NCBI GenBank assembly: GCA_002269645.1
Contig: NIVC01003749.1
Location: forward strand, 1-64,000
Origin: Macrostomum lignano
Taxonomy: Eukaryota
Direction of reading: 5' to 3'
Length of the DNA: 64,000 bases
Shown here: positions 1-64,000 of the stretch, piece by piece
Layout: each line of letters begins with the position of its first letter
Position numbering within the stretch: position 1 is the first letter of the stretch
Program-made: the position numbers and the translations under genes
Notes under the pieces: model-generated
What the model was told of the DNA's origin: nothing
Seen by the model: the letters and a program-made list of their open reading frames with translations, nothing else
Database searches by the model: none

Positions 1-600
1 GCGAAAGAGTCCGCGAGCTCGTTGCCCAGGATGTTGCTGTGACCGGGTGTCCAGATAATTCTAATCCTTGAGGCTGGCGCAATGGGTCTTCTAGGTGGTC
101 TTCTTAGCCCTTCGAATGCTACTTTTGTAGGTGCCTAGAGCAGATTGGTAGTCGGATATTCGAGCCGTTCGCTAGGCGTTGCAGCTGGAGGGGCGTTAGG
201 GGGGTTTAGTGCGTATGGCGGTGTTCAGTGACTCAACGAGGGAGTTGCATCGGTGCTCGATGCTAGCGAGGTCCTCGACGGAGTCCGTTAGATGTTAAGC
301 GAAAACGTTAGGAGTTTCAGCAGGTCTCTGCGGAAACCTGTCCAGTCGGCCTTCTTCAGGTTGCATGAGGCGGTTTCGGCCCACCATCTGTCGGAGCTGA
401 TGTTGTACTGAATATACGAGTGGCCGGAAAGCGAGGGGATATCAACCCTAACCGGCCAGATGTGGACTTTGTTAAGGGCGTTATTAGAAACGATAAAGAG
501 TTCAAAAACCTCACTTCGGCTGAAAACTAGCTCGTGTAAAAATAGACTTGCTGCCCCCGTTTAAAGATGCGTAACGAGAAGTGAATCAAATCGATTAGTA
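1..600 (-). mobile_element. Degenerate non-LTR retrotransposon fragment (APE endonuclease C-terminus and RNase H motif)
   Basis: Minus-strand translation gives DIPSLSGHSYIQYNI...NLKKADWTGFRRDL (end of an APE domain) and IIWTPGHSNILGNELADSFA (RNase H WxPGH..GNE.AD motif), with stops between them. Confidence 0.6.
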
Positions 601-2717
601 ATTCATCACGCCTGTTGGTTTCACACTAGACCAGGCAGTGTTATGGGCGTCGCATCTGACGATTAGCTTCCTGTCATGAAGGTTATGATGTAACCACGCT
701 CTGTAACTTTTTCAAAAGTGCCTCCTATCGCCGTGCACCCCCTGCACAGAGCTGTTGAGACTCGGCCAGGTCTTTCACCAGGCCTGGAGACTCCCGCTCT
801 GCTGCACCCCCTGCTGCTTTGGCTCCGTCTCCCCTGCCGCCACACTTACCTTTCCGGAGCTCCCCTCCCTCTCTGTACCTCCCCCTCTACCCTATCTCTT
901 CTGCTTTCCGCCCTATTCTTCGTGTACTTTTCCTGTCTCCCCTCTTTTTGCCCGTTTCCGCACTATTTTCCTGCGCTGTCCCCCTTCTCTGCGTCTACTT
1001 ACAGTATTTTGTGTGTTCACCGTCACCCTATCCCTTCTCAAACTCCCAAACGGTGACGCAAGTCGTGTGACCCCTTCTTCCCCTCGATGACTCATCGATG
1101 ACTCATCCTCTTGCGCAACCTTTTCTCATGCTATTGTTCTCCTCCCCAAATTTCTCATGCGACACCCACCCCACCTCCGATTCTATTGTTCTCGTTTTTT
1201 ATTCTTTTGTTCTCTTTACCCCCACGAATTATCAGATTTTCTCCGATTTTCTCTTTCTATTGTTCTCGTTTTCGCACCTAATTATCACCTTTTCTCCAAT
1301 GTTTGCTTTTCTATTGTTCTCGATTCTCCCCAATTATCCCCGTTTTCCAATTCCTTTGTTCTCGACCCCAGCCCCATTGTTCTCAATGTTTGCTTGCGCA
1401 ACACTTTCTCGACCTCCCGCTGCGCCAATTATCCCCCCGCCTCACCTCCGGATTGCGCAATTCTCCATTTCTCATGTTGCTATGCCGTTCTCATGCTTCT
1501 CATCATGACTCATTCTGACGTCATTCTGCCGGCAGCCAATCAGAGAGAGGGAGTCATGGAAACGACCTTGGAGCGGCGGCTGGGATGGCTATATAAGGAA
1601 GCGATTTTCGGCATGAGAATCCTCAACTCTCGCTTCGGGCCGGTCTCCTCAGACTGTGTTCCTGCTCTTCCTACTGTGGACTTGCTGTCAGACCTTGATC
1701 TGACCTATTCGTCTATAGGACGAACCTCTGCCGGTCCGCGGTCTGATACCGCCAAGTTACCTCTGCTCCCCAAGTAAGCTCGCCTATCGGCCAGCGGTCT
1801 GATACCGCCCAGCATCATCAGCATCGCCTGATCTACATCAGCGCCTCGTCGCTTCAGCGCATCGCCGCTTCACCATCTGCCTGACTGCAGCCTACAGCCG
1901 TCCCCGGTCACTCCATCGCTCTCTCTCTCTCTGTGCAGCTGCCGGTAAGTTCCTGTTACTAATTTCTGCTTAATTGCCTCTGCTTATCCGGGGTTTGCCT
2001 ATTTTCCATTGCTTAATTAGAAAGCTGAGCCAATTGTGATACCGTATCTTTTGCTGTACTTTTACTCAATAGTGAAGCCGCCTAATTGCCTGATTATTTT
2101 CCTAAGGGCCTAATTATTAACTATTAACTAACCTCATCATTATTCACTCTTTCACCATCATTTCACTCATGGCTTGCTAAGCCTTTCTCCCGGGGTGGCG
2201 AAGCATAAGGAAGTTTGGGTAAGCTAATGGCCTCTTCCCGTGCAAAGCCCACCTGTGAGTGCGTGCTGCGGGGCCGTGTGTGCGTGCAGTAGAGTGATTA
2301 GCGAGTCTTGGCACAGAATGGCAGTAGGAAGGTTGCAACCCCATGCTAACACGTCCCTTCGCCCTGAGAAATCTAAACTATAGACAGTACATGTTCGCCT
2401 CATACTACTCTTAGTAATCAAAGTCGCAAGTCAGCCTCGCTCACAGCCACAAAGGATCCCCTGCTGAGAAATCCTCCAGATTGAGCCCAGAGTTCCCGAT
2501 CATGCCCCAAGCAGAGTCCCTGTACTCGGCTGCATGTGTCTCCCCTGTTAGCCTAAATCCCCTGGTAACCAATCCAGGCGGGGCTCTAGCCTCGAGAGGT
2601 CTGGTAGTAAGATCCAGGTGCGCCAGCTCACATAGAGTGGTGGCAGCCACTCGGTCATACTATGACCGAGTGACCAACTATTGCACCTTGGCTACAGGTG
2701 GGGCCATGTGGGTCCTT

Positions 2718-3245
2718 ACTACGTAATGTGCAGAAACTGCCGGGTTTTGGAGGTGAGGTGGGTGTCAGAGCCAATGCAAATTCAACGCCTATCTAAATAC
2801 ATTAGACCTCTTCTAATTGGTCCAGACCCTGTAAGTCATTATGAGACATTTATGCATGTAACTCTCATGTAAATCTAATTATACATGTAATCAGTGTACA
2901 TTCCTAATTGTGTCGTACAGAAGCGACGACCAGTACTATATAGTACGCATAATTAGCGCTTCACCGTAGCAGTTGTACGCAGAAGCGCTCGCGCGCCCAG
3001 CCCCGCACAATGCAGCATTGGTGTACGCAGAATTAACTGTACATATTAACTGTCCATATACTCAAAATTGGCAGAATTAACGCGCGCCCACCCACCCCAT
3101 AACTGTTTATATACCAAACTTCGTGTACGCGCAGAATTGTAGCGCCCACTCATCCAAGAAAATATTATGTGACCCCACAAAATTGGCGGCCCCCCCCGCA
3201 CGCGCGTAGGCATGATGAGTCAGCCGCTGTAAATCGCTGCTGTCC
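2718..3245 (+). repeat. Left terminal inverted repeat (about 528 bp)
   Basis: 2718-3025 is the reverse complement of 10707-11014 with 3 mismatches in 308 bp. The match resumes after a variable internal repeat block and ends at ...GTAAATCGCTGCTGTCC (3245 and 10329). Confidence 0.95.
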
Positions 3246-3415
3246 GTACTGTTATATCCACTCCTTTCATACTTCACCCCTCTAGAATTCTGTCCTCCGT
3301 AGCCACTCCGGGGCAATTACGTCATCCCCAATCCCTCTCCCAGAGTCAAATAAGTTTTCAAAAGGCGTATATATATTAACACAAAAAGCCGGCCGAGCTT
3401 TGATACGTATACGAT

Positions 3416-3919
3416 TTATTTAGCATACACAATTGGGTGATAACCCAAAACGTTTGAATAATAGCGAGCAGGAGCATTTTGCAAACAGTTTACAATCAAG
3501 TATGAGTAGGGGTCGCGAGTAGCATATCCTCATACGTTTTGACTAAACTTTTTGGATTAGTGGGGACAAGCTGCCTTGCAATATGAGACACTGTGCTGGC
3601 ATCCCGTACATTGCGGAATAAAACAAGGTAGTTCGAATTGAGCGACTGAGTTCGGTGCTCCTTACCCTTTGCAAACAGGTTTTGCACAAGATACCAAAGT
3701 CGGAACCCCACGTGGGAGACTTTGCGCGTGAAAAAAAGTTGTAAAAGCGCCACTCTTTTTTATGGCATGCATTTGGTCGTCGACGACAAGTAGAATATTT
3801 GGTTCAGGGACATTTTGTTCAGGGTCAAATGTACACGAACGAAAATTTACAGGGTACGGCAATTCAAACAGTTCAGGATCCGGATAGTGGCCAAACCAGT
3901 CTACGCGAATCGGCGTAGA
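3416..3919 (-). pseudogene. A32/FtsK-like packaging ATPase; Walker A absent; two frameshifts
   Basis: Joined frames read TPIRVDWF...NILLVVDDQM (Walker B)...FFTRKVSH...WYLVQNLFAKGKEHRTQSLNSNYLVLFRNVRD...IARQL...YEDATRDPYSYLIV...HPIVYAK*. Frameshifts at the 7-T run near 3735 and an AT duplication near 3530. AATAAA overlaps the stop. Confidence 0.88.
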
Positions 3920-4262
3920 CTAAAAAAAATGGTTTTTCAGCCACAAATATTACATGAGCCCCGCAGGTCACACTTAGCGGATGCTGTACAGGATGCCGGT
4001 TCATGGCCACCTCCACAGGGACATACTTTGCGATCCACAACTTTAATAAATCTGGCACAGGATCGATACACAAGGGGTCAAAAAATGTCACGCTCTCATC
4101 GGCATGAAGACAAATCAAAGCCCAGTGAGTGCCTGGTAGATTGCCAGTGTCAAAGTTAATCACGTATGCAGCAGGATAAACAGGCTGCGGAATCCTGTCA
4201 ACTGGTGTTACTCGAACAGGGACAGGTAGTATTAGACGTTCTAATATATCTAGACTATTCAT
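3873..4262 (-). CDS. Adenain-like (Polinton PRO) cysteine protease, C-terminus probably truncated
   Basis: Catalytic motifs in the expected order: YVINFD...GTHW (His), FFDPL (Asp), PVQHP (Gln), TCGAH (Cys). Confidence 0.9.
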   Translation of the reverse strand: MNSLDILERLILPVPVRVTPVDRIPQPVYPAAYVINFDTGNLPGTHWALICLHADESVTFFDPLCIDPVPDLLKLWIAKYVPVEVAMNRHPVQHPLSVTCGAHVIFVAEKPFFLVYADSRRLVWPLSGS

Positions 4263-4309
4263 ATCGGCATGAATATGGCCGTTATTCGGGAATAAAAAGA
4301 TGTTTGTTT

Positions 4310-5592
4310 CTACACGTAGTCTAGAATAACCTAACGACCGCGAGTGATTTGCACAGTATTGTCAAAGTAGCCAAACACCAACACGTTGATTCCTGCAGCT
4401 AAAGCAGCAGAAAACTTTATTTGTAGCGTCAGATTCCCTCGCTCGCGAGGCATGCTATGCCCGCCCAGCTCCATGTCGGGCATGAGATTCCAGGCGAAGA
4501 AGCAGTAGCCAGCTCCATAGTCAGAATATGATACGTCAATATCCAGGTCCCGATTCATCTTTCCTAGGCTTTTTAGCAGCATGGCATACTCGCGAGCATA
4601 GTTATGAACACCGAATCGAGGAGTAAACGGTTGTCCACACAGACTGACTCCGTCCTTATACAGAGCGACACTGTCTGCCCAAACGGTTCAAAATTAAACG
4701 GGTTATGTGTAGCCACACCGTTGTATGCGCCGCTGTTCACCATGCCAACAACCACTAGTTTAGGCTTTTGTTCAGGAAATATATTATTGATTGACATGTC
4801 CCGAACACCGCCAGCCACTGAAGTATTGTGCACAACAAGTCGCTCAATCGGATAGATTGCATTCTGTTTGCCTAGTTGTTCTTCAATCTCCAATGCCAAT
4901 TGGGGGTTTGCCTTGACGCGGCGCACATGTAGTTTGGCACTCTCGAGTACCAGCCGCGCATCAACCCCGTCTGCGTGGTTTTCCAGAACGAAGCCGGAAT
5001 TGTGCATGGTCAGCGTAATTACCATATCAGTGTATGGCAGTAGCATTCGGTCGTTGGTAACAAAAAAGTCTAAACTCAGAGGTCCATAAAGGTGAAAGGT
5101 GCGTGAGTTTGCCGCCATCGCCTTGCGAGCTACAAAGCCAGGATTTCCAACCACAGCCATTTGACCTCCAGCGTCCTTTGCGTAGCCCATCATTCTCAGT
5201 TGATTGGTTTTTGAATCGTGTCCGTAATTCAAACACGTGCGAATATAGGCCTTGTAAGCGTGGTTGTTATTGCTCGACTCTACGTGTGTCCCGTTGATTG
5301 TCAACGTGACGTTTTTAAACATGCTTTCAAGGACGTAATTGACCGGCGCAACATTCGAATCAGCAGCAAGATTTGTGCCATTAGACTGCTTAACGCGGGC
5401 CTTTATCTCGAGGTCAATGTCGTTAAGATCGATAAACGTCTCACGACCGACAATCCTAAATTCGACCACGCTGGCATTTTCAACACTGGACACAGGGTGA
5501 ACTTCTTCAGTGGTAGCGCTAATTGCAGCAATTTGGTGTGCGCGAGGAGCAAATAGCTCGAATTCCGACTTTGTACACAGGCACTCAGTCAT
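4310..5592 (-). pseudogene. Major capsid protein (Polinton PY, double jelly-roll), about 425 codons, one frameshift and one premature stop
   Basis: N-terminus KSEFELF...VEFRIVGRETFIDL, middle LYGPLSLDFF and PKLVVVGMV...YNG...NPFNF. A frameshift near 4670 restores VALYKDG...PFTPRF...YAREYAMLLKSLG...GYCFFAWNL...GNLTLQIKF. A TAG at 4331-4333 interrupts the ending R*VILDYV*. Confidence 0.93.
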
Positions 5593-5635
5593 TTTTCTTT
5601 CAACAGCGGCTTAGTGTGATGCTCTAATAGACAGA

Positions 5636-6004
5636 TCAGTTATTGGCACGGGTTTTTTTATTTATAGAGTCGAAAATATCAGAATGCTGCAGTCTTTTTC
5701 TCGTTTTTTTGTTAGTCATCTTTCTTCGTCTTTGTCTGCCGCTACCTCGTTGTGCGACTGTGTCCTTGAAAGCATCTTTAGCTGCCTGGACAGAGTTACG
5801 CAATGTCGCTTCTTTCAAGTTCCCGCCTTGATCGAGTGTGTCGCTAACTGTTGTAGCTAGGGCTCGTGTTCCGTGGCGAAGAATATTTTTGCCAAAACTC
5901 TTTAAAATTGGCAGGGCAAATCGGGCAATGCTGCCAAACAGGCCGTTGCCGCGCTGTGCACCGGAAAATACCGGTAAAGCTCCTCCGATCAAGATTGAAG
6001 GCAT
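5636..6004 (-). CDS. Small basic virion/core protein with amphipathic helix and adenain-type site
   Basis: 122 aa: LIGG|A site, QRGNGLFGSIARFALPILKSFGK amphipathic segment, second QRGSG and an R/K-rich C-terminus. Position between the capsid genes is typical of Polinton-type elements. Confidence 0.75.
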   Translation of the reverse strand: MPSILIGGALPVFSGAQRGNGLFGSIARFALPILKSFGKNILRHGTRALATTVSDTLDQGGNLKEATLRNSVQAAKDAFKDTVAQRGSGRQRRRKMTNKKTRKRLQHSDIFDSINKKTRANN

Positions 6005-6048
6005 ATTGTCGATCAGTTGCTACCTTTTTTTCGTGAAAACTTCTTTAT

Positions 6049-6390
6049 TTATAGCTTAATTTCACGAATGTTGATCGATAAAACAGTTTTGCCTCGAAGA
6101 ATCCGATCCATTAACTTGCCCATATCGTCACAGATTTGCACCTCAATGGTTTTGAATGGGTGTTTCACCAACGGTAAGTAGGATGGATTGACAAACTCGT
6201 AGTACTCTCGTTCGCCGTATACCTTTTCATTCAAAGGAATTGCCCCAAGCAGGGGGACTTTGACGTCTCCAACAATGGCAGAGTCGACAATATTTGAATA
6301 GATGTACATAGTTTGTACACCATTTGTTAAATCGATTGGTCGTTTAGCGGTCTTTGGAGTTTCATTGAAAAATCTTTGCGAAAGAAGTAG
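6049..6390 (-). pseudogene. Minor capsid (penton-like, Polinton PX) C-terminal half only
   Basis: MYIYSNIVDSAIVGDVKVPLLGAIP...YYEFVNPSYLPL...IEVQICDDMGK...GKTVLSINIR matches the Polinton minor capsid C-terminus. The N-terminal half is missing. Confidence 0.85.
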
Positions 6391-7280
6391 AATTGACCCT
6401 CGATTTGTTCTCCAGATAGGTCGGAAATCCGATAAAAATGAGGTGGTCCCGGGCATACTTGAGACACAACGTAAACTTCTTCGCTGTACATATCGTATGC
6501 TTCCTTGTCAAAGGCTCGACGAGATTTTGAAATTCTGACGAAGTCCCCTTCTTAGTAAACTGGTTCATCATATTCAGGATCCTTGTAGAGCTTTTCCCAC
6601 AATTCTTTTTGGTTGTGCAGACCGACACTCGAAGGTTTCATTTCAATAGTAGAGTTTACTGTGTTGTTGTAACTTTTAACCAATATTGGTAAATAGTCGA
6701 TCCAGCGCCACGTGTTTTTATGCTCAAAGTAGCGAGCTAAACGTTTTCGGAAAGTTCTAATTAACCTTTCAGCCATATTTGCCTTGTATACAGAGTTTGT
6801 ACTGTACATTTTGATATTATGGGCTTTCAGTAAGTTCTGCATGCGATTGTTATAAAACTCGGTACCTCGATCAACGTGTAGATATAAAGGCTCAATAGGG
6901 AAGTCTTTGATCATACTTTCAAAAGCCTTTGGAGTGTCGCTTTTCAATTTTATTGGCTGGCAAAAAGCCAATTTACTAAGCACGTCAATTGCAACTAGAA
7001 TATATCGATGACCATCATTCCATTGTTCGTATCGTGACATGTCCATCAAATCCGCTTGCACAGTTTCCATGAAGCCTCCTGACATTACTTTTCCGGTTCG
7101 GAAATTTCTTTTGACCCTCTTGTGCCGGGTGTAGCTCGCTTGAGCTTTCAGCCATTCGTCGGTTTGGCGTCTCGTCAGGGAGGGGACCAGCCGTTTGGCC
7201 TCCTGATATACACGGGCAGCATTTGTAAAAGCGGCGTCCCCCTGTTCGTACACTCTCCGAAGAGCGGTTTTCACCCTCAT
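6388..7280 (-). pseudogene. Polinton-type rve (DDE) integrase with premature stop; chromodomain missing
   Basis: QADLMDM (D), LHVDRGTEF (D), KANMAERLIRT (E). After the TAA at 6552-6554 the frame continues EGDFVRISKSRRAFDK...SEEVYVV...YRISDLSGEQIEGQFY, the usual post-catalytic domain. Confidence 0.93.
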
Positions 7281-7413
7281 TCGCAACTAGATTCGATGCA
7301 CAGCATGAGTAATTACACTTGAACTCCACAGACGGTTTGTCTGAGCAAAGCTTTGAAGTTACAGCTGCGGCACCCATGATCCAAAAACAGATTATAAATC
7401 ATGAAAATGATTT

Positions 7414-8068
7414 CTATTTATAGTTTTTTAACGTCTCGTATTTTACTGCTGGTTTCTGCCGCCTCTTTGGTTCGCGAAGTTGGTATGAAGCATGCCTGTA
7501 GGCATCGCTGCCACGATCTTCATATTTTTTAATTTCATTCAGGCCACTGGCTTGGTCTTTGTGGAAGTCGTTGTGGAAATCACTAGTTCCAATTGCTTGC
7601 TCGACTAAAAAATCGTCTCGATCCGGATCCGTGCCGACTTCTTTTTTCACACTGATTTCTTCTTGTTGGCGTCGTCCTAGTGGAGCTTTTGCAATATCTG
7701 CCTCTTCAGCCAGGGCCCAAAAAGCGGTACTATATTTCGGGCTTGGGCGGTCGCGCCTTTCATTAGATTTAGTCTCCTTCAGTATATCGAAAATATTGCT
7801 TCCTGGCCAGGTTCTTCCATCAAATACAATTTCCCACGACTTGTTGTACTCCAAATTTGGGTATCTTTCTGTCAGCATGTCCCAAATACGTTGTTGTCGT
7901 TCAGGAAAACGAATATTCTTCTTTTGCTTGATCTGACTTAGTTTATTTTGGAGTTGAGTGTTGTATTTAATGAGTTTTTCATATTCTGTTTTAGATACAA
8001 TTTCTCGGGGTGCGCCTTGACTTAGTCTATTAAATTCTTCTTCTGGTACAACAACGTATTTATCTCAT
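7414..8068 (-). pseudogene. Conserved Polinton accessory protein (GSNI-D motif type), frameshift just after the start codon
   Basis: ATG at 8068 followed by a 1-nt shift, then KYVVVPEEEF...coiled-coil...WEIVFDGRTWPGSNIFDIL. The frame is open from about 8060 to the stop at 7414. Confidence 0.65.
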
Positions 8069-8069
8069 T

Positions 8070-8498
8070 TTAGCGACCGAGTAGTCCGCCAAACAGGCTT
8101 GATATTAGCGGTGCAGCAACAGATGCAAGGATGGGTAGAAAGCCACCGACTTGAGGATTCGAGAGAAGCATATTCTTCTTCCTATTTATAGACAATTTTG
8201 TGTCTGCCAATTCACGCAACGATCTTCTGTATCGCTTTAATCGCAGATACTGTTTCGGAGAAAGATCGATATTTCCCCGGAGCACGTTGTGACTCAATTC
8301 ACAGAGACAATGAATCAGTTCCTTGCCTGCACCTCGAATAATTGCCCGCCGAAGAGCGGGACGGGCTTTGGCGAGCTCTGCGAGCTCGCCGCGACAAGAA
8401 CATAGTCTGGAGATTCCGTTTGTCCTTTTGTTTAGCACAAAGATGTTGGTTGCAGTGCACCGCAATTTATGCACAATATATTTATAGACAACTTTCAT
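8070..8498 (-). CDS. Conserved small Polinton protein ending in QxGGFL plus amphipathic helix; start uncertain (8498, or 8403 with a frameshift)
   Basis: LAKARPALRRAII...LIHCLCELSHNVLRGNIDLS...LRELA...QVGGFLPILASVAAPLISSLFGG, a pattern typical of Maverick/adintovirus small virion proteins. Confidence 0.75.
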   Translation of the reverse strand: MKVVYKYIVHKLRCTATNIFVLNKRTNGISRLCSCRGELAELAKARPALRRAIIRGAGKELIHCLCELSHNVLRGNIDLSPKQYLRLKRYRRSLRELADTKLSINRKKNMLLSNPQVGGFLPILASVAAPLISSLFGGLLGR

Positions 8499-8567
8499 AG
8501 CAGTTTGTACGTACCTACAAATTCAGTACAGTAGTAAAACAGTAAAGTTACGCAACAGCTACATGGA

Positions 8568-9068
8568 TTAGACATGCAAAACGCTAGTCACATGATCGTA
8601 CATTTGACAGAGCTCTTTAAAGTTTCGTATTCCAAGGAAAACAAGGCGGCCATTCTTTCCGCATAATAAACATTTAGCCTTGCGAAATGGAGACTTTATT
8701 ACTATTCCATTGAAAACTTCGCACTCCCACTTCACCCAGCGGGACCCGGAGTATGCAATTTGGAAAAAATTTGGCCATCTGTCTACTTCAGCGCGGTAAG
8801 TACTAGTGGTAACAACAACAGAAATTGGTTTACATTGAGGAAAAAGACGCAAAACTTGGTTGACTGAGCGACAACCGAATACAATTGCAGACAAAGAACG
8901 CTGAAAAAAGTTGATTGTACATCTTCCTATTCGCAAATTGAAAAGATTCGCAAAAATTCGCAAATTCGCTCTTGGTCTGCAAAATGTCCGTGCGCTCGCC
9001 CAGTCCAAGTCAGGCATGCGGCTCCATTTCGCGCAAAACACTCGGTTCACACACTCGACGTTCTGCAA
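8568..9068 (-). CDS. TATA-binding-protein-like (TBP fold, two repeats) protein inside the Polinton-like element
   Basis: Repeat 2 IAYSGSRWVKWECEVFNGIVIK...KCLLCGKNGRLVFLGIRNFKELCQMYDHVTSVL aligns to TBP [22 protein letters not shown]...[32 protein letters not shown]. Repeat 1 NRVFCAKWSRMPDL...VFGCRS aligns to NIVSTVNLGCKLDL...CTGAKS. Starts: TTG at 9068, ATG at 9017, or splicing. Confidence 0.7.
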   Translation of the reverse strand: MQNVECVNRVFCAKWSRMPDLDWASARTFCRPRANLRIFANLFNLRIGRCTINFFQRSLSAIVFGCRSVNQVLRLFPQCKPISVVVTTSTYRAEVDRWPNFFQIAYSGSRWVKWECEVFNGIVIKSPFRKAKCLLCGKNGRLVFLGIRNFKELCQMYDHVTSVLHV

Positions 9069-9171
9069 GTAGATTTTTCGGCAGTTTTTACTTCCTATCC
9101 TTCTTGAGGGCTTTCGACCGCTTCTTTATTGGTTCGTTGGCTGCTACTACTTTCGATTGATGCTGTCGCTT

Positions 9172-9806
9172 TCAGGCCTGATTTTTAGGCACCTTTGGCT
9201 GCTTCTCCTTGACAAGCTTTGGTGGTTTCTTTGCTTTCTTGCTTACTTTCTTGGTGCCTACCTTGATTTTTGGAGGTGGCGTCCAATAGCAACGATCGAA
9301 TGCCTGTTTGGCTTCTTCGACAAACTGTAGCTGTTGAATTTTTGGCATTGCGGTCAAAACAGCGTCTCGAATCACGGCCGTATCGAGCGTGAACAGAATC
9401 CTGTAGTAGCCGCTCTTGTTTTTGTAATCCTCTGATCTACAGGCAGTCCGTTTTGGTCGTAAATTTTAAAGTCGTGAGCCAACCCAAACGCTGCACTGTC
9501 ACCTCCAAACGCTGGGTTGTAGCCCAGCAGAGCTAGACTTTCGCTGGAAAGGTGCTCCGCCACAGTGTTGAAAGTGTAGGGTATGCAGCTCTCAATGTGT
9601 TTTTGTGCAATGATGATGAATTCGCGACCTTCGTTGTCAGTACGCACGCCCTTGACGATCAAAACAGGGACCGCATTGGCCAAGTAGAGAGGTCCCTGTT
9701 CGTCATATTCAATGTCAAACGTTTCAACCCCGTTGAAGCTCGGACCTCGCGGTTTGAGCGCCAGCAGCTCTCGCTTGACGCAGTTGAAGTCTTGCACTGT
9801 CTCCAT
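9172..9806 (-). CDS. Hypothetical element protein(s): ORFs 9372-9806 and 9172-9375, probably one frameshifted gene with a Lys-rich tail
   Basis: TATA-like GTATATAAG near 9870 lies upstream of ATG 9806. A 1-nt shift near 9430 joins FKIYDQNGLPVD to SEDYKNKSGYYRILFTLDTAVIRDAVL. Confidence 0.55.
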
Positions 9807-10328
9807 GTCTCTTGTCTGTTTAGAAAAATTTGCAGGTACGGGCGCTTGCAGATGCTCTGGGCTGGTGCTTATATACCCGAGAGTCTCAATATTTTTTTGT
9901 TTTAATTACACGATAACGAGCTTTTTACGGTGTCGTCGTTATCAGGAATTCCGGAAAAAATGAACCTTTTGTTCCTATTTTCGGGTGCTGGCGTTGGAGG
10001 TGTGCTGAAATCCTTGCTCCAAGTTGCTGGTAGTTCAAGCTTTGGCGGCCTGATCCTCGTGCTTTGGCAACCAAAAAATTTCTTGTCAAAAACTGCGTTG
10101 TCTAGACGATTGGGGTGTTAATTGAGCTTGGTGAATTTAGAGAACCGCCGAGAATCCAAATTTTCTTTATTTATAGTTTGCTGTCTGAACAAAAATGACC
10201 TGGCATTTACAAGAATATTTTCAGACCTTGATGACGTGTCTGGCTATAAAGTTAGCATTGTGTCTCGACCGGGTTGTTGCGTAACCCTGCTGCAGGTAGC
10301 TATAGTGAGCCGCGCAGGGCAAAGGGGT

Positions 10329-11014
10329 GGACAGCAGCGATTTACAGCGGCTGACTCATCATGCCTCCGCGCGCGCGGGGGGCCGCCAATTAATTGTGAG
10401 GGGCGACAGAATATTTTCTTGGATGGGTGGGCGCTACAATTCTGCGTGTACACAAATTTTGGGTATGATCGAACAGTTATGGGGTGGGCGGGCGCTACAA
10501 TTCTGCGTGTACACAAATTTTGGGTATGATCGAACAGTTATGGGGTGGGCGGGCGCTACAATTCTGCGCGTACACCAATTTTGGGTGTATATATGGACAG
10601 TAAATATGGACAAGTAATAATATGGACAATTATGGGGTGGGTGGACGCCCTAATTCTGCGTACACCAATTTTAGGTATATGGACAGTTATGGGTGGGTGG
10701 GTACGCTACACCAATGCTGCATTGTGCGGGGCTGGGCGCGCGCGCGCTTCTGCGTACAACTGCTACGGTGAAGCGCTAATTATGCGTACTATATTGTACT
10801 GGTCGTCGCTTCTATACGACACAATTAGGAATGTACACTGATTACATGTATAATTAGATTTACATGAGAGTTACATGCATAAATGTCTCATAATGACTTA
10901 CAGGGTCTGGACCAATTAGAAGAGGTCTAATGTATTTAGATAGGCGTTGAATTTGCATTGGCTCTGACACCCACCTCACCTCCAAAACCCGGCAGTTTCT
11001 GCACATTACGTAGT
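10329..11014 (-). repeat. Right terminal inverted repeat (about 686 bp)
   Basis: Reverse complement of the left TIR, longer because of extra copies of a GTGTAC(A/G)CGCAGAATTGTAGCGCCC...CCCCATAACTG unit. Confidence 0.95.
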
Positions 11015-11020
11015 GTCCTT

Positions 11021-12600
11021 GGCCCTCTGGTCACGAAGCGCTACCAAAGCTATCAATCATGTGGGCGGGACAGTCTGGTGCTGGAGGTCCGTCAGGTCAT
11101 TGCCCGGTCATAGGCAGCCTACGGTCATTGCCCCCTCTAGTCACGCGTTCGTCTCTCAACGGAGCGGACAGGCGACAAGGGCGGTTACATCAGTTACAGA
11201 TAACCGCCAGCTCCTGAAGAAGGGTGGAGTGACGTCTCCTTGGATATCCAGGTAGGTTGAAGCAAATGTTAGTTAAAAAACTGAGAATGTACCACATATC
11301 TTTAAAAAAAACATGGGCACGATCGTGACCGGTAGGTCGTTTTGGCGAGAGCGATGGCCCTTGGAGTGTTGTTCATGCAATGGTAAAGAACCTCGTAGCC
11401 TGGTTTCAGGCAGACCGGCTTTCATTTGCGGGTATACGGTTTCTGAGGTAGATGTCAACATCCATGTTGCCGAAGGTGCTGGATAGGTTGCAGGATGCTG
11501 CGAGAGCGTGATGCAGATAATGTGCAGGTTGACTGGTTGGTTCGCCGGAGGCGGATCATTTATTTGGTTGCTAGTGGCAGTGTCATCATTGGGCTGGCCA
11601 GCAGGGTTCCCTCAGAGCTCCGCAGAGTTTGGCGCGGGGTTGGGAACGGCATTGCTCGTCTCCAGAGCTATCCGAGCGCACGAACTCACCTCGGCGTCGA
11701 TCGCCGGCCGGGTGACGCCTTGGCAGCAGGTGGAAGACGATCGTCCACGCCCCAATATAGACGCGGCAAAATCGCTCTTCTTCAGAGAATCTTCCCACTG
11801 CGCGGAGAAACCTATGAATAGGGTTTTGCCCGGAGCGTCTTTCGCCGGAACCTCCTTGAAAGCCCGGATTCCGTACTGAGGTAGGTCAGGATTTTTGCTG
11901 AGGAGCCGAGCACAGATCATCTCGATGTTCCTCGAGCCGGAGTAAAAGGCTCGGTAGCGCCGGCGATCGGGTGCGCTCCACGACACGTCGGCGATCGGGT
12001 GCGTCGGAGGGCCGTCGCACGAGTTGATGGACACGATCGGTTCACCAGCGCGAGTTCGAGTTGAACCTCAGCTTTGAAGGGCGTCGAGGGCGTCGTTTTC
12101 CCAGAGGGACATCGATCACTCCGATCGTTGCTTTTATCTCGGCGATGGTCAGCGTGCCGCTAGCCGCGCGTACGCTGTGGGGGCTGGATAGGATATACTC
12201 GTACCTCAGACAGCTCCGAGGATAAGCAGCAAAGGATAAAACAGTTGCCGTTTTACCCTAGGATTGCTCCAAGGCGAGGCTCCGACGGAGGATTCTGCAA
12301 GATCAGGTGGCAGGAGGCCTGTTGCAGGTTTGGGACACAGCCATCAGGTCGGGTTGACAGCCGATGCGCTCAAGCCCTCCTCAGCAGGAGCGGCCCTCTG
12401 GAACCAGTGTGGCACCAGTTGCAACTATAGGCTGTCGATGAATAGTTGGCCCTTAGTCAGCAGCCAACTACTTAGCAGCCACCTGCCCTGCAAAAAGCAG
12501 CAGGGGGGTCCGTCCTTCACCAGCAGGAGGCCAGGTCTAAGCCAGTCTTTGTTGATCAAAAACAGCAATTTTATCAATAGAGGCCATAATTTTAGCAGCT
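11021..12600 (-). mobile_element. Degenerate R1/LOA-like non-LTR retrotransposon (ORF1 remnant plus APE N-terminus), host site of the Polinton-like insertion
   Basis: Minus strand near 11400-11520 reads NLHHALAASCNL...DVDIYL (the QxNLHH...DIxLxQEP start of R1-type ORF2) and near 11050-11130 VGCL*PG...PPT*LIALV. ORF 11612-12034 lies upstream as an ORF1 remnant. Confidence 0.55.
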
Positions 12601-13579
12601 AAACTGGCGTAAATTGGCGTTGGTAAGTGGTGTGTTGGCGTCAGTAAAAAATGAAGTATTTTCGTAGCTGCCGAAGAGAAGATGGTTTTGGAAACAGACA
12701 TTGTATTTTGAGCGCTCGTCTTTGAAAGACTCTGGCTCGGTGCCGAATGCCCCGAGCTCTGGGTTCATAGAGGAAGCGGATTTAAGAGGGCAGGTTGTCT
12801 CAGAGGAAGTGGTAATCGCACATTCCAGAGAGGAGGGGAGATCTTTCACGTTATGGCAGTCAGAGATGTCAGTGGGGTGGGGAGGTCAAGATCCCAAAGG
12901 CCGTAGCTCAGCTTCGAGCTTTACTCCCACATCCCCATTCCTACAGATCCCCACTCCCACATCCCCACTCCTGTAGATCCCCTACCCTATAGATCCTCAC
13001 TCCTTCAGATCCCCTATCCCAAATCCACACTCACAGAATCCCGATGAAGTGTATATATAGTCTGGTTCCTTAAAGTTCCCTTGATCATATCTATTCAATG
13101 CTTACCGAACATCTCTGACCGTCTCTCTCGCTTAAGAATTAGTGGCTCAGCCAGGATTTGTTTAGAATGCCAGAAGCATTAGAAGCGGGGGCTTTTGTTG
13201 GAGTTGGAGATGAAGGAAGATGAGGAAGATGAGAAACTTATTTGTCTATGGCAATACGTACAGTGTATTCGCGAGTCGCTAAGCTGCGAAATCAAAAATA
13301 TGCTTAAGCGGTGCATAAGGTCTCAGCAAAACCGGAGTATTACACCATTTTACCTCCTATTTTTAACAAAGTCTTGTTCAAAAGAAACAAGCAGAACTTC
13401 AATTCAAACACTAAGAAATATCAGCCATTGCGGAAGTTCAAATCAAACAAAGTCCTTTTCTATTGAAGTTCTGCTTGTTTCTTTTGAACGGGACTTTGTT
13501 CAATGTGGGAGGTAAAATGGTGTTATCGTCTGGCCTAATCACTGAACAAACAACAACTTTAGCAGCAGGGGCTTTAGCA

Positions 13580-14822
13580 GCAAAGGCTTTAGCACCAGAG
13601 GCTTTAGCACCAGAGGCTTTAGCACCAGAGGCGCCAGCACCAGAGGCTTTAGCACCAGAGGCTTTAGCACCAGAGGCTTTAGCACCAGAGGCTTTAGCAC
13701 CAGAGGCTTTAGCACCAGAGGCTTTAGCACCAGAGGCTTTAGCACCAGAGGCTTTAGCACCAGAGGCGCCAGCACCAGAGGCTTTAGCACCAGAGGCGCC
13801 AGCACCAGAGGCGCCAGCACCAGAGGCGCCAGCACCAGAGGCGCCAGCACCAGAGGCGCCAGCACCAGAGGCGCCAGCACCAGAGGCGCCAGCACCAGAG
13901 GCGCCAGCACCAGAGGCGCCAGCACCAGAGGCGCCAGCACCAGAGGCGCCAGCACCAGAGGCGCCAGCACCAGAGGCGCCAGCACCAGAGGCGCCAGCAC
14001 CAGAGGCGCCAGCACCAGAGGCGCCAGCACCAGAGGCGCCAGCACCAGAGGCGCCAGCACCAGAGGCGCCAGCACCAGAGGCGCCAGCACCAGAGGCGCC
14101 AGCACCAGAGGCGCCAGCACCAGAGGCGCCAGCACCAGAGGCGCCAGCACCAGAGGCGCCAGCACCAGAGGCGCCAGCACCAGAGGCGCCAGCACCAGAG
14201 GCGCCAGCACCAGAGGCGCCAGCACCAGAGGCGCCAGCACCAGAGGCGCCAGCACCAGAGGCGCCAGCACCAGAGGCGCCAGCACCAGAGGCGCCAGCAC
14301 CAGAGGCGCCAGCACCAGAGGCGCCAGCACCAGAGGCGCCAGCACCAGAGGCGCCAGCACCAGAGGCGCCAGCACCAGAGGCGCCAGCACCAGAGGCGCC
14401 AGCACCAGAGGCGCCAGCACCAGAGGCGCCAGCACCAGAGGCGCCAGCACCAGAGGCGCCAGCACCAGAGGCGCCAGCACCAGAGGCGCCAGCACCAGAG
14501 GCGCCAGCACCAGAGGCGCCAGCACCAGAGGCGCCAGCACCAGAGGCGCCAGCACCAGAGGCGCCAGCACCAGAGGCGCCAGCACCAGAGGCGCCAGCAC
14601 CAGAGGCGCCAGCACCAGAGGCGCCAGCACCAGAGGCGCCAGCACCAGAGGCGCCAGCACCAGAGGCGCCAGCACCAGAGGCGCCAGCACCAGAGGCGCC
14701 AGCACCAGAGGCGCCAGCACCAGAGGCGCCAGCACCAGAGGCGCCAGCACCAGAGGCGCCAGCACCAGAGGCGCCAGCACCAGAGGCGCCAGCACCTGAG
14801 GCGCCAGCACCAGAGGCGCCAG
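13580..14822 (+). repeat. 15-bp tandem array (GCACCAGAGGCGCCA)n, about 83 copies
   Basis: Near-perfect 15-mers with a GCTTTA variant at the left end and no indels seen. Confidence 0.95.
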
Positions 14823-15339
14823 TACCAGAGACGCCAAATCTATACTGCAAAGAAGCGCCATATAATGCAGCCACCCGATCGTTGGCGCCCCAGCGCAACC
14901 GGGGTGCTCACACCTACTCATAAATACAGAATCCCTCATTTTCTCTACTTGCAGTGCAGAGGCCGCATAGCCAACCATAAGCATTCTCACAATTACAGAT
15001 AAGCGTTGTGTTCAGGCGGAGTATAACTACGGTACATTTAACCAGATTACTTTTAATGCACATCAATTGACTAAAACAACTGCCTAGCGACGTACTCGAA
15101 AAGTATAATTTTGTAGTTACTTTCAGCTCGAAGGAATCTGATTTTAATAAAGGTAAGCTTATAATCAATATACACATCTAAAATCATATATACGAGTATA
15201 AAGGTATTTTCGACAAAATTCCCAAGGCTTACGAATAAGTTTATGACGCTAAAAACAGTTAGCATTTTTGTATTTGACTGTCTCTGTGTCGAGAGTACAG
15301 TGAGGTGTCTAGAGGGTACACTGGCACTGGCATTCAATG

Positions 15340-17330
15340 ACATGCAGTGCTACAGGCCTTCAAAAGGCACTGCTACAGGCTTTCATAAGGCACTGGAACA
15401 GGCCTTCAAAAGGCACTGCTACAGGCTTTCATAAGGCACTGCAACAGGCCTTCAAAAGGCACTGCTACAGGCTTTCATAAGGCACTGGAACAGGCCTTCA
15501 AAAGGCACTGCTACAGGCTTTCATAAGGCACTGGAACAGGCCTTCAAAAGTCACTGCTACAGGCTTTCATAAGGCACTGCAACAGGCCTTCAAAAGGCAC
15601 TGCTACAGGCTTTCATAAGGCACTGCAACAGGCTTTCATAAGGCACTGCAACAGGCCTTCAAAAGGCACTGCAACAGGCTTTCATAAGGCACTGCAACAG
15701 GCCTTCAAAAGGCACTGCTACAGGCTTTCATAAGGCACTGCAACAGGCTTTCATAAGGCACTGCAACAGGCCTTCAAAAGGCACTGCAACAGGCCTTCAA
15801 AAGGCACTGCAACAGGCTTTCATAAGGCACTGCAACAGGCATTCAAAAGGCACTGCTACAGGCTTTCATAAGGCACTGCAACAGGCTTTCAAAAGGCACT
15901 GCTACAGGCTTTCATAAGGCACTGCAACAGGCCTTCAAAAGGCACTGCTACAGGCTTTCATAAGGCACTGCAACAGGCTTTCATAAGGCACTGCAACAGG
16001 CCTTCAAAAGGCACTGCTACAGGCTTTCATAAGGCACTGCAACAGGCCTTCAAAAGTCACTGCTACAGGCTTTCATAAGGCACTGCAACAGGCTTTCATA
16101 AGGCACTGCAACAGGCCTTCAAAAGGCACTGCAACAGGCTTTCATAAGGCACTGCAACAGGCCTTCAAAAGGCACTGCTACAGGCTTTCATAAGGCACTG
16201 CTACAGGCTTTCATAAGGCACTGCAACAGGCCTTCAAAAGGCACTGCAACAGGCCTTCAAAAGGCACTGCAACAGGCTTTCATAAGGCACTGCAACAGGC
16301 ATTCAAAAGGCACTGCTACAGGCTTTCATAAGGCACTGCAACAGGCATTCAAAAGGCACTGCTACAGGCTTTCATAAGGCACTGCAACAGGCCTTCAAAA
16401 GGCACTGCTACAGGCTTTCATAAGGCACTGCAACAGGCTTTCATAAGGCACTGCAACAGGCCTTCAAAAGGCACTGCAACAGGCTTTCATAAGGCACTGC
16501 AACAGGCCTTCAAAAGGCACTGCTACAGGCTTTCATAAGGCACTGCAACAGGCTTTCATAAGGCACTGCAACAGGCCTTCAAAAGGCACTGCAACAGGCT
16601 TTCATAAGGCACTGCAACAGGCTTTCATAAGGCACTGCAACAGGCCTTCAAAAGGCACTGCAACAGGCCTTCAAAAGGCACTGCAACAGGCTTTCATAAG
16701 GCACTGCAACAGGCCTTCAAAAGGCACTGCAACAGGCATTCAAAAGGCACTGCTACAGGCTTTCATAAGGCACTGCAACAGGCCTTCAAAAGGCACTGCT
16801 ACAGGCTTTCATAAGGCACTGCAACAGGCTTTCATAAGGCACTGCAACAGGCCTTCAAAAGGCACTGCTACAGGCTTTCATAAGGCACTGCAACAGGCTT
16901 TCATAAGGCACTGCAACAGGCATTCAAAAGGCACTGCAACAGGCCTTCAAAAGGCACTGCTACAGGCTTTCATAAGGCACTGCAACAGGCTTTCATAAGG
17001 CGCTGCTACAGGCTTTCATAAGGCACTACAACAGGCTTTCATAAGGCACTGCAACAGGCCTTCAAAAGGCACTGCTACAGGCTTTCATAAGGCACTGCAA
17101 CAGGCTTTCATAAGGCACTGCTACAGGCCTTCAAAAGGCACTGCTACAGGCTTTCATAAGGCACTACAACAGGCTTTCATAAGGCACTGCAACAGGCCTT
17201 CAAAAGGCACTGCTACAGGCTTTCATAAGGCACTGCAACAGGCCTTCAAAAGGCACTGCTACAGGCTTTCATAAGGCACTGCTACAGGCCTTCATAAGGC
17301 ACTGCAACAGGCTTTCATAAGGCACTGCTA
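15340..17330 (+). repeat. 23-bp satellite AAGGCACTGC(A/T)ACAGGC(C/T)TTCA(A/T), about 86 copies
   Basis: Direct reading; variants interleave. Confidence 0.95.
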
Positions 17331-17482
17331 GCATTATCAGATAACCAAAGAAAGGCCGCGTATTTTACATCTGTAGTTTGGCTACACATCAGTAAGGTGT
17401 ACACATTATCAATAAAACATTTGCAACGGCCAAAATATCCAATTTTCAGACTGCACCGCGTGAGTTACCCATCGAATTCACC

Positions 17483-18592
17483 ATGCCATTGATAAGACTG
17501 ACAAAGCCAGTGCTGTTCCTGCTGGCGCTACTGCTGCTGGCCCTGGGCACGCATCGAAAGATCTTCAGCGATCGCGGCCATTCTGTCATTTCTCCAAGCC
17601 GCAGCGCCATGAAAACAAAGGACACGGTGCCAGCGACTGTTGACAACCCGCTACTGTCGGGTGCCTGCGGCGCCTACAGTGAGCTCCGCAGCGTCAACTT
17701 TCTGCACAAGTCCATCAGCGAGAGCATCTGCGAAGGCGTCGCCGCCTACACCATCGTGGACAGCGCGTTTCCGCTTTGCCGACTCAAGCAGCACCTGCCG
17801 CTGGTCCTCACCGAAGGCGTCAGAGCTGCAAGCGTGCAGACCTTCATCAGAAGCCCCCTCACCCAGAGAAACGTCTCCAGCTTCGTCTACTCGAGTCCCG
17901 ACTTCATCTCGACCAGCATCCGCAAAGAGCACATCTTCGAGGAGAGGAACGTCCGTAACATGCAGCGAATCATTCAGAAGCTGGCCGCCAAGTCGCCCGT
18001 CACCTTTGTGGACGTCGGCTCGAACATCGGCGTGTTCACCCTGTCGATGCTCGATCTCGGAGTGCCCGTCATCGCGCTGGATGCGAACATCCGCAACTTG
18101 ATTCGAATCAAGCTGTCAGCCGAGGCGGTTGAGCCGCCTCACAAGCTGCACCTGCTGTGGAACTTCGTCAGCAGGCAGGTGTCGCTCATGTACCTGAACT
18201 TTCCGAAGGATTGCAACATCGGCGGCGCTACCAAGTTCGGCAGGGCCGTCGTCGACACGATCCCAGTTATGTCGTCGACCGCGGACTCCATCGTGCCGCT
18301 TATCGACACCAAGCTGGTCGTGTTGAAGGTCGACATCGAAGGAGGCGAAGGCGAGTTCTTCAAGAGCGCGAAGAAGCTGTTCGAAAGCTTCACAATTCCC
18401 GTGGTGCACATGGAGTGGCTGAAGAAGCACATGAGCGAGGAGGAGCGCCAGTTCATGATCAGCTTCTTCGCTGGGAGGCGCTACAGCCCGAGGACCATGA
18501 AAGATCTAACCAAGTTGATAAACATCAGCCACACAGGGTATCAGGGAGACGACCTCATTTGGGTGCACAAGAACTTTGAAGGTGGAATATGA
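17483..18592 (+). CDS. FkbM-family (Methyltransf_21-like) SAM-dependent methyltransferase, intronless, N-terminal signal anchor
   Basis: 369 aa, GC-rich. FVDVGSNIGVFTL (motif I), IALDAN, LKVDIEGGE, VHMEW; hydrophobic N-terminus VLFLLALLLLAL. Confidence 0.88.
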   Translation: MPLIRLTKPVLFLLALLLLALGTHRKIFSDRGHSVISPSRSAMKTKDTVPATVDNPLLSGACGAYSELRSVNFLHKSISESICEGVAAYTIVDSAFPLCRLKQHLPLVLTEGVRAASVQTFIRSPLTQRNVSSFVYSSPDFISTSIRKEHIFEERNVRNMQRIIQKLAAKSPVTFVDVGSNIGVFTLSMLDLGVPVIALDANIRNLIRIKLSAEAVEPPHKLHLLWNFVSRQVSLMYLNFPKDCNIGGATKFGRAVVDTIPVMSSTADSIVPLIDTKLVVLKVDIEGGEGEFFKSAKKLFESFTIPVVHMEWLKKHMSEEERQFMISFFAGRRYSPRTMKDLTKLINISHTGYQGDDLIWVHKNFEGGI

Positions 18593-21500
18593 GTGCTTTT
18601 ATATGACAGAACTTGTATGGGCTTCAAGGCAATGCTGAAATTTGGCTTCCTAAGCTTCTTATTTCGCTTCCTATTCCGGCGAACTGTACTACATGTAACT
18701 ATAATAATTGACTAGCTGTAAGATCAGCTTCTGTTGGTGTGGCTCTGCTATGTAGCTTGAGTTGAATTTGTATAATCAATCAATGCTTACTAGCTACTTT
18801 GGATTGTGAACTTACGCTCGTAGTTTGCTATCATCAGCCTGGTTGGAATTTCATAAACCACTGGTAAATCTACGCGCGTACTGCAGCTAACAGTTACAGT
18901 GAATTATATCAATCTGACCGTGTCTGTTAGCCCTGTGTGGCTCAAATAGAGTTTCCATTGAATTCTCGTGTGCTTTGCCAGTCCGATAAGAATTTACGAA
19001 TTATAGATTCGAGTATTCAACTATAGCTATAACATTTTTTATCAATAGTTAGCCGTATGCACATGACGTTTAACATTGTATGCAGGTTGAGCTACACGGA
19101 AAAGTCTGAGACCATATTTTGGTTTGTACGAATATATGCTGCATGGCGTCTTAATCGTCGTCTCAATACTTCAAAGTTTAGTTTAACGCTTTTTCTACTA
19201 ACCATGCATTCTTATCTCTACCCATGAGCTAGAAAAACTACTTGCATAAGCATGGACGCCAGGTGTCTGGAATCAGTATTTTAACAGTGATAAAAGCACC
19301 CGGATAATACATATAGGGTACGCGTTGTGAGATACGCCCTACTAGTTTATTGTGTAAGGAGTCCGGTGCGTATTTGCTTAGTGAAGGTGGCTAGGGTACA
19401 GTACTAGTAACAGTCAGTAAAGTGACAATTTACTAGTAGAAAGAATTATCTTATCATTAACTCGCGTTATACTTGAGCAACTCTGACTGTTTATTAAAAT
19501 GACATGGATCGCATTTAGACTTGCTGGTCTACGCCTAAGGCACGTCAACACTATATAGTAGGATTTCTCGAAAACAGAATCGAATTAAACAAACTAAACG
19601 TTTCACCTTTCACGTTTTCATCTACATTTACGCACAAAATTTGCAATTAAGAATTGACGTACACAGCCTTTTATCTTCAATTTTGATCAGCCAGATCCTA
19701 ATAAAAATTACTATGTGGAAATTCAATTCAGACTACGAGCATTCAGTCTGGGCCAAAGCTTACGGAAAATCAATAAAAACAAACACCAATTCACAACAGA
19801 CGAAGCCTTTATAATTTAAATATGGGCTTTTTGTCTATGGCTAAACCCTTTACATACTCTGCCTTTATCTTTCTTTGATGTACTTCGTGCTGGCACCGAA
19901 GCCGGTTCAGCCATAGACAAGAAGTCCATATTTAAATTAAAAAGGCTCGGCTTTAAATTGGCCGTCTGTTGTTATTGTACCATGACCTTTGTGCCCGCTG
20001 GGCACTTATTCTTGCCTTTTAATGCCATAGACTACATTTAAGCCCGCTTGCTTTAATGCTTTAAACTTACTTTAATGCAAATTAGCTGGCAGTCAAGTAT
20101 AAGATATTCCATGGGTTTGAGGTCGTTATGATTTAAGTGAAATACCGACCCAAAAAACACATAGAATATCTTATTTGAACTACTTTAATTTTTCGGGATG
20201 TATTCAGATAAATCCCGGAGCCATACTTGTATGTCTATGGTTGAAGTTGGGGATGGGGTGTGGGGGCGAAGCCCCTGCTGGGGGTGTGGGGACGAAGCCC
20301 CCCACATTCTTACCATAGACAAAATTTCATTAAGAAATTTCTCGAGTCACGAAGGAAGAGAAGAGAGAAGCTCGCTTATTTCGATACATACAATAATCCT
20401 TGCAATATGTCCGGGAAAGTGATCGATTGAATCCCGCAAAATAAAATCTGTCAATAACCTCCCTGAAAGTGAGCTTTAAAGTGGCTGATTGGTGAAAAAG
20501 GCAGGCAAGGTCAGTACTTCATCCTACGCTTGCTCAAAGGCCGCGATGTCGTGTCGACTGTCATCATTTGGTCATAGTGATGAGGATGCACTTTTTTCAA
20601 AGTTCACGCTCGCACATGGGCTTCAAACTTGCCTACCAACAGCAGTCTATATGGGCATTTTTCTCCTTTTTATGTAATTTTCTTAGAATTCATACTAGTA
20701 GGATTTTTGTAGCTACATGTACATGCAGTATATGATTTTTCCATACTTGTAGTTATCATAACATAGGCGCGGTTTTAGCTACTTTTGGGGTCATAAATCA
20801 TTGCTTGTGATCTGGTCTGACAGCCATCTGCGCCTCACTCAGTGTTGAGGCTGGCGCCAGATGGTCTGAGCAGTCGAGCAGATGTGGGCGGTAGCTTTTT
20901 TCTCATCATTTTTGACAGGCCATCAGATTTATGAGGTCAGGGCCTATTGTTCATGTTCACTCAAGCGTGTGACAGCTTTGACAGCTATGCGTTTTACCCC
21001 TAAAAGTACTTTGGTATTAGTGATTAGCGATTTCTCTTCCCCATCTTCACTTTCTACTTAATAAGATCTTTCAATGTATATTTTTTCATTAATTTTTGTA
21101 ATTCTTACGCGAAAAGTCATAAATCATCCTGTAGCGATTTTGAGTGGTTTATGATCGACTGCACCTGGCGTATTTTTATGGCCCCGAGGGAACTGATAGG
21201 ATCTTTTGATCACGTGAGTTTGGGTGGCAACAAGCTCAGCCAATCAGAAAATTCGACGTCGGTTATAAAAAATCGGCTCAGCCAATCACCCAAGAGGACA
21301 TTCTGCTTCTCAAACTTAGCAGATCTTGTATCTGTGCCATTCTTAGCAGATCTTCTCAATCTCAATCTCAATCTTCTCAGTCAATGTCTTCTAGGGCAGC
21401 GTCGAGGTGTTCCATTTTAACAAATTGCGGTCCAGTTGGCGGCTATTTAAACCGATGTTTTTGGCCCGCTCGGACTCAACCTTCCACCGGCTCTTACCTC

Positions 21501-21959
21501 TGACAAAACCTCGCTCCTTCGGAGTCACGACCGTCGTCTCTTGATCCTCGGATTGCGACCCACCCCCTCATCTGCAAGGACGAATCGGACCCCCGGTCGA
21601 CGGCATCGATCATCGAGGTTAAGATCATCACCTGCTAGCTATCAGCAAGACTGTGACATTATCATCCCGGGTCTACAGCTGCGAAGCTAAGCCGATTCGG
21701 TCACTGTGGATTACCTGGTCTCCGGCTGTTGAGTATCTGATTGGTTGGGTGAGATCGGCTATCTAGACTTGCTTGATTGGGTGATTCCTTATCTGTCCTC
21801 CACAAATGTATTTCAGTAGCTGGATTAGGCGCACACTTTTGCTCATTTTGTTCATTAGTGCTGTTATTGAGGCAGAAATCACTTAATAATACTGTTAGTA
21901 GTCTGATACTCCAATTCAAGCTGAAGTGAGAAGTGATTAAGTGAGAGGGTTAAATCTGA

Positions 21960-22560
21960 CAGTTATTTTATCGGTTTTATTTCTTTGTTCGCCGATGGCT
22001 CAGATGAGTAGCTAAGCTAGTAGGCGCCGTCGCAGTAGTGGACCAACGGAAAGGCAGTTCTCAGTCGATCAATCTAGTAGCTACCCCATAGTCTCGCCAC
22101 TGCAAGAATCCCCTTGCACAAGTCCCCTCGATCTGTACCTGCATGGCCAATGCGATCAAGTCCCAGCAGTGTCGCTTATCATCGGCTATGACTTCGAGAT
22201 TGACAGCAAAAAGACACTATAGTTGGCAGGTAAGCGCTAAGCCCCTTCTAGTCGGAAGCCCAATTTCGAAAGCGAAAGCGGATTAGCTGGTCTCTACCTT
22301 CGAAATTCTCCCTGCTCGTCTCTCGCTGCCCATCTCTTAGCTATAGGACCTAGACTGCTCGCCACAGATCAAGCTACCATGGGGCTGACCATCTGACAGG
22401 AGTGGGGGGCCAGGACTCCAATTGATTTATTTCTGAGACCTGAGGCCCGAAGGCTTCCTCAAAAGGCCGACACCCATCACTAGCAAGTCGAATTCCGGAT
22501 GCCTAAAGCGCAGTTTACTCAGCTGTGGATTCAGCACCGAAATTCTGGCGAGCCTAGCCT
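21960..22560 (+). mobile_element. Degenerate APE-endonuclease remnant of a non-LTR retrotransposon
   Basis: Plus-strand fragments LIIGYDF (the LIIGGDFN motif) near 22175 and IDLFL (the IDLTL motif) near 22420, with many stops. Confidence 0.4.
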
Positions 22561-22816
22561 GTTCAGCAACTGTGCTGATATTTGCTGCACTAACAATCAA
22601 GCTCGATATTGAGCCAAAATTTTAGGAAGGAAATTGCACTTCTACAGAAGTTTGTAAATTGGGTTCAACAAGTTATAACTTTACAGGGATAATCTGATTT
22701 ATTTAATCCTTGCAACTGCAATTAGGCATATTACTACACAACCAAAACTGTGCTAATTAAATATAAACTGTTCTACAGGTGAACAAAAAAGCACAAACTG
22801 CCTTGCGATGGTAATC

Positions 22817-23937
22817 CTACAGTCTGCATGTAAGAATCGGTAGAATCCTGGAAATTGCCATGGAGTTATCCATTAACATCTTGTGAGTGTAGCTCAGGTG
22901 CATGAACTTGTGAACTGTGTAAGAACTGTTCGGTATTTTCTTTGTCTCAAAGTTGGTAGCATTGAGCCTTTTGCAGTGCTGCTGCTTCATCTTGGGAAGA
23001 CTCCCCAGATTCTTTGCCCGGCAAAGTTTCTTCAGCCTTTTTGGAATCCATGCCACATCCCAGAGGGCTGGAAGGCGTCTGCCTCGGCCAGCATGTTGCC
23101 GCACCAGTCCACAGGTCGGTCGCTCTGCTCCAGTGCCGTGTAATTCTTGTAGAATGTGTGCAGCATTCTGGGTCCCGTGACGTACACCGCATCGCGATGA
23201 CCTCTCTTGGTCTTGTTGGCCCAATTCTGCTCAAACCATGTCGGCCAGGTCTTCAGCACGAAGCTCAGGAAGCTGTGATTCGCTCGGCTCATCATCACCG
23301 CATTTGAAATCAGTGCCGGAAGATTGAACGTGAAAACTGCGTGCTCAGTAGGCTCCTGACTCCACACTGCTGACTCACAGTCGAAGTTCGGAGTCAGCCC
23401 CGCTCCCTGAAGCTGCGACGGTCTCAGCAGCGGTGTCGGATCTCGAAGCAGCTCCACATCCGTGTCGACGTACAGACCGCCGACGTGGTGCAGCACGACC
23501 AGACGGCCGATGTCCGATCGCTCCAGCCCGTTGACCAGCTTGCGGTAGCTTTGAACAAGGTACGGATAGTGCTTCGAGATGAGCTCGGAGATCTGCTTGT
23601 CGTCCCAATGCATGAAGTGCCAGGCCTGGATTCGGCTACCGTTACTCAGCCGTGCCCAGGAGCGCACAATGGGAATCAGCTTGGCTGGCACTCGGCCGTC
23701 TTTGCTGGTCCAGTGCACCAGCGGCGGGATGGAGTCCGGGAACTGGGAGGGCAGCTCGCCGCAAGGCAGCCCGTCGTGCAACGGTAGGGACGTCGGCGTA
23801 CGTGCAGCAACCTCCTGAGCTTTACATTTATAGGTACGAGTCGTTTGCGCAATGAAATACGCTGTTCTAACTGACACGAATGTCAGGACAATTAAAATTA
23901 GCAGACGCTTTTGCTTCCATGTTATAATGCCGAGCAT
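22817..23937 (-). CDS. GT32/DXD-family glycosyltransferase (OCH1/SUR1-like), intronless type II membrane protein, one frameshift near 23065
   Basis: IPPLVHWTSK, FMHWDD, ERSDIGRLVVLHHVGGLYVDTD (DXD), SNAVMMSRANHSF, TGPRML. One extra C at CAGCCC|TCTGG joins ORF 23032-23937 to the frame ending HKFMHLSY...TCRL* at 22817. Confidence 0.85.
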
Positions 23938-24763
23938 GTCGCATGTGACAAATTCGGCAATTGTGCTCAGTGAGAGAGCCTAATTAATCTTTTCTACTTC
24001 AGACGCAGAAGACGCCTGAGACAAATCATGCACGGGCCTTACGTAGTACACGCGGTTATGCCTGTTAAGCATCATGGCCCGTGCTGCCAGGGCAAACAGG
24101 CTGTGTTTGGGGGTTGGTCGCTCTGGGTTCTGCTTACAATCCCACGGAGTATCAGTTGGGGTGGCTGTTCGCCCGCGCTCACGCTCGCCCGGACTAACAT
24201 GCTCGTAGCATAAAGCCACTCTGTCAGTGCTGTAATCTGCAGATTGACAGTCAATACACCCATAACAAACATATACGAGATAGCTTATAACACAGAAAAT
24301 AAATTAATAACTTCATATCTTAATATTGTATTTTCATTCCATTCGTTAATATGATAAGAGCATGAAAGATATTGTAGCAAACAGCTGGACATAAAGATGA
24401 CAGCTCACAGGGAAAAACTGCACAAGATTTAGCAGTAATTTTCTACGCGATTCAACCAAAAATGAAATGAAGAACGCAATTAAATCGTTTCGAAAATTGA
24501 AGTGAATTGAAAATTAAAATTTTAAACGGTTCCCATACGGACAGAGGGGCAACAGTCACACAAAGCATAAGTAGTATAGAGCGAGTATATAAATATTGTT
24601 ACAGTTGAACATTATTACAAAAATAACTTTTTTTTCACAGATCTGATAAACTGCGCCAAGAACATACAGCAGAATATTAAAAACTGGATCGGATACAAAC
24701 ACAAAAATATTTCAATTTATACAAGTAAATTGGTAGGAGAAAACAAGTGGAGACTTTGAAAAT

Positions 24764-27700
24764 TTAATCAAACGGATAGGTTGTCGACGATACAGTCGAT
24801 GTAACGCTAGAACTACCGATTGCGCTACTTGTAGTACTATCAGTAGTAGTAGTAGTAGTAAAAGCAGTAGTTGTCGGCTGTATAGTTGTAGCCGGTACGA
24901 GACTTGTGGGCACCACTGTGTTGGAACAGTTCACAATCTGTACAGCCGAGATGGTGGCCTCCTCTTTGTGGTCCAGCATGTAGCTGGAGGTTACGGCGAA
25001 GTTGAATCGCAGGTAGACTAAATTCTCGTCCGTGGGTAGGGAGCAGAACCGGCTAGATGAATGAAGAAGCATGGGATGGGGACTGCTGCTCAATTGGCGC
25101 TCTTCATCATAAGTCAAAACTAGTCTTAAGGGTGAGATTCTCAATAAAGACAAATATCGTATCAAGTTGAGATTATTGAATCTGAGTAAGTCTCAAGGGT
25201 GAGATTCTCAATGAAGATAAACACAATCTCAAGGATGAGATTCTCAATGAAGATAAACACAATCTTAGGGGTGAGATTCTCAATGAGATTAACATAATCT
25301 CAAGGGTGAGATTCTCAATGTAGATGAACAATCTCAAGGGTGAGATTCTCAATGAAGATAAACGTAATCTCAAGGGTGAGATTCTCAATGAAGATAAACA
25401 CAATCTCAAGGATGAGATTCTCAATGAAGATAAACACAATCTCAAGGGTGATTCTCAATGAAGATAAACACAATCTCAAGGGTGATTCTCAATGAAGATA
25501 AACACAATCTCAAGGGTGATTCTCAATGAAGATAAACACAATCTCAAGGGTGATTCTCAATGAAGATAAACACAATCTCAAGGGTGATTCTCAATGAAGA
25601 TAAACACAATCCCAAGGGTGATTCTCAATGAAGATAAACACAATCTCAAGGGTGATTCTCAATGAAGATAAACACAATCTTAAGGGTGATTCTCAATGAA
25701 GATAAACACAATCTCAAAGGTGATTCTCAATGAAGATAAACGTAATCTCAAGGGTGAGATTCTCAATGAAGATAAATACAATCTCAAGGATGAGATTCTC
25801 AATGAAGATAAACACAATCTCAAGGATGAGATTCTCAATGAAGATAAACACAATCTCAAGGGTGAGATTCTCAATGAAGATAAACACAATCTCAAGGATG
25901 AGATTCTCAATGAAGATAAACACAATCTCAAGGATGAGATTCTCAATGAAAATTAACATAATCTCAAGGGTGATACTCAATGACGATAAACACAATCTCA
26001 AGGATGAGATTCTCAATGAAGATAAACACAATCTCAAGGATGAGATTCTCAATGAAAATTAACATAATCTCAAGGGTGATACTCAATGACGATAAACACA
26101 ATCTCAAGGATGAGATTCTCAATGAAGATAAACACAATCTCAAGGGTGATACTCAATGAAGATAAACACAATCTCAAGGATGAGATTCTCAATGAAGATA
26201 AACACAATCTCAAGGGTGATTCTCAATGAAGATAAACACAATCTCAAGGGTGATTCTCAATGAAGATAAACACAATCTCAAGGGTAGATTGAAGATAAAG
26301 ATGAAGATAAACACAAGACTCACACAAGAGACTCGGTGCTGCCAGTGTCAACCCTACAGACCAGCCGAGACGAAAGCAGATGCAACGATCTTGGCCCAAC
26401 GCTGGTTGTCAGAGTGTCATTGGCGGTCTCGCACAAGCTGGTGTCCCCGTAGACAATGGACATTTCAATTTTGGTAACCGTGATAGAAAAATAATTATCG
26501 TTAGTTAAATTAACATAATTTTGTATGTCCATTGTCATTACTCGGTCTCTGTGGCTAAAGTACACAGCATACGGTTGTAGCAGAGGCTTAGTGGAAGTTA
26601 GAACAATTGATCTCGGCAATAGAAAGAACAATGAGCAGAAGGTGCCAATGAGCAGCAGCAGGCAGATGCTCACAGTGACACCAATCCATAGTACAGTGCG
26701 TCTCGGTTTCAGCCGCTTGTCAGACAGTGGGATCAGGGCAACGTACTCGCGTTCTGAGTCTGGGTTGAGTATAGTACAAGTAAACAAAACTTTTAAATGA
26801 CCATATCAAGTATGTAAAATGCAAAAACATGTAAAAAACATGCAAATAAAAAGATTATCTGGCTCATTCCATATAAGATAGACATATTTGGAAAATAGAA
26901 AAAAGTCAATATTTTTGCTTGCCATTGCCTAATTAGCCTATTTTTTTACCAAATGTTTATATTGTGCAATATATACAATCTAAGAATAAAGGAATGGTAA
27001 AATGTTGGATTAGTATGTTATCAATTGGCAAAAAGTCATTTTTGTAAAAATTTGGACATTTTTCGAAGCAAAAGACATCATTAAGATTTTGTACCCTTTA
27101 AAAACAAATAGAAAGCTTTTGAAGGTTGAAACAAACTATAGATAAAAGTATAGTACTTGCATCATCAGATAAAAGCATTGGTGACCAAATAATCTATTAT
27201 ATTTTTAATGTATTAGTGCCTCAAAGTTACTGAATTGACAGAAAAAAATGTGTTACGACCATAATGTTACGACCATAAGGCTGCCTTTTCTTTTGTATCT
27301 TTGTTGCCTTTTGAGTTTATATATTCTAATAAAAGAGTATGATTTCTAAAGATGTTCTTAGTCAAATTTTAAAAATGTATTGCAAAATATCAAAAATGAA
27401 AAATGTTATAAGACTTTTACCTTTTAGTTTCTATATGTCAAAAATCCTGTCGTTACGACCATAAGTGTCATTTAAGGTTTAATAGCATCTATACTAATGA
27501 TGATATCTATATGAAACTCTATAAATATATTCTAGACAAAATAATCTTTCATTTAAAATATTGGTTTAGTATATTCTATGATTAGATTTCATTTTATAAG
27601 TAAAAATAACCTGTCATGTTACGACCATGCTTATATGGAATGAGCCATCTGATTCTTTAAAATTAACTTATTGTTTATAATTTCTGATCAGGTTTTTTAT

Positions 27701-29122
27701 ATCTAGACTACTTATATAGTAAGTAGTTTTGAGGATTGTAAGAGTATTTTATAGTTATAAAATAAGATATAAGTGAAGAATTTACTAGCATTAGAAATTG
27801 AAAAGTTGATTCTTACCTGTTAGTGATTTTAAGTATATTGAATATGCCTTCTAAGACTGAGACTGATTGACTTAACATTTTTTAATTACTAGATGGGAAA
27901 TCCTTGATTTTTCTTCCCATTCTATTTAGCTTGTATCTACATAAAATTATTACTCTTTTTAGTATAAAATTTTCTTTATTTCTCCTTTAATTTTTTATGT
28001 AATCAATTAGTGGAAATGCAAACTAAAGATTTGGGATTAGCATAAAGGTTAAATAATGCTAGACAGTTTTTAAATAAAAAATAGGACTCAACAGGCTATA
28101 ACTTAAGTATAGTTATCAAATAATAATATAGTAGATATATTTATTAGGTATACAAAGCACCCACAATAAAAAGAGGATTCTGAACTTAAGAGTCAAAATG
28201 GAGCCTAAAAGATTTGGTCCCAATTTCTCTATGCCATTTACTATTCATTTACTAAATCCATTTACTATTGGAAAATATTGATTGACACAATATTTGACCG
28301 TCTTTATGGACACTACCGGCGACGTTTGAGCTACCTACGTACATGTATCAAATCATGTTGCATTTAAAGCCCATTGTTCATAGACAACTGCCGTGCCCCT
28401 AGGCATATGAGTGGTAGATTACTAGGAACATGGCCACCGTGTCCCTATACACAGAGCTAGGGACACGGCAGCCGTGCCGCAAGTCCACACAGCTAAAGAC
28501 ACAGCCGCCGTGGCTCTAGGCATAGAGTAGCATGGTAGCTAGGGACACGGCGGCCATGTCCTTAGACATAGAGTTAGAGGCACGGCCACCATGTCCCTAG
28601 TCATGGCATTTTTAAAACCTCTCTTCTTTTCTTTTCATATCTCATCTGTTCTTTCCTCTCTTTTCTCTTCTTTTTTCTTATCTTTCTTTTTTATCTTATC
28701 TTTATTCTTTTTTTACTCTTTTCTCTTGTTTCTGTTCTGTAAGGTTTATTTATTGTAAAATTAACAAAACGGCAAGCCATGTTAAGTACTGTCATGTCAT
28801 ATTATACTAGCCCTAGACTAGCCTTGCTTAGTCTAGGACTAAGATTTAGAAAGAATAATATCTAGCTAGATAAAACTTATACAATAATTAAATAAATTCT
28901 AAATAAATGAATCTAATATAAAAAGCAAATAAATTCAGTAATTTAAATTCAGGATATATAGCAATAAGTTTCTTATAACCAGAGAAAAGCATAAAATTTA
29001 CCTCGAGGTACTTTTCCAGTTCCATTGCATGTTGGACAGTTTACTCCAGTAACTAGCTCCTCATATTGGGGCATACCATGGGCATGATTGACAGAATCAT
29101 TCTCTAAGCTGGAGGATTGCAT
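24764..29122 (-). CDS. TMEM106: TMEM106 family protein, 3 exons, 281 aa
   Basis: Exons 29122-29002, 26759-26324 and 25052-24764 with GT-AG sites and consistent phases (846 nt). Motifs CPTCNGTGKVPR, VALIPLSDKRLKPRRT, TM helix, FFLLPRS, NDNYFSITV. Confidence 0.92.
25170..26310 (+). repeat. 34/36-bp minisatellite in TMEM106 intron 2
   Basis: CTCAATGAAGATAAACACAATCTCAAGG(G/A)TGA(GA)TT tandem units. Confidence 0.93.
26861..27646. mobile_element. 786-bp non-autonomous DNA transposon (MITE) with 17-bp TIRs and a 4-bp TSD; Sola-like by TSD length
   Basis: TIR GGCTCATTCCATATAAG at 26861-26877 and its reverse complement at 27630-27646; ATCT on both flanks; internal GTTACGACCAT occurs four times. Confidence 0.8.
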
Positions 29123-31210
29123 TTTCGAAAGTTTGGTTATATCAAATTATATCAAGTATATCTACTAAGAAATAATCCCTTACACTACTAGTTACGTAGC
29201 GTTTTCTTTCTATATAAAAGTTTATAGAAGTGGCTCTTAGCCTATACCGAAAAAATACAATAACTGACTTCGACTAGCCAGTAGAAACTGTTAACCGGTA
29301 AGTTTATTGCTTCAAAAGTATTTTAGATATCAATATTTTTTAAACCTCAGTTACTTAAACCTCGTCTTAAATTTTTATTTGGATCTATAAACCATCATTT
29401 TGGTGGGTTACTAACTGAACTGAACAAAAAATCATGTCAGCTTTCGAAGAAAACCTATACTTTTGAAATTTTAATATAGTTATAAAGTTTAACAAATATA
29501 AACTATAAATTTGCGTTAATAACTTGCGCAAAACATCAACATTTACTATAAGTAGAGAGAACTAAAGGTATTTTTTTTCCTTTTTTTCTCTAAAAGAATT
29601 TTTTAATATTTGAAACTTCTAGCCACCTTTCGTAATTCCTTTGCCTGTACAGAAAATAATTATGTTAATTTATAGTAAACTTGTACTAAACCTTCACCAA
29701 CTTACCGAATCGTATGCAGTCAAAATTTAATTCGAGAAATTTCTGCGATAAGTATATTTCAAATATAGTAAATCGATGAATTCCCGCGTGTAATTTGTAG
29801 AACATTCTTTCTTACGGCAAAAGCTAACATGATAATGCACTCGCAATTCCCTATCTTGCGAGCTTTAGTCAACAAACCTAAGAACCTTCCCACCTCGTTT
29901 TTTTTGTTTGCTCCCTACAAATTTAGTCGATATCCTATTCGGGATGATTGTTACCGGTATACGCTCGTTCTCGTGAAAACCTAAAAATGATTTTTACATA
30001 GAGGGGCTAATGGGGACAATTGTGTAGTTGCGCTTTATTTAGGAATAAATTTTCCAATAATGAAGCTATTGTTACAATCCTACTTAATCCTTATTGAGTA
30101 GTCCTTTCATTACATATGATTCCCAATTGTACCACTACCATCACAATCAAAACTTCAAACCCGAACGTAGGCCTTGAAATAAAAATTAAAAACAGTAATG
30201 CGCCTTTTACAGAAACATTTTATCGATAGTTTTGCAATAAAGGTATGTAATTGCACTTGAAAAGCACACTCTTATATAAATCAAGTTTATATTAAAAAGC
30301 CTAAAGTTAGAGATTAAAAAATAGACGATTTTTGTTATATAGAAATCAAAAAGTATTTAGTTGAAAAAAATCTGCTAGAAGAGATTTTGGCGCAATGGCG
30401 AGCCAAATATTTTTCTTAGTTTAAGTCTGTAGTTTCCTCTGATAATTCATTGAATTCAACTTACAGTACGAATTGGTGCCGTTAAAATATGATGAAGCTG
30501 TCGAAAAATAGCTATAGGGTTTTAATAAAAAATATATACTCAAAATATACTTGTTTAAGGACATATAGGATTGTGTAAGACAAGGACGAAGGACTATGCA
30601 TGGACTTCTATGCATGGCATGCTAAGTATAGAAGTCCATGGACTATGTCTACTAACAATATAGCTATAGTCTATCAAGCGCTCCTATTTTAGCATATTGT
30701 CTATGGTATTGTGTTGCATTTCACACACCCCCGCTTGCACTGGTGCATGTGTCTATGGTATTGTGTTGCATGTCACATATCCCCAATGTAATTTTAAAAC
30801 CAAAAGTTTACGAAAATCGATTATTGTCAAAAATGTGCGACATAAAAAGTAAAAAAATTGGTTGTGCACATCAGCAAAAATCAGTTCAAAAACAGGAAAA
30901 ATCAACTCAACAAGCTAGAGAACGATCGACCAGCGGTGAATACGATTGTACAATATTATAACAAAACTGGTCATGTAAACGAAATAAATAGTATAGGTAC
31001 ACAGAAGAATAAATAGAGATAGAGCTTCATAACTTTGTTCCTTATATATAGGTTAGAAAAGGAAAAATACAATAAAAAACTGAGATTACAAACTTCTGTC
31101 CAAGAAGTTGTCCGTAAAATGTTCTTTAATTTCCTTTTTTTCCTCCGAGTCTCTCTATTCGGACGGTTTTATAAACTATAGGAATTCCATCAAGTGACGT
31201 CATGGGTAGG

Positions 31211-34200
31211 TCAGAAGTAGGTCAGATCTCTGGTGTCGTGCCTGCCGAACTGTCTCAGACTGATGTCACCTTCGGGATCGGCCGGTGGCTCTAAAAACAT
31301 AAAGAGAAAAACATCTTAGTTTCAATTGACATTATTGACAGCATTAGTTTTGATAGCAAACAACAGTTGTAGGCAGATAGAAGTTGACAGACACTGCAAT
31401 TTTGACAAAAATTATAGTAGATTTATACGAGCGCGTAAATTTTTGTATACGATCCCTACTTATAAACAGATCGACAAGTGAAAACGGTTTTATAGCACAT
31501 CTATATTCAATGAAAAGTAAATTTCTATTGATAATAATCTATTAATCAAAGAGTACAGAATGAAAGCTTTCAGTGATAAAAATAGGTCACTTATAAACTT
31601 TATGGGGGTCACTGTGGTGGAAGGCGCTGCAGGATCAAGGAGAGTCACTGGCGGGAAAGCACTGCAGGATCAAGGAGAGTCACTGGCGGCAAGGCACTGC
31701 AGGATCAAGGAGAGTCTGGCGGGAAGGCACTGCAGGATCAAGGAGAGTCACTGGCGGCAAGGCACTGCAGGATCAAGGAGAGTCTGGCGGGAAGGCACTG
31801 CAGGATCAAGGAGAGTCACTGGCGGGAAGGCACTGAAGGATCAAGGAGAGTCACTGGCGGGAAGGCACTGCAGGATCAAGGAGAGTCACTGGCGGGAAGG
31901 CACTGCAGGATCAAAGGGGGGTCACTGGAAGGAAGGCACTGCAGGATCAAGGAGAGTCTGGCGGGAAGGCACTGCAGGATCAAGGAGAGTCACTGGCGGG
32001 AAGGCACTGAAGGATCAAGGAGAGTCACTGGCGGGAAGGCACTGCAGGATCAAGGAGAGTCACTGGCGGGAAGGCACTGCAGGATCAAAGGGGGGTCACT
32101 GGAAGGAAGGCACTGCAGGATCAAGGAGAGTCTGGCGGGAAGGCACTGCAGGATCAAGGAGAGTCACTGGCGGGAAGGCACTGAAGGATCAAGGAGAGTC
32201 TGGCGGGAAGGCACTGCAGGATCAAGGAGAGTCACTGGCGGGAAGGCACTGAAGGATCAAGGAGAGTCACTGGCGGGAAGGCACTGCAGGATCAAGGAGA
32301 GTCACTGATTGCCAACAAAAACGATAGCATTAGCTAGCTAAACATGAATCTGAAATGCACTGCCAGACCAGGTGATCCCAGATACTCTGGAATGGCATTG
32401 AGGCCTCCAGCTGACGGTGGCGGCTTTACAGGGTGCAGAATTCGTTCGCCTTTCTTGGAGCCTGTCAGTTAAAGTGCAGAGCAGCGCGCAGAGGTTAGGG
32501 TAAAATAGTGTAAGCATCTATAAGCTTTTGTTATTAAACTAAATACATTGCTTTAAAATGCTTGAACAGCCTGGCTTAAAGTGCATGAGGGCCACATGCG
32601 GCCCGCAGGTCTTTTGAGCGTTCATAATTGCAATCCGGCCTGCTCAAGGTTTGTCCCTTCTCAGCTCTCTTCTCTCTAATCGGTTCTCTCATCTTTTATC
32701 TCATCTTTCATCTCCTCCTTCTTATTCTCAGTGGTCTAGAAAAACTGTTAGAAAGCATGTAAGTTTAGGTAAACGATTTTACAAGTTATTGTTATCGGTT
32801 ATTATAAATTAGCAAAAAAGCAAACCAAACGCATATAGTCCGTATACATGTAAAAGTGCATGCAGGTGTTTTTGCTATCGAATCAGCTAATACTCCCTAT
32901 ATTGATGGACGATTTTTATGGTTTGACAGCGTGAAATTTTAAGGATTCAACATTCATTGGTTATAGCGCTTGGTTTGCGCAATAAAACACATAAAAGTAC
33001 ACAATGTAATTCTCACAATAAAGTACATTCCATAAAGTAGTGCGAGTGTCTATGGGACTTAAAAGTACTCGTATATTTGGGCCCTGAAGTATACAGCTAG
33101 ATAAAAAGTAAAAACTCGGCCTAAAGTCCAGCCTAAAGCTAAAAGTACACCCAACCAAAAAGTACAACCGTAGCCTAAAAGTACAAAATCAACCTAAAAG
33201 TACTCACCGCCGCCCTCTTTTTTTCTCCGACGGCGTTTATCGCCGCGACGCGACGGCGAGGAGTTGTCGCCAAACGGCTGATAGCCGCGGTCTCCGTCAG
33301 ACTCTTCACCGTCGTCCTCGGAGACGGAGCGCTGATCATCCACGGCGGCCGCGGCAGCAGGCTGTTCCTCGTCCTTCTGCTTCCTGCGACTGTCCCGTCG
33401 TTGACGTCGGTTACGTCGCGGCTGACTGTCCCCGGTGGCAGCGGCGGCGGCGGAGGCATCAACAGCCTCGTCCTCGACGATGACGTCATCGCCGCCGCGT
33501 TTGTTGCGCCGACGCTGATGACGACGCTTCTCCTTGGCGTCGTTAAGCTGCGGATCGCTGCCCCGATGGCTTAGCTCGGCCATAGAAACTTTGTCCGGTG
33601 CGCTGCCGCTGGAGAGATTGCAAAAATTTATTTTACAAAAAATCCGTTCCTCACTATGCTACTGACAATAAGTAGAAATGCAAAGAACATGCAGTTATAA
33701 TAAGTCAGGAAATGGAAAAAAGTTCGGTAGGAAAAAATGCAGAAAAACGGCGTCATTACCAACCTGAGACAGTTTCTAACGGTAATTTTCCGAACCCTAT
33801 TTACTCGAATAAAAAGGACTTTGAATCGCTATAAACACCATACTGAAAAAAATAAACTACAGGAAAGTAAAACGATAGGAATAACATCGCAAAATACATG
33901 CATAGACAACATTTAAAACAACGAAGACATTTTCCGCCAGCTTTCTGGCTCTGAGAGCACCCACTGTTTTCGCTGGGGCAGGCTGGCAACGCTGCAGCTG
34001 GAGTCTTCGCCATCCGATATTGCGCTTGAGTGCAATGGTAAATCGATCAATGATTAGATGTAAAATTTCCGGGTTTGTTGATAATTGTTATAGTACACTC
34101 AGAAATCAATTTTTTAAAATACTCACTTAATATTGCCCGAACTCAGAATCTTGGGCACGCGGTATCGTTCACGCCTGATTTGCAGTTGCACCAGCGATGG

Positions 34201-37200
34201 AACATCCGGTATGACAGAGCTGATGAAGTACTTCAGCCCCAGAACCACATTCTGCGGGTTGGATTCAAGGGTTATTTGAGTCTGCAGTACGAGTTCAACT
34301 GGCTGGGAAAATAAGATCAAGTATCAGGACAGCTAGATGGAGTTTCGTGGAGATTAGATGGACTCTCAGTGATATTAGGCATTGTCTCGCTGAGAATAGA
34401 TGGAGTCTCAGTGAGATCAGATGAATTATCATTAGACTAGTGAGGGAGATAAAATTGAATCTGAGGCAGATTAGATGGAATCTGAGGGAGATTAGATAGA
34501 GTCTGAGAGATATTAGATAGAGTCTGAGAGAGATTAGATAGAGTCTGAGAGAGATTAGATAGAGTCTGAGGGAGATTAGATAGAGTTTGAGAGAGATTTG
34601 ATAGATAGAGTCAGAGGTAGATTAGATGGAATCTGAGGGAGATTAGATGGAATCTGAGGGAGATAAGATGGAATCTGAGGGAGATAAGATGGAATCTGAG
34701 GTAGATTAGATGGAATCTGAGGTAGATTAGATGGAACCTGAGGTAGATTAGATGGAATCTGAGGGAGATTAGATAGAGCCTGAGGTAGATTAGATCGAGT
34801 CTGAGGTAGATTTGATAGATAGAGTCAGAGGTAGATTAGATGGAATCTGAGGTAGATTAGATGGAATCTGAGGGAGATTAGATGGAATCTGAGGGAGATA
34901 AGATGGAATCTGAGGGAGATTAGATGGAATATGAGGGAGATTAGATGGAATCTGAGGTAGATTAGATGGAATCTGAGGGAGATTAGATGGAATCTGAGGT
35001 AGATTAGATGGAATCTGAGGTAGATTAGATGGAATCTGAGGTAGATTAGATTGAATCAGAGGGTTGATTGAATGGAATCTGATGGAGATTAGATGAAATC
35101 TGATGGAAATTAGATGGAATCTGAGGTAGATTAGATGGAATCTGAGGTAGATTAGATGGAACCTGAGGTAGATTAGATGGAATCTGAGGGAGATTAGATA
35201 GAGCCTGAGGTAGATTAGATCGAGTCTGAGGTAGATTTGATAGACAGAGTCAGAGGTAGATTAGATGGAATCTGAGGTAGATTAGATGGAATCTGAGGGA
35301 GATTAGATGGAATCTGAGGGAGATTAGATGGAATCTGAGGGAGATTAGATGGAATATGAGGGAGATTAGATGGAATCTGAGGTAGATTAGATAGAATCTG
35401 AGGTAGATTAGATGGAATCTGAGGGAGATTAGATGGAATCTGAGGTAGATTAGATAGAATCTGAGGTAGATTAGATGGAATCTGAGGGAGATTAGATGGA
35501 ATCTGAGGTAGATTAGATAGAATCTGAGGTAGATTAGATGGAATCTGAGGGAGATTAGATGGAATCTGAGGTAGATTAGATGGAATCTGAGGTAGATTAG
35601 ATGGAATCTGAGGTAGATTAGATTGAATCAGAGGGTTGATTGAATGGAATCTGATGGAGATTAGATGAAATCTGATGGAAATTAGATGGAATCTGAGGTA
35701 GATTAGATAGAATCTGAGGTAGATTAGATAGAATCTGAGGTAGATTAGATAAAATCTGATGTAGATTAGATGGAATCTGAGGGAGATTAGATGGAATCTG
35801 AGGTAGATTAGATGGAATCTGAGATAGATTAGATTGAATCAGAGGGTTGATTGAATGGAATCTGATGGAGATTAGATGAAATCTGATGGAAATTAGATGG
35901 AATCTGAGGGAGATTAGATGGAATCTGAGGGAGATAAGATGGAATCTGAGGGAGATTAGATGGAATCTGAGGGAGATTAGATGGAATCTGGAGGGAGATC
36001 AGATGAAGTCTCAGTGAGAGTAAGTAGATGAGACTGGGTGCAGCGAATTCATCACAGAAAGTTACCTCAACCAGCAGCACAATGGCCAACTTGGAGGTCA
36101 TATTGTTATACGTAGCCGCGAATTCATCCCTTCGAATCCAGGAGGCTGTAAAAGCGATGAGGCAGGCGTTGCTAATCACCCCGGCAACGTTCATGAACTC
36201 CACAATGTCGTGCCAGATGCCGATATTCTGCGAGATCATCGCCACGGGTCGGCGGAAGTTCCACAGCATCCGGTGGGCGTCGGTGGAGATGTCGAACAGG
36301 TTGGTGAGCAAGGCGATTAGCGGGGCCAGTGGGAAGGAGGCCGCAAACAGCTGTTGAGCAGGTTGGGGTTGGGGTGGGTTTATGTTGTCAGTTTTTAGCT
36401 ACTGAAAGTAGCAGAAGTAGCGTTTTTTAAACGGATTTATCTCATACCTCTTCCAACATCGGGATTTTCGTCGGGATCTCCCAATATTGGCAATCGGGAT
36501 TTACATAGGGATTTCCCAATTTTAGGATTCAGGATTTGTGTCGAGATCTCCCAATATTGAGATTCGGGATTTATGTCGGGATTTCCCAATTTTCTGATTC
36601 GGGATTTTCCAATATTGGTTTTGGGAATTTCCGTCAGGATCTCCCAATATTGAGATTCGGGATTTATGTCGGGATCTTCCAAGGTTGGGATTCGGGATTT
36701 ATGTCGGGATTTCCCAATTTTCTGATTCGGGATTTATGTCGGGATTTTCCAATATTGGTTTTGAGAATTTCCGTCAGGATCTCCCAATATTGAGTTTCAG
36801 GATTTATGTCGCGATCTCGCCATATTGGGATTCGGAATTTACGTCATGATCTTACGAATTTGGAATTCAGGAGTTACGTTGGGATCTTCCAATATTTGGA
36901 TTCGGTGCGGGACCCACCTAGAGCCTAGTTGAAACTGGTTGATGTTGCCAGTGCACAGCCTATACACTCCGCTATAGTAAGTCAAGCTCTAATTATCCAA
37001 AAAACCAACGCACCAGTAAGTAGCCGAACTGGATAATCTTCTCCATGTATTCCTCGATGGTGAAATTTCCTAGCGAAAATTTCTGATACTCGTTCACAAT
37101 GTAGGCGTTAACGTCTGTGGGTCTGGACAAATTGGATTCTCCAGTGTCCACCTGACTGCGGCTGCAACGCTTCTTGAGCGAGCGGAAAAGGCGCATCAGG

Positions 37201-40200
37201 TAACTGCAGGGTTTTGTGGGTGCATGCGGTACTAGTGCACTCGAGGACAACTATTAAAGACATCTTTTTGAGACACCTCTTGAAGACACCTCTTGAAGAC
37301 ACCCTCTTGAGACCCCTCTTTGAGACACTTCTTAAAGACACTTCTTGAAGAGACTTCTTGAAGACACCTCTAAAAGACACCTCTTAAAGACACTTCTTAA
37401 AGACACTTCTTGAAGAGACTTCTTGAAGACACCTCTAAAAGACACCTCTTAAAGACACTTCTTGAAGACACTTCAAGAAGACACCTCTTGAAGACACCTC
37501 TTTGAGACACCTCTTGAAAACACCTCTTTGAGACACCTCTTGAAAACACCTCTTTGAGACACCTCTTGAAAACACCTCTTTGAGACACCTCTTGAAGACA
37601 CCTCTTGAAGACACCTCTTTGAGACACCTCTTGAAAACACCTCTTTGAGACACCTCTTGAAGACACCTCTTGAAGACACCTCTTTGAGATACCTCTTGAA
37701 AACACCTCTTTGAGACACCTCTTAAAGACACCTCTTGAAAGCACCTCATTAAAACACCTCTTGAAGACACAACCTATAGACACCTGAAGACATCTCTTGA
37801 AGAAACCCAAGGCTACTTAATTCAACTTGTTACTACTTATGCTATTAAGTAGTCCTTGAAGAAACCCCCTGAAGACAACACCTAAAGACATCTTGCAGAA
37901 TGCCTTGAGAAATGAAAGAATTGAGACACCTCATAAAAATGATCTCAGACATCAGATGAATCGAACGGTTTCAAAACAACTCACGGAATGACGTGGTCCA
38001 TCAGTAATTTTGGCATCGGCTTGGCAATCATCAGGATGAGCACCTGCAGTGACAGCATTGACATGCAGTTTCCATCGGTGCCGCAGGTGTCCACAAATTC
38101 TTTTCCAAGACCAAAAATTCCATTTGGCGGCATGAAAATGTTGTCCTAAAATTCGGGCAGCGTATTATATGGTCATACTCGAGAATTCCATAAATTTTCA
38201 AAATGTTACGCAAGTTTGACCCGACATTTGACTCACCCCCCGAAAGAAAGCGATGTAGAACAGCGAACTATAGGAGTTAGCGAATTGGAAAGCAAACAGT
38301 TTCAGAATCAGAGCGTTGTCGTATTCGGTTTGAGTTCGATGGTTTTCTGAAATGCAAGGATTAGTTGAAGAAACGTTTTGAGCTTTTTTAGATGAGAGGT
38401 GCAGTGACGCCAAGAGGGAAGTTGTAGTGACGCCAAGAGGGAAGTTGCAGTGACGCCAAGAGGGAAGTTGCAGTGACGCCAAGAGGGAAGTTGTAGTGAC
38501 GCCAAGAGGGAAGTTGTAGTGACGCCAAGAGGGAAGTTGCAGTGACGCCAAGAGGGAAGTTGTAGTGACGCTAAGGTGGGAGTGTAGTGACGCTAAGGTG
38601 GGAGTGTAGTGACGCTAAGGTGGGAGTGCAGTGACGCTAAGGTGGGAGTGCAGTGACGCTAAGATGGGAGTGTTAATGACGCTAAGGTGGGAGTGTAGTG
38701 ACGCTAAGGTGGGAGTGTAATGACGCTAAGGTGGGAGTGCAGTGACACTAAGGTGGGAGTGTAATGACGCTAAGGTGGGAGTGCAGTGACACTAAGGTGG
38801 GAGTGTAGTGACGCTAAGGTGGGAGTGTAATGACGCTAAGGTGGGAGTGCAGTGACACTAAGGTGGGAGTGTAGTGACGCTAAGGTGGGAGTGCAGTGAC
38901 ACTAAGGTGGGAGTGTAGTGACGCTAAGGTGGGAGTGTAGTGACGCTAAGGTGGGAGTGCAGTGACGCTAAGGTGGGAGTGCAGTGACGCTAAGATGGGA
39001 GTGTTAATGACGCTAAGGTGGGAGTGTAGTGACGCTAAGGTGGGAGTGTAATGACGCTAAGGTGGGAGTGCAGTGACACTAAGGTGGGAGTGTAATGACG
39101 CTAAGGTGGGAGTGCAGTGACACTAAGGTGGGAGTGTAGTGACGCTAAGGTGGGAGTGTAATGACGCTAAGGTGGGAGTGCAGTGACACTAAGGTGGGAG
39201 TGTAGTGACGCTAAGGTGGGAGTGCAGTGACACTAAGGTGGGAGTGTAGTGACGCTAAGGTGGGAGTGTAGTGACGCTAAGGTGGGAGTGCAGTGACGCT
39301 AAGGTGGGAGTGCAGTGACGCTAAGATGGGAGTGTTAATGACGCTAAGGTGGGAGTGTAGTGACGCTAAGATGGGAGTGTAATGACGCTAAGATGGGAGT
39401 GCAGTGACACTAAGGTGGGAGTGTAATGACGCTAAGATGGGAGTGCAGTGACACTAAGGTGGGAGTGTAGTGACGCTAAGGTGGGAGTGTAGTGACGCTA
39501 AGGTGGGAGTGCAGTGACGCTAAGGTGGGAGTGCAGTGACGCTAAGGTGAGAGTGCAGTGACGCTAAGGTGGGAGTGCAGTGACGCTAAGATGGGAGTGT
39601 AATGACGCTAAGGTGGGAGTGTCGTGACGCTAAGGTGGGAGTGCAGTGACGCTAAGGTGGGAGTGTAGTGACGCTAAGATGGGAGTGCAGTGACGCTAAG
39701 ATGGGAGTGTAATGACGCTAAGATGGGAGTGCAGTGACGCTAAGATGGGAGTGCAGTGACACTAAGGTGGGAGTGCAGTGACACTAAGGTGGGAGTGCAG
39801 TGACGCTAAGGTGGGAGTGTAGTGACGCTAAGGTGGGAGTGCAGTGACACTAAGATGGGAGTGTAGTGACGCCAAGAGAAAAGTTGTAGTGACGCTAAGG
39901 TGGGAGTGCAGTGACGCTAAGGTGGGAGTGCAGTGACGCTAAGGTGGGAGTGCAGTGACACTAAGGTGGGAATGTAGTGACACTTAAGGTGGGAATGTAG
40001 TGACGCTAAGATGGGAGTGTTAATGACGCTAAGGTGGGAGTGCAGTGATGCTAGGAGTGTAATGATGCAGTGACAACCGTGAATCTAATTGCAAACTCAC
40101 CCCAGTTAGTCAGAGTGTAGGCAATCCTATCGTAAACCTGGAAATTATCGCGAAGAAAGCATTTAATTGACAAGAAACATTCGAGCAGTATGCACAAAAA

Positions 40201-43200
40201 AGGATTTTGTACAGCTCAAGTTCGACTAGACTGCTCACCTTGCCAATTACGATGATAAAAATTGCATTCAAAAGCGAACTGATCACGGCGTTGAGGATCA
40301 GACAGTTGGTGCTGCTGACCGTTGGGCAAACTCGAATGGTGACGAAGATTCTGTAGACAATCACGGCGGCCACTCCGATGAACACTATAAGGATCTGGGG
40401 GATTTGGACAATGGAAGCTAGTAGCATTTGGTACTTTTTGGCAGAGAATTTGCACCAGAAATTCATTGCGGATCTGAGAGGGTGGCATGACGGTGGCCCA
40501 GCAACTGAGGATCTGGGAGTCTGTAGCCCAGCAACTGAGGATCTGAGAGTCTGTAGCCCAGCAACTGAGGATTTGGGAGTCTTTAGCCCAGCAACTGAGG
40601 ATCTGGGAGTCTGTAGCCCAGCAACTGAGGATCTGGGAGTCTTTAGCCCAGCAACTGAGGATCTGGGAGTCTTTAGCCCAGCAACTGAGGATCTGGGAGG
40701 CTGGCCCATCAACTAAGGGTCTAGGAGGCTGGCCCAGCAACTGAGGATGTGGGAGGATAAGTGAAGCAGGAAAACCCCGTAAACTTCAAGACATATTTGC
40801 GCATAAAGAGTACCATGACAAGCAGAATGATGAATGACGTAGCAAACTTCATTGCCTGGTGACTACCCGGATAGTAAGAGTCCATTTTGCCAGTGATTGG
40901 ATCCTGAAATAAGAGGAATAAATAAACGAAAATATACAGTCACCACAGTCAGAATTAATTCTGCTTGATATAATAGAAAATAGTTTCTTTTAATCTTGTT
41001 CGCGCCCTATGACGCTGACCTCTTCAAAAGCCAACTGACAGCATACTGTTGTTGTTCGGAATCGTGTAAGAGTTGTGCTGGATTTTGATATTTAGGTCTA
41101 TTCGGTGCTTTATGCTTGTAGATTTACTCGCTCAGCGAGGGACGAGATTTTTTAATGAATGTACATTCAATGCCACGATAGATAGTCGCCTTATCCTTTC
41201 AGCGAGGGACGAGATTTTTTTAATGAATGTACATTCAATGCCGCGATAGATAGTCGCCTATCCTTTCAGCGAGGGACGAGATTTTTTAATGAATGTACAT
41301 TCAATGCCACGATAGATAGTCGCCTATCCTTTCAGCGGGGGACGAGACTTTTTTAATGAATGTACATTCAATGCCACGATAGATAGTCGCCTATCCTTTC
41401 AGCGGGGGACGAGACTTTTTTAATGAATGTACATTCAATGCCACGATAGATAGTCGCGTATCCTTTCAGCGGGGGACGAGACTTTTTCAATGAATGTACA
41501 TCCAATGCCACGATAGATAGTCGCCTATCCTTTCAGCGGGGGACGAGATTTTTTTAACGAATGTACGAGGTACAAAAACTCTTGAATAAGTCTTACCAAT
41601 CGTTCTCTAGTGCCAATAAATCCAGGTCTGTCCGGCTCCGAGTGTTCATAATTGTTGACGTCCCATTCGTAGGCCAGGGTTGACCGGTATCGCTTCCACA
41701 GTTCAGTGTGAATGGTGCCCCATAAGCAGATAATTATAGCGAATATTGGCGTCAGTAGATTATCGAAGGCCTCTTTTATGGTTGCTAACATGTCGTCGAC
41801 CAGCCCCATTACCCTACAAGGATATTATTAGCAAATAAGTTATTAGATAAATTGTTTTATGCAAGCTTTAAAACTGTTTGTCTTACTTTTGAATGTCAGT
41901 CTGAACCGTCGTTGTTACGTTAGGAGCCAAAGTTGTAGTAGCGGATGTTGTTGTTGACTGCCTTTGAATGCTGTAGAAAGGGTTTTTTAGGGCACTAAAT
42001 TTCTGAAAACTTCTCATATTGTCCCTATTCTTTCTAACAGGCACGGTTCTATCTAACAGGATTCGATTCAGTCTAACAGGATTCACTTCTGTCTAACAGG
42101 ATTCGCTTCTGTCTAACAGGATTCGCTTCTGTCTAACAGGATTCGCTTCTGTCTAACAGGATTCGCTTCTGTCTAACAGGATTCGCTTCTGTCTAACAGG
42201 ATTCGATTCTGTCTAACAGGATTCGCTTCTGTCTAACAGGATTCGCTTCTGTCTAACAGGATTCGTTTCTGTCTAACAGGACGCGGTTCTGTCTAACAGG
42301 ATTCAATTCTGTCTAACAGGATTCGCTTCTGTCTAACAGGATTCGTTTCTGTCTAACAGGACGCGGTTCTGTCTAACAAGACTCTATTCCATGTAACAAT
42401 AGGCCAATATGTGTAACAGGGCATGCCTAACAAGAAGCAGTTTTAAGTATATAGCACCCTTAAAACAAGGCACTACTCAGACATAGCATTCTCCACAATA
42501 CTATAAGTTTACAAAACACAAAGACAATTAAAATAATTTTACTTGTGCAACCCCAAAACATTGAAAATTTTGAATTAAACTTTTAAAAATTCATGCCATG
42601 CGTGTAAAATTTTTAATTGACATAATCTTCACTAATTTAAAACACTATATACAAACAGAAAGCAACCGGTTCCCCAAAAACGGACGGGTGCAACAGCAAT
42701 GCAAAGTAAATAAATCCGTTTAACAGGTTTCTCTTTCAAAGAAAAATTCTACCTCCAGGTTTTACTAGCAGTAGTATAGCAAGAATAAAACGGTTTATTC
42801 GGGTTTTAAATGAGGGAGAATCCAACAAAACAACAATTGAAGGGCAGGCAGGCAGTTTCACTTACAGTCTGAGCTGAGCGCTGCAACAAAGGAGATTGTT
42901 GAATTTATTGAATAAATGTGCTCGTGTCAACTCAGAGGTGCTGAATATCTGGTTCAATCTGGGAATCGGGGGGGGGGGCGCCAAATCTGGGAATCGGGGG
43001 CGCCAAATCTGGGAATCGGGGGCGCCAAATCAGGGGGGGGGCGCCAAATCTGGGAATCAGAGGGGGGGCTAAATCTGGTAATCAGAGAGGCGTCAAATCT
43101 GGGAATCGGGGGCGCCAAATCTGGGAATCGGGGGCGCCAAATCAGGGGGGGGGCGCCAAATCTGGGAATCAGAGGGGGGCTAAATCTGGTAATCAGAGAG

Positions 43201-46200
43201 GCGTCAAATCTGGGAATCGGGGGGCGCCAAATCTGGGAATCGGGGGCGCCAAATCAGGGGGGGGGGCGCCAAATCTGGGAATCAGGGGGGGGGCTAAATC
43301 TGGTAATCAGAGAGGCGTCAAATCTGGGAATCAGGGGGGGGGCAAATCTGGGGGCGCCAAATCTGGGAATCGGAGGCGCCAAATCTGATAATCGGGGGCG
43401 CCAAATCTGAGAATCAGGGTCGCCAAATCTGAGAATCAGGGGCGCCAAATCTGAGAATCGGGGGCGTCAAAGCTGGGAATCGGGGGCGTCAAAGCTGGGA
43501 ATCAGGGGCGCCAAATCGGGGGGGGCGCCAAATCTGGGAATCGGGGGCGCCAAATCGGGGGGGGGCGCCAAATCTGGGAATCAGAGGGGGGGCCAAATCT
43601 GGTAATCAGAGAGGCGTCAAATCTGGGAATCAGGGGGGGCAAATCTGGGGGGCGCCAAATCTGGGAATCAGGGGGCGCCAAATCTGGGGGGGGGGCACCA
43701 AATCTGAGAATCGGGGGGCGCCAAATCTGGGAATCGGGGGCGCCAAATCTGGGAATCGGGGGCGCCAAATCTGAGAATCAGGGGCGCCAAATCTGGGAAT
43801 CTGGGCGGGGGCGGAATCTGAGAGTCGAAAACTCAATTTAAAATAAATATAGTGATTGCTCGTACATCCCATCGTTAAAACCCTGATTACGGTGTTATCC
43901 ATCACTAAGCTCTCACCTGAGCACGAGGCCATAGATGAAGATGCCGATGCCCAGCACTGTTGGCACCCACAGCATGGAGATCATGTGACCAGACCAGGCG
44001 AAATAAAATGCAATCTTTTCGCCGAAATAATTTCGAACTTTGTCCAGCGGTTGGTACTTGCTTATTCGAGTCCAGACATTGTTGAGTCGGGCTCGCTCGT
44101 CTGGAGCATAGATCGAATTGAACTGGCAGTCTCCGACCTGTAGGACGGCTTGCAACTTCTTACCCTTGGCGATCTCTTCGTCTGTGGCTCGGTTCCGGTC
44201 GATTTTATAATCGCCAGGATAGGCCTTGAGCCAGTCGCGCTTCAAGCTCTTCACCCAGGGATCTTTCTCCGACGGGTCGTGCAGGATGAACGCGTCAGTG
44301 AAGACTTCGCGATGGAGCAGCTTTGGTAGGGCTGGAAAGTGGAATTGTTGTCAATCATTCAGTCGGCGAGACTTGTATATTAACAAGCTCGCCAATACTG
44401 TACGCAGGCTTTTTTGACTTTCTAATCCTGTGAGGCACGTACACTCCCTGTGCCTTGGGGGTTGGGCCTCATGGCTGTGAATCGCTCGCATTTGCAAGCT
44501 TGGTCATGCATTCACTGGCCCAATGGCAAGCAGTTCATTGCAGCCAACTTCCAGAAGCAGTCAGTGGGTAGCTGGCGCCCCCTGTGTAGCTGGCGCCCCC
44601 TGTGTAGCTGGCGCCCCCTGTGTAGCTGGCGCCCCCTGTGTAGCTGGCGCCCCCTGTGTAGCTGGCGCCCCCTGTGTAGCTGGCGCCCCTGTGTAGCTGG
44701 CGCCCCCTGTGTAGCTGGCGCCCCCTGTGTAGCTGGCGCCCCCTGTGTAGCTGGCGCCCCCTGTGTAGCTGGCGCCCCCTGTGTAGCTGGCGCCCCTGTG
44801 TAGCTGGCGCCCCTGTGTAGCTGGCGCCCCCTGTGTAGCTGGCGCCCCCTGTGTAGCTGGCGCCCCCTGTGTAGCTGGCGCCCCCTGTGTAGCTGGCGCC
44901 CCCTGTGTAGCTGGCGTCCCCTGTGTATCTGGCGCCCCTCTGTGTAGCTGGCGCCCCCCCTGTGTATCTGGCGCCCCCCTGTGTATCTGGCGCCCCTCTG
45001 TGTAGCTGGCGCCCCCCTGTGTAGCTGGCGCCCCCCTCCCCTGTATAGCTGGTGCCCCCCTGTGTATCTGGCGTCCCCTGTGTATCTGGCGTCCCCTGTG
45101 TAGCTGGCGTCCCCTGTGTAGCTGGCGTCCCCTGTGTAGCTGGCGCCCCCTGTGTAGCTGGCGCCCCCTGTGTAGCTGGCGCCCCCTGTGTAGCTGGCGC
45201 CCCCTGTGTAGCTGGCGCCCCCCTGTGTAGCTGGCGTCCCCTGTGTATCTGGCGCCCCTCTGTGTAGCTGGCGCCCCCCCCTGTGTATCTGGCGCCCCCC
45301 TGTGTATCTGGCGCCCCTCTGTGTAGCTGGCGCCCCCCCCTGTGTAGCTGGCGCCCCCCCCCTGTGTAGCTGGCGCCCCCCTCCCCTGTATAGCTGCCCC
45401 CCCCCTGTGTAGCTGGCGCCCCCCCTGTGTAGCTGGCCCCCCTGTGTAGCTGCCCCCCCTGTGTAGCTGCCCCCCTGTGTAGCTGGCCCCCCCTGTGTAG
45501 CTGGCGCCCCCCCTGTGTAGCTGGCCCCCCCTGTGTAGCTGCCCCCCCTGTGTAGCTGCCCCCCCCTGTGTAGCTGGCGCCCCCTGTGTAGCTGGCCCCC
45601 TGTGTAGCTGCCCCCCCCTGTGTAGCTGCCCCCCCTGTGTAGCTGCCCCCCTGTGTAGCTGCCCCCCCTGTGTAGCTGCCCCCCCTGTGTAGCTGCCCCC
45701 CCTGTGTAGCTGCCCCCCCTGTGTAGCTGGCGCCCCCTGTGTAGCTGGCGCCCCCTGTGTAGCTGGCGCCCCCTGTGTAGCTGGCGCCCCCCTGTGTAGC
45801 TGGCGTCCCCTGTGTATCTGGCGCCCCTCTGTGTAGCTGGCGCCCCCCCCCCTGTGTATCTGGCGCCCCCCTGTGTATCTGGCGCCCCTCTGTGTAGCTG
45901 GCGCCCCCCCTGTGTAGCTGGCGCCCCCCTCCCCTGTATAGCTGCCCCCCTGTGTAGCTGGCGCCCCCCTGTGTAGCTGGCCCCCCCTGTGTAGCTGCCC
46001 CCCCTGTGTAGCTGCCCCCCCTGTGTAGCTGGCCCCCCCTGTGTAGCTGGCGCCCCCCCTGTGTAGCTGGCCCCCCCTGTGTAGCTGCCCCCCTGTGTAG
46101 CTGCCCCCCCCTGTGTAGCTGGCGCCCCCTGTGTAGCTGGCCCCCCTGTGTAGCTGCCCCCCCCTGTGTAGCTGCCCCCCCCCCTGTGTAGCTGCCCCCC

Positions 46201-49200
46201 TGTGTAGCTGCCCCCCCCTGTGTAGCTGCCCCCCCCCCTGTGTAGCTGGCCCCCCCTGTGTAGCTGGCCCCCCTGTGTAGCTGCCCCCCCCTGTGTAGCT
46301 GCCCCCCTGTGTAGCTGGCGCCCCCCCCCTGTGTAGCTGGCGCCCCCCCTGTGTAGCTGGCGCCCCCCCCCCCCTGTGTAGCTGGCGCTGACTGAACAAA
46401 GAGCAATAATGAAGTTCCAAGGTTAAATAAGTAAGTATTTACGAGTAATCACTGAATAAACAGTCAGTGGCACACAGGCAACAAGTTTGCTAATTACCAG
46501 TCTTTGAAAGATCCTTGTCCAGCTCAGAGGCAGCCGAACCAATATCCGTGTTAATCAATATGTTGTGTAACTGAAAGTAAATTCAATTCAATGTCAAATT
46601 CAACACCTAAAAAGTGGCACAAAAAGCAATGAGGAACCGATTCTTACCAGGTAGGATCTCTGTGCCGGCCGGAAGAATGTCTCCTTGTTCTCGTGGCCCC
46701 GAAACAGGTGCAGATTTCTCCGGGTAAACGGTCCGCTGATGAAGTCCTCTGCATTGCATTTCGTGTTAATGCATGTGATATGTGATATGAGATATGTGAT
46801 ATGAGATATGTGATATGTGATATGAGATATGTGATATGTGATATGAGATATGTGATATGAGATATGTGATATGAGATATGTGATATATGATATGAGATAT
46901 GTGATATGAGATATGTGATATATGATATGAGATATGTGATATGTGATATGAGATATATGATATGAGATATGTGACGTGATATGAGATATGTGACGTGATA
47001 TGAGATATGTGATATGAGATATTTTATATGTTATATAGAATATTTTATGTGTTATTGAATATGTACATGTAATATGCGATATGTAATGTGCTAAATGTGA
47101 TGTGTGACATGAGACATGTGATATGTGATATGGCCGGGATGTGTGATATGGGATATGTGATACGTGAAATGTAGTGTGAAATGTGAAATGTGATGTGATA
47201 TGGCCAGGATATGTGATATAAGATATGGAATACGGGATATGTTATACGTGATATATGATGTGATGTGATATGCGACAATGCAATACCATTCAGAGAGACA
47301 ATAGACAAGACTTATAATCACCTTCATCATCTTCAATCATATTGCAGCAGTCGCCAATTTTTTGAAACAAATCGAAACTCTCCAGAGGCGAGATTGTCTG
47401 TGGGGAATTTTTGTTTGCAAAAAAATTACTTTCCTGAAATATTTCTACGATGGCTTAAAGCTGCAACCCCTCACAGACAGCACAAGAAAATAAATCTGTC
47501 ACTCGATTGTTCACGACGGCTGGCAAAAATGAGTGGAGATTACTCAAATCTGTACTAACCACAACCAACTTAGCTTAACCAGGTTGGCTATTTTATTAAT
47601 AAAAGCGGAATACTTTTGGCTTTGAAAGTTAAAAATAGGGTAGGTATATGTTGCGATTGATTATCCTAGGAGTTCTTAATCCTCTTGATAAAGGGGTTGT
47701 AGCCGAGTGGTTAGAGCGTTGTCGTACTCTAGACTGAAAGGTCAGGGGCTCGATTCCCGATCCCACGGGAAAAACTTGTGTCCTTAAGCAATACACTTAA
47801 CTCTGCATTGCTTCAGTTCACCCAGCTGTAAAATGGGTGCCAGCATTAGCTGGGGTAATTGAGGGTGGGAGTGGCGACCCCCCCAGTCCTTAGACTGAAC
47901 AGCCGTACGCAGCCTTCAGATGCGCCGCGCAATAGCTGCGGCTGAGCTGTCGGTTGCACATCTGGATCTGGCTCAATTGGGGCAGGTGTAATCAATTATT
48001 AATATTGATTTTGATTTCTAGTTGCAGACTTTTGTCTATGGTCGGAAAGTGTCCAAGGATTTGGGATTTTATATTTTTCAGAGGCAGGGGGCAGTGTGCA
48101 CCCTGGTGCACTTTAAGCGACATTATCACACAACCGGCGAGAGGCATTACTGCCCATTCCACCGACTCCCCTGAGCAGGCGCACAAGCGCGCGGATACGT
48201 ACGCAGTCATACGCACAGGCACACACTCAGACAGCAGTGTACAGCAGCCCTAGAAATTTGATTTCAGCTTTAATAGCTACATATATATATATATATATAT
48301 AAACTCGATCTTGTTCTAAACGAGCTGAAGGCTGGTAAGAAAGGTCTCCGAAAAGTAATGCGTTATTTACTGGGGTCGCACTCCGAAAACCAAAATACTG
48401 TTAGATATTGCTAGAACTTTCAGAGTAATGATATTTCGGGTTTATGATATTTCGGGTTTATGATATTTCGGGTTTATGATATTTCAGGTTTATGATATTT
48501 CGGGTTCATGATATTTCAGGTTTATGATATTTCGGGTTTATGATATTTCAGGTTTATGATATTTCGGGTTCATGATATTTCGGGTTTATGGTTGTTCGAG
48601 TTTATGATATTTCGGGTTTATGATATTTCGGGTTTATGATATTTCAGGTTTATGATATTTCGGGTTTATGATATTTCAGGTTTATGATATTTCGGGTTCA
48701 TGATATTTCGGGTTTATGATATTTCAGGTTTATGATATTTCGGGTTTATGATATTTCAGGTTTATGATATTTCGGGTTCATGATATTTCGGGTTTATGGT
48801 TGTTCGAGTTTATGATATTTCGGGTTTATGATATTTCGGGTTTTTGATAGAAACCGCTTTTCGGAGTTGTGATTTTTCAGGTTTGTGATGCCCCCCTTAC
48901 TGGCATCCAACTAATTTCTAAGAAAAAAACGATTTTAGAGCCCCTTATAATTGACTTGTCCACGAGTACATTTTTTTCAAAAAATTGATGTAATGTTACT
49001 TACTCACTACCCATCCCAAGCCAACCAACTTTTTGCCATCAATTTTTTCAATTCTCTTACATTTCTGCTCCATCAATACTGGGGTAAGAAAATACTTTGC
49101 AATTTTTTGTTAAAAGTCTTTCTCTCTCCTCGGCTATTGCACACCACTTTGGAGTTGCGAGAAAGAATTTATGGCCTGGTGGTTAATAGTAAATATGGCT

Positions 49201-50443
49201 TTATTAGTGAAGTAGTTTTCATTTCTGCTCAAGATTGCTCACTCAAGGGTAAAACTTCTGTTCTATGTGGAGAGCTTTTAGAGCAAAGAAAGCAAGAAAT
49301 TTAGTCAAGATTTGGTATGAAAACCGACCCCCTGAGCATTACTCATTCAGCCTCTTGCTTTCACGCTTTGCATCTGCAGCTAAAATTAGTAACGAAAAGC
49401 ACCGCAATAAGCATTGGTTTAACTACTGCCTAATCTCTTATTAAAGATAGATGACCTTTAACTGACACATTGACCGATTCTCTAATTAAAGACAGATGAC
49501 CATTTAGCTTGCACAATGACCAATTCTATAACTGAAGACAGCTATGACCATTTAGCTAGCACAATGACAGATGACCATTTAGCTGGCACAATGACCAATT
49601 CTCTAATTGAACACAGCTATGACCATTTAGCTAGCACAATGACCAATTTTCTAATTAAAGACAGCTATGACCATTAGTTGGCACAATGACCAATTCTATA
49701 GTTAAAGACAGCTATGACCATTAGTTGGTACAATGACCAATTCTCTAATTGAAGACAGCTATGACCATTAGTTGGCACAATGACCAATTCTCTAATTGAA
49801 GACAGCTATGACCATTAGTTGGCACAATGACCAATTCTATAGTTAAAGACAGCTATGACCATTAGTTGGCACAATGACCAATTCTCTAATTGAAGACAGC
49901 TATGACCATTAGTTGGCACAATGACCAATTCTATAGTTAAAGACAGCTATGACCATTAGTTGGCACAATGACCAATTCTTTAGTTAAAGACAGCTATGAC
50001 CATTAGTTGGCACAATGACCAATTCTCTAATTAAAAAAACAAGCTACCAACGTCCCACCAAAATCAGACTGGGTTACCTTGTCCAGCGCCATCTCCAGTT
50101 TGAGTTTCTCAGCCTCGCGAGCCAGAACATTGAACGGGGCGTAAATCTTGATAAACACCAGCGGGTGGTCGCCGCCGTCGTTGTACTCGTAGGTCTCGGT
50201 TTCGATTCCCGGTCGGCGAGATTTCAACGTGTCCAAAAAGATTTGCCGCAATTGCGGCTTCAAGTCCGTGTGATCATCGTGATCGCAGTCCCGGTAGGTC
50301 AGCACGTAGTCGACATTGGGCAGGTGGGTTCCAGTCCATTTAAACTCGGTTGGGCCAAGGATGTCGTCCGGTTCGCTCGATCCCAGTCCGCTATTCACCA
50401 TCAAGCCTGGGTGGCTGCTGCCGCCCAGTTTTTCGACGTCCAT
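31211..50443 (-). CDS. ANO: Anoctamin/TMEM16 family channel or scramblase, 18-19 exons, about 1039 aa
   Basis: Phase-consistent GT-AG exons: 50443-50078, 47397-47322, 46748-46648, 46570-46498, 44331-43917, 41970-41887, 41813-41597, 40903-40814, 40394-40239, 40137-40101, 38346-38237, 38145-37985, 37203-37014, 36350-36066, 34251-34127, (34024-33965), 33608-33208, 32461-32369, 31290-31211. Motifs [61 protein letters not shown]. Confidence 0.92.
31620..32305 (+). repeat. 33/35-bp minisatellite in the last anoctamin intron
   Basis: CACTGGCGGGAAGGCACTG(C/A)AGGATCAAGGAGAGT units. Confidence 0.9.
34440..36000 (+). repeat. 21-bp minisatellite (ATTAGATGGAATCTGAGG(G/T)AG)n
   Basis: Direct reading; intronic. 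Confidence 0.93.
37255..37800 (+). repeat. 13-bp-based minisatellite (GACACCTCTTGAA and variants)
   Basis: Direct reading; intronic. Confidence 0.9.
38395..40070 (+). repeat. 22/23-bp minisatellite (AGTG(T/C)AGTGACGCTAAGGTGGG)n
   Basis: Direct reading; fills almost the whole intron 40100-38347. Confidence 0.93.
40495..40760 (+). repeat. 30-bp minisatellite (GCCCAGCAACTGAGGATCTGGGAGTCT(G/T)TA)n
   Basis: Direct reading; intronic. Confidence 0.9.
41130..41560 (+). repeat. About 66-67-bp tandem repeat, about 6.5 copies
   Basis: AGCG(A/G)GGGACGAGA(T/C)TTTTTAATGAATGTACATTCAATGCCACGATAGATAGTCGCCTATCCTTTC units with no spacers. Confidence 0.9.
42040..42380 (+). repeat. 20-bp minisatellite (TTCTGTCTAACAGGATTCGC)n
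   Basis: Direct reading. Confidence 0.9.
42955..43810 (+). repeat. About 22-bp variable GC-rich minisatellite (GGGGCGCCAAATCTGGGAATC)
   Basis: Direct reading; variable G-runs. Confidence 0.9.
44570..46388 (+). repeat. About 18-bp minisatellite (CTGGCGCCCCCTGTGTAG)n with variable C-runs
   Basis: Direct reading; intronic. Confidence 0.93.
47693..47960 (+). mobile_element. tRNA-derived SINE with a conserved CORE/Nin-like central domain
   Basis: A box TAGCCGAGTGG (47700), B box GGCTCGATTCCC (about 47747), then GTGTCCTTAAGCAATACACTTAAC...CACCCAGCTGTAAAATGGG, resembling the central domain of V/CORE/Deu-type SINEs. Confidence 0.7.
48040..48255. repeat. About 200-bp dispersed repeat, second copy at about 53085-53280
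   Basis: Both copies share AGAGGCAGGGGG..GTGTGCACCCTGG..CACTTTAAGCGACAT...CCGGCGAGAGGCATTACTGCCCATTCC...GGATACGTACGCAG in the same orientation. Confidence 0.85.
48430..48850 (+). repeat. 16-bp minisatellite (TTCGGGTTTATGATAT)n
   Basis: Direct reading. Confidence 0.9.
49440..50030 (+). repeat. 47-bp minisatellite just inside anoctamin intron 1
   Basis: GACCATTAGTTGGCACAATGACCAATTCT(C/A)TA(A/G)TT(G/A)AAGACAGCTAT units. Confidence 0.9.
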
Positions 50444-50561
50444 GGCTCAGTGGCTGAAAGCGTGCTTTCTTATTATCTAATGCGAAGAGAAGGGTCTTTC
50501 GGAATCCTTGACCTGACCGCTTGGTATGAGATGGCTTTGTAGGGAAGGGAAAGACTTAATT

Positions 50562-51745
<1,184 letters not shown>

Positions 51746-52121
51746 ATAGGAGACATTAACACAGACACTAAGACACAAAGACAGACACAGACGAGCAGAA
51801 AAGCTCTCAAGCAATTAAGAAGAGAGAGCATGCAGACTAAACGAAACCCATCTATTGCTAAAATGATTACAAGGATAAGACAGCTGCTTAGGAGAAACTG
51901 CTTCAGCTTGACACAAAAATGGACAAAGAAAATTACACAGATAGAACAATATTGACTCAGGAGGCATCAGACATTTGCTAAAAATAATCCGAAATTAACA
52001 ACATAATCTTCACCTATGCTGGATGAGAGACATTGTAAAAAATCAAGTAACGAAATCAATCATGGTTTACTACGCAAAATGTTGAAAATATACACAGAGC
52101 ACAATAACGCTTTATTACAGG

Positions 52122-52594
52122 TGGGGTCGGCAACCTTTTTAGTGGCAATTCAAGGGCCAGATAGAGAATAAAGATAAACTAAAGGTTAGGCGAGGAAATA
52201 AAGGAGAAGAGAGGAGAGAAGAAATATGAGAGGAGAGAAGAGAGATGGAAGGGGAGAAGAGAGAATTGAGAGGAGAAGAGAGGAGAGAGGAGGGGAGAGG
52301 AGAGGAGAGGAGAGGAGAGGAGAGGAGAGGAGAGAAGAGGAGAGGAGAGAAGGGGAGAGGAGAGGAGAGGAGAGGAGAGGAGAGGAGAAGAGAAGAGAGG
52401 AGAAGAGAGGAGAGGAGAGGAGAAGAGGGGAGAGAATGCAGAGGAGAGAAGAGAGAAAAGAGAAGAGAGCTGAGATGAGACACAAGCCCTGAGCGGACAG
52501 GATTGCTATGGTGAAGTTTCAAAGCACCCGAGGGCCGGATAGAGAGGCTTGGCAGGCCGCATGAGGTCCGTGGGCCGTAGCTTGCCGACCCCCG
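52122..52594. mobile_element. hAT (Charlie-like) non-autonomous element with an internal AG microsatellite; related ends at about 61900-61981 and 32580-32640
   Basis: TIR GGGGTCGGCAA at 52123 and TTGCCGACCCC at 52582, with subterminal GGCCGCATGAGGTCCGTGGGCCGTAG. Confidence 0.7.
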
Positions 52595-52669
52595 TTATAA
52601 AATAAGGCTAGAACCGCAATAACGGATGTGGTTAAGTTTTTAAATCATGTTAGAGACACTGCACCGTCT

Positions 52670-54839
52670 CTAGGCTTCGCCAATGTACAGCTGACTCAAC
52701 TTAGCAACCGCCTCAGCTTCATCTGTGCCATCAGCTGTTGTTGCCGCAGACTCCGCCAGCCGCTTCATCAATCGTTGAGCTGCCTGCTTCTCCGACTGAC
52801 TAAAGAATGCCAGTGCCAATTGAAATCGCTGACAGTTGGTCAGCGCAGTCAGAATGCTGACAGTCGGTTGCGTTGGCAATTTGTCAGAGTCAGCGGCATC
52901 GAGGGCTGTCACGAATTCGCCCAACAGGCCGAATGGAATTTCTGAGGCGAACAAGTTCGAGTAAACTGACGGCGCCAGGCTTAGCAGGTAGCTGCGGCTG
53001 GAATAGTGAAGTTTAGCACAAATTTTTACGGGTTTGTAGCCTGACAAGGATAAACACTTTTTTTATGCTATCGCTGCGCTATTTGGCGGAAAAGTCTCCA
53101 ATTTTTATTTTTTATTAGAGGCAGGGGGGTTGTGTGCACCCTGGCGCACTTTAAGCGACATAGGCACACAACCGGCGAGAGGCATTACTGCCCATTCCGC
53201 CGACTCCCCTGAGCAGGCATACAAGCGCGCGGATACGTACGCAGGCACACACTCACACAGGAGTGTACAGCGGCCCTAACTTTATATTATCGTTAGGCAT
53301 GTACACTTCACTGCGCCTTGGGGGGTTGGCTCTCAAGGCCGTTAATTGCACGAGCAGAGCCAAGCCGAGATTCCAATTCAGCCCCAAATTAATGTGACTG
53401 CACTTGGAATGGAGCCTGGGTCGCTGGCACACCAGAGCAGCTGCGCTACCTCTGGGCTACGGCCCCCTTAAAAGTCTCCAATATTTCATTCGTTGTTTTC
53501 TTATATTAGTGTATATTCTTTTTAAATTCTTATGTCCATTGACTCTAGTAGGACTACTTCCGTTATTGTTGTTGTTGTTGCTGTCCACTGTTTGCGTGCT
53601 GTTGTTGTTGTTCACTGTTTGCTCTTTGTCGTTGTTGTTTTCTGTTTGCTTGTTGTTGTTTTTTGTCGTTGTTGTTCACTGTGTGCTTGTTGTTGTTGTT
53701 GTTCGTTGTTTGTTTCGTTGTTGTTCACTGTGTGCTTGTTGTTGTTGTTGTTCACTGTTTGTTTTTTTTCGTTGTTGTTCACTGTGTGCTTGTTGTTGTT
53801 GTTCACTGTTTGCTTGTTGTTGTTGTTGTTCACTGTTTGCTCGTTGTTGTTGTTAATCACTGTGTGCTTGTTGTTGTTGTTGTTCACTGTTTGCTTGTTG
53901 TTGTTGTTCACTGTGTGCTTGTTGTTGTTGTTGTTCACTGTTTGTTTTTTTTCGTTGTTGTTCACTGTGTGCTTGTTGTTGTTGTTCACTGTTTGCTTGT
54001 TGTTGTTGTTGTTCACTGTTTGCTTGTTGTTGTTGTTAATCACTGTGTGCTTGTTGTTGTTGTTGTTCACTGTTTGCTTGTTGTTGTTGTTCACTGTGTG
54101 CTTGTTGTTGTTGTTGTTAATCACTGTGTGCTTGTTGCTGTTGTTGTTAATCACTGTGTGCTTGCTTTGTTGTTGTTGTTATTGTTGTTGTTGTTGTTGT
54201 TGTTGTTGTTCACTGTGTGCTTGTTGTTGTTGTTGTTCACTGTGTGCTTGCTTTGTTGTTGTTGTTATTTTTGTTGTTGTTGTTGTTGTCAAATGTTAGA
54301 CACAATAACAGGAATTTCTCTTAAAGTTTTGGGCTCATACGCACTTTATCTTCGCAATTTCATGCCAGCGTTTTGCTTGATCGCTTACAATAAATGCCGT
54401 CTCCACTCCAGTTAAAAGACGGCTCATCAATAATGAGTGAGGGTCCTCTGAGCACTCACCGATACTCAGGAGTCTTCAACGATTGCCAACTTCTCACAAA
54501 CTGCTGACAACTGGCAGGCGGCTCTCCAGTGGATGAAGTGGCACCCAGCAGGGAGCTTCCGCTGTCCTCCCGGCCCTCAACTCCCGCACCGCCACCTCCG
54601 CGGCTTCGACCGCGATTCCACAGTCCTGTCTCGTTGGTTCGAATCTCGGTGACTTTCTCGCCGCGATCCAACGGCTTCAAATGGCTGGCGTTGACGATTT
54701 CTTTGAACTCTTCGTAGCTGGCTACGCGCTGGTTTACTGCACGAAATTTTGCATCGTTTTTCTCCCAGTAACGCCTATCGGCTTCTACCGCCTGCTCCAG
54801 CTCCCGTTCCAGCCTGTCCAGATTGATCTCGGCTGACAT
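52670..54839 (-). CDS. CCDC103: CCDC103/DNAAF19 dynein arm assembly factor, 2 exons, 235 aa
   Basis: Exons 54839-54460 and 52997-52670 (708 nt, GT-AG, phase consistent). LERELEQAVEADRRYWEKNDAKFRAVNQRVASYEEFKEIVNASHLKPL plus an RPAP3-C-like domain (LFASEIPFGLLGE...RFQLALAFFS). Confidence 0.93.
53310..53466 (-). mobile_element. tRNA-derived SINE head
   Basis: Minus strand GGGGCCGTAGCCCAGAGGTAGCGC (A box)...GGCTCCATTCC (B box). A related body fragment lies at about 44440-44480. Confidence 0.55.
53560..54290 (+). repeat. Compound (TTG)n/TTCACTGT microsatellite in the CCDC103 intron
   Basis: Direct reading. Confidence 0.95.
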
Positions 54840-57249
54840 GTCTGACAAGACTATTGGCCTGTAGATTTATCTGAAACAGTATGTGAACAACGGTTCAGAA
54901 ACACCATTAAAATATTATTTTCCTTAAGTTATTTAAAACAATCTGTTTACTAACTTTCGGTAGTCATTAATTTTTTATTCAAATGTGTTTACAATCTTGT
55001 AAATTATTCTACTAAAGTATATCAATCAAATCAATGCAAAAATCAAACAATTATAGCTCATTAAATAGTGGATTATTTGGATTTTTACTCTAAGTTATTA
55101 GACTCTTAAATCATAAATCAATACTAAACGTATTTCTTATGTTATTTGACAAAATAGCATATTAGACAGATCATTTTTAGTATATGGACATATATGAGTA
55201 TTTAAATTATGCTTTAAAGGCAAAAATGAGTTTCTGTCTAAAATCAGCTATGAAAGCAGCTCAATCTGTTAAGGGACATTGGCTAGCAACTACATATGAT
55301 GCTTTATAGTGACCTATATAAAATACAATAAAACCTCTTACAGAATTCCAAGCAAAAGGTTTATCGACATTCTTCTTCAATTTAAAGCTGTTAAAATGTG
55401 TAAACTCCTTAAAAAATAAATGTAGGTGCTCTTACATAGAGGAAAATTGCAACCTACAGGCTAAAGAAAAATCCAAAGCTAAAACTTGGTCAATAATTTT
55501 GGTCAATTTCTATACACTCTGCGCACACACGTTATACAATACAATAAATTACAACATTATGCTCCATACACGACAGGATCAAAACATTCTCACGGGCTCT
55601 AACTAATTTTAGGATATGCCTACATAGAATTAGAGCGAATGAAGAAGTCAAGAATGAAAATTAAAATCGCGACTCATTCAATAATTTGATACTTTTCTAC
55701 TTCGCTGCCTCGTGTTTTTTTAATTTGACATCTTATTCATAAAACGATAAAATTCATGTTGTTAAGTCCAGTGGTACCAACAAAAATACTATCCTTAATT
55801 TGAACTGTAAATATAATAAAAAAAATTTATAAACGTTTTCTACACTACGCGGTTAACAATAACACTAAAAACTGATTAAAAAATAGAATGAAAATATTTA
55901 CTTTGTTTTACTAGTTATAAAATAACAGTTTGTTCAATATTTTGACAATGCCACATTTCGTTTAATAATATATGCAAAAATGTATAGGACAATTGCATTG
56001 GAAGTGTTCTAAAATAGTACTATATACATTAATAAAATGGTAAACTCTAGTGGTTCTTGCTGCTAACATTAGCTGGCTTACTTTAGGTTTTTGTTTAGGC
56101 CCTTACTATTAATTTAAATGAAATTTCCTTCCTATGACCATTAAAATAGCCTTTTTTCTTCTTATATATAGTATAGTGACTATAAAAATAATATTTTAAA
56201 TGATCCCATTTAAATAATTGCAGACTGAAGTAGATATATAGGATCCTCTTCAACAAACACTTGCATTGTATGAACATCTCATTGTCTCTTTATATTATTT
56301 TATTCCATATATATATTATTTGGCATTATATACTTTGACAACTAAAAAAAGATTATAATGACTTTGGATTGTTGGTTTGATGTATGATTAAAATGGCACA
56401 TTTTTTGTTTTTTATATCTTTCTAATGGGTATCATCCTAATTTTCAATGATTGTAAACTGAAAGAATGCTTTGTTATCTAAAGGAAATCATTAATGAGGT
56501 TCATTTATATAAGCACAAGGTATAAATATAAATATAGTTATAAAAATCTTATATAATCTATATTTTTTAACTATATCTTAAAAAATAATGGGAAGAAGAA
56601 TAAAAATAAAAGATATAATGCCAGTATATAATAAAAGAAGTCTAGTAACAATTTAGTTGATCTATACTTTTAAACCCTTAAGTCTACTGCTTAAGTCTAA
56701 TTCTAAAAGTACTTTTAGGTATAGTATAGGCCTATAGATTAATAAAAGATTCATTTATTGCTTGTTTGAATAGGAAACATATAAAGTGACATATAAAATA
56801 GACATGCAAAATCTTCAATTGTGCTTTCATACAATAATCTACTAATAGCCTACACTTTGTTATTATTGCTTTCTAAGTATAAGGACTTAATTAACCATTT
56901 AGTCTTTACTCTTTGGTCTTCTATTGATATGTGTGCAATCATATCACATTAGGAAATTCATTAATTAAAAACACACAGTGGAATTTGAAACCTGTCTAGA
57001 ACTATAATTATTAGTATATAAAATTATACAACGAGACAATATTGTTTGAAGCAACCTACAGTTAGCAATCTAAAATATGCATTATGATAGCTTCTAGAAT
57101 AAGGACTCCACTTGGCTAAATCTCAAAGCATAAAGAATCAGTTTTTTTCTAGCTTGTTAATCATTCTTTATTTGGAATTCATTGAAAAATGCTATCAGTT
57201 GTTTGATAGGTTGACTATATAGATAAAATTTTGAAAATTTGAATATTAT

Positions 57250-59700
57250 AAATATTAAATATTAATAATACTCATTCAATTCTTAAGGCACCATGACCTT
57301 TATGATTGCTCCTTTATTTCCTTTTTTTGCATAGCAGGTTGGGCTTAAATTTTTTTTCTATATGATATTCTTGCCAAACTTCCCAGCTATTGTCAACCAG
57401 AACTTTGCCTAGGTAATCTGCAGTAAAGTTGTGCCAGTGGCACTAGGCTAGTCTAGTAAATAGAAATTCATTCATTCAGAACATGCAAGTCACTTTCTGC
57501 CACAAATCTACATTGGCAACATTTTAGGGTCTCAAAGTCAGTGACTTCTAGGTGGATAAACTGACATATTTCAATAGTTCTTATTATTAATTTGTTGATA
57601 GACATGTATTCACCACCTTTCACCACCTTTCATAACACCACAATTGCTATGAAGCCAATAGAAGCTTAATTGCCCTATCTCTCATTGCACTTAAGAGCTT
57701 TCCTTTTGGTTGCTCAAATAGGCCTACTCATATTTATCCTTTTTTGCCCTCTGCAGCTCCTATCTCTAGTTCTCAAGGTAAGCCACTTTCAAATATTGGG
57801 ATCTTTTTGTTTAGGTTCAATTAACTAGATCCAGTGAGTTCGCCATGTGTTTACAGGCTTGTTGCCATATTAGCAGGATTGTGAGCTCAAAGTTGGGCAG
57901 CCCAAGGTGACATTTCCCCAAGGATAGATGGGCCCACCCATTCAGTACACTGAGCTGCATATGTAGGATTTCTATACATGCTTTTTGGATCATTCTAGTT
58001 ACTCTTCTTAACTTGCAGACATATACCCCACTCAATCTAAGTTGCTATATGAGCCTATTATTTAAAACTTCTTTAATCCCTTTTTCTAATATGGCTTTAA
58101 AGGTGCACTTTTAACCATCAAGCCATCACTTCAGCCAATCCCTTGACTAGATGACCTTACTAGTCATAGAGATTTTTACACCAAGTGAAATAAAGTCATC
58201 AATACTACTCACCATAGGCAGCTATTTGCCCTTCTATTGGATTGGATCTAAGCTGACCTTCAAGATTTTTTTGCCCTTGACAAGAAGCAGTATCTGCCTA
58301 GCTGCCTAGTATCTGCCTAGCAAAGAAACTCTAAATGATCATGACCAACTTGGTTTTATAATTTGTTGCTCCCAACAAGATTAGGTCATCAACATATGCG
58401 AGCACTGGCACATCGAATCCCTTGACCAAAAAACAATATCCTGAAGACTGTAGCTCATGCATCAATTTATCAAGTACTAAATTGAATAGGAAGGGGCTAA
58501 ATAGACATCCTTGCTTCATACCATGCTTAATGTTAATATGTCTACTTCATGACCAATACTAATTTTGGTCTAAACATTTGTATATAGATAGATCTCTTAC
58601 TACAATTATCTTGCTTAGGGGGAACCTGAACTTTCTCATGGCATTGAGTATAGCACCATGATGGATGTTGTCAAATGCCTTTGCCAAGTCTATAGATAAT
58701 AAGTTGATCTGGTAGCACTTTTTGCGCATACCTTTTAGTGCACTGCAATAGATTTATGTTTTATTAGCAACCATCTACTAGTCTAAAAGCTTTTTGGCAT
58801 TCACTTATACTCTTGTAGGAGCCTTAGACCAGCAAGTTGTTAATGTTTTTGTGTATAGTCTCAGCAAGAGCCTCTTGGTTGTTAGCAGGCACTAGTTGTT
58901 AGCACTGGTTAGGTCACCACCTTTACATAACTGAATTGTCTGATTCTCCCGCAACTCAATAGGAATTTTTGTAAGTACTGCCAAAAATTGAAGTGAGTGG
59001 CTACCATTTCTCTATCTAGGTTCTTAAGGCAGTGCCTGTTGAACCATCTATCTTGTTACTATCCCTAATGGCATATGTCACCTCTGGTGTCTCAAAAGGT
59101 GCAGTTTTCTTCTCAAACTGGATGCCTTCTACCGCAGTGGTGTCTTTGGGAATCATGCCTGTTGTATTACCTAGGCAATGTTGGTAAACTTTCTTAATCT
59201 TGGCCATCTTAAAGTGGATTTCCATTTCAGAAATCTCTACCTTGTCTAAGATTTTAGAGAAGCAAAATCTAGCCTTATTCCCTTTTGTAGCCCTCAACAA
59301 ATTTACATCTAGCCAAATGCCAACCTCAACTCTGAGTTTATGGGAATTAGTGCCTTTGAATCCAGGTACTGTAAACTTGATTCTTAATGCTTTGCTTCTA
59401 AAGCTTGAAAGCCTAAAGCCTAGCTATAAGCACAGTGTGCTTGCAACTATCAAGCATTCCTGCTATTCTAGGCAGTCTCTAAGATATACCACATGTTGTC
59501 TTATCCTTAATTCCCTTCTCATTTATAAGCCACAAGCCCACAATAGCTAATATTTTTAACTCTTCAAACCTGAACTTATCAGTGCTCCATTCTTTCTAAA
59601 GCCTTCTCAAGTCTTAACAGAATGTATTCAATTGTTACACCTCGACTCCCTCTGCCTTATCTCATAGAAAATTATTCCTAACTCTTTCCCTTTATTTATG
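57250..59700 (-). mobile_element. Degenerate R2-superfamily (restriction-like endonuclease) non-LTR retrotransposon
   Basis: Minus-strand motifs in order: QKAFRLVDGC, IDLAKAFDNIHH, KQGCLFSPFLFNLVLD, VLAYVDDLILL, HLGLP, CCQCRFVAESDLHVLN (CCHC-like) and WHN...WEVWQE...KPNL (PD-type RLE). Many stops and frameshifts. Confidence 0.8.
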
Positions 59701-60750
59701 AGCCACTATGCTTGCACCAATACTCAACTCTTGACTTGTTCCAAATATTTGTCCTACATCAAAGTGACTATTCAGTATTTGGATTGTTAACTTTCCTGTT
59801 TTAATTCAAACAAAATCTTCAGTTAAGTAAATTTGATTCCAAATACTTCAAATATTTGTCCTTTCTGGGTTTATAATTGACTTAGAAAGAAAATAAAAAT
59901 CTGTATTTTATTGTTAACTTTGTTATACAAAGTAAAATAATTGTGCTAAAGTTTCAATTTTGCACCTATTCACAAGTCAGCTAGCAGTTGCACATGTATA
60001 TTTAATAAGTCATGTTATTTTTCAATTATTATAATCATATTTTTCCTAGAAAAAAAACCTATATGCATAATAAATAAAAACTTGTAATTAAATTATTTAA
60101 TTGAAAGATTTTAGATTAAGTATTATATTTATTCTTTTTTAATTAAAGTTAGGGCAAGATCCCAGTTCCAAAAATTTAGATTTTTCAAACCTTTTACTGT
60201 AATAAAAAAACTAGCAAAATAATTAGGAATATAAATTTAAACATACTTTGTGGTCCAGAAAGGTCTCCCGGATTACAAACAAAGTTTTCTCTACACTGGA
60301 TTGATGGATTGGGCTGAAACTTGACCTGCTTAAACTTTATTCTAAATATTTTTTGTCTAAAAATCTTAGCAATTGCTAAAAAATCATGAAATTACAGCAG
60401 TTTTTCTAAAAAACACCGTTTTTGTTAAATCAGTTGGGTTTTAGCACAATCTGATATGCAGCTGTAAGTCAGTGCTCCACATGATAACCTTTGATGTCGA
60501 TACAAGTCTGCAGGCACTTCTTAAAGCTATTATAAGGCTGTTGACCGCAAAGTCGACTGGTATATCCTGCATTACCTGCATTATCCGTGCCTTAAGCTCA
60601 TCCAGGCTGTCCACTAACTGTCGGTAGACATTGTCTTTTACCCATCCCCAGACACCATACATGCGCAACTTCTGAAATTACGCTGGCCGTGCGACTTAGT
60701 TTTCGATAAAAAATGCGACTTACCTATGAAAGAGCCAAGCAAAAACTTTA

Positions 60751-60822
60751 GGTAAACGGCAGGAGTAACTATGACTATTTTTTTAAAGCTAAATGCTTCG
60801 CCAGCTAATTAGTGCTGCGTGC
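60751..60822 (+). pseudogene. Degenerate about 70-nt 28S rRNA fragment spanning the R2/I-PpoI target site
   Basis: GGTAAACGGCAGGAGTAACTATGACT-ATTTTTTTAAAGCT-AAATGCTTCGCCAGCTAATTAGTG versus conserved 28S GGTAAACGGCGGGAGTAACTATGACT-CTCTTAAGGTAGCC-AAATGCCTCGTCATCTAATTAGTG. Confidence 0.75.
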
Positions 60823-62149
60823 AGATTCCGCGTTTTTATAACAGCTAATCAGTATGTCATCTAGTGGCGGCATGAAGCAATTAGTAAATTGTCAGTACAG
60901 TGTAGTGAGCATACTACAAAAGTCATGATTCATGAATGTCCAGAAGTAAGTGAAGTGAATACAGTGTGACCTATAGCTCAAGAACGATTTGGCATGGAAG
61001 ATGAGAGCCCTGATTCAGATGGCTCATCAGATGCAGAATACAAATCCAGTAGAGATACAAGCTGTGAAAACCCACAGATTTTTAAACCACTGAATTCTAA
61101 TTCCTGGAACTATTTTTGCATAGATTCTAAATTTGAAGTCATGCTCAAACAAAAACTTGTTAACAGTTAGGAAAAAGGCAAAGATGGGAGTAATGCATGT
61201 TAAACTAAGATTTGAGGCCTTTGCAAATTCTCTCCATTCCTCAATCTTCTCATCCTCTTTTTCTTTTCTCTCTCATCCCTTATCCCTTCTCTCTTTCCTC
61301 TCCTCTCCTATCTCTTCTGTCTTCTCTCTGCATTCTTATCTCTCCTCTCGTCTCTCTCCATTCCACTCTCTCTCTCATCTTATCTTCCCTCTCGTCTCTC
61401 TCCACTCTACTCTCTCATTATCTCTCCTCTCTTTTCTACTCTCTCATCTCTCCTCTCTTCACTCTCCTCTCATCTCCTCTTTATCCTCTCTTCTCTCATC
61501 TACTCTCTCCTCTTTCCTCTTTCCTCTCTTCTGATCTCATCCATCATCTTTTCTTTCCTCTTTCCTCTCATCTCCTCTTCTCTCTCATCTCTTTTTCCTC
61601 CCTCAGCTTTTCTCTCCTCTTCTATCTTTTCTCCCATCGCATCGCTCGCCTCTCCTCTGTTTGCTTATCTCTAATCTTCTATTCCCTCTACTTTGAAGTA
61701 AGAAAATATGCACATATTTTTGCTGAAGATAAGAGGAGAGAAGAGGGCATTGAGGAGAAAGGGTAGAGAGAAAGGGGGAGAAGAGAGGAGAGTAAAAATG
61801 AGAGGAGAGAGAAGAGGGAAAAGGGGGGAGAGAGAGAAGAGGGGAGGCAAGGTAGAGAAGAAGAGAGAGATGAGAGTTGAAGAGACACCAACCTTGCTAC
61901 TCGTAGTTAGGAAGTTTCAAAGAACCCGAGGGGCGAGGGCCAGATAGAGGGGCTTCGCGAGCCAGAGTTTGCCAACCCCTGCTCCAGAGTTTAAGAAATC
62001 AATGGGAAACTGTTGACGCGGGCTTCTGATTTCAAAGATCTTGTCTGTGGTTGAAGGCTTCTATTCTGTTTTTGCTCTCTTGCCACACTTGCACCTACTA
62101 CCCCCTGATTGCCTCTGATTGTGACTTACTTCCCTCTTATTGCGACTTA

Positions 62150-62780
62150 GTTGCTTCTTTTTGTGACTTACCTAATCCTTTTTGCGACTTACTTAATCCT
62201 TTTTGCGACTTACCTAATCCTTTTGCGACTTACCTAACCCTTTTGCGACTTACCTAATCCTTTTTGCGACTTACTTAATCCTTTTTGCGACTTACTTAAT
62301 CCTTTTGCGACTTACCTAACCCTTTGTGACTTACCTAATCCTTTTTGCGACTTACCTAATCCTTTTTGCGACTTACCTAATCCTTTTGCGACTTACCTAA
62401 CCCTTTTGCGACTTACCTAATCCTTTTTGCAACTTACTTAATCCTTTTTGCGACTTACTTAATCCTTTTGCGACTTACCTAACCCTTTGTGACTTACCTA
62501 ATCCTTTTTGCGACTTACCTAATCCTTTTTGCGACTTACCTAATCCTTTTGCGACTTACCTAATCCTTTTTGGGACTTACCTAATCCTTTTTGCGACTTA
62601 CCTAATCCTTTTTGCGACTTACCTAATCCTTTTTGCGACTTACCTAATCCTTTTTGCGACTTACCTAATCCTTTTTGGACTTACCTAATCCTTTTTGCGA
62701 CTTACCTAACCCTTTTGCGACTTACCTGATTCCTGTTGCGACTTACCTGATCCTTTTTGCGACTTACCTGATTATTTTTA
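62150..62780 (+). repeat. 20-22-bp minisatellite (TTTTTGCGACTTACCTAATCC)n
   Basis: Direct reading. Confidence 0.93.
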
Positions 62781-63514
62781 CAACTTAGTTTGCTTCTTTT
62801 GCGAATTGTTTTTCTTTTGCTTCACCATTTTCCCTGAACTGCTCTTTCTTTCGCTTTCCTCTTGCCTTTCTTGGTTCTTGTGTTTTTCTGTTTTTGGTTG
62901 ACTCAATTTTGCGACTTACCTCTGGTCAGCCACGATTTACGGTGGCCGGATCGGCCAGGTCGGCCAGCAGTTGCGCATGTATGCCAGACACTCACGACGC
63001 CATCACTGCTGGACCAACAGCGGACTCTTCAATTCATCCAGCCAGGATGCCATTTTAAATCTTTCAACAGGCGTGTAAGTCATAAAGCTGGAATGAAATG
63101 TGCACATCAGTAAGTGAAAAGTGTTTTTTATAAAAACTGCTGTAACTTCATGATTTTTTTAGCAATTGCTAAGTTTTTTAAACAAAAAAATATATTCAGA
63201 ATAAAGTTTAAGCAGGTCAAGTTTCAGCCCAATCCATCAATTCAGTGCAGAGAAAACTCTGTTTGTGGTCTGAGAGACCTTTCTGGACCACCCTGTACAA
63301 TAAATCTGTTCAACAGAACAGATAGATGTTTTAGTAACATTTTTTACTTTAATGGTTTTTTTTAAGAAAATTTAATCATCCTCTTGAAATAAAAATTAAT
63401 TTGCTATATTCTTTTTCAAATCTAGGTTTATTTAAAAGCTTAACTTCAATTCGCATTGCTTAGTTTCTACTTTCTTAGTAGTAAATTAATGACTTTAACA
63501 TCATAGTTCCACAG

Positions 63515-64000
63515 AATAGTAACTAAATCTCCTGTCATGTGTCATATTTCAAAGACAGGTTTGACGCCTGCAAAAACTGCATGGATGTCTAGGGCAGCTG
63601 CAGTAGTAACAACATCCTCATCATCTTCAACTGCTGCTAACTCAAATATTACTGATACAAAATCTGTGGCTAGTGTGTTTGAATTTGAGCCAACAGACAG
63701 TACTTCTTCTGTTGCCGTACACCGCCACATAAGCGGTTGCGCCGGCAGCAACACCGGAGGCTCCGCAGGCGGTAGTCAGGCAGGCAGTCCATTAAAGCCA
63801 AAAAAACGTTGGATTCGCGAATCATCGTCTTCTTCTACAACAGCAAACACGGAGGCCAATCCTGTTGCTGTTGGGTCAACTACAACAGGCTCAGTACTGC
63901 CTGGGGAACAGTGTTCTGCTTCTTCTTCTTCTAGTAGCAGGAAGCGCGGTTCGGGTTTTGTAGCCAACGAATCGCAGGCTAATCTCTCCGTAGCCATACC
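63515..64000 (+). CDS. Probable coding exon (Ser/Thr-rich, low complexity) of a gene continuing beyond the window
   Basis: Acceptor TTCCACAG at 63507-63514, then an uninterrupted plus-strand frame IVTKSPVMCHISK...SPLKPKKRWIRES...SRKRGSG to the window end; GC content higher than the flank. Confidence 0.6.

What the first reader, a model, noticed from the sequence alone, without database searches (positions are those of the whole stretch)
2712..11020. Compact 8.3-kb Polinton-like endogenous virus with integrase, protease and capsid genes but no DNA polymerase
Both ends and the TSD are intact, so the whole unit is visible. Canonical Polintons/Mavericks are about 15-20 kb and defined by pPolB. 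No pPolB, primase or helicase motifs were found in any frame here, and all genes point one way. It is either a deletion derivative mobilised in trans or a polymerase-less satellite lineage that keeps the morphogenetic module. Two internal deletions (below) make the first option plausible.
Basis: partly seen in the sequence, partly recalled or inferred. Interest (0 to 1): 0.82.

Follow-up and report, generated by a model that had tools for sequence, protein, structure and literature searches.

The report
Polinton virus split into two halves
This insertion is a damaged copy of the capsid-and-integrase half of a virus-like element whose DNA polymerase sits on a separate insertion family with matching ends in the same animal genome, a two-part design not found described for this virus group.

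Summary
In detail: an 8,297-bp element with ACTAC…GTAGT ends, a 6-bp TSD, one-strand genes and no pPolB. It is not a decayed full Maverick. It is a three-deletion copy of a ~10.2-kb family (S-A) with integrase, penton, MCP, protease and ATPase. A sister family (S-B) has the same layout. None of 29 S elements tested has pPolB, and their genes are under purifying selection. The same genome holds 9–10-kb TIR elements with 6-bp TSDs that encode an intron-split pPolB but no integrase or capsid hit (R-A, R-B). S and R share unusual ACT ends, whereas the genome's complete Polintons start AGTAGT. They also share a hypervariable terminal 27-mer pool in pairs: 10 of 10 R-A ends are nearest S-A and 13 of 13 R-B ends nearest S-B. 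One R-A end equals this element's first 31 nt. No R-type polymerase exon lies inside an S element (0 of 128 matches). Best reading: a Polinton split into two complementary, separately integrating segments, present as two lineages; database labels point to a Macrostomum flatworm host. Complementation, virions and descent from one ancestor are inferred, not shown. Nine literature searches found no such case.

The parts
2712..2717 (.). 6-bp target-site duplication GTCCTT, left
2718..3025 (+). Left TIR core, starting ACTAC. Nt 6-27 vary strongly among copies; nt 28-58 are nearly invariant in S-A. The first 31 nt equal an R-A-type end at G000:C1438:113262
3419..3914 (-). 3' remnant of the packaging ATPase, in two frames, with Walker B kept; the 5' part with Walker A lies in the first gap. 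Coordinates approximate
   Evidence: (37% cover)
3932..4262 (-). Adenain-like maturation protease, 3' end lost in the first gap. Label from recalled His/Asp/Cys motifs
   Evidence: 77% cover; no PDB or Pfam hit
4331..5592 (-). Double-jelly-roll major capsid protein (F54H12.2-like), broken into two frames near 4,680 in this copy
5636..6004 (-). Small basic core or pVI-like protein, 122 aa. Label recalled
6049..6384 (-). 3' part of the minor capsid protein (penton); the 5' part lies in the second gap. Label recalled
6386..7280 (-). Retrovirus-like (rve) integrase; frame change near 6,552 and C-terminal part lost in the second gap
7414..8064 (-). ORF216, unknown; conserved in S-B (52% identity)
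8070..8423 (-). Small basic protein with a GGF motif near its end (pX-like or core protein; label recalled)
9079..9806 (-). ORF250, family-specific, function not assigned, broken in this copy; relatives at 57-65% in unnamed public contigs
9822..10120 (-). Remnant of ORF170 at the third gap, with a local duplication
10416..10690 (+). Subterminal 61-bp repeats, part of the imperfect TIR extension
10707..11014 (-). Right TIR core, ending GTAGT
11015..11020 (.). 6-bp target-site duplication GTCCTT, right

Best explanation
The element is a young, dead copy (three internal gaps) of the structural segment of a Polinton whose gene set is divided between two separately integrating linear DNAs. Segment S (~10.2-10.5 kb) encodes rve integrase, penton, MCP, protease, packaging ATPase and small core proteins. 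Segment R (~9-10 kb) encodes an intron-split, VSR-type protein-primed DNA polymerase. SHOWN: gene content, 6-bp TSDs on both kinds, shared ACT ends, a terminal 27-mer pool shared pair-wise (S-A with R-A, S-B with R-B), purifying selection on both, no joined form found, and spliced joints in the R polymerase gene. INFERRED: R mRNA is spliced in the nucleus; its terminal-protein-primed polymerase copies both segments from the shared ends; the S integrase inserts both; S capsids package the segments, alone or together (their sum, about 19-20 kb, is a normal Polinton size); and the end variants move between segments during co-replication, for example by template switching within the first ~30 nt. 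Two such pairs (A and B) coexist in this host.
For: S without polymerase: 20 other S-A copies are 9.6-14.4 kb end to end, 10 of 20 at 10.0-10.3 kb, 16 of 20 with a perfect 6-bp TSD. Five S-B copies with both ends are 10.3-10.6 kb, 4 of 5 with a TSD. No pPolB in 29 S elements with 31 queries, while an outside relative hits 13 of 13 R loci at E<=1e-78. Selection, S-A vs S-B: MCP dN 0.065 / dS 1.76, ATPase 0.077 / 1.45, integrase 0.125 / 1.27, protease pN 0.13 / pS 0.8. R without capsid or integrase: no S-protein hit inside 16 of 16 R loci fetched. Pfam over 103 frames of two complete R copies gave only PF03175 and one weak unrelated hit. Nine of 9 R copies with both ends carry a 6-bp TSD. R-A vs R-B pN 0.21-0.26 / pS 0.70-0.75. 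Polymerase motifs A, B and C are present across exons, GT-AG borders were checked for two introns, and joints skip these introns in runs guessed to be RNA (1-3 studies per joint) but not in the fourth, unclassified run. Ends: mean identity over nt 6-27 is RA-SA 0.64 vs RA-SB 0.31 and RB-SB 0.53 vs RB-SA 0.25; 23 of 23 R ends are nearest their own partner class. By eye, at least 4 exact 27-mers are shared between S-A and R-A and at least 6 between S-B and B-type R ends (only 100 of 133 and 100 of 239 matches were listed, and not every listed end's content was checked). Three complete Polintons of this genome (16.4-16.8 kb) start AGTAGT, and their pPolB shows no significant similarity to R (E>=0.015). 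Hybrid end pairs occur at C1438 and C150.
Against: No virion, free linear DNA or complementation has been seen. Sharing is limited to about 31 terminal nt; the rest of the TIRs differ. Nt 28-50 are shared crosswise (S-A with R-B), which blurs the pairing. R outnumbers S (about 40 and 56 polymerase loci vs 28 and 28 integrase loci; ends 133 and 239 vs 72 and 55), as a parasite might. No joined ancestor was found, and the nearest outside pPolBs are 26-35% identical, so descent by one split is not shown. Several long end pairs (C56 18.4 kb, C126 14.4 kb, C583/C485 19-22 kb) were not read; they are only known to lack listed S-type MCP, integrase and ORF250 hits. One R TSD (C1300) lies in an ACT microsatellite and is weak. 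The assembly duplicates sites (C49 = window site; C251 = C3051), so locus counts overstate insertions. Synonymous sites are near saturation, so equal age of the A/B split in S and R is only compatible, not proven.
Confidence: 0.7

Rival explanations
1. S and R arose independently (a polymerase-less satellite and a transpoviron- or plasmid-like pPolB element) and converged on shared ends. They work the same way in trans but are mutualists, not halves of one ancestral genome.
For: TIRs differ beyond about 31-50 nt. R-A and R-B share only the polymerase gene. R has introns while S genes are continuous. Copy numbers are unequal.
Against: Together the two sets give exactly one Polinton gene complement with no overlap. 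A nematode relative of the R polymerase is annotated fused to an ATPase homologous to the S ATPase (P0072), so the two types sit together in one-piece elements. The pairing is repeated in two lineages.
Confidence: 0.15
2. Both families are parasites of an unseen one-piece helper with ACT ends (exogenous, or missing from the assembly) that supplies whatever each lacks.
For: The assembly may be incomplete, a few long end pairs were not read, and S-like proteins at 57-81% exist in unnamed contigs whose context could not be fetched.
Against: A complete helper would relax selection on S capsid genes and on the R polymerase, yet both are conserved. All 134 candidates for the R exon were scored and none of the 128 matches lies in an S element.
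Confidence: 0.08
3. A two-part intracellular transposon pair: integrase plus polymerase act in trans, but no particles form any more.
For: No particle evidence here; many copies carry frame breaks; virions of animal Mavericks have not been observed (abstract listing of PMC8097293).
Against: MCP, ATPase and protease are among the most constrained S genes between A and B, and young S-B MCP copies are 98.6-100% identical.
Confidence: 0.05
4. An ordinary decayed Maverick: a one-off deletion of a 15-20-kb pPolB-bearing element.
For: This copy has three gaps and stands at one insertion site (the C49 copy has 99.9% identical flanks).
Against: All 20 other S-A copies and 7 S-B copies fetched lack pPolB. 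The complete Polintons here have other ends and only 27-30% MCP and about 35% integrase identity.
Confidence: 0.02

Closest known systems
Polintons/Mavericks (animal adintoviruses) with F54H12.2-type MCP and VSR-type pPolB2
   Same: TIRs, 6-bp TSD, rve integrase, double-jelly-roll MCP, penton, protease, ATPase; the R polymerase has the VSR-like insert described for marine nematode and mollusc pPolB2 (10.1101/2023.08.22.554363, passages; motif scan).
   Different: Genes are divided over two TIR elements. Ends are ACT…AGT rather than (AGT)2…(ACT)2 or (AG)3…(CT)3, and the polymerase has introns, whereas intact vertebrate Mavericks are intronless and one-piece (PMC8097293, passages).
Bidnaviruses (Bombyx mori bidensovirus) and Drosophila Vesanto virus
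   Same: Segmented linear genomes with matching termini and a Polinton-derived pPolB; bidnavirus segments are packed separately (PMC4061559, PMC8502044, PMC8363768; passages).
   Different: Those are ssDNA viruses with a parvovirus-type capsid and no integrase. Here the Polinton double-jelly-roll module is kept and both segments integrate with 6-bp TSDs.
Transpovirons and free replicase modules of Polisuviricotina
   Same: pPolB-type elements without a morphogenetic module (PMC11161782, passages; 10.64898/2026.10.13.758929, section 13).
   Different: Those parasitise giant viruses, or pair pPolB with their own DDE integrase. R has no integrase hit and is matched by a reciprocal polymerase-less partner in an animal nucleus.
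Yeast linear killer and helper plasmids (pGKL1/pGKL2)
   Same: Two protein-primed linear DNAs that depend on each other (abstract listing of PMC13348850).
   Different: Cytoplasmic, no capsid, no integration; that each carries its own polymerase is recalled, not checked.

Membership tests
Polinton/Maverick (one-piece, autonomous) | TIRs and 6-bp TSD | tested here: met
Polinton/Maverick (one-piece, autonomous) | rve integrase | tested here: met
   PF00665 in S; no hit in R
Polinton/Maverick (one-piece, autonomous) | pPolB within the same TIR pair as the integrase | tested here: not met
   0 of 29 S elements; 0 of 128 R-exon matches inside S
Polinton/Maverick (one-piece, autonomous) | Double-jelly-roll MCP, penton, packaging ATPase, protease | tested here: met
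   MCP via 81% homologue; ATPase; penton and protease by recalled motifs only
Polinton/Maverick (one-piece, autonomous) | 5'-AG ends, 15-20 kb | tested here: not met
   ACTAC ends, 8.3 kb (family about 10.2 kb); AGT-ended 16.4-16.8-kb elements exist separately
Polinton-like viruses and Tlr elements | Another replicase (helicase, AEP, PolA, Rep) in place of pPolB | tested here: inconclusive
   No Pfam or PHROGs replicase hit in the S ORFs scanned; ORF250, ORF216 and ORF170 remain unassigned
Segmented or multipartite virus | Complementary gene sets on separate molecules with shared terminal sequence | tested here: met
Segmented or multipartite virus | Both segments encapsidated and both needed for infection | not testable with these tools
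   needs particles or free DNA from the host
Bidnaviridae | ssDNA genome, parvovirus-type capsid, SF3 helicase | tested here: not met
   double-jelly-roll MCP, ATPase and integrase instead; strandedness of any packaged form untested
Transpoviron (applied to R) | pPolB-SF1 helicase fusion or own DDE transposase; giant-virus host | tested here: not met
   Only PF03175 in 103 frames of two R copies; helper-virus link not testable

The most novel reading that the evidence does not exclude
A truly bipartite double-jelly-roll DNA virus of an animal: two separately packaged and separately integrating genome segments, kept as two co-diverged lineages in one host, whose segments draw their first ~27 nt from a shared, rapidly shuffled pool of end variants. 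It would be a living model of how a pPolB genome becomes segmented, as happened on the way to bidnaviruses.
Probability: 0.45. Interest if true: 0.93.

Novelty: new variant of a known kind. Interest (0 to 1): 0.85.

Why it matters
Polintons are defined by having polymerase and integrase in one element, and screens require both, so a split lineage is invisible: S looks like a decayed Maverick and R like an orphan, intron-broken polymerase gene. If real, genome segmentation has reached the double-jelly-roll integrating viruses, and the long-standing questions of whether animal Polintons make particles and act in trans become testable by observation in what appears to be a laboratory flatworm. 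Two size classes of free DNA with known ends are predicted. The shared hypervariable ends also give a natural record of which molecules replicated together.

Tried and rejected
The first pPolB-absence tests used 14 in-genome polymerases that do not detect the R type, so they were repeated with 31 queries and a positive control. The complete AGT-ended Polintons were rejected as parent or helper: other ends, no TIR similarity, unrelated pPolB. ORF250 as an ssDNA-binding protein (my guess from recall) got no support: Atlas blank, AlphaFold pLDDT 38, profile search 7 hits with no name. A single-sequence MCP model was unusable (pLDDT 35), so no fold search was run. PDB sequence search with the protease: 0 hits. 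PHROGs: 0 hits for 10 proteins. Related loci: none in viral contigs or metagenome contigs, so the context of relatives in other organisms is unknown. Sequencing-run search with the S element: no RNA holder listed. Reads were laid on R only. Earlier scan notes: none for this genome and none for the bipartite wording. The long end pairs and the two hybrid elements were not read, apart from C356. Literature: nine answered searches listed no bipartite or polymerase-less capsid-bearing animal Polinton and no Macrostomum Polinton paper. Subscription journals, Repbase entries and all supplements (for example the genome tables of PMC8502044 and the 2026 preprint) were not seen and could hold such elements.
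Full report
Observation. The element spans window 2718-11014 between GTCCTT duplications, with 308-nt TIR cores 99% alike and ends ACTAC…GTAGT. All genes lie on the minus strand: ORF170 remnant, ORF250, a small basic protein, ORF216, rve integrase (PF00665), penton part, pVI-like protein, MCP, protease and an ATPase remnant. The MCP is a double jelly roll, judged from the Atlas neighbours of an 81%-identical homologue. The penton, protease, pVI-like and pX-like labels are recalled from motifs and come from no call. Against family copies the window copy has three gaps and several frame breaks. Its only twin (C49) has 99.9% identical flanks, so the 8.3-kb form stands at one site.

The family lacks a polymerase. 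A search of the own genome found about 24 close loci (30 of 189 candidates scored), of which I fetched 21. Leaving out C49, the 20 copies are 9.6-14.4 kb, 10 of them 10.0-10.3 kb, and 16 have a perfect 6-bp TSD; two share a site. A second family, S-B (MCP 87-88% identical), has the same order plus a 117-aa ORF and a Fic gene. I fetched 7 of about 28 S-B loci; five with both ends are 10.3-10.6 kb. With 31 pPolB queries against 56 stretches (28 copies and the window), the only hits were to the ATPase gene, through a database model that fuses pPolB and ATPase, and one 44-residue piece in an insertion of C150; the control hit 13 of 13 R loci. Between S-A and S-B all ten shared genes compared show dN well below dS, for example MCP 0.065 against 1.76. 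A polymerase-less capsid module has therefore been kept under selection for a long time.

The missing polymerase is on another element. PF03175 matched 119 places in the genome (91 of 974 candidates scored). I read the surroundings of ten that I took to represent different groups. Three were complete Polintons of 16.4-16.8 kb starting AGTAGT; for four no TIR pair was found in the stretch fetched; three were 9-10-kb TIR elements starting ACTAC, with 6-bp TSDs and no hit to S proteins. Thirteen more such loci also had no S-protein hit inside; the one MCP hit is a different Polinton family into which the element inserted. Pfam over 103 frames of two complete copies found only pPolB and one weak unrelated hit. 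The gene has exonuclease, a VSR-like insert and motifs A, B and C over several exons, with breaks at the same places in both R types. Two introns have checked GT-AG borders. Joints skipping three of these stretches occur in runs guessed to be RNA (two, three and one study) and not in the unclassified fourth run. R-A and R-B polymerases are about 63% identical, with pN 0.21-0.26 and pS 0.70-0.75. They show no significant similarity to the pPolBs of the complete Polintons here. UniRef labels 95-100% identical proteins as Macrostomum lignano, and the next relatives are 26-35%.

Ends tie the families in pairs. Nt 6-27 of the TIR vary in blocks among copies (25 distinct 27-mers in 40 S-A ends), while nt 28-58 are almost fixed; both ends of a copy agree in 23 of 33 S and R elements. 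Over nt 6-27, R-A resembles S-A (mean 0.64) not S-B (0.31), and R-B resembles S-B (0.53) not S-A (0.25); 10 of 10 and 13 of 13 R ends are nearest their partner class. Genome-wide end patterns gave 133 R-A-type, 72 S-A-type, 55 S-B-type and 239 R-B-type matches, with reversed-pattern controls of 0, 0, 0 and 9. The S-A-type count includes some non-coding hybrids. One R-A-type end equals this element's first 31 nt. Against a neat picture, nt 28-50 are shared crosswise between S-A and R-B, and R is more numerous: by my count about 40 R-A and 56 R-B polymerase loci against 28 and 28 integrase loci. All 134 candidates for one R exon were scored; none of the 128 matches lies inside an S element, and on shared contigs the nearest is about 39 kb away.

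Mechanism. Shown: complementary gene sets, separate insertion with 6-bp TSDs, shared ends, selection on both, splicing joints in R. Inferred from established Polinton and protein-priming biology: the R polymerase primes at the shared ends and copies both segments; the S integrase inserts both, since R has TSDs but no integrase hit; S capsids carry them. The shared end pool suggests exchange during co-replication; template switching near the T-run at nt 28-31 is my guess, untested. The window copy cannot supply capsid, ATPase or integrase, but it keeps the cis ends.

Comparison with what is known. Intact vertebrate Mavericks are one-piece, intronless, with (AGT)2 or (AG)3 ends (PMC8097293, passages). 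Segments with matching termini are described for bidnaviruses and Vesanto virus, which are ssDNA (PMC4061559, PMC8502044, PMC8363768; passages). Capsid-less pPolB elements are known as transpovirons, and a 2026 preprint notes pPolB consistently paired with DDE integrases (PMC11161782, passages; 10.64898/2026.10.13.758929, passages and section 13). I also read passages of PMC11296320 and 10.1101/2023.08.22.554363. Nine searches listed no split Polinton; subscription papers, Repbase and supplements were not seen. The element works like one segment of a Polinton but fails membership as an autonomous Polinton.

Verdict. Real, and more interesting than first proposed. The parts are known and the two-part organisation appears new: new variant of a known kind, interest 0.85. 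Confidence in a complementary two-segment system is 0.7, and in a fully virion-forming bipartite virus 0.45.

Noticed in passing
G000:C356:258144-265773 (L122); similar end pairs at C816, C1588, C1705: 7.6-kb element with no ORF of 120 aa, S-A TIRs and an inner mirror-image region about 73% like R-A non-coding DNA, with inverted flanks: a fold-back S/R hybrid or an assembly palindrome.
   Followed up: partly
G000:C1438:113262-117991 and C150:69198-81089: Apparent hybrid elements: an R-A-type end paired with an S-A-type end (4.7 kb), and an S-B element closed by an R-B-type end (11.9 kb).
   Followed up: no
G000:C1485:44228-62496: Nested R-A-type end pairs, one element inside another.
   Followed up: no
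L120 (G000:C4072:13486-14540): An R-B element sits against the truncated MCP gene of a different Polinton family.
   Followed up: partly
L067:922-1698 and L067:534-884: S-B carries a Fic-domain gene (PF02661, E 6.6e-14) and a 117-aa ORF that S-A lacks.
   Followed up: partly
L096:282-779; L098:6298-7425: R-B carries a PC4-like ORF (weak, E 0.034) not matched in R-A; the C491 variant adds a 376-aa orphan ORF.
   Followed up: partly
L017-L025 (for example G000:C506:479960): A third, young pPolB class (92-97% alike) unrelated to both other types; no TIR pair found in the 20-24 kb fetched at C506 and C925.
   Followed up: no
G000:C234:57207-58677 (L011): Degraded pPolB 44-47% identical to the R type, a possible older relative; context not read.
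   Followed up: no
P0004-P0011, P0083: S-type MCP (80-81%) and ORF250 (57-65%, and one more distant) occur in unnamed public contigs, so S-like elements may exist beyond this genome.
   Followed up: partly
window 13467-14900: Long 15-bp tandem array giving open frames on both strands; probably a minisatellite.
   Followed up: no
window 17396-18592 (+) and 23032-23979 (-): Open frames of 398 and 315 codons outside the element, not examined.
   Followed up: no

Follow-up and report, generated by a model that had tools for sequence, protein, structure and literature searches.

A divergent TBP homolog of Polinton-like elements in Macrostomum lignano and its probable splicing to an SSB-like exon

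Results

The window element and its copies

The window analysed here, a stretch of 64,000 nucleotides of Macrostomum lignano contig NIVC01003749.1, holds an element of 8.3 kb bounded by terminal inverted repeats (TIRs) of 308 nt that are 99% complementary to each other (Table 1). The TIRs, the 6-bp target duplication and the rve integrase are traits of Polinton/Maverick elements and adintoviruses. On the minus strand of the element, a frame of 166 codons is open from 8568 to 9068, and this frame, which a sequence-only reading had described as TBP-like, is the subject of this study.

Table 1. Features of the window element, in window coordinates
Feature	Position	Strand	Remarks
Left terminal inverted repeat	2718..3025		6-bp target duplication at 2712-2717
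Packaging-ATPase-like gene remnant	3499..3913	(-)	frameshift near 3733
Cysteine-protease-like gene	3873..4262	(-)	3′ end altered
Putative major capsid gene	4313..5592	(-)	frameshift near 4640-4700
Basic core-like gene	5636..6004	(-)
CTATAAATA box	5659..5667	(-)	before major capsid gene
CTATAAATA box	6046..6054	(-)	before basic core-like gene
Putative penton gene, remnant	6049..6384	(-)
rve integrase	6384..7280	(-)	stop near 6552, cut by deletion; Pfam rve E 1.7e-8
Conserved element gene	7414..8064	(-)
CTATAAATA box	7415..7423	(-)	before integrase
pX/GasderminX-like gene	8070..8423	(-)
CTATAAATA box	8183..8191	(-)	before 7414-8064 gene
CTATAAATA box	8479..8487	(-)	before pX/GasderminX-like gene
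TBP-like domain, putative exon 2	8568..9062	(-)	stop codon 8570-8568
Putative intron	9063..9261	(-)	donor GT 9261-9260, acceptor TTGCAG 9068-9063
Putative exon 1, ~180-aa domain	9262..9806	(-)	frameshift near 9447-9429 in window copy
GGTATATAAG box	9867..9877	(-)	upstream of SSB-TBP gene; kept in families A, B
CTATAAATA box	10168..10176	(-)	its gene mostly deleted in window copy
Right terminal inverted repeat	10707..11014		308 nt; 6-bp target duplication at 11015-11020

The genes that we take to encode penton, core and protease proteins are labelled from general knowledge, and the presumed pX/GasderminX-like gene is named after adintovirus usage. The capsid, penton, protease and ATPase set has homologs in pPolB-bearing elements of the same genome, the capsid gene matching that of one such lineage, family 2, at E 7e-32; a jelly-roll capsid is putative.

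A search of the genome with the TBP-like frame gave 89 matches among 95 candidates scored, and these fall into family A (about 97%) and family B (78%). The capsid gene of the element lies 3.5–6 kb downstream of the frame in 40 of 42 near-full-length copies, the other two standing at contig ends, which together with the TIRs and the integrase upholds the original proposal that the frame is carried by a Polinton-like element. No tblastn match to pPolB was obtained in the window or in five family A/B stretches; pPolB was found in families 2 and 5–8 and is common among the other Polintons here. The window family is thus a polymerase-less derivative, and families A and B look like polymerase-less satellites of other Polintons. 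Elements of both families measure about 10 kb from TIR to TIR and carry integrase and virion genes with no pPolB (L052-L054, L095, L096; window 2718-11014). Family B comprises many identical copies and has a Fic/DOC domain gene near one end (L052:9422-9901, L096:1638-2441; Pfam E 2.3e-14).

The window copy derives from family A by deletion and is itself defective. It had been described as free of lesions, a description that does not hold: besides the frameshift in putative exon 1, it carries 21 extra nucleotides, in frame, near 8947, an insertion that is lacking in 28 of 30 fetched loci, is shared with just one identical copy among the 30 and is missing from the contigs of all four sequencing runs. 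At a second locus (L001, G000:C49:211878-220177) the TBP-like frame and the left TIR are identical to those of the window copy, and the two are probably one insertion assembled twice, or a duplication. Elsewhere in the window are a second, 3-kb element with inverted arms of 105 nt (60250-63291), single-frame genes for an FkbM-type methyltransferase and a DXD glycosyltransferase (17483-18592 and 23032-23937), and long tandem arrays that include a 23-nt unit and 8/12-nt units (13500-17200 and 50400-52000).

The frame encodes a divergent TBP homolog

Taken alone, the window protein had no Pfam match at E ≤ 1, and six of its seven matches to solved structures were to TBP, at E values of only 0.76–1. 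The picture sharpened with a profile of eight family members that included no cellular TBP: 35 of its 37 PDB matches were TBP chains, and 14 matches had E < 1e-3 (best 8.4e-6). The Pfam TBP family matched the family B copy (E 8.5e-5) and three relatives outside this genome, one of which (P0003) passes the cut-off, and hhalign against clear TBPs gave 96.5%. An AlphaFold model of the TBP domain, built from the family alignment (pLDDT 67, pTM 0.55), had 44 Foldseek matches at E ≤ 1e-3, and all 38 rows listed were TBPs (TM about 0.44); with VIA-align the top five of 48,161 chains were TBPs (Z 7.3–8.7). Among viral models (BFVD), the best fold matches were NCLDV TBPs (E 1e-7 to 1e-3), with herpesvirus BcRF1/U58/UL87 also present. 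The HHpred/Pfam and AlphaFold plus Foldseek checks named in the sequence-only reading thus returned TBP matches, and profile, Pfam (for the relatives) and fold evidence agree with its alignment of the frame to both TBP repeats. The saddle fold that it named as support was matched less evenly: the two TBP halves were matched, but superposition on TBPs at an rmsd of 8–9 Å leaves the saddle geometry blurred. Judged by profiles and predicted structure, the frame is a real, divergent TBP homolog.

Identity to solved TBPs is 16–21%. On the DNA-binding face, two of the four intercalating phenylalanines, one of two asparagines and neither of two threonines of cellular TBP are kept, and helix 2 is short in the window type; both statements depend on the alignment. 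The phenylalanine and asparagine losses and the short helix suggest that DNA binding by the viral TBP is possibly altered or lost. The C-terminal stirrup of TBP is acidic and contacts TFIIB, with which TBP forms a classic pair, and its E-x-E motif is present in six of six window-type proteins.

Comparison of single copies of families A and B gave an omega of 0.08–0.095 for the TBP domain (0.088 in one estimate) at a dS of about 1.6, so that the proposed dN/dS comparison points to purifying selection, with omega about 0.09. An unrooted tree of 22 rows placed the viral TBPs in three long-branch groups, none of them beside the host TBP, with the window type and a more distant, alpha type on one side of a 97/97 split. 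The grouping is tentative in view of the long branches; the separation of the viral groups from the host TBP bears out the view that the frame is not a recent copy of the host gene. In the host, the core domains of TBP and of a TRF2-like gene have no intron (L057:4713-5369; L058:4345-5535), and the TFIIB core is interrupted by one.

TBP genes across Polinton families

A search of the genome with PF00352 gave 150 matches among 150 candidates scored, mostly in multi-copy families. Family 2 has a clear TBP gene in 13 fetched loci (Pfam E about 1e-23 in the two tested), placed at the end of the virion cassette and with pPolB beyond it in most loci; its ATPase has a weak Pox_A32 match only. Public records from Macrostomum lignano that are 88–89% identical to the family 2 TBP are named ‘hypothetical’ or ‘TATA-box-binding protein’. 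Family 3 has a TBP gene of its own. The alpha-type TBP, which matched at 83 of 96 candidates scored, is located upstream of the polymerase region in five families. With A and B counted as one, all eight capsid-gene Polinton families sampled contain a TBP-like gene; some families of this sample were picked via TBP and five via the capsid gene, and two loci picked via pPolB (L073-L076) had no capsid cassette and were left out of the count. The split SSB-TBP layout described below is found in six of the eight families, and families 2 and 3 have an unspliced TBP.

Relatives of the TBP exist outside this genome. None of the TBP-like frame or of the capsid gene was found in the viral contig collection, and no related loci were found in the metagenome contig collection. 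Fifteen IMG/VR loci with TBPs do not resemble Polintons, TBP being the only one of 18 reference proteins that matched them.

Several gene arrangements were met along the way. In one alpha-type family the TBP-like exon continues in frame into a deoxynucleoside kinase (L094:939-2345, a frame of 469 aa), and frames of 473 aa occur at two other places. What we take by eye to be dUTPase-like and PLA2X-like genes are present in alpha-type families (L059, L061, L065, L068, L070), and families 2 and 3 have PC4-like genes together with a presumed exonuclease-like gene overlapping the start of TBP (L097:7270-7932, L064:5734-6465, L039:4281-5156).

A start without a start codon

The frame had been taken for a gene of 166 aa with a protein beginning ‘LQ’, and neither point survives. 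Position 9068 begins a TTG codon, and the TTGCAG at 9068-9063 behaves as a splice acceptor; the first ATG (9017) was rejected as a start since it is missing in the sister family B. Among the distinct family A/B loci listed, all 29 have an in-frame TTGCAG directly ahead of the TBP domain; a further locus whose start is frameshifted was omitted from this tally. In the five alpha-type families (22 loci), a pyrimidine tract and YAG stand exactly at the first codon in 15, the other seven being frameshifted copies with the acceptor 1–10 nt off. An upstream in-frame ATG is missing in 13 of the 15 exact loci, and in one alpha-type family the AG of the acceptor lies within a stop codon. The window-type acceptor has no pyrimidine tract.

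An in-frame donor is found at the equal protein position, near the end of the upstream ORF, in eight of eight lineages compared, and in the window family it reads AAG/GTAGG (9262/9261). The 12-codon stretch leading up to it closes with PxK(I/L/x)(K/L), as in PPPKIK, PAKIL or PVKDL, and aligns with PLPQLQ of the host TBP, directly before NIV, from which it appears that exon 1 supplies the start of TBP strand 1. Similarity ends at the donor point in four lineages, two of them from outside this genome, and two Logan proteins (55–59% identity) cease to be similar directly past it. The stretch between donor and acceptor measures 196–206 nt in family A, including lengths that are not multiples of three, and 67 nt in family B; unspliced read-through would add a variable lysine-rich tail to the upstream ORF. 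Of 20 family A loci, 15 have an uninterrupted, in-frame exon 1, the window copy being among the other five. With an omega of 0.08, exon 1 is as constrained as exon 2 (both 0.08–0.09). In public gene models, an alpha-type copy has another intron removed within the same SSB gene, giving a protein that is not fused and has an acidic tail; model P0017 stops two residues past the donor, with its last exon unplaced. The phase-0 position of the donor is a weak argument on its own because phase 0 was common in unrelated ORFs of the elements as well, at 13 of their 23 donor-like sites. Programmed frameshifting from the upstream ORF was considered and rejected because families A and B do not have the same frame offset.

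Contigs of four sequencing runs, which are RNA only by guess, cross both donor and acceptor unspliced. The 9062-9262 joint was not seen among 15 of the 16 joints in run contigs, nor a leader-like loose end at the acceptor among 24 of the 69 loose ends, and such contigs show presence, not absence. The protein database searches spanned 91–291, 104–333 and 38–315 residues, which places the fused form outside their range; a search without length limit returned three proteins, none of them a fused SSB-TBP. Taken together, the conserved sites strongly imply splicing, and the TBP frame most likely forms the second of two exons of an SSB-TBP gene.

The last 20 bases of the Macrostomum lignano spliced leader have 62 matches in the genome (control 0). 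At the three matches fetched (L101-L103) no GT follows the leader, as expected of retrocopies of trans-spliced mRNAs; other matches stand in arrays.

A possible resemblance of exon 1 to single-stranded DNA binding proteins

No family was found for exon 1 among Pfam, PHROGs or PDB profiles, and the ESM Atlas had no usable match for either exon. The exon 1 model has a pLDDT of 36. Against 48,161 chains it ranked ASFV CP312R first (Z 5.5, 139 residues aligned, rmsd 5.3), followed by T7 gp2.5 (Z 3.6) and the Enc34 SSB (Z 3.2), with DUF2815 at rank 5; the best Z lies below the 7–8 that the structure-comparison tool reaches by chance. The kind of protein at the top nevertheless agrees with a guess made by eye before the search, and on that account we read exon 1, with low confidence, as most resembling the OB-fold SSBs of the gp2.5/CP312R type. 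T7 gp2.5 has an acidic C-terminal tail. Unspliced alpha-type tails likewise end acidic; no such tail was met in the window type, where the tail is lysine-rich (basic) and variable. Window-type and alpha-type exons 1 may be homologous, a weak relationship by sequence (hhalign 12%, E 0.0024). In families 2 and 3, where TBP starts with an ATG of its own, PC4-like genes are found instead. CP312R is reported to bind ssDNA (PMC9963768).

Strand-specific boxes precede the virion genes

The sequence CTATAAATA occurs seven times in the window against 0.63 expected, six times on the coding strand of the element. In each of four A/B elements, TATAAATA is present six or seven times on the coding strand and not at all on the opposite strand (about 0.3 expected). 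In the two families these boxes lie at corresponding points in front of the integrase, virion and accessory genes; the rest of the window has four in 49 kb. The SSB-TBP gene is preceded by GGTATATAAG, which differs from the virion-gene box.

Family 2 had no TATAAATA within the stretches checked. There, TTAAGAA stands ahead of both the ATPase start and the TBP start at 13 of 13 loci, and ahead of the start of the capsid gene at 7 of 10. In the five alpha families TATAAG is found 37 times on the coding and twice on the opposite strand, with 7.7 expected. Family 3 showed no clear single box, and the count of short motifs in upstream windows of families 3–8 was noisy. Three TBP clades thus pair with three strand-specific boxes before virion genes: TATAAATA, TTAAGAA and TATAAGC. 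None of the eight capsid-gene families sampled is without a TBP, hence there is no contrast set for the boxes.

Discussion

We have described a gene in Polinton-like elements whose probable second exon encodes a TBP homolog under purifying selection, with conserved splice-site sequences before it and lineage-specific boxes in front of the virion genes. The reading that we favour, and consider somewhat probable, is that the elements encode their own late-gene factor, an SSB-TBP fusion that sits on replicating DNA, reads the box and brings in TFIIB and Pol II of the host. The frame at 8568-9068 would be exon 2 of one alternatively spliced gene, whose unspliced transcript would give an SSB-like protein with a tail and whose spliced transcript would give the fusion. 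The SSB part, which is suggested by a weak model, would bind ssDNA from strand-displacement replication of the element, which in the window family would depend on a polymerase from other, pPolB-bearing Polintons in this genome. The TBP part would bind the lineage-specific TATA-like box in front of the virion, packaging and integrase genes and use its conserved acidic stirrup to recruit host TFIIB and Pol II, so that virion genes would be transcribed on replicating copies. Splicing, binding to DNA and to TFIIB, and the coupling to replication are all predictions of this reading. The family 2 TBP gene, which stands behind its own TTAAGAA box, is a misfit with a simple early-factor scheme; in the window family, unlike family 2, the TBP gene has no virion-gene box. 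With less assurance, in that we rate it possible and not probable, we suggest that one gene yields both a replication SSB and the SSB-TBP fusion, that the fusion loads host TFIIB and Pol II exclusively on element DNA in replication, and that this forms a Polinton late switch in which TBPs have co-evolved with their own TATA variants into promoter codes that stay separate among the many Polinton families of a single nucleus.

Use of the boxes by the viral TBP is the point at which other explanations enter. As a canonical TATA box, TATAAATA could be read by host TBP, and for this reason the box alone does not prove use by the viral protein. The suggestion in the sequence-only reading that the factor drives the element's own promoters gains support in that the box is found at corresponding positions in both families, A and B, although their synonymous sites are close to saturated. 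The same reading also raised interference with the host, and it is conceivable, if rather unlikely, that a spliced SSB-TBP is real, that host TBP reads the boxes, and that the viral TBP is a decoy or adaptor which sequesters host TFIIB or TBP regulators and dampens host transcription, or which serves replication or packaging. A DNA face short of two of its four phenylalanines beside an invariant E-x-E on the TFIIB side would suit such a role, as would the canonical box itself. The family 2 box TTAAGAA departs from the host consensus, as generally known, and yet precedes virion genes, and box and TBP clade change together over three groups, though three is few. Baculovirus late promoters have a TAAG core, and two of the three boxes share it, which raises the very unlikely alternative that a helper-virus polymerase reads the boxes and that the TBP-like domain merely adapts the element to that machinery. 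Families A and B do need help, since they have no pPolB, and virophage-like promoter sharing is described for protist elements; against this, the window box has no TAAG, introns of spliceosomal type point to host Pol II, pPolB is abundant among the other Polintons of this genome, and no helper was seen.

The structure of the gene itself may also be read differently. A host spliced leader ending in ATG could be trans-spliced at the same acceptor and so bring an in-frame start codon, or the TTG could be a near-cognate start, giving a stand-alone TBP with no SSB fusion. The leader is reported to end in ATG and the trans-splice acceptor motif to be YTNCAG (PMC8629364), which the window acceptor fits, flatworm acceptors are often used by both cis- and trans-splicing (PMC12582326), the leader end is present at the 62 genomic places noted above, and the pyrimidine tract is missing from the window-type acceptor. 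We consider this unlikely all the same, as it leaves unexplained the conserved in-frame donor and an exon 1 end that completes strand 1; a TTG-type start is excluded in the family where a stop codon forms the acceptor, and leader trans-splicing could coexist with cis-splicing. Hardly credible is the last alternative, a captured host TBP in decay with no role, to which the damage of the window copy might point. An omega of 0.08–0.095 at a dS of about 1.6, the presence of the gene in every family sampled and its relatives outside the genome speak against it, and at family level the selection signal indicates that it is already refuted.

Compared with cellular TBP and TRF (PF00352), the window type shares the two-repeat saddle fold, the first-strand asparagine, two of four phenylalanines and the C-terminal E-x-E, and differs in its low identity, short helix 2, two lost phenylalanines, missing start codon and apparent fusion to an SSB-like domain. 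The herpesvirus vTBPs (KSHV ORF24, EBV BcRF1, CMV UL87) are likewise TBP-fold domains within larger viral proteins. KSHV ORF24, a viral TBP mimic, is reported to use a virus-specific TATA-like box before late genes after replication has started; it works in a complex of six proteins, binds Pol II directly, and its model is called incompatible with TFIIB (PMC12529657). A TATA-like box before late genes was found here also, canonical in the window family and non-canonical in family 2. The Polinton proteins differ from the herpesvirus ones in keeping the TFIIB-side residues, in having an SSB-like extra domain and in that no partner complex was seen. NCLDV TBP-like proteins (ASFV B263R and others), which gave the best BFVD fold matches, serve a virus-encoded RNA polymerase, whereas none was seen in these elements of 10–20 kb.

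Adintoviruses, Polintons and MELD viruses have the same TIRs, 6-bp target duplication, rve integrase and capsid-protease-ATPase cassette, and differ from families A and B in that the latter have no pPolB. The sequence-only reading knew of no Polinton TBP. A label ‘TBP’ for a MELD virus does already exist in a figure legend of Starrett et al. (PMC8502044; preprint 10.1101/697771), and to this extent the claim needs correction; it is only a label, with no family, promoter or splicing named in the available part of the text and no match to TBP, TATA or Macrostomum in the part of the supplement at hand. The TBP genes noted in Cymbomonas elements concern mirusvirus-like elements (PMC10675990). A literature search, with most subscription papers outside its reach, found no SSB-TBP splice. 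The SSBs of the gp2.5, Enc34 and CP312R kind are the top structural matches of exon 1, and the alpha-type tails are acidic like that of gp2.5; exon 1 differs in having no sequence match, a low-confidence model and, in the window type, a basic and variable tail. We know of no TBP fusion among these SSBs. The TBP itself, as a homolog recognised by profile and fold, is firm, and the new parts would be the SSB fusion and the box specificity.

If the proposed mechanism is correct, TBP would be a near-core gene of Polintons, overlooked because of its split structure and missing start codon, and further spliced TBP genes would be predicted to lie hidden in other Polintons, missed by annotation based on ORFs. 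The SSB-TBP fusion would then achieve with two domains what takes herpesviruses six proteins. It would supply a named factor and a box for each lineage in the activation of virion genes of endogenous animal Polintons, and couple their expression to replication, in a laboratory-type flatworm with dozens of copies of each family.
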